Positions 1-44,843 of a stretch of 44,843 bases of DNA are shown here, one piece after another; positions within the stretch are counted from its first letter, which is position 1; each line of letters opens with the position of its first letter. The notes beneath the pieces are model-generated. The model saw only the letters and a list, made by a program, of their open reading frames with translations. It ran no database searches and was not told the origin of the DNA. Source of the DNA: Reclinomonas americana ATCC 50394 (lineage: Eukaryota); assembly GCA_048213135.1 (NCBI GenBank), contig PS015061.1:364628-409470 (forward strand). Direction: 5' to 3'. The position numbers and the translations under genes were made by a program.

Positions 1-1043
1 GTGTTGAGCAGAACGGGGTCGCCAGTGGTGAGCGCACGGGTCAACAGATCGCGATACAACTGCTGCGGAATTTGTACTTGCTGCCCAATGGCACTGAGCA
101 GCAGCCGGTTGGCGTCGGCCGAGCGACCGAGCTTGCTCAGCGCCAAGCACTTGACCACATACGTATGCGCCGTCGGCACCAGGCCCGGCACCTGCTCCAT
201 CTCCTTGTAGGTGCGCACCACCGACTCAAAGTCACCAGCCCGCGAGTACGCATCCATGAGGTTGTTGAAGGTCCACACATTCGGCTGCATCTGTCGCCGC
301 TCAATCTCCTTGAACGCATCGACAGCCGTGTCCACAGACTCGGCCGACGCCGCCAGTCCAATCACGTTGGTCAGCGCATGCACGTTGAGGTTGATCGAGG
401 CATCGGACTTGGAGTCGTGATACATCTTCAGGCCCTCGTCCATGTAGCGACGCGCTTGCCGGAACGCCTGCGTCGATGCCGACAGGATTCTTGCGTCGGC
501 CTGCACTCCACTGTTGCGGAAGCGCATCGCTGCCTCGGCCGCCTGTAAATGCAAGATGCGATCGCGGTGTGAGGAGGCGGAGAGAAAGAGCAAGAGATTC
601 TCCTCCACATAAAAAAACACGCAACAAGACGGTACTTGCGATCCTGCAGCAGCTTGCTGATCTCCTCAAAGGCCACTCGACGCGTCTGATCGACATCCTC
701 TGTGCATGCGCGCGCGTGTGTGAGAAGAGACAGGTGCAGGTGTGCATGTGCATGTCTACACAAGCCCCACTTCGCGTTCTTCCTCCCACGCGCACGACAG
801 GAGGGAGGGAGGGCGCGAGAGCAAGAGAGAGCAACAGGGGTGCAGGGAGACGCAACTGCGACCAGAGCTGCCGGGGGCTTCCTCACTCCGCGCAGTCATC
901 GACCGCGATGCCGAGGTGGCCATGCCGCACAGCGCCACCGTGGCGCCTGTTGTCGCCCACGGATTGCGCGCAAACAGCAGCAGCGACGACGAGGCCGCCC
1001 GCTGCGGCTGACGCAGCACCAGTGCGCCCAGAGAACGCAACAT
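1..1043 (-). CDS. Pentatricopeptide-repeat (PPR) protein, probably mitochondrial; multi-exon, runs off the window start
   Basis: ATG at 1043 gives an Arg/Ser/Leu-rich presequence-like N-terminus (MLRSLGALVLRQPQRAASS). The exon from ~543 down to 1 reads VDTAVDAFKEIERRQMQPNVWTFNNLMDAYSRAGDFESVVRTYKEMEQVPGLVPTAHTY, a typical PPR motif pair. Exon boundaries at ~700-860 are uncertain. Confidence 0.85.
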
Positions 1044-1395
1044 TGTGTTGTGGGACAGTTAACTAGTTTGAGGCAGTGAGTCATGCTTGGTTTGTCGAAC
1101 GTCGCGGCGAGGAAGAGAAGCACGGCGGGAGGCTACGCAGCTGATGCCGACACAAGTAAGAGAGACAGGAGAAGAGTACGTGGTCTGCGCATGGAATCGC
1201 CCAACGTGGGACATTTCTGAACAAACTTCGCACTCTCTCTCTTTCTCTCCAGCGCCAGATCACTTGCAGTTGCATGACTGCGCATTGCGCTCACACGTCG
1301 ATCCGTACGCTGCACAGAACAGCACCCTACTCGCTTCTCTTCCCTCTTCTTCTCGCGGAAACTTCGCGGGACTTGTGCTCAATTTCGTTCTTTCG

Positions 1396-2315
1396 ATGAG
1401 TCGCGGCGGCGAGGAACGCGCCTCGCTGATCAACTCGGCTCACAACGAGCTATTCGAGCAGTACTCTGGCGACTTTAACGAAACACGCGATCAGCTCGAT
1501 GAGGTGCTCAAGAGCATGCGTTCAATGCCTGCCGTCGGTGCGCTCACCACGTGTAACAAACACGCTGTTAGTTGACAACTCTCACACTCACTCGCCCAAC
1601 GCAGACGATCGACGAAGAGCGCTGCAAAAGATCGACAAGCTCGTCGAAGAGTGCGAGGATCTCGTTGCGTCTCTTTTCTCTCTCGTGTGGATGTTCGCGC
1701 GCGCGCTTCTGATCACCACACCTCGACAGCTGTCAAACATGATGCTGGCGGTGCGGAGTCACCCAGTGACGGAGCGTGGACCAATGGGCCAGCGAGTGGC
1801 CATGCATCGCAAGGAGCTGACTGCGCGATTGGACGAGGCGCAACGGCAGCGATCGTCGCGAGCGGCGTTGATGGGCGAGGGTGTGCGTGGAGGAACGAAT
1901 GGCGGTGGCGATGAGGAGCGTGGCAATGCGCGAGATGTGCGAGTGCGACTGCAGCAGCAGAGACGACTGGTGGAGCAGTCGGGGCAAACGCTCGATGAGA
2001 CGCAGCGTGTCGCGGCGGAGACTGAGGAGATCGGTGCCGGCATTCTCAGTTCACTGAAGCAGCAGGGCGAGCGGATTCGTGCCTCGCGACAAGATGTTGC
2101 GTGCTCTCGTCACTTCCCTCTCTCTCTCTCTCTCTCCCTGGCCTGACCCGTCCGCACAGTTGGACGAGGTCAATGCGGGCATCACGCGTGGCGACCGCCT
2201 GCTGGGCTCCATGTCACGGCGACTGGTGACGAACAAGCTCATCATGGTTCTCGTCATCGTCGGTCTCCTCTTCCTCATCGGCATGATCCTCTACTTCCGC
2301 TTCATGCGAAAGTAG
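1396..2315 (+). CDS. VTI1: Vti1-type Qb-SNARE, 4 exons (1396-1537, 1605-1663, 1730-2095, 2160-2315)
   Basis: GT-AG introns join in frame. N-terminal ELFEQYSGDF; SNARE motif LDETQRVAAETEEIGAGILSSLKQQGERI...LDEVNAGITRGDRLLGSMSRR; C-terminal TM anchor NKLIMVLVIVGLLFLIGMILYFRF. Confidence 0.9.
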
Positions 2316-2363
2316 TGCGCCGCCACGCGCGGCACAGGCGGGCAATGTGTGTGGGAGGAATCA

Positions 2364-3701
2364 TCACATGAGCGAGCAGCACTGCGATTTCCGTGCCGCC
2401 TCGCGCTCCTTGTCCCACTCGACGAGCACGTTGGCTAGTCTCCTCTTGGCTGTGCGGGCGAAGGATTATTGTTGTTGTTATTATTATTACTTTTGGGTGA
2501 GTGAGTGAAACAGAATTGTGTGTGTGCGACGTGCTCACCGTCGGGGTGATGCGGCTCCAGCACCAGACTGCGTTGGTAGTCGCGAACGGCCTTTTCGTTG
2601 TCGCCAACCTAAGTTCACACATGCAATGAGAAACAAGTGTGCTCCTCTGCAGCCGCAGTGCTCGCACCATGCCGTACGCCTGCGCGCGGTTGCGGAGGCA
2701 GCCGGCGTTGTCGGGCTCTGCGAGTCACCCACGTGAGGATAATGTTTTCACATCGCACATGATGATGGAGCACCGCACCTAGTTCGAGAGCGCGTGTAAA
2801 GTCTCGCAGTGCCTGCGACGCACACCAAAGAAAGAAGTGAGCAATCCACCGACGAGCGCCCTTCTCTCCCCCACGAGTCGAGCACTACTCTACCAGTGTC
2901 AAATCATCGTCCTCCTGCGTCTCCACGCGCAGCTGACCGCGATTGGCGTAGGCCAACGCACACTGCTGATCCAGCGCAATCGCCTCGTCATAGTCACGCA
3001 TGGCCTCCTCCTCCCGCCCACTCTGATGCAGCGCCACCCCTCGATTGCACAACACCGCAGTGACAGCCGACACGGCGCCTTGTCGCTGCCGAATCACCGT
3101 CAACGCCCTCGTGTACGCGTCCACAGCCTCGGCCAACCGCGGCGGTCGACACAGTGTATGCAGCGTCTCAGCCCACTCCAGCAGCGCCTCCTCGTCCTCC
3201 TCCTGCGGCACATTCCGCACCAGTGCACACGCGCGACCATACGCCGCCGCCGCCTCATCGTACCGCTCGTCGCCATTCAGCTGCTGCGCCAGCTCCACCA
3301 GCACCGCCTTGTGCTTGCGCAGCAGCAGTGGTGCCGGTGCGCTCCCACCAGTCGACGCCGCCGCCAGCACCGCCTCGGCCGACTGCAGATGCGTCACGGC
3401 CTCGCGCGGATGCCGATACCGCGCATGCATTCGTCCCAACGCCACCAACGCGTCCACATCTACACAACATCAGCACCGCTACAATGACTGCATCAGTGAG
3501 AAGAGAAGCAGGCGCAACAGCGTGGATCGTGCTGCACCGCCTGCTTGTACAACTCCAACGCAGTGGCATCGCGCTGTTCCCGCTCGGCCTCGCGTCCCTG
3601 CGCGAACTTCAGCTCTGCCTGCGCGCTGTGGCCTCACACGATAAGATAGACAGACAGAGGGGGCAGAAAGAGTAGAGGCAGACAACGCACTTCGTTGTCA
3701 T
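2364..3701 (-). CDS. TPR-repeat protein with C-terminal CaaX (CCSLM), multi-exon
   Basis: Spliced TPR motifs: ALELYKQAVQHDPRYVDALVALG, VLCNRGVALHQSGREEEAMRDYDEAIALDQQCALAYANRG, ALRDFTRALELEPDNAGCLRNRA, KAVRDYQRSLVLEP. Last exon ends ...RKSQCCSLM-stop at 2364. Confidence 0.8.
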
Positions 3702-3770
3702 CGCGCAATGTGTCGGTTATCCTGTCTCGCAGCGCTTATCGGACGTGGGACGATCTTCCCCTTTCTGACA

Positions 3771-4718
3771 ATGCAACGTGCCGTGATTACGGCTCTTGCA
3801 GCCACTCTGATGTTCGCGCATCGCTGGCCACTCACTGCTGCAGCGACTGCTGGTGCGCATCCGTTCTCCTCCACTGCTGCAGCTGCAGCTGTCTGCGCAA
3901 AGCCGTTGCTGTCGAGCAGCGATATGTGCGATGTCGACTCGATCCAAGGCGATCGAGATCACATGGAAGACACGTATGTGCGGTTTCCGGTGCAGACTAG
4001 AGAGGGTGTTGTTGGTTGCGTGCAAGGAGCGCAGCGATCGCGTTGTGTTCATTCATTGATTGTGTTGGGCACGCGTGTGCAGAGGTGTATGGTGTGTTTG
4101 ATGGGCACGGTGGGCATCGGTGCTCGGACTTTCTCAAGGAGAACGCGCAGAGTGTGTTGACTCGTGTGGTGCAGCAGAAGCCCGAGGCCGCGTTGAAGTT
4201 GCGTGTGGTATGTACATGTGCTTGAGGATTGACTGACTGATTGAGAGATGCTTGCTTGCTGTCAGGGAGCATTTGCGGATGGGCATCATGGAGTTGTCGG
4301 CGGAGTGGTGCACCAAGGCTCGCCAACCGCGCACGCCAACGCGAAGAGACAACGGAGTGCGACCACTCAACGATGGATCCACTGGTGAGTTGATTGCAGC
4401 AGGTTTTGCTGGATCGCAGTATGCCTCCTCATGCTCATTGCACACTTGCGCAGCGATTCTGGTGGCACTGTCGCGCGACCGCAAGAAGTATGTGACTGCC
4501 AATACGGGTGACAGGTACGGCGGCGGTGGCTTGAAGTGTGAGAGTGGGAACAGGTGATTCAAAAGCAGTGCACGCACATGCAGTCGGGCAGTGGTTATCC
4601 GTCGTCGGGCGCCACAGTCGGACTCCGGCGCTGCTGTGGTTGACGATCCACAAGAAGACCTCAACACCAACAAACGCGCCACATTTCTCGGAGGGTGTGT
4701 GATCGCAGCGTGATCCTG

Positions 4719-4752
<34 letters not shown>

Positions 4753-5353
4753 GTCTCTCTCTCTCTCTCTCTCCGTCGTACCGTCGTACGTACGTACGTA
4801 CGTACCGTACCGTACCGTACGTACGTACGTACGTACGTCGTCGTNNNNNNNNNNNNNNNNNNNNNNNNNNNNNNNNNNNNNNNNNNNNNNNNNNNNNNNN
4901 NNNNNNNNNNNNNNNNNNNNNNNNNNNNNNNNNNNNNNNNNNNNNNNNNNNNNNNNNNNNNNNNNNNNNNNNNNNNNNNNNNNNNNNNNNNNNNNNNNNN
5001 NNNNNNNNNNNNNNNNNNNNNNNNNNNNNNNNNNNNNNNNNNNNNNNNNNNNNNNNNNNNNNNNNNNNNNNNNNNNNNNNNNNNNNNNNNNNNNNNNNNN
5101 NNNNNNNNNNNNNNNNNNNNNNNNNNNNNNNNNNNNNNNNNNNNNNNNNNNNNNNNNNNNNNNNNNNNNNNNNNNNNNNNNNNNNNNNNNNNNNNNNNNN
5201 NNNNNNNNNNNNNNNNNNNNNNNNNNNNNNNNNNNNNNNNNACCGTAAACCGTAAACCCGTAAACCGTAAACCCGTAAACCGTAACCGAACCGTAACCGT
5301 ACGTACGTACGTACGTACGTACGGTCGGTCGGTCGTCGTCGTCGTCGTCGTCG

Positions 5354-5421
<68 letters not shown>

Positions 5422-6117
5422 CCCCTGACATGAGAGCGTCAGACCGGCGGTACCACGGCCAGGCGCCAAACCCAACCCACGACTGAAGGTGCATTCGCTG
5501 ACACGAGATCACAAGCCGACATTTCCCGAGGAAGAGAAGCGGATCCGAGCGATGGCTGGTGGAGCGGAGCAGCTGTGGGGCGGGCGGGTGTGTGGTCTGG
5601 CACTATCGCGTGCCATTGGTGACCTTTTCGCCCACCCGTATGGTGCGATGCGCCTCTCCCTGTTTCTGTTTTCTCCGCCCGCTCATACAGTGTGTTGACA
5701 GTGATTGCTGACCCGGACGTGACGGAGTACGATGTGCAACCGGAGGACCTGTGCTTGGTGGTGGCCTCGGACGGCGTGTGGGACGGCTTCCGTGACTATT
5801 ATGCACTGGCCGACTTCTTTGATCAGTACCTGCAGCAAAAAGGCAGCCTCGACGGCGTGGCCAAAGAGCTGGCAAGAGCAACTGCTGGAAACTCTGGTGA
5901 CAATGGTTGCGTGTGTGAGAGGCTGCGCACACCGCTGTCGAATAGTTATTTATCTGACTGCATTTTATCGACTACAGTGACTGTGTTTATCATTGATCCA
6001 CATGCGCCTCCCGCTGCCTCTCCGCCATCTCCTCCTTCGTCGCCGTCGGCGACGACTGTGGAGTCCAAGCCCGCCAGCAGCAATCTTACACCCGGGACAC
6101 TGCGCGCGAAACTGTAG
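3771..6117 (+). CDS. PP2C/PPM protein phosphatase, copy A; multi-exon, one intron spans the assembly gap
   Basis: Spliced motifs QGDRDHMED, VYGVFDGHGG, DGST, ANTGDSRAV, LTRDHKP, GLALSRAIGD, LVVASDGVWD, SGDNVTV. Ends ...TLRAKL-stop. Confidence 0.9.
4845..5241. other. Assembly gap flanked by (CT)n and low-quality (GTAC/CGT)n sequence
   Basis: Run of N. The flanking exons align directly with adjacent exons of PP2C copy B, so the gap is probably entirely intronic. Confidence 0.95.
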
Positions 6118-6278
6118 AACTCGTCGTAGCGAATGCAGCGATGCCGTTTCGCCGCGGAAACAACTCAGGGAGGGACACCTGGCCTGTAGGTACACAGAGC
6201 AGCTAGTGAGGTTCATGTCGATATTTGTTGTGTAAGGTGATGTCTGTCAACTCCGACTCCATCCTCCGTTCTCGCATC

Positions 6279-7921
6279 ATGCAACGCGCCGTGATTACGG
6301 CTCTTGCTGCCCCGTTGATGCATGTGCGTCGCTGGCCACTTGCTGCAGCGGCGACTGTCGGCGTGGCCAGTTCCACTGCGCGTGCGTTCTCCACTGTTTG
6401 TTCTGCTGCCAGCCTGAAGCCGGTGCTGTCGAGTGCCGAGAAGAGTGAGGTCGACTCGATCCAAGGCGATCGAGATTACATGGAGGACACTTACGTGCGC
6501 TTCCCGTTGCATACTAACCAGGGCGTTGTCGGTTGCGTGCCGGAGCGAGGGTGATGACTGTCTTGTGCAACGAGAACTCATTCGGTGTGCAGAGGTGTAT
6601 GGCGTGTTTGATGGGCACTGCGGACATCTGTGCTCGGACTTCCTCAAGGAGAACGCGCAGAGTGTGGTGACACGTGTGGTGCAGGAGAAGCCCGAGGCCA
6701 CGTTGCAGTTGCGATGTGCTGTTCCGTGGCGTTCCGTAAATGTTTGAAGACCGACTGTTGCTGTCAGGGAGCACTTGCGGATGGGCATCATGCAGCTGTC
6801 AGAGGAGTGGTGCATCAAGGCTCGCCTGCCACGCACGCCAGCGCGAAGAGACACCGGGGTGGAACCACTCAAAGATGGATCCACTGGTGAGTTGTTTTCT
6901 GGTCTTGCTTTAATCGCGGTGTTTCAATGCACTCGTATGCAGCGATTCTGTTGGCACTGTCGCGCGACAACAAGAAGTATGTGACACTGGCGACAGGTAC
7001 GGCGGCGGCTTGAAGTGTGTGTGAGAGAACAGGTGAAACTTAGCAGTGTTTTCTGTGCACGCACGTGCATGCGCAGTCGGGCTGTGGTCATCCGTCGTCG
7101 GCTGCCCGGTGCTGATGTGATTGACGATCCACGAGAAGACATCAACACTAACGTAAGCGACTCGGTTCTTCGTGGGTGCGTGCTCGTGGTGTTTTTTGCG
7201 TTGAATTCTCTCCCCAGCTGTCAACGATCTCTCACATGAAAGTGCAGACCGGCGGTGCCTTATGAATGGCTAGGAGAGCAAGCCGAACCCAACCCACGAC
7301 TGAAGGTACATTCGCTTACACGAGATCACAAGCCGACATTCCCCGAGGAAGACACGCGGATCCGAGCTATTCCTGGTGGCGCGAAGCAGCTGCGGGGCGG
7401 GCGGGTGTGTGGTCTGGCACTGTCGCGTACCATCGGTGACATATACGCCCACCCGTACGGTGAGATTGCCTCTCCCTAATTCTGTTACTCTTTGTACTCT
7501 TAAAGTAAGTTGGCAGCGATTCCTGACCCGGACTTGACGGAGTACAATGTGCAGCCGGAAGACCTGTGCTTGGTGGTGGCCTCGGATGGCGTGTGGGACG
7601 GCTTCCGTGACTATTACGCGATGGCCGACTTCTTTGATCAGTACCTGCAGCAAAAAGGCAGCCTCGACGGCGTGGCCAAGGAGCTCGCACAGGTCACCGG
7701 GAGAGGATCGTACGACAACGGTTGCGCGTGTGTGTGACAGGATGTGCACCATTGCCCCACGCAGCTGACTACATCTATCGACTGCAGTGACTGCGTTTAT
7801 CATCGATCCGCACACGTCTTCTTTGTCGCCATCGGCGGCGGCAGCCGCGGAGCCGCAGTCAAAGTCGAAGGCCAAGGCTACCACCTCTCGGATTCGCAAG
7901 ACTCGAAGCGCGAAAGCGTAG
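6279..7921 (+). pseudogene. PP2C tandem duplicate, copy B, with a 7-nt frameshifting deletion in the ANxGDSR motif
   Basis: Same exon-intron layout as copy A and high similarity to it. At ~6978-6996 it has tatgtgacactggcgacag (19 nt) where copy A has tatgtgactgccaatacgggtgacag (26 nt). Could also be an assembly error. Confidence 0.65.
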
Positions 7922-8490
7922 AGTGCTGCAGGAAACGCAACTCAAACAACTCCTGGCCTGTCGGTAACGCAGAGTATATATCTGAAGTGAGTCGTTTGTA
8001 AGGTTATAGATCGAGTCTGATCACTCTTCACACTTCACATGCACGTGGTAGCAACAAAGACGAGCAGCTTCACACTGGTGTGGCATCCGTTCTCGCCTGT
8101 GCACGTGCATGCGCAGCTTGCAGTTAACGTTTCTGATCCGGATCCGATCCCGTCACAATTTGCGCCGGTGATGCACGTCGGCACTTCGCAGAACTCCACA
8201 TTAGCATGCCAATCGGCCCCTTCTCCACCCCACCCACGCACAGCGACCGCCAAATTTGCATCACGTTGCCGGAAGAATTTGAAGGCCGTCAAAGAAGTGT
8301 GTCCCGCACGCAGACCACCGTCACACACACCGCCGCTCGCGCACCGCCCAACGCCACCACCGTTTCCACCGTGGGGTCCTATCAGTCCGCCCCGCTCGAC
8401 TTTCCCGTCGATCTTTTCCCCGCTCCCGGCCGCGCGACATCGCCCGCACATCTCCACCACCAAACCACCGACCCAACACCACTCCTCCTC

Positions 8491-9949
8491 ATGTCAGCCG
8501 CAGAGCCAATACCACCATCGTCAGATGACAGCACAGCTCCACCAGTAGCAGCAGCAGCAGCACAACCACCACCATCAGCCGCAGCCGCCGCCTCATCAAC
8601 AGATCATGCATCTCCCGCCTCGGAAGCACCCAAATCACCGGCACAACCCGGCCCGCGTGCCGTACGGTCGATTGGCTTTGCCGAGGATGCAAACCCACGG
8701 TGAATGCCCACTCTTCCTCTCTTCCTCTCTTCCTCTGCTCACTGGCGCGGGCGTGCAGGTTCCGGCGAACAATGGAAGACGCTCACCAAGGTGTGTGTGT
8801 GGAGTTGTGTTTGCACATCGACGGGACATCTGCCAACAAAACACACGCTCTCTCTCTCCTTTGCACACACAGTGATTGACTGCTTTGCGGGGAAGGACAC
8901 GGATGCGTACTTTGCAGTCTACGATGGCCACGTTTCGTCAACCAGCGAGTAAGCGAGCGAGACTGAATCTCACACTCGTTTCACACACACTCACACAGGG
9001 TGGTGCCGATGCGGCGAACTTGGTCAGCGAGACACTGCATGCGGTGCGTGTTCTGCGTGTGCGATGTGTGCTGTGTGTGTGTGTCGATCTGACAGCAAAT
9101 CAATGGCAGATCTTTGAGGCGGAAATGCGTGAGAAGGACGACCCGGAGGAGGCGCTGTGCACGGCCTACGCCAAGACCGACGACAAGCTGGAGGAGCAAG
9201 ACATGTTGTACCTGGGCACCACAGCCGTCACATGGTGTGTATTTTATTTCGCGCGTGTCTCCCCTGTTTTTCCTCCGCGGCACGTCTGCCCCTTACGCTC
9301 CTGTTTCAGTTTCTTGCGGGTGACGGAGGACGGCGACAAGCTGCTGTATACGGCCAATGCGGGCGATGCGCGTGCAGTGTTGGGGTGAGGCAATCGATTG
9401 TGTGTGTGTTACACAGCGAGTGGCTGACTCGTTTTTGGCAGTCGCGACGGCAAGGCCGAGCGCCTGTCGTACGACCACAAGGCGTCGGACGCGTCGGAGA
9501 TTGAGCGAGTCAAGGCGGCCGATGGCTTTGTGGGTGCGTCGTCGGCTCGCTCCCCCGGCATTGGAGGTCGCACTCTCACTCGTGAACTGTGCGCAGGCAA
9601 TGGTCGTGTCAACGGTTTCCTGTCGGTGTCTCGTGCACTCGGCGACCACTCGATGAAGAAGTGGGTGATTTCGGAGCCGTATGTCACCACCGTGAAGATC
9701 AATCCCGCAGAGCGCAACATTCTCATTGTGGCCTGCGATGGGGTGCGTCTCTCGTTTATGTCTCTCTCTCTCACTCAGCACTCGACTCACACTTGGCACA
9801 CACAGCTGTGGGACGTGCTCAGCGATGCGGATGCCATCGAGTTCGCCTCGACCTTTGAGGATGCGCAAGCGGCCGCGAGTGCGCTAGTCACCAAGGCCCT
9901 GCAGGAGGGCTCCACGGACAACGTCTCCGTAATTGTTGTGTTCATCTAA
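8491..9949 (+). CDS. PP2C phosphatase, Ptc1-like; multi-exon
   Basis: Spliced: GFAEDANPRFRRTMEDAH, FAVYDGHGG, LGTTAVT, LYTANAGDARAVL, LSYDHKASDASEIERV, RVNGFLSVSRALGD, IVACDGLWDV, GSTDNVSVIVV. Confidence 0.92.
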
Positions 9950-10226
9950 GCTTGCACTTCTGTTCCTCCATGTCTCTCTGTTTTTTTGGCCGACGATAGC
10001 TATCGGCCTCCCGTCTGTCTGTATTCTCTTTCTTTCTCTTTCTCTTGTGCTCTCCGCCTGGCCATCTCTTCCGCCCGCGCGTCCTCGGTCGTCTCGTGGA
10101 TGGTCGTCATCGTATTGTCGTTGTTGTCGGTATAGTGGTGTGGTTTCTCGTTTCTTGTACACAATGCTGATAGTATGTCGTCGTTGACGATAATGGTGAC
10201 AACAACCGACAAGTTGGATGGTGACG

Positions 10227-10257
<31 letters not shown>

Positions 10258-10515
10258 TGTCGGTTGCAGTGGTCGGTGGCTGTGGCGGTGACGGGGGTGG
10301 TGCATGTTTTTTCCTTCTCCCGTCGACCTCGTTTTCCTCATTCTTTTTCTCCTCATTGTGTGTTCCCACGAATGTACGACAGTGTGGTTGCGTACACAAT
10401 ATGTTCACGGATTTTTTTACTGCCACGACAAAAAATAATATCTGAAACATCATTGACAAAACAAGAAAGAGACCGGAACGACGGACGCGATACGTATGCG
10501 CGTCGTCGTCGTCGG

Positions 10516-13500
10516 TTAATCACTGTCGGGCCACTCCACGTCGAGTTCGTCCAACAAGATGGCGGCCGAAGCGGCAGCCTTCTCCAAACTCTGTACATCC
10601 TGCTCCTCCATATCTACACCGTTCTCGTCCGCGCCCAGTGGATCTCCTCCGCCACCATTGCTGCTGCCAATGCCGCCACCGGCACCAGAGCTCGACCGAT
10701 CGCGTGTCGGCGGAACACCGGCGGTGAGGTTCGGCGTCTTGGCCAACTCGACCGCGTACTTGCGATCTTGTTGATAAATGTACTGCATCACACACAGAGA
10801 GGTCAGCTCACGAGGGAAAAAAGATGCAAGATGAGCAGGCGAATGCAATAAACACCTGTTGCAGCTGGCGCTTCTGCGCGCGAAGCACGTGTCCCTGCTT
10901 GACGTACGCATCCTTGAGCGCACGCCACCGTTCCTCCAGCAGCGAGTGTCTCTCGGTGGTCTCCTTGACAATGATGATGCTCTTCTCGTTCTGCTCCTTC
11001 AGTCGCCGATTGTCGTCGGAGAGTTTGGCAAGCAACCGTTCGCGCTTATGCAACGCCTCCTCCGCCTGCCGGCACGACTGCGCGCTGCGCTCCATCTCCT
11101 TGTCCATTTCACGGATGCGAGTCTCCTGCACGCCATAATCAGTACACGTGACGCGACGCAAAGCACACCAGACAGACACAGCACACAACACACCAGCGAT
11201 CGCTTCTGGTCACGCAGTTCGTTAATGTGTCGCCTCATCGCGTCCACATCCACCGACTGCTGATCGCGCAAATGCGCCACCTCGGCCATCACCGACTGCA
11301 ACTGGTCCGCACGCTGCTGACCAACCAACTCGAGTGCGTGGTACCGATCATCAGCCTCCGCCAGCCGGTGCTCCAACTGCTCCACCTCGCCCTCGTAGGC
11401 ATGCACCAGTCGGTCCTTGTCGTCGTGCAACCCGCGCAGCTGCTGCATGAGTTCAGTGAGTTGCCGGTTGCGCTCCTCTGACGTGTCCTCGCTGTCGTGC
11501 AGCTGCTCGGCCAGACGCGTGTTGGCCTCCTTGACGGCGGCCAGCTCGGCCGAGAGACGCGAAGCTTCGGCCGACGAATTCTGCAGACTGGCAGTGGCCT
11601 CGCTCAGTGACGCAGTCAGATCCGCCCTGGCCGCCTCCGTCTTGGCGTGCTCCTGTCGCGCGGCGTCGAGCGAAGCCGTCAGAGCGCCTTGCTCGGTCTC
11701 TGCCGCTTGCAGTTGCTGCCGCAGTTGCTCGCGGTCGGCAGTGGCCGCCTCCTGCTCTCGGCTCAACGTACGGATCTGCTGCTCACGATCCACCACGGCA
11801 ATCTCCAGTTCTGCGTACACACAACCATGGTTTGAGGGAAACAGCACAGCTACCCACACTGCGGCACACAATCGAGTCGTACCCTTGACACGCGCGTCAA
11901 GCGCACGCATTTTGTACGTGGTCATTTCCGAGTGCGAATTGAGACGGTTGATGCTGGCATTGGCCGCCTCCAGCTCCTTCTCCAGCTCGCGGCATCGCTC
12001 CTTCAGGCGCTTGTACGCCTCTTGTGCCTCCAGCAGTTGTGTCTCCAACTGCGCATCCAGCAAACAACCATGTAAGCTCATGGCCGCTCGCGTTGCAATT
12101 CATACGCACACAACAAACCTCGGCATTCACATCCTTGGTGACATACAGCTGCTCGCTGAGGTCATCACGCTCCGCCTCCAGAACCTCCATGTCCTCCAGC
12201 CGCTTGTTGAGTTGCACGGTCAATTCCTCTGCATGTGCCGCGTGCGTATTGGCCTGCTCCTGCGTGCTCAACAGCTGTTGCTGCAGGCCGTCGCGCACTG
12301 CCGTCGTTTCGGTCACCTCCTGCCGCAGTGCTCGTACTTGACCCTGCAAGCGCTCCACCTCCAACTGTCGCTGCATCGAGGTGTCCTCGCTGTTGCGCAG
12401 CAAACGGCGGGTCTCCTCCAGTTGGATCTCCAGTCGCGCCGTGGTCGCCGACAACTGCGATGCGTCCTTGCGTCGCGAGTCCAAATCGGCAGACACTCGC
12501 GCCAGGTCGGTCTCCAACTTTTGCGTCTGCTCCTTCCACGTGTCGCGATTGGCGGTCATCGACTGCAACTCCGCGATCTTCTCTTGCAACTGTGCCGAGG
12601 TTCGCGACAGCTGCTCGTTGGCTGCCCCGAGTGACGATTCGAGACGGCCTGCGCAGTGCCGAGTCAGCCTCCACTTCCACAATCACACATAAACACACAC
12701 ATACACGCATGCAAGCACGCACCACGCTGTTCACGAATGTCCAGCAGCTTCTCGTCCAGGTCGGTGGACCGCTGACGCAGCTCATCGCAACGGGCCGTCA
12801 ATTGTGCCACTTGCAGGCGAGTGGCCGTCAGCTCACCTTCGGCCGTGGCCAGACTGGCTTTCAGCTTCGAGGCGCGTTCCGTTGCCACTGCCAGCTCGCT
12901 CTCCAGACCGAGCGAGCGCGTCTGCACTTCACGGTACATGTGCTCCAGCTCTGTGATGCGCTGCATGCGTGCAGTCGAGGTGGCGGATTCCGTATCCAGC
13001 TGTTGACGCAGCTGGGTCGCCTGCTCGGCGCTCTCTCGTCTTCGCTCGCGTTCCTTTTCCAGACTCGCCTCCAGTTGCGACGCTCGCTGCCTGACCTCGG
13101 CCAGGTTCGTCTCGAGCTGCGAGGTCGACTGCCGCCCAGTAGACACTGAGCGCTCCAGTTCAGCAATCGCCTCACCACGCTGTCGCGCCGTCTCCTGAGC
13201 CACTGCAAGCGCCGCAGTCACCTCGTCCAGTTTGCCGCCCTGCTCTTGCAGCGCGCGTTCGCGATCACGCAAAGTCGCACGCAGCTGATCGCGCTCCCCC
13301 TCGGTGGCAGTCAACCGATCCGTAGTCTGCGCCACTCGTTGTGTGGCGCCCGACAGCAGCTGCTCGGTCACGCCCAACTGTGATCGCGTCGACGCCAGTT
13401 CGTCACGAGTCGTCTGCAGCTGTGCCGTGGTCTGGCAGGGGGTGGATCCGCGAGTGAGTACGTCATTTGAACACAAATAAATACACATCTAAACATACCG

Positions 13501-16500
13501 CCTCCTTCTCCTTGCGCTCCTCCGCCAGGTCCTCCATTGTGGCATCGAGCGCACTACGAAGCCGACCAATCTCGCTCTCATGCGCAGCGCGAGCTTGCAG
13601 CCCGTCCTCCTGCAGGCGGTGACGATCATCGTCCAACGACACCACCATGTCCTTGGCCTCCTGTACGCGGCTGCGCAGATCGGCCACCGTCGCCTGCAGG
13701 AACACAATCTGCTCGTTGGCACTCTGCTTCTCCTCGTCGTACTCTCGTTCCAAATTGGCGCCCTTGGCCTTTTCAGCCGCCAGCTCCACCTCCACGCCTC
13801 GCAACCGTTCCTGCGTGTCGCGCACGCTTTGCTCCGACTCGGCCAGCTGCTGCAGGGTCGCAGAGTGTCTCGACTCCAGATCGGCCACTCTGCGACGGCC
13901 GGCATCCACGTCAGCCGTCAACTGCGCGCAGCGACCCTCCAACTCGCGCACTGAATTGCCCAGCGACTCTGCGTGCCGTCAGACAGTGAGCAAGCAGGTT
14001 AGAAGCACAGGCAGAGAAAACGCATCATACCTTGCGTTTGCTGCGCTGCAGCTCTGTCGTTGGCAAGCTGCGTGCGTGCCACCACCAACTCGTCATTCAG
14101 CGACTGTGCCCGCTGGTCTTGCGCGGCGAGTTGCTCACGCAGCGCCTGCTCCGTCTTATCCCACGCGGCCTGTGCCGTTTGCAACTCACTGTGAACACTA
14201 TGCAGCGTGCTCTCCGCCTCGGCGCCCTTGTTCTTCAGCACGTGGATGTGATCGTCGCGCTGTTGGTGGGTTTGTGAGAAAAACACAATCACTGTGGCCA
14301 CGAACACACACGGACGCAGTCACGCACTTGATTGACGTGGCTCTCCAGCTCCTGGATCGTCTCCTGCAACTTGGCAACGTCGTCTGCGGCCTTGGCCTGC
14401 AGCGCGGCATTCTCCGCACTCAGTCGATCAATCTCGGCCCGCAAACCAGCAATCTCCGGCTCCAGTTCCGACTGCACGCTGGTCTGCAGGCGCTCCAGCG
14501 AGGAGATGGCCATGTCCAGCGAGGTGTACGTGTTCTGCAACTCCGACCGAGCGTGGTCACGCTCCTGGCACGCGATCGCCAACTCTGCTTGCGTCGTGCC
14601 CAGCGAGCCCTTCGAGGCGGCCAGCTCGGCATCGCGTGCGCTCAACGACTCGAGTGTCTGGCGCAATTGCTCCTGCGTTGCGGCAAGAGCGCCGCGCTGC
14701 TGTGCTGCGTCGCCCTCCAGATCAGCCACACGACGACGCTCATCCGCCAGAAGGGTGCGCGTCTGATCGGCTTGCTGTCTCGCTTCGGCCAGCTCCTTAT
14801 CCGTCGCGACTGCAAAACAATGCAACGCAGTCAGACCATCGTGAACACAAAACACTACAGCAGCAATGCGCAGAGGATCCGTACCCTTGCGTGCGGCCGC
14901 CTCCTCAATCGTCACAAGCAGAGCTGCGTTCTCGGCATTCCGACGCTGCAGTTCGCCACGAAGCTCACCGAGAGCCGCTCGTTCACCAGCGAGCGCCTCC
15001 GTGGCCGCAGCCAGGTCTCGCTCGACATTGCCCAGCGACGCTCGTGTCTCCTCCAAGTTGCGTCCGACAACCACAAGCTCCTCCTCGCGTGAACGCACCT
15101 CGGCTTGAAGCTAACAGAGCGCATCTTGTGAGACAAAAAACTTACGGCGGAGACACGCCAATCCACCGCACCTCTTGCTGCGAACTGGACATGGCGGCGC
15201 TCATGTCACCAATCTGCTTGTTGGCCACCTCACGCTCCGCATGAGCTGCTGCCTGTACACGACGCACTTCGGCTGCCGTCGCCATCAGCTGCTCCTTGAC
15301 ATCATCTGTGAACAGCACAGCACGTGAGTCACTCGAGCGAAAGCTAGCGAAACACGCAACCCCTCATACCGACAGAGGCATACGCCGACTTGAGCTCCTC
15401 GCCCATCGCCTTCTTCTCGTCGCTCGCCGCGTCGAGTTGCGTCTCCAGGCTGCGGATGCGAAGCTGCGCTGCTTGCACCTGCGTCTCCAACTCGCCCTTG
15501 TCTTCCAGCAACTTGCTGCGCTCGTCCGACAGACTGCGCACCTCGCTAGTCAAGCGATCAATGTCGAGCAGGTGCGAGCGGATGGCACCATCGCGCTCGC
15601 CCAGATCGCGTTCCAGCTGTCGCACCAAAGCATCAGCAAACGTGTGTGCGCTGGTGACAAGAGAGAGAGAGAGTCGAATCACCAACCTTGCGGGCCTGGT
15701 CACGCACACGGTGCAGCTCCTGCTCGAGTGCCTCCACTTGCGCCGAGAGTACATCATTCTGCGACGCTTGCGCCTTGGAGTCGGCGACGAGTTTGTGGAT
15801 GCGCTCCTCGGCATGGGCGCGCTCCTGCTGCCGCTCCGCACGCTCGCCCTGGATCTCCTCGGCACGAGTGACCGCCAACTGCTGCGCATCACGCAGCTGC
15901 TCTTGCAACTGGCCAATCTCCAGTTGGCGAGCACGTGCGGCATCCTCCAGAGCGCGAATACTCTCGGCGCTCTTGTGCACCTGACCGTCCAGTGCAGCAA
16001 TGCGCGCCACCTGCTGCTCGTTCTCGCGCTCCAACTGCGCATGCTTGACTTGCAGCGACGACAGTGCCAGTCGCTCGCTGTCCAGCGATTTCGTCAGCTC
16101 GGCGACTCGGTTGCGCTCGCCAGCCAGCGTACCCTCCAGCGTGCTCGCCTTGGAGACGGCGGCGGCAAGATCGCTCTCCAGTGCCGCCACACGACCCGTG
16201 CGCTCCGCCAGTGCATGTCGTTCGCGCTCCAGATCCTTCTCCAAACTGGCCACGCGCGACGCGTTCTGCTCCTGTCGCAGCTTCTCGTGCCGCAGATCAC
16301 CACGCTCACGCTCCAACTCCGTCATCAGGGTCGACAGTTGCTGGCGCATGTCGTTCAGCTGACGCTGCGCACTGGACAAGTCGGCCTTCAGTTCGGCATT
16401 CATCTCCTTGGTGGTGGTCAGCTCGGCCTGCAGGCGCGCCTTGGAGTCACGATTCTCGTCCAGGCGCTGTTCGAGGGTGGCCGCGCGTTGCAGCTCCGCC

Positions 16501-19500
16501 TCCAGTGAGCGCACGCGTTCACGAGTGGACACCAGCTCCAGCTCCACCGTGTCTGCAATACACACGGATGGGTGAGACACCACAGGCGACCGCTACCAAG
16601 ACATCGGTGTGCGTCAACTCACGTCGCTTCTCACGCTCGCTCGACACGTCGCTCTCCAGTGCACCGGCGCGGCTCTTGTAGTGCTCGCACTCGCTCTCTG
16701 CACGTGCCGCCTTGCCACGCTCCGCATGCAAGTCGTTCTCCAGCTACAACACACCACGGAAATTGATGAGACAGAGAGACGAATTATGGCAAAGAGGCAC
16801 GTGCGCGTACCTTGGCCACTGACAGTGAGAACTCGCTGTCGGCCTGCGAACACGAGCATATGCGTTCATCATCAAGATGACAAATCAAACATCGACTCAA
16901 AGAACAAACCTTGACACGAGTGGAGGAAACGTCCTGCAACTGGCGCTGCACGGCTTCACACTCGGCCTTGGACATGCGCAGCTGCGACTGCAGCGACTCA
17001 ATCGACGACATTTTCTCCTGCAGTGATGCATTGCGCTCCAACAACGTCTGGTTGAGTTGGCGGCTGTGCTCTCGCTCCCGAGCCATGTCGGCCTCGTGAT
17101 GCTTCTTAATCGACGCCAACTCAGACTCCACCTGTGTTTCGAATTAGCCCTCCTGCGCATCAACTGGAACACAAGAGTCGCACGTTACCTGCGGAAGCGT
17201 GCTCTGCATCTCCGACAACTTGGCCTGCAGTGTTCCGTGCCGCTGCTGCTCGGCAGTCACCTCCACCTCCAGCGACTTGATGCGCTCGCGAGCGGAAGCC
17301 AGTTCCAGCTCCGAGCAGTCTGTGATAGTACGAAGAGACACTCAGCATCTGTGGATTGCGGAGCAGATTATTGCACGCGCACACGCAACGTCGCAGCTCT
17401 CGCTCCTCCGACAGCTCGCCGGCCAGCATGTCGAGTCGCTGGTAGCACTCCTCCAGCTCGCACACGGCGCGCTGCAGACGCTCACGTTCCACCGCCAGAT
17501 CACTCTCCAACTGCGTGCTGATGGTGGTAAACTCAGAGTACGACTGTCGAGTGCAGAGCACACAACAAATAGTGAGCATCAGGAACTGGGGCGCACGGTG
17601 ATGCTCGTGCAAGTGCAGCAGACCTTGCCACGCTCGGCGAGAACCTCGTCCAGCTTGCGCTGCAGTGCCATGTTCTCGTCCTTGAGACGTTGCAGCTCGG
17701 AGAGGTGGCGCTCGACGAGATTGTCACGCTCACGAATCGTCTGCATGTGCTCCATGACTTGGTTGTTGAGACCGCGAGCACGATCTCGCTCCTCCATGAG
17801 GTCGTGTTCCAGCTGCGTCGCCACTCCCTCCTTGTCGCGCTCCAACTGCAACACAACAGACATGAAAACGTGCACAACGCAAGACTCGATGTGGAGTTCG
17901 CCGCCGACAAACCACTGCGTTGCGCGCCTCCAGCAGCGTCAGCTGGTTCTTCATGTCGCGATTCTGCTGCTCCAAAACGGCCACTCGGCTCTGCAGCTCG
18001 CTCTTCTCCGTCCACATCGACGCCGAGTCTGCGTCGTGCTTGTTGCGCACAGCACGCAGCTCCGAGTTCTCATTCTCCAGCTCGGCATTGCGCGCCTCCA
18101 CACGAGAGCACCGCTCGCGCAGCTGTGCCAGCTCCTGACGCAGGCGCTTGTTCTCTGCCAGCAACTCATCCATTGTCATCTCGGCCTGTTCGCGACGCAA
18201 ATCGGCATTCTCCAGCATGGACTCGAGCTGCACAACGCGACCCTCCAAGTACGCCAGCCGTTGCGTGTCCACCTTCTCCTCCACGTAATTTGGTCGTGGA
18301 TGATTGCAAATCTGGTGCGCTCTCGCTGCATACTCCAGAGTGTTGCGCGTGTCCTTGGCCACGGCCGGGTCCGCCGAGACGCACGTCACCATCAGCTGTG
18401 CAGTGCGCATGGGTGAGACGCACAGAAGCGACAGGCATGCGGTGGGTGGGCGGAGCCGGAACGCAACAGTTCGGCAACTGCCGCCAAACGCGTGATGCAA
18501 AATCGACGTCAGTTTCGAGTCACGGTACGGAACCATGGCCGCCGGTCCCTCCGGCTGCGTGAGGGCCATGATGACGCGCGACAGCGTCAACATGTCCTTG
18601 TTGTCCTTGGTCTGCCCACTGCCCGCCAGATCCACAATGTGGAACTTGGCCTCGACACCGCGTCGTTCTGCACACGTCGCACGACGAGATTGAGTGCACA
18701 CAGAGGGCAAGATTATAGAGTGGAAAAGTGAACGAACCAGCGGTGGATCGCTGCATGACATGCAAGGTGACAATGAGGTGCGACTGTTTCAGTGCACCCT
18801 CGGCGTGTCGTGATCGGCGCGCCTGGTCCTCTTGCATGCGATCGAGAGCATTGAACATGGTCCTGCGTGGGCGAACAAAACAACGCTTCAGAAACTGTCT
18901 GGAGTAGGTTGATCAGTCCATCTGGCGCAACTGCACAGCGTGTGCCGGATTGCGCACTGGTCGCTCGGCGATGCCTTCGACAAAGAAGCCTGACTTGGCG
19001 TCGCCACGAATACGCAGTGGTGGCGGGGGTGTGTTGACGGAGGAGCGGGACTTGGAGACGCCTGCTCCCGAAATGCGACGACTCCGATTCGACGGCGTTC
19101 CCTGCTGCTGCTGTTGCTGCTGCTGCTGCGACTGATGGAGGTTCGACATACTGCCGCCGCGTGGCGGTGTCTCGTGACGACGCGTGGCGGGAGCCGGCGA
19201 GGCGCCTGCAGGACCCAGCGAGAAAGTCGCACTGCGATTCGCACTGAGAGATGGAGCAGACTCGGAGTGCTCCAGCGGCGGTGGCGGCAGCGGCGGTTGC
19301 GGGAGTGAGCCACTGCCACTGTTGCCGCCTGGAGATGCGAGTGAACAACAACAATACACGCACACCAGAAAAAACCAATTCGAGTGTTTTAACCTACCTC
19401 CAATCAGATCCTCGATCCACTCCGGATGCAGCACCAGTACCGACATGGTGACCGAGATGCGCTCAGGTGACTTGTGGAACTTCTGCACTCGCACACAACT

Positions 19501-20170
19501 CTCGTCGGTGAGCGTGCGAGAAAGGGGGAGAGAGAGAGAGAGGAGCGGGAGAGAGATGAACCTCCAACAATTCAAACGTCCGATACAGAATGCGACCAGC
19601 CATGCCGAGCTCCGGCTCCTGTGCATCGGGTCCAAACGCCGTGTACGTCTTACCCGTCAACTCTTGTCCGTAGGTGAACACCGTGCAGTTGACACCACTG
19701 ACAAAATCGTCGACCATGGGCGCCACACATCGATTGAACACATGCTCCTGCAGCAACAACAACAACGATCGTCACCATCACAGCACAACGTGCGGTGGCG
19801 CATGTGAGCATTGCGTTACCTGCGACACCTCCGAGTCGTACACGTAGGAGAACTCAAACGATTGCGACGGGATCGAGATTTGCCGCTCACTAAGCACCGT
19901 CAGACAATCACCCTCACGACGATCATGCGTTCGCGGTGCAACCTGCACACGCGCATGGATGAACGTGATAAGACAAAGAGCGAGGTTGTGTGTGTGTGCG
20001 TGTTGTTTTGACAAGCGAATGTGACGTTGCTTTAGACAACGAACCCTGACACACACATCAAAGTACGATGGTTCTCCACTCGCGCCCCCTCCGTGCGCAC
20101 TCGCACCCGCTGCTGCTGTGCCACTGCTGCTGCTTCCACTCAGCGCACCAGACACACGACGCGATGACAT
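10516..20170 (-). CDS. Giant kinesin-like protein 1: N-terminal degenerate motor domain plus very long coiled coil, more than 20 exons
   Basis: FEFSYVYD, VNCTVFTYGQELTGKTYT, FHIVDLAGSG, VPYRDSKLTSIL, DTRNTLEYAARA, followed by ~8 kb of heptad-rich E/Q/L/R/A exons. Stop at 10516. Confidence 0.85.
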
Positions 20171-20329
20171 GCTGCTACCTACGCAGACGAGTGAGCATGC
20201 ACACACGCGCGAACTCAACACTGCGCCACACACACACACACACCTCGTCACACACACACACGCACGCACAGTGTGTACGCGCGACAAGACGAACAACGAG
20301 CTCGCAACACAACGCAAGAAGAGACACCA

Positions 20330-22341
20330 ATGTCCCAACTCTCTCTCTGCTCACGCGCGCTCACAAAACGAATTTGCGATCGTTTCGCGTCTTTCTCGAT
20401 GACCGCTGCAGCAGGCAACGAGTCGCGTTTTGCGCGTCACGCCGAGCGGTGTCACTGGGACGCGTTGCTGCAGAGTTTGGAGGTGATTGTGACTGGCGGC
20501 TTTGATCCTTATCTGCGTGAGCCGCGACCGTTGCCACTTGTCGACGATGATGATGAGGTGGCGCACGACAGCGATCATGACGATGAAGACGAAGAAGAAG
20601 AGCGAGAAGAAGAAGAAGAAGATGAGGCAGAGAAAGCGCTGCAGCGACGGTGATGTAAACAACACACACTCTCTTCTTGTCATGTAATCGGTCTTCTGAC
20701 AACAATCATCATGCGCGTGTTTGTTGTTGTTGTTGGATGTGTGGTGTATGTAGACTGCGTGCGTTTCCGAAGGAACGGGCGTCGTTGACGCGGCGATGGT
20801 TTGGCGAGATCAATCGTTTGGTGTTTGGCGGGAGGCTGCCGGTGGAGTTGGAGATTGCGTGGAAGGCGCGGCTGTCGGCGACGGCGGGGGTGACGCGGTG
20901 TCGCAGTTGTGCGGGGGTGCGCTCGGCGGTGATTGAGTTGTCGTCCAAGGTCATTGATCGGGAGGGTGAGTGGATGGGGAAGAGGGAAGGGATGTAGAGA
21001 GCAACTGGACGCTGGGCAGAAGGGAGAGAACAGAGGACTCTTGGGGTCGACTCTTACCTCTTGAGCGCGAGCTCGAGAGCCAGAGGCACGCTGGGAAGAG
21101 GACGATTTGAGGGACTGGCAGATAGAGCGATCGTGAAGACCCTGGTTGGAGGTTGGCCGCAGAGAGATGGGCAACAGAGACAAGTGGACGACAGTGGAGA
21201 AGATGAGAAGAACCCTTGGTGGACACGGGCCGAGACTGGCAGCCGAGAGACAGTGCTGCAGATGTGGGCAGCATGAGCACGAGATGTGTCAGAAACATGC
21301 TGGGTAGAAGACGAGGAGAGAGACGACCCTTGACTCTAGGGCACGAGTTAAGGCTGGCAGTCGACGGACGACGGCACAGAAAAGTGGAAAACATGAGGAG
21401 ATCGAGAAGAATACCCTTGAGCGAGTTGGCAGAGATGGACTCAAGAGAAGACTGGCAGAAAGAACAACTGAGAAGACCACCCTTGCTCTTCGCTGGGGAG
21501 AAGATGAGGAAGGAAGAATTCTTGACTCGCAGTAGCTGTCTCACTCTGTGTGTGTGCCTGCAGAGAGACTGCAGCGAACACTGGCTCATGAGATGTGCCA
21601 TGCGGCGGCGTGGTTGCTGGACGGCTGTTGCGGCTTTTTCTCTTGCACGCTCGTCTATGTTGTTGCTCTTTGTGCTCACTGTACGCTCTGTGCAGCTTGC
21701 GATCCACCACACGGAGCGGTGTTCTGGAAGTGGGCCAACGAGGTGATGCGTCGGTATCCAGGCCTCGACGTGTCGCGTTGCCACAGCTATGAAATCAGTG
21801 CGTTTTGCGACATTGTTCTCTGCCTTGCAGTCTGGTGTCACGCTGCTCACTGTGCCGATCGCACAGACTACAAGCATCGGTGGGAGTGCGAGGGTTGCCA
21901 GACAATGTGCGATACGCCTGCTTCCTCTCTTATTTTCCGCAACCAGCAGCTCTCTTTCTCACTGTACGCCTGCACAGAGTCGGACGCCACTCCAAGAGTC
22001 TCAAGACAGACGAGTTGCGGTGCGCCCTCTGCCGTGGCAGCTTCGTGTACCTGGGCAGGTTCGGCGTCGACAATACTCCACGCGCTGCGCGCACTAATCC
22101 CTACAACAATTTTGTGAAGGTGCGTCTTTGTGAGTGAGAGTGAATGACCCGCATGCTCAACGCCGCCGCCGCTGCACAGGAAAACATGCCGCGCGTCCAG
22201 CGGGAGAATCCGACCGCCACCATTCAGGAGCGCATGAAAATCATTGGTGAAATGTGGCGGAACCGCCACCGCGACGCCGGCGATGGTTCGCCGTCGAGTG
22301 CCGACGCCCCTGTCGCTCTCACGTTCTCCTCTTCCCCCTGA
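20330..22341 (+). CDS. GCNA: GCNA/ACRC-like SprT metalloprotease with zinc finger and HMG-box-like C-terminus
   Basis: Acidic tract, then INRLVFGGRLP..IAWKARLSATAG..IELSSKVID..RLQRTLAHEMCHAAAWLLD..PPHGAVFWKWA..VSRCHSYEINYK..CEGC..GRHSKS..CALCRG, then NPYNNFVKENMPRVQRENP..MKIIGEMW. Confidence 0.88.
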
Positions 22342-22427
22342 ACCATATGTTAACAATAATACAAGTTACATTTTTTCTGTCTATGTTTTTCTCTTTAGGG
22401 TTTTTTCAAAAATATGCCACCCGTGTT

Positions 22428-25400
22428 TTACACGTGCTGCTGCTCCTCGCCGCCATACGCCTCCTCGTACTCCTCCTCCAGCAGGGCGTCCGGAGTCAAG
22501 GTGGCTGCGCGAATCTCGTCCAGTGCCTTGGAGGCGGCCATGGCCACGCGTGGTGGGCACGGAGTGGTCGAGCGCATCACCAGGCTCAGCTTGTCCTCCA
22601 GCTGACGCTTGTGCGCGCGCAGCACCTTGCCCTGGTTGCAGTAGGCGTCCTTCAACGCCTGCCACCGTTGCTCCAGCAGGCTGTGCTTCTGCAGCACCTC
22701 GCTCACGAGCTTGGCGTCCAGGTCACGTCGCCTGCCGGCCGAGTCGAGCTCGTTCTTGTAGTAGGCGATCGAGCGCTCGCACTCGTCCAACGTCTGCTCG
22801 CGCGCCTGCAGCATCTCCACCAGCTCGACGTTGATGCTCTCCTCCTCGCGCAGCTTCTCCTCCAGCTGCTGTCGGTGCTCCTCGAACTCTTGAAGCACGT
22901 GGGTCTTGGACTCGTTCAGCGCCGTCACCTCCTGCTGCAGCTGATCGCGCTCGGCCGTCGTCTCGGTGAGATCACGCTCCAGTGCCGCGTGTCTCTCCAT
23001 GCGATCGCGGAGCGTCTCCTGCAGCTGGCGGCAATCGTCGACGGCCGACGCCAGTCGTGACTCCATGGACGCCATCTCCTCGCGCATCGTGTCTTCGCGG
23101 GTGTTCTTCTCGTCTTCCACCTCGCGAATCAGCGTCAACAGCTCCTCAATCTGCTGCGCGCGCACTCGCGTCATCTCCTCGCAGTCCACCAGCTGCTGGT
23201 GCAGGCCAGCCTTGTCCTCGAGCGTCACTCGCAGTTGGCCTTGCACGTCGGCCAGCGACATCTTCGTCAGCTCCAGTTCGTGGTTGCGGCTGGTCAGCAC
23301 GCTCTCCAGGCGCTGCAGCGTGGCCTCGGCCACCTGCAAGTGCGCCGAGACGCGCTCGCCACGGGCCGACAGCTGCTGCAGGTCGTGGTTCTGACGCTCG
23401 GCCGACTGCGCACGCGTCACCCACTGGTCCAACTCGGTACGCAGCTCCGACGTCAGCTCCTTCGACTCGCGCGAGTCTTCGAGCAACGAGTCGCGCTCCA
23501 GGCGCAGGTCCTCCACCTCCAGTTGCAGTGTGGCCACCGTGACGCGCAGGTCGCCGAGACGGCTGCCCATCTTCTCCACCACCGCCTCCAGCTCCTCAAA
23601 GCGATGCTGCTTCTCCTCGGCCTCGGCCTCACGAGCGGCCAGCACGGCGCGCGCGGATGCGACCTGCGCCTCCAACGTGGCGCGCTCGGAGCGCAGCATG
23701 TCGAGGTCGTCGGCCATCGAGTCGAGGGCCATCTCGCGCTCGCCAAGTTGCTCCTCCAGCGCCACGGCACGGGCGACAGCGCGCAGCACGCCACCCTCGA
23801 GCTCGTTCACTGCCGTGCGAATCTGCGCCTCGCGCTCCTCGCTGCCGTGCAGCTGCGCCTCCAGCAGGTGCACACGCTCACGCGACTCCTGTGCAGCGGC
23901 GCGGGTCTTGGCCAGGTCGTGTCGGACGGCCGCCAACTCCGTGGTGTCCTCGCTGAACAGGCGGCCGAGAGCGTTGCGCTGCACGGCGACCGCCGTGGTG
24001 TGCGCCAGTGCCTGAAGCGCATCCTCGGCAGCTTGCTGCGCAGTGCCGGACAGTTGCGACTGCAGGTTGGCCAGCTGCTGTCGCAGCTGCGCCAGCTGAG
24101 CATCACGCTGCGCCAGCAACGAGTTCTTGTTGGCGAGCGCAGACGACAGCGTCTCGTGTTGCTGCTGCTTCGCGGTCAGCGCCTTTTGCGTCTGCTGCAG
24201 CTGCGCCTCCGTGTGTGTCACCTCGGCAGTCATGGACTTGAACATGGCCTCCAGCACGCAGTTGCGCGACAACAGCTCGTTGCGCTCCTCCGTCAGCTGA
24301 GCATTGGCCAGCGCCAGAGCGCGGCAGTGCGCCTGCACCTGCTCGCGGTCACTGACCAGCGCGCGTTTCTCGTTGAGCAGCTTCGAGTTGGCCTCGGCCA
24401 GAGTCGCGCGGGTGGATTCTGTGTTGTGGATCACATGGGTTTTTGAGTGACACAAGCCCATGCAAAAGAGCGTCTTCAAGCTGACGTACCCAAGCGAGTG
24501 CGCTCCTCCGTCAAATCGTCAGTGTGCTTGTTGAGACGGCCGACCTGGTTGGCCAGCTGGTGCACATCGTTGCGCAGATCAAAGTTCTCGCTCAGCAGCG
24601 TCTGCAGTCGGGTCTCGTACATGTCGCGAACCGAGTCCACATCGCCCATCGACAGCTCCAGCGTGGCGAGGCGGCTCTCGACGAATGCCAAGCGCGAACC
24701 GTCGACCTTCTCCTCCCACAGGTTGGGGGAGGCGCCAATCGAGATTTGCTGCGCATGTGCCGCGTACGTCAGCGTCGACAACGTGTCGGCCGCGTTCTCG
24801 GTGGCCGGTGACACACAAAACAGCATCATCTGTGATTTTGAAAGTGAGAAAGCAGAACAAACAAGATAAAGGGCGATTGCAGGGCGACGCAACAGTGCGG
24901 GCATTGGTAAAGGACTTGTACAGCAGCGAGGTGAGCTTGCTGTCGCGGAAGGGAATGGTGGCAGACGACGACGACGCCTCCGACAGCTGCATGAGCACGC
25001 GACCGACAGCGAGCACACTGCGGTTGACAGTCGCCTGCGTGGCGCCCTGGTTGTGCGAGTTGCCGGCCACGTCGACAATGGTGAGGCGCGAAATCGTGCC
25101 CGGCGTCTCCTCCGTCTGGCGCTGATACACAGTCAGCTGAATAATGACGTCGGGCTGGCCGAGGTTGAGTTCCTCGAACGGGTTGCGGCTGCGGCGAGCC
25201 ACCTTGGCGCGCAGTCGCTCCAGACCCTGCGACAGCGTGCCGAGAGCCTGCGTCGCCGACTTGACGGGGCGATCGGTCAGGCCCTCGACAAAGAAGCCGC
25301 CGGCCTGCTGCGAGCCGCGCAGACGCAGTGAGCCACTGCCGCTCGGTGTGCCGGGGGTGCTGCCAAATGTCGGCGTCGTGGCTCCCGACTGTCGGCGAGT

Positions 25401-26348
25401 CGACGACGACGATGAAGCACCCGGGGAGGGTGGGCGACGTGACGACGACGTGGGTGTGCCGGTCGCGGCGGTGCGCGACATGGTCGGCGAGGGCGCCGCA
25501 GGTCCGAGCGACGGCGACGAGGGGGCGCTGCCGGCGGGCGACGATGCCGAGTTGCCAGGCCGGGCCAAAATGTCCTCCAGCGAGTCGGCCACAATGGCCA
25601 CCGCCGTGAGCTTGACCTCGACCGTGGTCGAGGTCGGGTGCCGCTGCTCAAGCGCCTCAAAGAGACGCGAAATGGCGCACGCTGCCACACCCGGCATGTC
25701 ATCGGCCTCGGTCGGCTGCTCACCAAGCGCGTCGCCAAGAAGCGTAAACGACTTGCCAGTGCCAGCGTGACCAAACGAGACCAGCGACGCATCAATGCCA
25801 GCGGCGCAGTCGCGCACCAGCGGCTCCACCGTCTCATTGTGAATGCGCCACGAGGCTGTGTCGGCCGGGAACACGTGATCAAAGCGGAACGAGCGGGCGC
25901 TCGAGCCAATGTTGACGCTGAGCTGCCCGTTGCCGCCCAGTGACAGCGCAGTGCCCGACTTGCACGGTGCAACCTGTGTGTGTGTGTGTTGCAGGTGAGG
26001 GGAAATAAAACGAAAACGGAATATGGAAGGGCAAGTCAGTTGTACCTTGACTGCCACCACCATCTTCTGCTGGTGCGGTTGAGCAGCTGGCGATGATGCG
26101 TGCGTCGCAGAGGCGGTGGGTGTCAGCGCGGCCTTGCTGGGCGTTGGCGACGATGAGGTCTTGCGCAGAGCGCCATACACGGCCGTGGGCGAGTTCATGT
26201 GCCACATGGGTGGCTTGCCGACAAACGACGTCGGTTGTGACGAAGGAGGAGGTGGCGACGAGGACGATATCGACATGGGCGATACGCTGGCGGCGCGACC
26301 GCCGAGCAACGACTGATCGTCGTCCACCAATGAAGGTCCGAGATCCAT
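22428..26348 (-). CDS. Kinesin-like protein 2 (paralog of protein 1), degenerate motor plus coiled coil, 4 exons
   Basis: FRFDHVF, ASLVSFGHAGTGKSFTL, LTIVDVAGNS, IPFRDSKLTSLL, DTLSTLTYAAHA. Coiled-coil exon ~24418-22428. Confidence 0.85.
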
Positions 26349-26636
26349 GTGATGCAAAATAGATGTGATTGGAGGGAGAGAGAGAGTGTGTGTGTATGTG
26401 TTACAAGACCAACAAGCTTGGTGCTCGCTCTCAGGTGGACACACAAAGAATGGGGTGCACTGAAAAATGTGGTTATCTCGTTATCTAGAATCGGCGGTTT
26501 CTTCGTTATCGATCTCCCCCCAACACACACACACACGCCTGCCACCGCCTTTAACGCCTCTCGTGACTGTCATTGTCTACGTTCATGAAAAGTGTGCACA
26601 CACACGCACACACACACATGCACACACTCGTGACAA

Positions 26637-29398
26637 TTACGACGGCACGCGCTTCCTGTCCAAATCCGGCAACGAAATTCCGGCGACAACTTGCAGGTGG
26701 CTCCTGCAAGTAATGTAAATCGATAGCGCCGTTTCTGCAGCGGCGCAAACACAGGCATACCTTCCGGACTCAATGTCCGCAGTCCACACGCGCACGGAGC
26801 CATCGAAACCGCCGGTGACGACGATCACGGCTGCTTGATCCGCCTCTTGTGCAACGGCTAGCGACTGCACTGGTGCGCCGTGATTGTGGCCCACGCAGCA
26901 GTCCTGCTGTGCGCCACTAGCCAGCGACCATGTGCGTAGTGAGCCGTCCCAGCTGCAGGAGACCAGCATATCGTGCCCATCCGCGAATGCAACACCGGTG
27001 ACGCTGCTGGTGTGTCCAGCCAGTTGCCGCAACTGCTGCGCATGCACATCATCGCCGTCGGGCGACAAGGACCACACATGAATAGAGGCGTCTTTGCTGC
27101 TGCTGGCCCACGTGCGACCGTCTGTACTGACGGCAAGTGACAGCACACTGGTCGCGTGCCGATGCACCACCGACACGAATTCTCCGCTGGCCAGCGACCA
27201 CAACCGAACGGTGCCGTCTTGTCCGCCACTGACCACGTGCGACGACCCTGTCACCGCAAGGGCAAGCACAGCGCCCTCGTGACCCTCCATGCAGTGCACG
27301 GCATCTCCAGTGGCCAGCGACCACACACGCACCGTGCCGTCCCAGCCACCACTGAGCACCAACTGCGACTCCGGTGTCACGGCCACGGCCTGCACCTCAC
27401 GTGTATGTCCGCGCAGCACCAGCGCGCACTCGCCCAGCCTCCTTGTCGCCAAAGACCACACACGGAGAGTGTGATCAAAGCTGCCAGTGACGATGAACTG
27501 GCCATCGGGGGACACCGCCACCGCCTCCACCCATCGCGTGTGTCCGTGCAGCTCGGACACGAGCGTGCCAGTCTCCCGTGACCACACGCGCGCCACATGG
27601 TCGCGCCCACCACTGACAATCAGTGCAGCGTCTGGCGTGAGAGTCACGGCACCGACAACCGCCGCATGGCCAACGGTTTCATTGCGCACTTCGTCGCCCT
27701 CGGTCCACTGCCGAATCGTGCAGTCATGACTGGCGCTGAAGACAACCAGTGGTGGCGGCGACGGCGACGCAATTGCGACAGCCGACACGCAACCAGCGTG
27801 TCCCTCGAAGCGACGCACTTGGCGGCCGTCGTCGAGCGACCACATGCGAATGGATTTATCCCAGCCTCCAGAAACCACGTGCCGCGAGTCGGGCGACACG
27901 GCCACGCACCACACAGTCGCCGTGTGACCAACCAGTCGGTGCACCATGTCGCCACTGTCCACACGCCACACGCGGATGGTGTGATCTGCTGCACCGCTCA
28001 CGACCGACTGCGAATCAGGCGCAATGGCCACACATGTCACCGCGTCGGTGTGGCCGATGAACCGGCGCACCACTGCCATCGTTGCTTCTGTATGCACACA
28101 CAGGTACAGCATCTTGTCCATTCCACCGCTGACAACAAGCTGTCGGTCGGCAGCCACACACATCACATGACCGCAGTGATGGCGATGATGGCACACTTCT
28201 GCTCCAGTGGCGAGCGCCCACTTTCGCACCACGCAGTCACGACTGCCACTTATCACATGCTCGCCATCGGCCGTCACCGCCACGGCCAGCAATGCGGCCG
28301 AGTGTCCTTCCAAGCGCGCCTCTAGCGCGCCCGTCATCGCGTTCCACACGCACACCGCCGAGTCTTCGCCGCCACTCACCACACTGTCGGCAGTCAGCGC
28401 CACCGCTGTGACGGCACCCTTGTGAGCGTGCTCGATGCATCGCACCGGCCGTCCACCCACCTCGGACCACACACACACGGAGCCGGCACCGTCGCCACTC
28501 ACCAATGACATGGGCGACGACGCGGTGACGGCCAAGGCTCGCACCTCTTTCGCGCACCTCGCAAAAGGCTCTCGACGCGGCAGTCGCGCACCCGTCACAT
28601 CAGCATCCGTCAGGTCGGCGTCTAGGCACAAGGCCAGACTCAGGTTCACGTCGCGCAAATCAGCACCTCGCAACACCGTGCGATGTAGCACGGCATCTCG
28701 CATATCAGCGCCACACAGTCGAACGCCACTCAAGTCGCGACCGCTGAATGACACGCGCGCGGCTGTCAGAATGGTCGCGGCATTGGCGGCCGCCGTCGTC
28801 GTCACCTCGCTTGTCTCGCGTGACAACAGCACCACTTCCCACAGGCGCTGCTGCAGTGGCGCGGACGCTGACACCATGCTGGCCAGCTGCGTCACCAGTC
28901 GCGGTCGGTCGGTGAGCAGGCGTGCATTCAATGACACTGGGAGCAGCAGTGACTCGTCGTACACACTGCCGATGATGAGGACGGATGATGAGTGAATGGG
29001 AATAATGAATGCACAACGACATCAGCGCGTCACGCAACGAATGCTGCTGTGGCGCACTGCTCACAAGCAGGTGAGGAGTTGTGGCACGAATGCCGACATC
29101 GCTCAACAAGATCGTGTGGCAATCATCTGGCGTCAAATCCTTGCAGAATGGCACATGGATCATTCGGAGAGAGGAGCCTGGGGTGAGCGTGCGGTGTAGT
29201 TCCTCATCCACGTGAGTAAGCAGCTGTCGAAGGGTGCTGCGCGCATGCATGCCGTCGACAGTGACGGTGCACACCGATTGCGACGCGGCATCGGTGATCA
29301 CATCCACATGCACGGAGAACGACTGCGTGGATACAAGTGAGAGGACGTGAGAGTGGCCATGCAAGGATGAAAAGAACCTCGGCTCCGTCGTCGTGCAT
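26637..29398 (-). CDS. Ubiquitin-like domain / pentapeptide repeat / 14x WD40 protein (NACHT-less NLR-like paralog), ~877 aa
   Basis: Exons 29398-29378, 29322-29039 and 28965-26637 join in frame (an in-frame 57-nt intron near 26760-26704 is possible). SFSVHV..VTVDGMHARSTLRQLL..LLSDVGIRATTPHLLV; AAANAATIL..FSGRDLSGVRLCGADMRDA; 14 GH..SG..D..W repeats. Confidence 0.8.
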
Positions 29399-29487
29399 GA
29401 AGAAGGGACGAGTCTGTCGTCGGATTTGTCGGAAAATCATGCAGTGCTGTCGGACTCTGCTTCATTAGGATGTTGTCTCTTGTCTAC

Positions 29488-32392
29488 TCAGCGCCTGCGC
29501 TTCGTGGAGGACTTGGGGGGCCGATGGTTCGCACGAGGGCGCTGTCTTGCGACCTCGGCTTCGACGCCTGTGTGATCCTGCAACGGGTGCGCGTGGCGTT
29601 CCCGATCGCGTTGCGAGCGCGCAGACGGCGGTGGCGGTCCGGCAGGCGGGGGCCCGGGCATCGTGGCGTGCCTGTGTTGATCGTGACTGTGTGGTCTCGC
29701 GACAGGGGCGGGAGCAGGGCGCTGACTGGCGATCTGATGCAACGTGTCGTGGATCGACGTGCCGGACCAGCTGTGGCTACCAAGAGCGGCGGTGGCGGCG
29801 GCGGCGCGGCTCGGCTGTTGTGAGACGTACGACTGTGGGCGCGCGCGCTCCGGCGACCACGTGTATGCCACCTCGCGATCGGAATGGATGGTGGAGGTGG
29901 CGTACGAGCGCTCCGTCAGCGATCCACCGAGACGCACCTCAGCAGCCTCCGCAGCAGTGCGATGGTAGCGCGCCGACTGACGGCTGCTCGGCAGCGATGA
30001 CGCTACAGCTGCTGTGGGTGCCGCCAAGAGCGGCAGTGGAAGACGCGGCACTTTGGCCAGCGGGTGTCGGGGTGTGTAGCCGCGCTCGCGGTCCAAGTCG
30101 GCAGCCGGCAGTGTGACAAGCGCAAAGGCTGTGGACGACAAACAATGAGACGTGGGCACAAAGAAGGGGGGAGACGATTGTTACGCACGTCGCTCGACGG
30201 CAGTGGTGGGGTCTGTGTGACGCTGGGAGGCTCGAAACGCTTCGCTGGCAGCCTTCAGCTTGGCGCCCGGAAAGTGACCGGCCGAGGGCACACGTGGTTT
30301 GCCGTAGATGGAGGTGTACGAGGCCGCGTGCGAGGCCGCGTACTTGCGATCGGTGGTCGGGCTGCCATAGTCGTCATCGCTCTCGTCGTCGTCGTCGCCG
30401 CCACTGAAGGAATACCCGTCCGAGTTGTCCTCTTGCTCGTCTGTGCACGCAGTGATAGTGAGATCGACTGACGGGGAGGAGGAGGATATAAGGAAGGGGG
30501 TGTACACGCACAGTCGAGCTGCTGACGACGTCCACGGAAGATACGCAAGTCGGCGGCATCGGTGTAGTCGAGGGGGCGGGGTTCAGCGTGCGGGGGTGGG
30601 TCTGGGGGGGCTGGTGGGGCGGCGAGGAGAGAGTTTTGCTCGAGGGTCTATTGAGGAGAAGGGATGTTGAGGGAAAGGGAGTAAGACGAGAAGGAGACGC
30701 GACGAGAGTGAGAAGAGAAGAGAAAGAGGAGGGAAGGAAAAGTATAAAAAGAGACGAATTGGAAGTTTTGAGATATGCCAACAAGCAAGTAAGAAGGCAG
30801 AGAGGGTAGTGAAGGAAAGGATGCAAAGAGAGCATGCAAATGTATGAGAGAGCAGCATCTCGCGATCGATGAAGAGGAAGAGAGGAAGGGCAGCTACGAG
30901 AGATGCAAGGCACGAGACGAGCAATCACGACAAATGCAAGAAGGCGAGTGCATACGGGAGAAAAGAAGATCAACGACGGATGACGGGGGGAGACACGATG
31001 AGCAACTTTGAGAGACGCAAGAAAGCAATAAGAAGGATAAGATGGGAAGATGAAGGATGCAACCTGCAACATTGAGAAATGCACAGGACGAGAAACTGAA
31101 CGGAGAGCGGGAGGAAGGAATGCGAGAGGAAGGAAAGAACACGTTGACAGGAGAGCGAACGAAGGAGAGGAAGCGATGGGAGTGGCGGAACTGACAGCAA
31201 CAATAGATGCACTAGAAGAAGCGAGAACTATGCGACGGACATGCATCCATGGTGCAGAGAGGGTGCCATTAATATTACAAACCGACGACAGTCCAAGCTT
31301 CACCAGGTCCAGGGAAAATGGCACCGATCGACCTGCCTTGCTCTCACCACGCGACGACAATGGCGGACGCACGGACGAGCGAGCTGAAGGCGGGGGCGAG
31401 TGGCCGCGACTGCACGGCGCACTGCGACTGATCGGTCCCGACAAAGACGAACCGCCGGCACCCCTGTTGGCCGTGACGGGTCGAGTCTGTGCCTTTGGTG
31501 GCAGCGTGGCCAGTTCGCGGTTCTTTTGGTTGACCAGTTGTCGATGGCGATCACGAATGACGACCCATGCCGGCTGACCTCCGGCCGCCTGTCGTGCAAT
31601 CTCGGCCCAGCCTGTCAACGGGTGAGCTCACAACACACACACCGGACCCGACAAAGCGATGGAGGAGGCGCAACTGGAGTCGGGATTCTCCCGAGCCTTC
31701 TCCATGAGGCACAGCAGCTCAGGCAAGGGCAGGTGAGTGCGGCGAAGCAGACGACTCATGTCTCCGTTGCTGCTGACGCGATGGCGCGCACCGCCATCGT
31801 GTGAGTCGTCGAACTGGGCGGGGATGCAGTGAGAGCAAAGTCGGGAGCGTATTGGTTGTCACGTAATACGAACCAAATCGCCATCATCGTCGTTGTCGTA
31901 GTCTCCCTCTTCGTCATCTCGTTCCTTTTCATCGTCGTTTTTGGTGACCACGCCCGACGACTGCCACGTGCGATGTGTGAACTCTCCATCGCCGTGCTTG
32001 TACGAGGGAGGAGAGGCGGCCTTGTGTGCCTGCGTGCGTTTGGTGATGGAACCGAGGGCACGCGGTCGATTCGCATCGTTCCGCTCGCGAAACAGTCGGG
32101 CAGCGAACAACACGAGACTCTGTGTGGGGGGTGTGAAAGCACGGCGATTGGTACATAGCAGCAAGCGAAGTGGGGAAGCAGCAGCAGCGCAAAACTGAGT
32201 GACCTCTCGTTGTTTGCGCTCGTAGTCGTCTGCGGACAGCCGTTTACTGACCGCCGCCGCTGGTGGGAACGCAGGAGGTGAAGGCACTGCCAGTGGGGCA
32301 GCAGCAGCAGCGCCCTCGTGAGTCACAGCGGTGGGAGGACGGTCGACGGAGGCGCGGTGGAGACTGAGCCCCGTGTGCCGCCCGTCGCTCAT
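29488..32392 (-). CDS. Hypothetical, largely low-complexity/disordered protein; multi-exon, structure approximate
   Basis: Successive minus-strand frames rich in S/P/A/R/D bounded by GT-AG sites. ATG at 32392, stop at 29488. No domain recognised. Confidence 0.5.
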
Positions 32393-32693
32393 GCCTTTTC
32401 TCTGCCGATTTGTGAAAACACGTGCAATCGCTGCGATTTTCGATTTCCGAGCGAAACGGTCATTTTGCATGCAAATGTGAATTGGCGGCGGCACTGTGCT
32501 GAGTGGGGGTGTGGTGGCGAGGGGGGAATGGATGAGATATAGTCTGGGGTGGCGTGTGTGAATGCATCTCAGAGGCTGTCAAGTGAACGAGCATGCATCG
32601 AGATCGGAAATCGCACAAGATTGGTTGGTTGCGCACCAATGGAGTTCGGATTGCACGGATTGCAATCTACAACAACAACAACAACAACAACAA

Positions 32694-32972
32694 NNNNNNN
32701 NNNNNNNNNNNNNNNNNNNNNNNNNNNNNNNNNNNNNNNNNNNNNNNNNNNNNNNNNNNNNNNNNNNNNNNNNNNNNNNNNNNNNNNNNNNNNNNNNNNN
32801 NNNNNNNNNNNNNNNNNNNNNNNNNNNNNNNNNNNNNNNNNNNNNNNNNNNNNNNNNNNNNNNNNNNNNNNNNNNNNNNNNNNNNNNNNNNNNNNNNNNN
32901 NNNNNNNNNNNNNNNNNNNNNNNNNNNNNNNNNNNNNNNNNNNNNNNNNNNNNNNNNNNNNNNNNNNNNNNN
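32694..32972. other. Assembly gap preceded by an (AAC)n microsatellite
   Basis: Run of N after (aac)n at ~32670-32693. Confidence 0.95.
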
Positions 32973-33099
32973 CTCACGGAAGTTGTCACTGCTTGACTGG
33001 CGCTGGGTGCCGGCTGGCGGTTCTGTATGCAAGCGATTAAGACCGCGACTATTATACGCACATGAAGATCATCCCCGACGACAAGAAACGCTTCGAGCT

Positions 33100-33520
33100 T
33101 CGAATTCCGCTTCGTCTCTTGTTCCAGTTTCGCCGCTGGTAAAGTAACAGTGGTGGTGAGCATGCATCTCACATCCTCATCAGTGACTTCGTAAAGCAGC
33201 TGCATTGTGCGGTGAAGATCGCAGTTCCCGACTTGTTCGGAGCTCCGAGAGCGAACACACACACACACACACGGAACCTGCTGCTGCCTCAAGATTGGTG
33301 TTCGTGTTGATGTTTTGGATATGGTTGAACTTGGTCATCAAGACAGCTGTTGCTTGTTTGTTGGTGAATGAATTGTTGTTGTGCACGGTTGCGACGTCGT
33401 GCACGTGCTTGCGACGTACGCGTACGTCGATTCGAATTTGTCGTACCATAGTCGTGATATTGAGCTTATGAAGTTGTTGAGAACACGAGGCAGCACAGTC
33501 CCATCATGCATGCGCAAGGA
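33100..33520 (-). pseudogene. Possible downstream remnant of an AAA-ATPase_like (PF09820-type) gene
   Basis: Broken frames read LNNFISSISRLW, LMTKFNHIQNINTNTNLEAAAG and TDEDVRCML, which resemble the family's N..NIS....CGFTEEEV segment. Weak, by-eye similarity. Confidence 0.35.
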
Positions 33521-33615
33521 GCGAGGAAAGCGCTTCAACTCTCTCTCAACAACTTCGACGGAATCTGCATTTGTCCTAGGATCCTCCTCTCTTCCACAAA
33601 TCCGTCTCAGATTCA

Positions 33616-34521
33616 ATGAGCAGCAACAGCTTCGCCACCGGCCAAGGCTGGGACCAGGCCGCCGAGACGTTCGCTCGCATAGCCTCGCGTATCTCGGCGC
33701 ACATGGGCCACGCCGCGCTGGAGCGCAGTGGATTCTTTGAGTTGTTGCACGACGAGCATCACCGCGCGCACCTGCTCGATCTGGCGTGCGGCGCGGGCCC
33801 CGTGGCGCTGGAGGTCGCAGAGCGCATTGCTGCGGCCGCGCACACCAAGGCGCACGTCACGGCCGTCGACATTTCTCCCAAGATGATTGAGCTGCTGGAG
33901 AAGCAGGTGGAGGCGCGGCATGTGAACCCGCAGCTGATCACCACCGTCGTGCAGAGCGCACAGGAGCTGCGGCCGTTGTTGGAGGATGGCTCCGTGGACG
34001 CGGCGATCAGTGTGTGGGGACTCATTTTCTTCCCGGATCGCGTCGCCGGCATGCGCGAGGTGCACCGCGTGCTCGCCGCCGACGGCACCGCAGTGATTGT
34101 GTCGTGGGCCTCGAACGACTTGGTGGAGGGTGTGGTCACCGTCATGCACCGCCTGAAGCCGGAGCTGCCGCCCGACGCCATGCCGCCGAGCGTCGCCGCG
34201 GCACTGTCGTTGCGCACTCCCGAGGACATGCTGCGGCTGTTTGCGGAGGCCGGCTTCGAGGCCGACAAGTGCCAGGCCGAGCTGTTCCCCATGCGACTGG
34301 ACGAGTCCGGCCGCTTCCTGCTCAACGTCAAGTCGGCGGAGGAGTTGGCGGCGACGCTGGCGGTGAATCCGGTGTTTGCCGACGCCGCCAAGTTTGCGGG
34401 TATTGAGATGGAGGTGTTTCAGAGGGGCATGATGGAGTGGTTTACAGAGAATGCGCTGGATGAGGAGACGAGCGAGTTTAACTTCAAGGCCACGTCGCTG
34501 GTGGGTGTGGCCCGGAAGTGA
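33616..34521 (+). CDS. Class I SAM-dependent methyltransferase (Methyltransf_11/25, UbiE-like), intronless, 301 aa
   Basis: LLDLACGAG (motif I), VTAVDISPKMI, LEDGSVDAAISVWGLIFFPDRVAGMREVHRVLAADG; uninterrupted ORF. Confidence 0.9.
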   Translation: MSSNSFATGQGWDQAAETFARIASRISAHMGHAALERSGFFELLHDEHHRAHLLDLACGAGPVALEVAERIAAAAHTKAHVTAVDISPKMIELLEKQVEARHVNPQLITTVVQSAQELRPLLEDGSVDAAISVWGLIFFPDRVAGMREVHRVLAADGTAVIVSWASNDLVEGVVTVMHRLKPELPPDAMPPSVAAALSLRTPEDMLRLFAEAGFEADKCQAELFPMRLDESGRFLLNVKSAEELAATLAVNPVFADAAKFAGIEMEVFQRGMMEWFTENALDEETSEFNFKATSLVGVARK

Positions 34522-35187
34522 GAGGGAGAGAGGCTGGGGAGGGGGAGTCTCGAGTCGTGTGCCCAATCACAAATCTTAATGAATTTCACTTTGGCCAGAG
34601 AGCGTGACGAGGAGCGTTCAGGTCAGTGGCCACTTGTGCGTCAGCAGCAACCACAGCAGCACCAGGCAGAGAGACAACAGGAGACAGCAACACAGAGAAG
34701 TACCGCAGTGCTGAGGCGTGGCAGGCAACTGGCAGCTGCTGGGGATTGACGTCTGCGACCTTGTTCGTCTGTGCCGGCTTGGCCACCAAACCAGCAGTTG
34801 GCAAGACGACCATCGACCACCCTACAGCGAGCGGTGGAGCATGCATGCTCAGCCACAGGGCGAGTCGGCGATCGGCGGCGTGTCAACAGCTTCACCGCAG
34901 AGTTGATCCAGAGTGGCCGCTCGCTCCACCACCGATCGAGTACAGGCCGAGACTTCACAGATCGCAGACGGATTGCCAGCGATGTCGCGATACACTACCT
35001 CGCGATGATTGGATCACGCTGGCTTTTCTGATCGTCGCGCAGCTCCAATGACGAACGCCAGTGAGAGAGTTGATCATGTGGGAAAAATGTTCGACCTCAC
35101 ATTGATCATGCGCACGCACACACAGGGAGAGAGAGCGACGCACACACACCGCGCTCGTGGAGGGCGTCAACGCGTTGGCCACATCAA

Positions 35188-35323
35188 GGTACCAAAGCGA
35201 CGCGGTCGGAAAAACAGTGTGCGCGTGCACGAGTTGCAGGAGTGGCAAAAGCCACGCAGTCTTGTCGACGTAGTAGGCGCCGTCCTCACGGATCTGGAAA
35301 ATTGATAGGCCAGTGTGGGGAAT
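35188..35323 (-). pseudogene. N-terminal remnant of an AAA-ATPase_like (PF09820-type) gene, frameshifted
   Basis: IPHTGLSIFQIREDGAYYVDKTAWLLPLL in one frame and TLFFRPRRFG in the adjacent frame match the family signature G..F..IR..YYVDKT...RPRRFGK. Confidence 0.7.
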
Positions 35324-35573
35324 CTGTCGTGCAGTTGAACGAGCTCGAGAGGGTTGTTGTGAAAACCAACTCCCAAGATTGCAGTCTGAGAACAACGAGT
35401 CGCCAGCGCCGGCATTCCGGCAGCAGTGCGAAGCCAGCGGGGGGATATACTGGTGGCGGAGCGTGTGCATTCACGGCGAGCGTGGGCCCGGAAAAAGCTC
35501 AATAAAGTCCTCTATTTTGTTCAGTGTGGAGCAATTCAATTGTCAGATTGACTCCCAACGTCGAGAGCAGGCC

Positions 35574-38500
35574 ATGTCGGTGTGTTGGCGTGTTTGTGCA
35601 TTCATTCTCTTATTCCTCGCTTGTTTCCCACTCACCCTTCCGTGCAGTTCTCTGTGCACGTGAGCGCAGCGCATGATTCGTCGCTGTCGGCGGTGGTGGA
35701 GGGCATGTCGGCCATGTCCACTCTCGCCGACTTGCTGCGTGAGGCCACACGCTTGCTGCGCGAGAAGAGTGGAGATGGGGAGATGGAGATTGTGGGAGTG
35801 AAGAAGCCGATGGCATTCAACATCGCCAAGTTCGGGGTGATGGAACTGGCGGACCTTGGCATCAGCTCATCAACTCACCTGGTTGTCCATCTGACACTTG
35901 GCATGGCGCTGCAGTCGAGTGGAGTGAGTGGCAGTGAGAGTGGAAGGTATGTGTTTGTGAATCATCATATATGGCAACATGCAACTCACTCAAGTCCTCA
36001 CGCAGCAACTCGGAGCGAGTTACTCGGTTTGTTCTGCTTGCCGTAATCATCTTCCTCTCTCCTCTGCTTGCTCTTCACTTTCGTGAGAGTGTGCTGACTG
36101 CGTTGCGTGTGCACGCACAGCATGATCAACTCGCAGCGCGTCAACATGGCCTTTGAGGTGGTGGAAGAGGCCGTGCGTTTGCGCTGTCAACGCATACTGG
36201 CGCAGTTCAGTCGTGATCATTCCGACTTTGATGTGCGAGCGTGGGTGCCGAGTTTCACGCCTGCTGGCATGGATGCGGCGGCAGTGAAGGAATGGCGTGA
36301 TCGACATGCTCCACTCCACCCCTCTCGGGTCAAGTTGTTTGACGAGAAGCAGCCGGTGATGTTGGCCTGGCGTGCTGCATTCGACACCGATTCATCGTCT
36401 GACCCTCCGTGTGACGGTTTCGATACGACGGCACTCACCTCCATCATGCTGTTTGGTGGTTACGTTCATGATGACGGTCGCCAGCTGCGTCTGATCGACA
36501 ATGCTGATGAACGGAAGGCCGTGGAGGAGCTACAGTACACCAGGAACAAGCTGAGACACGATGAGTTGCCAGTGACGCATGGCAGTGTGCAGCAGTATCT
36601 CGGTGACGGTGGTGTCTTCCTCTCTATTCTTACTCGACTTCAATTGACGGCTGATGAGCGTGCTCAATTCTCTGCTCGTATCTCCGAGGCACGTCACGCT
36701 CGACACATCGTGGACACATTCGAAGAGCGACTGCATCAGCTGGCTTTGCGTGAGCTCTCATTCTACCAGCACGATGAGAATGTGCGCAAGGACATGCAGA
36801 TGTATGTGCCACTTCTGTGCTCCCGTGAACGTGACGTCTCATCGAGAGACAAGATGACGGATCTGTTGACGGAGGTGGATGAATTCCTCTCCGACGCCAA
36901 CACCACTTGCCGCGTGCTGGTGCTCTTTGGCAACAGTGGAGCCGGCAAGACCACCTCCATGTCGGTGCTTGCTGAGCGAGCGTGGCGACAGTGGCAGACG
37001 AGAGAAAGCAGACGAGTGCCTGTGCGTGTGCCTCTTGGTGCACTGCGCAACGCGGACGAGCGATTGTTGGAGGAGGCACTGGAGCGACTGTCGCCTGAGT
37101 TGGGATTGGAGTCGGATGTCCGGCGATTGAAGGAGGAGCCACTGTTATTGTTGCTTGACGGGTACGATGAGTTGTACCGTGGTGTGAATTTGTTTGTCAA
37201 GAATCAGCTGGATGTGTGTCACGATGTGAAGGTGATTATCACCTGCCGAAGTGATTACGCACTGACGGCGCTGGGTGGGGTGACGCAGTATCGACGGTAC
37301 CTTGCAACAGTGGATGCACGCGGACAGTTGTGTATGCTGCAGTTGATGGAGCGACACATTGCGCCGTTCAACAAGGAGCAGATTGAGGAGTACATTGAGC
37401 GACTGGTGCAAGCAAGTGGTGATGACGGTGAGGTGCGATGGTCGACTGCCGAGGAATACATTCGTGCACTAAAGAGTGTGCGCGGATTGGATGCACTGGT
37501 GTCGAATCCATTCTTGCTGGCAGTAGTGGCGCGTGTGTTGCCGCAGTTGGCGGCCGTTGGTTTGCAGCGACCGACTCGGCGAGATGTGTTTGATCGATTC
37601 ATGCGACTGTGGATTGAGAGGGAGCAGGAGAGGCAGAAGCGTCTTGATGCGGATCGTGTGCCGAGCGAGGAGACGTGTCTGGCATTCTGCGAGGGACTGG
37701 CGCGGTCGATGCATAAGAGAAATGTGGTTCGTGTGTCTGTGACAGAGAGTCAAGCTGGTGATGACGGAGAGGATGATGACTTTGGTGGTGCGCCTCTCGA
37801 TCGTCGGCGAGTTGAAGAGGGACCATTTGACAAGTTTCTCGGTCACAAGAATCAGCACGTGCTAGTGTGCTGCCCGATTGTGCGACGGTATGGGACGGCG
37901 CAGTGGGGATTCGTGCATTTGTCGTTGCTGGAGCATTGTGTGGCACGGCATGTGTTTGCGTGGGAGACGTGGGAGGAGGAGAGGAGATTGACCATGCAAG
38001 ATGTGCAGCAGCATGTGCTGGCTGTGCGATTGCTGAATGATCGACCATCGTTGGTGGAACAGATGGCCGAGGTGGTGCGACGATCACCTGCGTTGCAGGC
38101 GAGACTGTGGGAGGTGATTGAGTTGTCACGGGAGGTGGATGAGGAACGAGTGGTGAGGGCAGCGGCAAATGCAGCAACGGTGCTGTGTGTGGCACAAGTG
38201 TCGTTCAGTGGGCGCGATCTGTCGGGTGTGCGAGTGAGGGGTGCGGATTTGAGAGATGCGGTGATGCACAGGACGGTGTGGAGGGGAGCGGATTTGCGAG
38301 GGGTGAATGTGTGCATGGCTTATGCGAGGGAGGCGGATTTTGGAGATGCGGATGTGACTGGGGTGAAGTGGCCGAGAAAGCCGATTGTGGGGCACGTTGA
38401 TGTCGTAACATGCGTCTCCTTCACTCCCGATGGTCAGCACATCGTAAGTGGGAGTTGGGATAGGACTGTACGGGTGTGGTCTGCGGCGGGTGGAGAAGAA

Positions 38501-41301
38501 GTACGACGCTTTGAGGGACATACTGAAGGGATTTTGTCCGTCGCCGTCACTCCTGATTGCCAGCACATTGTGAGTGGCGGTGAGGACTACACAGTACGGG
38601 TGTGGTCACTGGCGAGTGGTGAAGAAGTGCAACGATTGGAGGGACACACTGGATGGGTGCTGTCTGTTGCCATCACACTCGACGGTCAGCACCTGGTGAG
38701 TGGGAGTGCTGACAAAACTGTACGAGTGTGGTCACTGGCGAGCGGAGAAGAAGCGCGACGGTTGGAAGGGCACGCCGGTATGGTGTGGTCCGTATCTGTC
38801 ACTCCTGATGGACAACGCATTGTAAGTGGAAGTGACGACAAAACTGTACGAGTGTGGTCACTGGCGAGCGGAGAAGAAGTGCGACGGTTTGGGAGACACG
38901 CCGAAGGGGTGTCAGCTGTCGCCGTCACTCCCGACGGTCAGCACATTGTTAGTGGCGGATACGACAAGATAGTGCGAGTGTGGTCTTTGGTATGTGGAGA
39001 GGAAGTGCGACGATTGAAGGGACACACTGATAAGGTGCTATCTGTTGCCGTCACTCCTGATGGGTGTCATATTGTCAGTGGCAGTCGAGACAAGACGGTT
39101 CGTGTGTGGTCGGTGGCAAGTGGTAAAGAAGTGCGTCGGTTTAAGGGACACTCTACAGCGGTGTACTCTGTCGCCGTCTCTCCCAATTGTCTGCATATTG
39201 TGAGTGGCGCTTATGACAAGACCCTGCGAATTTGGTCACTGGCGGGTGGTGACAAAGTGCGATACTTTGAGGGAGAAACTGACGCAGACGTGGTGCAGCT
39301 TGTGGATGAGCGACTAGGCGGTGTGGCATCACGGGTATTGCGACGAAGGATCGTGGAGGCACTGCAGAGTGAACGGCGAGAAAGGAATGCACTGCGAATG
39401 AGTGCTAGTGTTGGGTGAGTGACGGAGGTTCTCTGTTGCCAAGAGGCGCAGGCAATTGACTCACTTCTTCCTTTTCCCTCTCGCGCAGCTGGTTGCAGTC
39501 TCAGTCTCCAGCTCAGCTGACGGAATCTCAACTGGAGGAGTTGTTGGCTGCAATCGACGGTGACACGCTGCCGGAGCTGCTGGAGCGCTTCATGAGGTCG
39601 CAGCCAGCATCAACTCAGCGCTTGTTGATGTTTATTACGGCTTGCAAGGAACTCGCCTTGACCGCGACTCCTATGCTCATTCGAGTGGCAACGGGTGCGT
39701 TGCGAGTAATTCCCGACATAACGATGACTGTAGACGGTGATGTTGAGCAGGCTGCTGTGAAGGAAGATGAGGAAGCCGCATATCGACTGGTGGAGCTAGG
39801 TCAGTGTGTGCGCCGACTGCGACTGCATGAGCTGGCACGAGAGAGGAGACGACGTGCACCCGAGGTGGTGGGTGAGCGGGTGCAGTATGACGAATTGAGC
39901 AAGGAGGAGGAGCAGCGAGTTCGTGCACGGCGTGATGAGTTGGTCGGTGACGGTGATGTGGAACAAGATTTGCAGAGTTTGCAAGCGTTGCGTCTGGTGA
40001 GTATAGGTGCAAGCAGTGGTGCAGATAGCGTAGTTCGTGTACTGTGTAACAAGGGCGCGTGCGAGAGCGACAAGGCTGTAGAATACCGAGTGCATGATGA
40101 GCTTGCTGCCTGGATCGCGAGACGTTTCGCGGATGTCGTGTCGCGTACACAACGGTTGCTGACGCGGCTGGTGTGCGGTGCACTGAGCGGAATCGACTCG
40201 TGGTCTGATTGTGACGGAGTACTATCGGTGTCTCGAGAATCACTCGGCGCGCTGCACTCGATGTGGCGCCGGTTGGGCGCGGACAGTCACATGTGGTCAA
40301 CCGACGTTGTTGGAGTGGATGGGTTGCTCCTGCAATGTAATGCAGTGGAGTGGGTTGGTGAACTGTGCGTGGCCGAGCGGCTTCCCGCACGTGGCTTTGA
40401 TCTGGCTGTCGCCGCGAAACTTGTTGAACGACTGACAGCATGCGCACGTGGCGGATGTCCTCCCTTGTTGTTGTTTGCCATCGAGAAATCTCGCGGGTGG
40501 TTGTTGCAAATGTTACGAAAGTGGGGTGAGTGCAATGCAGCATGGCAGAAGGTGTTGCAACTTGTTCCCGAGGTTGACAGCGATTTGTTGCCGGCGACTG
40601 CGTTGCGCTTTGTGTCGTGGTTTGCTTTTCTGGCGGGCAAACAGCGCGTGCTTGAGCAATGCCACATGGACCAGTCTACGACTCTGGGTGAGAATCACCC
40701 TGACACTCTGACGACGCTGACGCGGCTGGCGAAGCATCTCAACCACCGCGAACACTACGCCGAAGCCGAAGATATAGATCGGCGATGTTGGGAGGTGCGA
40801 CGGCTTGTTCTCGGCAGTGAGCATCCGGACACTCTCATTTCCATGGGCAACTTGGCCTCAGACATGCAGCCAGCTGGTCGATTGGAGGAGGCCATCCAGC
40901 TCGAACGCGAATGCTTCGAGCACCGGCGACGTGCACTCGGCGAGTTGCATCCGGAGACTCTCACCGCGAAGAACAACCTTGCCGTATCTCTTGTGCATCG
41001 TGACGCCGTAGAGTCGTTGGCTGAAGCAGCTTATTTGTTTCGTGACTGCTTGGACGGGAGGCGAGTGGCAATGGGCGACATGCACGAGAGAACACTGGAG
41101 ACAATGTGTGATGCAGCCGCGGCGTGGATGAGGCAGCTGCGATGGGGCGAGGCCGAGGTGCTGCTGGCGGAGTGTATTGACGGTTGTCGGGCATTGTACG
41201 GAGATCAACATCCAGTCACAGTGGAGACAGTAGGCTTGCTGGAGGAATGCCGTCGCCGTCAGCGTGACGAGGCGGAGCGAGCGCTTGCTGCGCGGACGTG
41301 A
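35574..41301 (+). CDS. NLR-like STAND protein: ubiquitin-like / HEPN / NACHT / pentapeptide / 7x WD40 / helical / TPR, ~1803 aa, 4 exons (35574-35579, 35648-35946, 36121-39414, 39489-41301)
   Basis: All three GT-AG introns keep the frame. FDTTALTSIM..EELQYTRNKLRH (RxxxxH at 36542-36559); Walker A GNSGAGKT (36929); Walker B LLLLLDGYDE; KVIITCR; NPFLL; FVHLSLLEH; pentapeptide repeats; 7 WD40; TPRs of the LG..HP.TL..NLA type. Confidence 0.85.
38390..39270 (+). repeat. Seven tandem ~126-bp WD40-coding repeats with high nucleotide identity
   Basis: Recurring gtgtggtcactggcgagcggagaagaag and gtcactcctga blocks at a 42-codon period. Confidence 0.9.
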
Positions 41302-41862
41302 TGATGTCCAGCCGTTGTTGTTGTGCTGGCTCATGTGGTTTGAGTTAGGCGCCGGCACCCATGTCGGTGGAGGTGGCGACGCGTGGCCCATCACCGCTGC
41401 GATGAGCGAGCAGCATGCAGGTCAGCTGACCGAAGCGTGCTTTCTCCGCTTGCCCCCCGTTGTTTCTCACACTCGCCACCCCCGGCATGCAGGTCGATGA
41501 CGCGCGGTGCTCACGCCGCATGGTCGTCACCTGTGTCGGCTGGCGCTGTTGCGCGCCACGCCAGCCAGTGCACTGGCCAAGTACGTGAGTTGTTGTTGTC
41601 GGGATCAATGTACGTAAGGGAAAAAGTGTATGACTGCAACTTTTGAGTCGAGCGTATTTGACTTCTCACGTGAATAACTTCTCTCACCGACATCGCTGCA
41701 CCACTTGCCACACATCGCTAGGTAGCCTGCCGTGCAGCCTACACGAAAGACAATGTACAGCCCCACTTTCTCGCCCTCCTTCACCAAGAGTTCTCATTTC
41801 TATTGTACATCGATGTGTTAAGGGGAAAGTTCGTCACACATTTTTCCGCACTCGCGACGACG

Positions 41863-44843
<2,981 letters not shown>

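Follow-up and report, generated by a model that had tools for sequence, protein, structure and literature searches.

In plants, paired NLRs are encoded by two adjacent NLR genes that diverge from a shared intergenic region, one product acting as the sensor and the other as the executor. Moreover, truncated NLR neighbours and NOD-less derivatives of STAND proteins are already described. As to the former, NRG1C is a truncated NLR that antagonises its full-length neighbours NRG1A/B (preprint 10.1101/2021.01.27.428547). As to the latter, chlorophyte APAF1_C/WD40 proteins have lost the NB-ARC domain, and in passages of the paper concerned the authors raise two possibilities for them, a restricted, repeat-only role and membership in a complex with further proteins (Kwantes and Wichard 2022, PMC8891106). 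In addition, the repeats of the fungal NACHT-WD40 NLRs of the HNWD/HET-E type are under concerted evolution (Paoletti et al. 2007, PMC1805685), and animal lineages have HEPN domains of the DZIP3 family that are joined to NACHT and TPR and that have expanded in Nematostella, oyster and Capsaspora (Anantharaman et al. 2013, PMC3710099).

The window, that is, the whole stretch of 44,843 nucleotides that was analysed, comes from a GC-rich eukaryote and contains two related genes, a large one (35574-41301, + strand, 1803 aa) and a small one (26637-29398, - strand). The large gene is composed as follows:

35574..35579, + strand, micro-exon 1 (ATG TCG), read from the sequence
35648..35946, + strand, exon 2, encoding the shared N-terminal domain, by alignment with exon 2 of the small gene
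36122..36895, + strand, effector-like region with an R-x4-H motif (RNKLRH, 36542-36559), for which HEPN is a lead only
36911..37408, + strand, NACHT NTPase domain (PF05729, E = 5e-9, 36.6 bits, cut-off 26.7)
38018..38377, + strand, linker and pentapeptide repeats, homologous to 28575-28931 (PF00805, E = 1.2e-5)
38384..39238, + strand, seven WD40 repeats of exactly 42 aa, a tandem repeat of period 126 in the DNA
39489..41301, + strand, exon 4, in which about 400 aa that belong to no family precede TPR_10/TPR_12 repeats (TPR_10, E = 1e-19)

With a NACHT domain that has Walker A (GNSGAGKT, 36929-36952) and Walker B-like (LLLLLDGYDE, 37142-37171) motifs, an effector-like region on its N-terminal side, and pentapeptide, seven WD40 and TPR repeats on its C-terminal side, the large gene has the composition of an NLR or STAND NTPase. 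The best relatives of its NACHT region (24-32% identity) are the NACHT-pentapeptide-WD40 STAND NTPases of fungi, Mycoavidus and other bacteria, and the closest of them combine NACHT, pentapeptide and WD40 Pfam domains. Of 30 matches to this region, 22 belong to Mortierella, Linnemannia, Gryganskiella, Dissophora, Benniella or Haplosporangium, which we take to be Mortierellomycotina, one to Mycoavidus and one to a KSB1 bacterium. Compared with these STAND NTPases, the large gene adds the HEPN-like region and the TPR tail, the small gene is without NACHT, and both add an N-terminal exon for which no homolog was found. The intron before exon 4 (GTGAGT..CAG) is in frame, and exon 4 has no counterpart in the small gene. 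A HEPN RNase is marked by an all-helical HEPN fold that carries an R-x4-6-H motif. The effector-like region resembles the HEPN (DZIP3/hRUL138-like, Swt1-like)-NACHT fusions (PMC3710099, in part) in its R-x4-H motif and in its nearest Atlas clusters, HEPN_Swt1 (0.79) and HEPN_DZIP3 (0.77), both of which lie below the 0.9 line of the tool. It differs from them in having no Pfam match to HEPN, and the small gene is without this region. The large gene also resembles HNWD/HET-E (PMC1805685, in part) in its regular 42-aa WD40 units with few variable positions and a tandem repeat at the DNA level (Tandem Repeats Finder: 38414-39262, 6.7 copies, 72% matches; mean pairwise identity of the units 61%), a likeness drawn from one sequence and not from a population sample.

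The small gene, in the direction of its transcription, is composed as follows:

29378..29398, - strand, proposed micro-exon 1 (ATG and six codons, MHDDGAE) with a GT donor at 29377, predicted from the sequence
29323..29377, - strand, intron 1, 55 nt, GT..AG, matching the position of intron 1 of the large gene within one codon
29065..29322, - strand, exon 2, encoding the shared N-terminal domain, 86 aa up to the first possible donor; it may reach 29015
28966..29064, - strand, region of intron 2, with candidate donors at 29064, 29057, 29038, 29033, 29017 and 29014 and candidate exon-3 starts at 28965, 28952 and 28936
28758..28931, - strand, linker matching the segment of the large gene just after NACHT/winged-helix (RLL.DRP.LV.Q.A ... 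LQ.RLWEV..LSRE ... AAANAAT)
28581..28757, - strand, pentapeptide repeats (PF00805, E = 1.3e-12, residues 70-105 of a 145-aa translation; Pentapeptide_4 at 70-128)
26781..28559, - strand, 14 diverged WD40 repeats (PF00400, E = 1.7e-97)
26637..26780, - strand, C-terminal tail of 47 aa and stop codon (26637-26639)

The preliminary description had taken the small gene for a paralog of the large one, built from the same first exon and post-NACHT block without HEPN or NACHT, and pairwise alignment of the shared blocks bears this out (48% identity over 423 aa for the whole shared part, E = 3e-98). The post-NACHT block of linker and pentapeptide repeats is 64% identical over 119 aa, and it includes a Pfam repeat, PF00805, which that description left unnamed; in the small gene the tandem A(D/N)LXX repeats score above the curated cut-off of this family. 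The first exons share 31% identity over 81 aa in BLASTP (29065-29322, - strand, against 35648-35944, + strand; E = 1e-5) and 34% in a MAFFT alignment with invariant FSVHV, V.GM.A.STL..LL, L.D.GI and HL. Their local alignment score of 64 was reached by none of 5000 shuffles (25.8±4.4, maximum 53), and when each exon was run by tblastn against the window in six frames, the other copy was the sole match (E of 1e-4 and 8e-4). As for what is missing, Pfam scans found no NACHT in the exons of the small gene, tblastn of the window (E<=0.01) found no second copy of the HEPN-like, NACHT, post-WD or TPR pieces of the large gene and no hidden upstream exon with NACHT homology near the small gene, and the TPR part could not fit between the tail of the small gene and the downstream kinesin gene. 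As the P-loop NTPase domain at the centre of an NLR or STAND NTPase, whether NACHT or NB-ARC, is missing, the small gene does not itself belong to that class. The count of 14 diverged WD40 repeats against seven, also claimed at first reading, holds as well: the 14 aligned units have a mean pairwise identity of 36%, each hallmark residue (H, D, W) is found in 13 of them, and the GH ... D ... W signature recurs in tandem in propeller-closing sets, as in WD40 beta-propellers. By number they would suffice for two 7-bladed propellers. Unlike HNWD/HET-E (PMC1805685, in part), these repeats are diverged, and the array has no periodicity at the DNA level. Taken together, the alignments support true paralogy of the small gene with the NACHT gene nearby, whose effector-like region and NACHT it is without.

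The shared N-terminal exon, of about 85 aa, is the least conserved of the shared parts. That it is shared stands, as given above; the ubiquitin-like fold that was also proposed is putative, the mark of that class being a match in sequence or fold to a beta-grasp family. Neither exon matched any Pfam family at E<=10, and a profile of the two found nothing at E<=10 among PDB sequences. The AlphaFold models have pLDDT values of 43.2 and 44.0, with a strand-strand-helix-strand-strand order in one that is absent from the other, and Foldseek with the first model, which is too poor for its matches to carry meaning, returned designed proteins at the top and no ubiquitin-like match. In the Atlas, clusters of ubiquitin and Rad60-SLD came at ranks 4 and 6 with 0.88, below the 0.9 line. 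Furthermore, the profile found no match at E<=0.01 among 8000 candidates scored in a search of longer proteins, and viral contigs gave none. A complex prediction of the two exons scored 0.00, which without controls says nothing about binding in either direction. We also considered signalling through amyloid motifs, known from fungal NLR/effector pairs, and put it aside, since the shared block, about 80 aa with predicted strands and a helix, is not a short motif.

Searches with the linker-pentapeptide module bear on the direction of change. The module stands downstream of NACHT in five of the seven module-carrying proteins examined (the large gene, P0202, P0244 and the ORFs of L002 and L003), and the linker motif after NACHT recurs in the last four; NACHT is missing only in the small gene and P0242. 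Because relatives carry the module downstream of NACHT, the small gene would have arisen by loss of domains, and there is little doubt that it is a derived domain-loss paralog. The module of the small gene matches that of P0202 at 44% over 96 aa (E = 1e-18) and that of P0244 at 31% over 109 aa (E = 2e-11). An exhaustive HMMER search with the 145-aa block gave 26175 matches at E<=0.001, the best 150 dominated by long pentapeptide proteins; the query included the pentapeptide repeats, which were better left out. Of those 150, the seven with a best stretch that begins no later than query residue 45 were inspected: P0202 and P0242 have the linker and WD40 repeats, and the other five are plain pentapeptide proteins. 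The first 140 aa of the small gene, searched against proteins of 426-1357 aa, gave 93 matches among 2895 candidates, with no close relative among the matches listed: all have pentapeptide Pfam domains, and the best covers 44% of the query. A scan of prokaryote genomes with three module sequences found 18 loci, with the whole module in L002 and L003, residues 20-116 in L009 and only the pentapeptide part in the other 15. A metagenome scan with a two-sequence module alignment, where an artefactual M headed one of the two search patterns, found one locus (L001) with the pentapeptide part only, and viral contigs gave no match to the module. Thus, no second example of the small-gene architecture turned up in the protein, metagenome or viral-contig searches. 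Nor was a description of it found among the papers listed on NACHT, the ubiquitin-like domain, WD40 and protists; those listed on NACHT-lacking proteins are, by title and start of abstract, mostly about deletion constructs of mammalian NLRP proteins.

The duplication is an old one. Between the two genes dS is 1.7-1.95 (about 1.8), and this value together with 48% amino-acid identity argues for an old duplication and against a recent local truncation. Values of dN/dS are 0.19 for linker and pentapeptide repeats, 0.28-0.33 for WD40 and 0.49 for the N-terminal exon; being pairwise over both lineages with saturated dS, they cannot be assigned to the small gene alone. The preliminary description had noted an intact frame and had proposed dN/dS as a check on neutral evolution, and both points can be answered. 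All 794 codons of the frame are free of stops, whereas 23.5 would be expected by shuffling (never fewer than 10 in 2000 shuffles) and the other five frames contain 13-27; the check contradicts neutral evolution of the pair but does not isolate the small-gene lineage. Tajima relative-rate tests with five outgroup modules showed no acceleration of the small gene (p 0.13-1.0). With an open frame, dN/dS of 0.19-0.49 and no acceleration in rate, it is not decaying neutrally; it is very probably under purifying selection, and it looks functional.

The two genes do point away from each other at about 6 kb, as first described, with 6175 bp between their start codons. Two features lie between them:

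33580..34521, + strand, methyltransferase gene, unrelated to the paralogs (PF08241, E = 5e-17)
32694..32972, no strand, run of 279 N, an assembly gap or a masked stretch

Pfam found nothing in the ORFs at 29488-30180, 30374-31627, 31859-32578 and 32579-33334 (all - strand). The neighbours in the window are ordinary genes, that is, kinesins, a SNARE and the methyltransferase. Since the methyltransferase gene and the gap intervene, the two genes share no promoter. Thus the resemblance to paired NLRs suggested before falls away, for the arrangement is divergent but the small gene is no NLR and other DNA lies in between.

We assume that the small gene is an old paralog of a STAND/NLR-type gene, reduced by loss of domains and maintained by selection. 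The parent would have had the N-terminal domain, the HEPN-like region, NACHT, the linker, the pentapeptide repeats, WD40 and TPR. It has kept the N-terminal exon with its intron position and the whole post-NACHT module (linker, pentapeptide and WD40, here 14), and it no longer has the effector-like region, NACHT with the winged helix, or the TPR tail. As these domains are missing, the small protein cannot bind or hydrolyse nucleotide, cannot oligomerise via a NOD and has no RNase-like effector. It would then be a non-signalling binding protein, in which the pentapeptide repeats and two WD40 propellers may bind a partner or ligand and the N-terminal domain may do one and the same job as in the large protein, either docking or targeting. 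Most likely it would act in the pathway of its NLR relatives as a competitor or modulator, as truncated NLRs do in plants. We put the probability of a maintained domain-loss paralog that acts as such a binder, most likely in that pathway, at about 0.45. The part that places it in the pathway of the NLR relatives is tentative when taken by itself, and the link with the large gene is drawn from shared ancestry, a shared first domain and loose linkage, and from nothing else.

Alternatively, after the loss of domains the small protein may have become an independent scaffold with an unrelated pentapeptide/WD40 role, its nearness to the NLR being left over from local duplication. The age of the duplication fits this, as do the ordinary neighbours, the unrelated gene between the paralogs, and a WD40 array that is diverged and stable (36% identity, no DNA repeat) against the homogenised, NLR-like array of the large gene (61%, period 126); the repeat-only role proposed for the green-algal NB-ARC-less proteins points the same way (PMC8891106, in part). 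However, the N-terminal exon, found in one other place, the head of the NLR, has been kept with its intron position past saturating dS, and the linker, known in the context of STAND proteins, is in the best conserved part (64%, dN/dS 0.19), so that we hold this explanation to be somewhat unlikely. More doubtful still is a two-component immune module of a protist, in which the N-terminal exon would be an undescribed homotypic docking domain and the NOD-less protein would sense or titrate a ligand and thereby gate an RNase-type receptor. To an obligate two-gene receptor, in which the small protein as sensor or decoy would switch the HEPN-like NACHT protein via the shared N-terminal domain, we give little credence. 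Its attractions are the head-to-head arrangement within about 6 kb, an N-terminal domain that is common to both proteins and was found nowhere else in the searches, and twice the WD40 surface on the small gene; but the genes are not adjacent and have no common promoter, the large gene has a complete sensor part of its own (pentapeptide, seven WD40 and TPR), and the regularity of its repeats is typical of autonomous, fast-evolving NLR sensors.

The gene model of the domain-loss paralog calls for some care. Upstream of residue 25, no ATG occurs in the frame of exon 2, and the proposed start follows a micro-exon layout that is common to both genes (in the large gene, ATG TCG / GT...CAG / TTC TCT GTG CAC GTG). 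Exon 3 must join an upstream coding exon, because residues 12-29 of its frame, 10 of 18 identical to the large gene, precede its first in-frame ATG at 28877. The model in which exon 2 is spliced straight to exon 3 would need an intron of at most 121 nt, and six in-frame GT-AG combinations give 861-885 aa. An intact protein needs the weaker sites here, since the strongest donor (GTGAGC, 29064) and the strongest acceptor (exon from 28965) together break the frame. That the model is wrong, with the N-terminal exon outside the product, or the gene a relic without expression that owes its open frame to something else, is unlikely: this out-of-frame pair, a start that depends on a micro-exon of 21 nt and its weak-looking donor (GTTCTT), and the absence of the window's own protein among the matches listed in the protein collection would suit it, but against it stand the 794 open codons, dN/dS values that are all below 0.5 at a dS near 1.8, the steady rate, the conserved residues that require an upstream coding exon and the same micro-exon layout in the large gene.

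Compared with known systems, the domain-loss paralog is nearest to two kinds of protein. Like the chlorophyte NB-ARC-less proteins, it is STAND-derived, has lost the nucleotide-binding and winged-helix parts and has kept a helical linker and a WD40 sensor; those proteins, however, are of the NB-ARC clade whereas the parent of the small gene is of the NACHT type, and the passages that describe them mention no pentapeptide repeats, no retained N-terminal domain and no full-length paralog next door (PMC8891106). Like NRG1C, it is a truncated paralog near full-length relatives, but NRG1C is truncated at the N-terminus, whereas in the small gene the N-terminal domain is still present and the parts lost are the effector-like one and the NOD (10.1101/2021.01.27.428547, in part). 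Of what defines a truncated NLR regulator, namely a truncated paralog that modulates a full-length NLR, truncated paralogy and loose linkage are seen here and the modulation is putative. At present, as far as its sequence tells, the small gene may be regarded as a well-documented domain-loss paralog. Even without a link to the pathway it would be a clean natural case in which NOD and effector are removed while the sensor and the first domain are under selection, and it could be useful for asking what a sensor module does alone. Should the small protein turn out to modulate the NLRs related to it, regulation by truncated NLRs, so far worked out in plants and animals, would extend to an unrelated microbial eukaryote, where the receptor so regulated would be of the NACHT-pentapeptide-WD40 type and the N-terminal domain would gain a function.

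The analysis drew on the 44.8-kb window and on database relatives. The small gene (26637–29398, − strand) and the large gene (35574–41301, + strand) have two blocks in common, both of which proved genuine. Their N-terminal exons are 31–34% identical, with a local score of 64 against 25.8±4.4 for shuffled sequences (none of 5000 shuffles reached 64), and the block following the NACHT domain of the large gene is 64% identical over 119 amino acids; the entire shared part reaches 48% identity over 423 amino acids (E=3e-98). When seven pieces of both proteins were used in tblastn, those from the HEPN-like region, the NACHT, the post-WD part and the TPR repeats returned self-matches only; the N-terminal exon and the block of linker and pentapeptide repeats each matched both genes. 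As an addition to the preliminary description, the post-NACHT block consists of a linker of helical appearance that leads into pentapeptide repeats. Moreover, the small gene carries 14 diverged WD40 units (mean pairwise identity 36%; the H, D and W hallmarks each in 13 of 14), whereas the large gene has seven units of exactly 42 amino acids with 61% identity. The latter form a DNA tandem repeat at 38384–39262 (period 126, 6.7 copies, 72% matches), and amino-acid variation among them is confined to a few columns. The gene models and the Pfam domains of the large gene are as follows.

35574–35579, 35648–35946, 36121–39414 and 39489–41301, + strand: large gene, predicted four-exon reading
within the large gene: NACHT, PF05729, E=5e-9, exceeding the curated cut-off
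within the large gene: pentapeptide repeats, PF00805, E=1.2e-5
within the large gene: WD40, seven stretches
C-terminus of the large gene: TPR_10/TPR_12
29398–29378, − strand: small gene, predicted micro-exon 1 (21 nt, MHDDGAE), followed by intron 1 of 55 nt
from 29322, − strand: small gene, exon 2, beginning SFSVHV, followed by a short second intron
through the stop at 26637–26639, − strand: small gene, long exon 3

All introns of the large gene are GT-AG, and its product of 1803 amino acids has its sole stop at the end. The micro-exon model of the small gene is supported by the equivalent layout in the large gene, where an intron that runs up to FSVHV comes after ATG and one codon. What weakens the small-gene model is its second intron. 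The best donor of this intron, GTGAGC, is at 29064; the best acceptor is a CAG that opens the exon at 28965 and, like those of the other introns, has a pyrimidine-rich stretch and a CTCAT/CTCAC-like element upstream. These two sites lie 99 nt apart, yet give mismatched frames when joined. That the two blocks are spliced directly together is a prediction; six alternative GT-AG pairs would yield intact proteins of 861–885 amino acids. In the exon-3 frame, where no ATG occurs before 28877, residues 12–29 lie upstream of this first in-frame ATG and 10 of these 18 are identical to the large gene, so exon 3 must receive an upstream exon.

The motifs GNSGAGKT (Walker A) and LLLLLDGYDE (Walker B-like) lie in the large-gene NACHT. 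The preceding region of ~258 amino acids contains an R-x4-H motif (RNKLRH), and its nearest Atlas clusters are HEPN_Swt1 (0.79) and HEPN_DZIP3 (0.77). The tool grades these as leads only and no Pfam HEPN model matches the large gene, so that a HEPN identity is no more than plausible for this region. The ~400 amino acids between WD40 and TPR (39490–40689, + strand) match no Pfam family (TPR_2 at E=0.19 only). The ubiquitin-like character attributed to the N-terminal exon was not confirmed: there was no Pfam family at E<=10, no PDB sequence match to its profile, and no homolog among longer proteins or in viral contigs, and the ubiquitin and Rad60-SLD clusters of the Atlas (0.88, ranks 4 and 6) fell below its reliability line of 0.9. 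Two AlphaFold runs on the N-terminal exons gave pLDDT of 43.2 and 44.0; one of these low-pLDDT models is ordered strand-strand-helix-strand-strand, as a beta-grasp could be, whereas the other lacks this order, and Foldseek with the first led to designed proteins, not ubiquitin folds.

The best relatives of the large-gene NACHT region carry NACHT, pentapeptide repeats and WD40; the 30 matches include 22 from Mortierella-type fungi, one from Mycoavidus and one from a KSB1 bacterium. Pentapeptide repeats preceded by the linker motif AANA.T.L ... FSG.DLS.V (together, the module) lie downstream of NACHT in the database proteins P0202 and P0244 and in ORFs of two prokaryote-genome loci, L002 (7157–10588) and L003 (7421–10420). 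Both of these ORFs come from one uncultured gammaproteobacterial MAG, hold the full module in the order Pkinase-NACHT-linker-pentapeptide, and stop right after the repeats with no WD40 within the ORF. The sole metagenome locus returned (L001, 10001–10414) matches the pentapeptide part only (44% identity, query residues 60–118). Among the seven module-bearing proteins examined, NACHT is absent from the small gene and P0242 only. P0242 (1589 amino acids, AT-rich-looking composition) contains two copies of the linker-pentapeptide-propeller module, shows no NACHT at E<=1e-5, and may be either another NOD-less form of the module or an incomplete gene call. Most of the seven have NACHT upstream of the module; the module is thus ancestrally post-NACHT, and the small gene has lost the NACHT/winged-helix part together with the effector-like region.

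Among the matches to the large-gene NACHT region (P0246 and others), a NACHT-WD40 protein of Mycoavidus cysteinexigens scores amid the Mortierella-type fungal proteins. Mycoavidus lives as an endosymbiont in Mortierella, and host-symbiont transfer of these genes is therefore possible.

As the preliminary description had it, the frame of the small gene is intact, with no stop in 794 codons; 23.5 would be expected, none of 2000 shuffles had fewer than 10, and the other frames have 13–27. The dS between the two genes is saturated (1.7–1.95), so the duplication is old. Pairwise dN/dS is lowest in linker and pentapeptide repeats (0.19), higher in the two halves of the WD40 part (0.28–0.33) and highest in the N-terminal exon (0.49), values which, with saturated dS, speak against long neutral decay and do not represent a lineage-specific rate. 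Furthermore, when the module was put to relative-rate tests against five outgroup copies, the small gene showed no excess change (p 0.13–1.0; small-unique/large-unique changes 7/8, 11/5, 5/4, 4/4 and 10/6). These four concordant lines of evidence indicate a gene that is not decaying neutrally.

The small protein as predicted retains its first domain and all of the sensor side and has been maintained by selection; with neither a nucleotide switch nor an effector-like part, it could not signal as a STAND protein. It may bind partners via the pentapeptide repeats and two propellers, and its N-terminal domain may do the same job as in the NLR, docking or targeting. Our best single guess from these two assumptions is a non-signalling competitor or modulator, and we tentatively give a probability of about 0.35–0.4 that the small gene shares a pathway with its NLR relatives. 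The main rival, which takes the protein for a scaffold with a role unrelated to NLRs, is somewhat unlikely. An obligate sensor-helper pair of the two genes is improbable. Their transcription is divergent with 6175 bp between the start codons, in line with the ~6 kb noted earlier, and the following features were found around and between them.

1430–2146, + strand: ORF whose V-SNARE C-terminal match only just reaches the curated cut-off (E=5.1e-6)
4845–5241: run of 397 N
17730–18788, − strand: kinesin-motor ORF downstream of the small gene (E=3e-17)
22428–24518, − strand: long ORF downstream of the small gene, weak coiled-coil matches
24579–26480, − strand: kinesin-motor ORF downstream of the small gene (E=6.6e-35)
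26597–26627: CA-rich 14-bp tandem repeat in the short spacer from the small-gene stop to the kinesin gene
32694–32972: run of 279 N between the paralogs
33580–34521, + strand: class I SAM-dependent-like methyltransferase gene between the paralogs (PF08241 Methyltransf_11, E=5e-17)

The methyltransferase gene, the N run, which makes the true spacing uncertain, and ORFs without families in between imply that the two genes have no common promoter. The preliminary observation is confirmed, and its interpretation is supported in part: the small gene is a paralog that lacks the effector-like region and the NACHT and does not evolve neutrally, but a decoy or partner role is not supported. The remaining genes of the window are ordinary (kinesins, coiled-coil protein, SNARE), with no further NLR. 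The window is eukaryotic, its genes having short GT-AG introns, and GC-rich (~0.45–0.64 in 2-kb windows). The kinesin ORF at 24579–26480 starts ~160 bp past the small-gene stop, and its motor match is split into two stretches by Pfam. Finally, a relic or wrong gene model, to which the second intron would point, is as improbable as the sensor-helper pair, given the constrained open frame.

Several known systems resemble these genes in part. The APAF1_C/WD40 proteins of green algae are STAND-derived and, like the small gene, have lost the NOD and kept the linker and WD40 part (PMC8891106), and plant NRG1C is a truncated NLR antagonising full-length neighbours (10.1101/2021.01.27.428547). Fusions of HEPN with NACHT have been catalogued in animals and Capsaspora (PMC3710099). 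The regular WD40 arrays of fungal het-d/het-e are known to be under concerted evolution (PMC1805685), and the large-gene array, judged from this one sequence, appears similar to those of such HNWD genes. Literature searches outside supplementary tables found no description of the small-gene architecture. What is particular to the small gene is a truncation that spares the first domain and the sensor and removes the effector and NOD; a NACHT-pentapeptide-WD40 family and a GC-rich microbial eukaryote as host are also unusual.

Follow-up and report, generated by a model that had tools for sequence, protein, structure and literature searches.

A predicted NLR-like STAND receptor with a candidate HEPN domain and two repeat arrays in Reclinomonas americana

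Results

In the stretch of Reclinomonas americana DNA analysed here (the window, 44,843 nt), we consider the chances slightly better than even that a single spliced gene on the + strand, running from 35574 or 35648 to 41301, encodes a STAND/NLR-like receptor of ~1800 aa. The NLR-like architecture of the predicted product, with an extra N-terminal domain, a NACHT NTPase, and C-terminal WD40 repeats followed by TPRs, is well supported.

Gene structure

Three canonical GT-AG introns of 68, 174, and 74 nt join the open frames of this region into a protein of 1803 aa. A sequence-only reading of the same DNA had proposed that the three ORFs (35582-36046; 36107-39418, 1103 aa; 39493-41301, 602 aa) are joined in frame by splicing, and this proposal was supported: its coordinates are correct, the junctions are canonical, the frames are compatible, and the coding potential agrees. 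The length of 1803 aa that it gave held in part. Joined from the internal ATG at 35705, the exons amount to 5349 nt and 1782 aa, with the sole stop at the end. The remaining 21 aa, at the N-terminus, hinge on an added two-codon exon (ATG TCG, 35574-35579, +) in front of a GTGTGT donor and, by arithmetic, on a 68-nt intron ending at 35647. This candidate start micro-exon is a guess and the least secure part of the gene model. Both the coding signal and the conservation with a paralogue set in at 35648, ahead of the next ATG (35705), and this calls for a start codon further upstream; the ~1 kb preceding the gene (34500-35580) contained no coding potential on either strand.

Intron 0 (35580-35647, +, 68 nt) leads from GTGTGT through a pyrimidine tract to CAG. 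Intron 1 (35947-36120, +, 174 nt; GTATGT...CTGAC...CAG) is phase-preserving, and its retention would result in an in-frame stop at 36046. The donor of intron 2 (39415-39488, +, 74 nt; GTGAGT...CTCAC...CAG) contains the apparent TGA stop at 39416-39418. Junctions 35946/36121 and 39414/39489 are each accompanied by a pyrimidine tract and a CTRAY-like branch site. When codon usage was scored as an LLR trained without the target gene, values were positive only in the exons of the model and in their frame, and each of the three introns gave ≤0 when read in the frame of the model. Of the three frames scored for intron 0, the first had -0.36 and none exceeded +0.22, intron 1 scored ≤0.02, and intron 2 scored ≤-0.07 in all frames. 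For the first large exon the LLR was +0.74 for 35648-35704 and +0.46 for 35705-35944, in frame only. The exon structure is a model predicted from sequence logic and coding statistics, under which the locus would hold as one intact multi-exon gene.

The same DNA might also be divided into two or three separate genes: one for the N-terminal domain, one for the HEPN-like, NACHT, and WD40 parts (36122-39418), and a TPR gene from the ATG at 39592. The WD40 and TPR sensor arrays would then not be in one protein. We regard this division as improbable. An ATG at 36122 does lie one base past the proposed acceptor, the TGA at 39416 closes the 1103-codon frame, and none of eight database relatives reaches into the TPR part (their alignments end at residue 1144 of 1782). 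However, that TGA belongs to a consensus GTGAGT donor with a strong, phase-compatible acceptor 74 nt on, and the first 34 codons of the exon 3 frame, which precede its first ATG, already show a coding signal (LLR +0.33). Moreover, the supposed genes would be only ~70-170 nt apart, and the N-terminal exon is found again ahead of the paralogue. Far less credible still is a decaying or unexpressed copy without present function. A shortened, NTPase-less paralogue at a distance of 7 kb does point to turnover in this gene family, but the target frame is open for ~5.4 kb over four exons, its Walker A and B motifs are intact, and codon bias is kept throughout.

This paralogue (26637-29322, -) consists of an N-terminal exon, a helical linker directly after it, pentapeptide repeats, and at least nine WD40 stretches, and is without a HEPN-like or NACHT part. 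In tblastn it showed 40-47% identity to target residues 714-1140, and in-frame GT-AG options are present in it, such as the donor GTGAGC after CTT.

NACHT core, repeat arrays, and closest relatives

Exon 2 of the single-gene model (36121-39414, +) carries the HEPN-like helical domain, the NACHT NTPase, pentapeptide repeats, and the WD40 propeller. The NACHT domain (36911-37408, +; Pfam PF05729, E 3.4e-9, 37.2 bits against a cut-off of 26.7) has an intact Walker A motif (GNSGAGKT, 36929-36952, +) and an intact Walker B motif (LLLLLDGYDE, 37142-37171, +). Seven WD40 repeats that make up one propeller follow at 38384-39274 (+; Pfam WD40, E 1.8e-81, 7 stretches). Exon 3 (39489-41301, +) ends, ahead of the stop, in four full TPR_10/12 units and one partial unit with a spacing of 42-45 aa (40696-41298, +; TPR_10 E 8.7e-20, TPR_12 E 1.3e-19). 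NACHT, WD40, and TPR domains had all been named from the sequence alone, and all three pass their Pfam cut-offs.

Two further stretches had been overlooked in that reading. Pentapeptide repeats (38198-38302, +; Pfam PF00805, E 4.7e-6, 26.5 bits against a cut-off of 20.2) lie between NACHT and WD40, and ~400 residues without a family (39490-40695) separate the WD40 and TPR arrays; Pfam returned zero families for the first 387 aa of exon 3.

The closest relatives of the core were NACHT-pentapeptide-WD40 proteins of Linnemannia (Mortierellomycota) and of Glomeribacter/Mycoavidus endobacteria (P0005, P0008, L001, L002), which are 26-29% identical across the entire 511-aa NACHT region. They share the order of NACHT, pentapeptide, and WD40 with the target, the blastp alignments continue through the pentapeptide and WD40 parts, and PF00805 was listed in seven of the eight database matches. 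They differ from the target in that their N-termini are unrelated to it and in that none aligns to its C-terminal 640 residues, including the TPRs.

N-terminal exon

The 99-aa N-terminal domain exon (35648-35946, +; FSVHV...GM.A.STL..LL...L.D.GI) shares 31% identity and 29 invariant columns with the exon that opens the paralogue (29026-29322, -), and because of this second copy in the window we take it to be real. It had been described as a ubiquitin-like cap, which could not be confirmed: Pfam gave zero families at E≤10, and a Foldseek search with the AlphaFold2 model of the exon (pLDDT 47) found no ubiquitin-like match. The strand/helix order of this low-confidence model, b-b-a-b-b-(a)-b, is compatible with a beta-grasp/ubiquitin-like fold, for which the exon may be a candidate.

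HEPN-like helical domain

Upstream of NACHT lies an all-helical domain (36122-36781, +) that is a candidate effector. Both strings that had drawn attention to it, FDTTALTSIM (36419-36448) and RNKLRH (36542-36559, +), are present. RNKLRH, in which Asn follows Arg, may be the Rx4H catalytic motif of a HEPN domain, the Arg and His being R141 and H146 in exon 2; in the relevant sections of PMC9646362, Asn in this position is the commonest Rx4H form among DZIP3-type HEPN domains. A bare Rx4H is not beyond chance, as the protein contains it ten times and 66% of shuffled versions of its N-terminal 341 aa do so at least once, whereas RNxxxH was found in 2.3% of them.

A HEPN RNase identity of the helical domain is plausible and in our judgement fairly probable, on weak, sub-threshold signals that converge. 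Positions 73-100 of Pfam HEPN_Swt1 matched at RNKLRH with 12.8-14.1 bits (E 0.057-0.15; cut-off 27.5 bits), a match confined to the motif helix. This family was the only or top one on 5 of 7 sub-fragments, and on one of two HEPN-region sub-fragments in a separate run. An hhalign comparison with 14 bacterial Swt1-like HEPN domains gave P 0.012 (~0.004-0.012 across hhalign tests) and placed FDTTAL on LDxxALL and RNKLRH on RNRWAH. Among 275 plain shuffles, 1 reached the observed score, as did 2 among 266 shuffles in which the motif was kept, and along the whole protein the two best of 33 windows fell on the HEPN-like region. In the language-model Atlas, the nearest clusters to a 146-aa piece were HEPN_DZIP3 (34% of members), then DUF4559 and HEPN_Swt1, with a score of 0.92 and 189 features shared with the HEPN_DZIP3 cluster. 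The HEPN effector of the earlier reading is plausible in view of its motif, the hhalign result, and the Atlas score; in Pfam, HEPN_Swt1 stayed below its cut-off, and the AlphaFold2 single-sequence model was unusable (pLDDT 37). The DZIP3-type resemblance was not recovered in Pfam, where neither the helical domain nor its sub-fragments matched HEPN_DZIP3 at E≤10, and the link came only via the Atlas neighbours.

We also considered an otherwise unchanged NLR-like STAND receptor in which the helical region is, instead of a HEPN RNase, an orphan adaptor or another effector, such as a membrane-targeting or protein-recruiting bundle, and RNKLRH is coincidental. We think this unlikely, if clearly less so than separate genes. 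It would fit with the finding that no HEPN family attains its Pfam cut-off, with the low AlphaFold2 confidence, and with the outcome of very large searches: phmmer against 1.84 billion representatives found no homologue of the helical domain and only one spurious repetitive match, and word-indexed searches gave nothing even at E≤10. A custom HMM from the 14 bacterial HEPN domains scored 5.0 bits and did not distinguish the ORF from six-frame noise, and with a larger profile of 94 sequences the alignment was limited to 18 columns surrounding the motif (score 21.9, E 0.0067). In addition, the unrelated N-termini of the homologous NACHT-pentapeptide-WD40 proteins, one of which is a caspase domain, suggest that the N-terminus is a swappable slot. 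Against this stand the Atlas neighbours, which are mostly HEPN clusters, the ~99% of shuffles beaten in hhalign even with the motif fixed, the two HEPN landmarks in register, and the low frequency of RNxxxH in shuffles.

Proposed mechanism

The predicted domain order is a small beta-rich N-terminal domain, the HEPN-like domain with RNKLRH, NACHT, pentapeptide repeats, a seven-bladed WD40 propeller, ~400 unassigned residues, and TPR_10/12 units. We infer a HEPN identity, RNase activity, oligomerisation-driven activation, and an immune or cell-death role. At rest, the repeat arrays would keep the NACHT module closed. A ligand on the WD40 and/or TPR array would permit nucleotide exchange and NACHT oligomerisation, by which the N-terminal domains would be brought together. 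If the helical domain is indeed a HEPN RNase, pairs of HEPN domains could then build a composite Rx4H active site and cut RNA, and this cleavage would lead to growth arrest or cell death.

Comparison with known systems

In RNase L and Ire1, the KEN domain is a HEPN RNase that becomes active when an upstream module dimerises or oligomerises. A ubiquitin-like and a HEPN domain occur together in vertebrate sacsin (PMC3710099, Table 1). All three differ from the target in being without a STAND NTPase, and a PDB phmmer search found no sequence similarity of the target to RNase L, Ire1, or sacsin.

The view that the architecture is not a described family was overstated, as HEPN-NACHT-repeat proteins are known in bivalves, cnidarians, and bacteria. 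According to the parts of the two sources used here, DZIP3-type HEPN domains are found N-terminally in pearl oyster NACHT proteins whose C-termini are of LRR, TPR, or WD40 type (PMC9646362), and a survey of HEPN domains lists HEPN-NACHT for animal lineages and names Nematostella, oyster, and Capsaspora as cases of expansion (PMC3710099). These DZIP3/hRUL138-like proteins, known from bivalves and cnidarians (PMC9646362; PMC3710099, Table 1), resemble the target in the N-terminal position of a HEPN-type Rx4H domain with Asn after Arg, in the central NACHT, and in the C-terminal repeats, and both are presumed to be one-chain immune sensors. They differ in that Pfam HEPN_DZIP3 misses the target domain, for which the language-model neighbourhood is the sole link, and in that the target adds a pentapeptide stretch, WD40 and TPR together, and an extra N-terminal exon. 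Among bacterial HEPN-STAND fusions, which likewise have the HEPN domain N-terminal on a STAND NTPase, a Bacillus cereus protein is named in the same survey (PMC3710099, in part). For the bacterial Swt1/Ava_2192-type HEPN domains, the Swt1-like profile was the sole HEPN profile with a signal on the target, although the similarity spans only 18-55 columns and concerns the HEPN part alone.

Fungal NLR effectors include HET, HeLo, PNP_UDP, and similar domains. In PMC4986451, on fungal HET-E/NWD-type NACHT-WD40 NLRs, 'HEPN' and 'ubiquitin' each have 0 mentions. The likeness is that such NLRs are tied to non-self recognition and cell death, as is proposed for the target, and that in both the NACHT stands ahead of a WD40 array whose repeats resemble one another at the DNA level; in the target, TRF detected a 126-nt period in the WD40 array DNA with 6.7 copies and 72% matches (38414-39262).

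The NLR-like gene and its splicing

The window is eukaryotic DNA of ~58% G+C, and the gene under study lies on its + strand as three long open frames, at 35582-36046, 36107-39418 (1103 codons) and 39493-41301 (602 codons). The sequence-only reading had joined these frames by splicing, and both of the junctions that it proposed proved to be canonical GT-AG and compatible in frame. The first (35946/36121; GGAAG/GTATGT...CTGAC...CACAG/C) bounds a 174-nt intron and preserves the frame. The second (39414/39489; GTTGG/GTGAGT...CTCAC...pyrimidine tract...GCGCAG/C) bounds a 74-nt intron and shifts translation into the frame of the last ORF; the TGA that closes the 1103-codon frame lies within the GTGAGT donor. 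When the exons (35648-35946, 36121-39414 and 39489-41301) were joined from the ATG at 35705, they gave 5349 nt encoding 1782 aa, with a single terminal stop. The protein of 1803 aa that had been proposed is longer than this, and the additional length needs a start exon of two codons (ATG TCG/GTGTGT, 35574-35579, +). A strong acceptor preceded by a long pyrimidine tract is found at 35647, and no ATG/GT equivalent to this micro-exon was found in the paralogue described below. We regard the micro-exon start as a guess with an even chance of being right, and each of the two large introns as very probably genuine.

Coding potential was scored with a codon log-likelihood measure trained on the other genes of the window only. 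In frame, the score per codon was +0.74 for the part of the N-terminal exon that lies 5' of the internal ATG (35648-35704), +0.46 for 35705-35944, +0.21 for the HEPN-like part at the start of exon 2, and +0.33 for the 34 exon-3 codons ahead of the first ATG of that exon. The other two frames were negative for every exon segment scored. For the three introns the score was at or below 0 in the first frame scored and reached at most +0.22 in any other (the intron behind the micro-exon), and no coding signal was detected with this score on either strand in the 1 kb upstream of 35580. Altogether, this is a real and intact NLR-like STAND gene, and the splice model with a single protein product is likely, as far as splice signals and reading frames can tell.

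NACHT, pentapeptide, WD40 and TPR parts

The NACHT, the WD40 array and the TPR array that had been read from the sequence each scored above their Pfam cut-offs. The NACHT domain (PF05729; 37.2 bits against a cut-off of 26.7, E 3.4e-9) was matched over profile positions 1-164 of 167. Its Walker A motif GNSGAGKT (residues 270-277 of the exon-2 protein) and its Walker B motif LLLLLDGYDE (residues 341-350) fit the consensus forms GxxxxGK[ST] and hhhhDGxDE. The pentapeptide-repeat profile (PF00805) also matched, with 26.5 bits against 20.2 (E 4.7e-6); these repeats had not been mentioned in the sequence-only reading. The seven WD40 repeats (PF00400, E 1.8e-81) are encoded by a tandem array with a 126-nt unit (38414-39262, +; 6.7 copies, 72% matches). 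The TPR part was matched by both TPR_10 (PF13374; 70.5 bits against 27.5) and TPR_12 (PF13424; 70.6 bits against 30.1), each with an E of ~1e-19, and it consists of five H[PE]xT[LV] units, four full and one partial, spaced 42-45 aa apart. No Pfam family matched the stretch of ~400 residues that separates the WD40 array from the TPR array. This order of domains fits the tripartite scheme of NLRs, with a candidate effector or adaptor at the N-terminus, a central NOD and C-terminal repeats, and the predicted splicing makes it likely that all of these parts reside in one polypeptide.

The N-terminal exon and the truncated paralogue

A second copy of the N-terminal exon was found at 29026-29322 (-). 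It is 31% identical and retains the segments FSVHV, GM.A.STL..LL and L.D.GI. The conserved part includes residues 5' of the internal ATG. The exon is thus real, conserved and a member of this gene family, and 35648 is the latest point at which coding can start. The 99-aa domain that it encodes had been called a ubiquitin-like cap. AF2, run on the two-sequence alignment of the exon, gave b-b-a-b-b-(short a)-b as the succession of strands and helices. Beta-grasp folds are arranged in this way, which fits the proposal, but the model has a pLDDT of 47.3, and neither profile nor structure searches gave a ubiquitin-like match: no Pfam family was listed at E<=10 for the exon or its paralogue copy, and a Foldseek search of the PDB returned no match at E<=0.001 and nothing ubiquitin-like among the matches listed. 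A ubiquitin-like fold of this cap is a possibility that these results neither strengthen nor dismiss.

The second exon copy is part of a truncated paralogue (26637-29322, -), which consists of the N-terminal exon, a short intron for which several GT-AG pairs would keep the frame, a helical linker, pentapeptide repeats and at least nine Pfam WD40 stretches, and which lacks the HEPN-like and NACHT parts. With residues 714-1140 of the full-length protein it shares 40-47% identity. This paralogue may serve the full-length receptor as a decoy or partner, or it may be a copy in decay.

Relatives of the core

A search with the NACHT region returned eight proteins with 20-29% identity, the best being from Linnemannia zychae and a Glomeribacter MAG; the Glomeribacter protein has close relatives in Mycoavidus MAGs. 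PF00805 was also listed for seven of the eight. None of their alignments with the joined protein reached into residues 1-274 or 1145-1782, and their own N-termini are mutually unrelated, one carrying a caspase domain. The core of NACHT, pentapeptide repeats and WD40 is therefore of an existing type, to which this gene in particular has added 300 residues at the N-terminus and 640 at the C-terminus. Glomeribacter and Mycoavidus are endosymbionts of Mortierellomycota-type fungi, and the distribution of these sequences is a hint that genes of this NLR-like family may have passed between host and endobacterium. The 126-nt tandem array that encodes the WD40 propeller resembles the internally conserved repeats of fungal NACHT-WD40 genes. 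Of note, the closest relatives of the core come from the Mortierellomycota fungus Linnemannia and from Glomeribacter/Mycoavidus bacteria (the NACHT-pentapeptide-WD40 relatives P0005 and P0008, and the Mycoavidus MAG contigs L001 and L002).

Is the helical domain ahead of the NACHT a HEPN domain?

The region between the N-terminal exon and the NACHT (36122-36781) had been proposed to be a HEPN RNase effector with an intact RxxxxH motif. The hexapeptide RNKLRH is indeed present (36542-36559, +) and fits the HEPN pattern Rx4-6H with a polar residue after the arginine. A bare Rx4H carries little information: the protein contains it 10 times, and 66% of shuffles of its N-terminal 341 aa also have it; the form RNxxxH turned up in 2.3% of these shuffles. 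HEPN_Swt1 was the sole or top Pfam family on five of seven sub-fragments in one scan and on one of two HEPN-region sub-fragments in another. These matches scored 12.8-14.1 bits (E 0.057-0.15), far under the cut-off of 27.5 bits, and were confined to the motif helix (profile positions 73-100 of 115).

For comparison, 14 bacterial Swt1-like HEPN domains were aligned (13 of 401 genomes were matched). Aligned to these with hhalign, a 146-aa piece of the region gave a score of 19.2 (P 0.012, 55 columns), with FDTTALTSIM opposite the LDxxALL segment and RNKLRH opposite RNRWAH. In the shuffle control, the observed score of 20.6 was reached by one of 275 plain shuffles (mean 11.3, sd 2.3) and by two of 266 shuffles in which the hexapeptide was fixed. 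When 33 windows along the protein were compared with the profile, the top two (21.1 and 20.7) both fell in the HEPN-like region and the others scored 8.2-18.4. With a larger HEPN profile (94 sequences, of which filtering left 63; Neff 3.7), the alignment was limited to 18 columns (score 21.9, E 0.0067). In the Atlas, the 146-aa piece had its language-model neighbours (score 0.92) in HEPN_DZIP3, DUF4559 and HEPN_Swt1 clusters, and seven of the ten best family-bearing matches shared a family or clan with the best one. The HEPN_DZIP3 cluster (189 of 256 features shared; PF18738 in 34% of its members) is a lead only, and with the full 260 aa the scores were only 0.80 and 0.77. The AF2 model of the domain, which is of low confidence (pLDDT 37.3), contains helices only; in it a helix ends at the motif, with a loop and then one more helix behind it, as in the bacterial alignment.

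The alternative is that this helical domain is not a HEPN domain, which would leave an ordinary lineage-specific NACHT-WD40-TPR protein. Consistent with this alternative, none of the 12 scanned fragments that overlap the region had a HEPN_DZIP3 (PF18738) match at E<=10, the padloc and NCBIfam profiles gave no relevant match to it, and a custom HMM of the 14 bacterial domains did not lift the ORF above noise in a six-frame search of the window. Searches for relatives were likewise negative: a word-indexed search with residues 1-265 scored 2574 candidates and found none at E<=0.001, one with the 146-aa piece against longer proteins found none at E<=10, a metagenome scan for the N-terminal domain gave 108 pattern matches and no relatives, a phmmer search of the PDB with this domain gave nothing relevant, and phmmer against 1.84 billion representatives gave no relative at E<=0.001 apart from one match, which was discarded as repetitive junk sequence. 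The sole paralogue in the window does not carry the domain. The motif and the common register of FDTTALTSIM and RNKLRH with the bacterial domains speak for a HEPN effector, but no HEPN profile was matched at its curated threshold. Weighing both sides, we lean modestly towards a HEPN identity and consider a HEPN effector plausible; that the domain is also an active RNase is predicted with somewhat less assurance.

Possible mechanism and comparison with known systems

In STAND and NLR proteins, repeat arrays hold the NTPase closed until a ligand triggers nucleotide exchange and oligomerisation. The HEPN RNase and STAND background of the mechanism proposed here comes partly from sections of PMC3710099. 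In the resting state, the repeat arrays would keep the NACHT closed; binding of a ligand would then lead to nucleotide exchange and NACHT oligomerisation, by which the N-terminal domains would cluster and become active. If these are HEPN domains, two Rx4H motifs could pair into an RNase site, and cellular or invader RNA would be cut. The domain composition is what the data give directly; activation, substrate and biological role are what we infer from it. For the second repeat array, the pentapeptide stretch and the N-terminal exon, possible roles are those of an additional sensor, of a lid for autoinhibition, or of a tag for recruitment or turnover.

PMC9646362 describes more than 50 pearl oyster genes for NACHT proteins with an N-terminal DZIP3-type HEPN domain, states that NACHT proteins of this oyster can end in LRR, TPR or WD40 repeats, and reports that Rx4-6H is kept in 194 of 202 HEPN proteins, usually with Asn after the Arg. 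According to the HEPN survey PMC3710099, several animal lineages have DZIP3 fused to domains that include TPR and NACHT, such fusions are expanded in Nematostella, oyster and Capsaspora, CXorf38-NACHT and bacterial HEPN-STAND fusions also exist, and sacsin combines a ubiquitin-like domain with HEPN. Since HEPN-NACHT fusions are described in both sources, the general design is already known. The Reclinomonas protein differs from those described in that its effector domain lies outside every current family model, its core is of the NACHT-pentapeptide-WD40 kind otherwise seen in Mortierellomycota and endobacteria, its one NACHT precedes repeat arrays of two kinds, and its N-terminal exon is lineage-specific. 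A narrow search of the literature, partly by title and abstract, found no protist HEPN-NLR or HEPN-NACHT protein, and PMC4986451 gave no statement on mixed WD40+TPR proteins, a result that concerns this paper and not the literature at large.

If both the HEPN call and the single polypeptide are true, this would be a compact NLR with a directly enzymatic output, outside the animal and bacterial lineages with described fusions and with an effector too diverged for existing profiles. It would offer a practicable way to test whether eukaryotic HEPN RNases are switched on by STAND oligomerisation, and it would show that HEPN effectors among the NLRs of protists are more numerous than censuses based on profiles report. 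The broadest reading is that a non-animal eukaryote possesses an immune or cell-death switch in one chain, with an orphan, fast-evolving HEPN RNase driven by a NACHT that reads WD40 and TPR sensors, and with a lineage-specific, beta-rich, possibly ubiquitin-like cap, and that HEPN-NLRs are either much older than the animal expansions or were built independently on a core of the type shared by Mortierellomycota and their endobacteria. We offer this reading tentatively, as one that is less likely than not. The two array types after one NACHT, and the paralogue that has kept the N-terminal exon and the WD40 array without an NTPase, bear on the part that exon and domain shuffling play in the rebuilding of such receptors.

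Neighbouring loci

The window also holds a divergent kinesin gene (24579-26444, -; Pfam Kinesin E 6.2e-35; best PDB match kinesin-5, E 1e-19). Its motor is contained within one ORF and so provides no homology-verified intron as a splice control. The next ORF downstream of it (22428-24479) is coiled-coil-like. An intron-less gene for a class I SAM-dependent methyltransferase (33616-34521, +; Methyltransf_11 E 4.6e-17) stands directly 5' of the ~1-kb non-coding leader region of the NLR-like gene. Downstream, the ORF at 41803-42657 (+) has a hydrophobic start resembling a signal peptide. It had no Pfam match at E<=0.001 and probably represents one exon of a gene whose product is secreted. No Rfam family was found in the window. 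The runs of N at 4845-5241 (397 nt) and 32694-32972 (279 nt) are probably assembly gaps; the former is flanked by CCGTA/CGTA tandem units on one side and ACCGTAAA-like 8-mers on the other, and the latter by a (CAA)n run.
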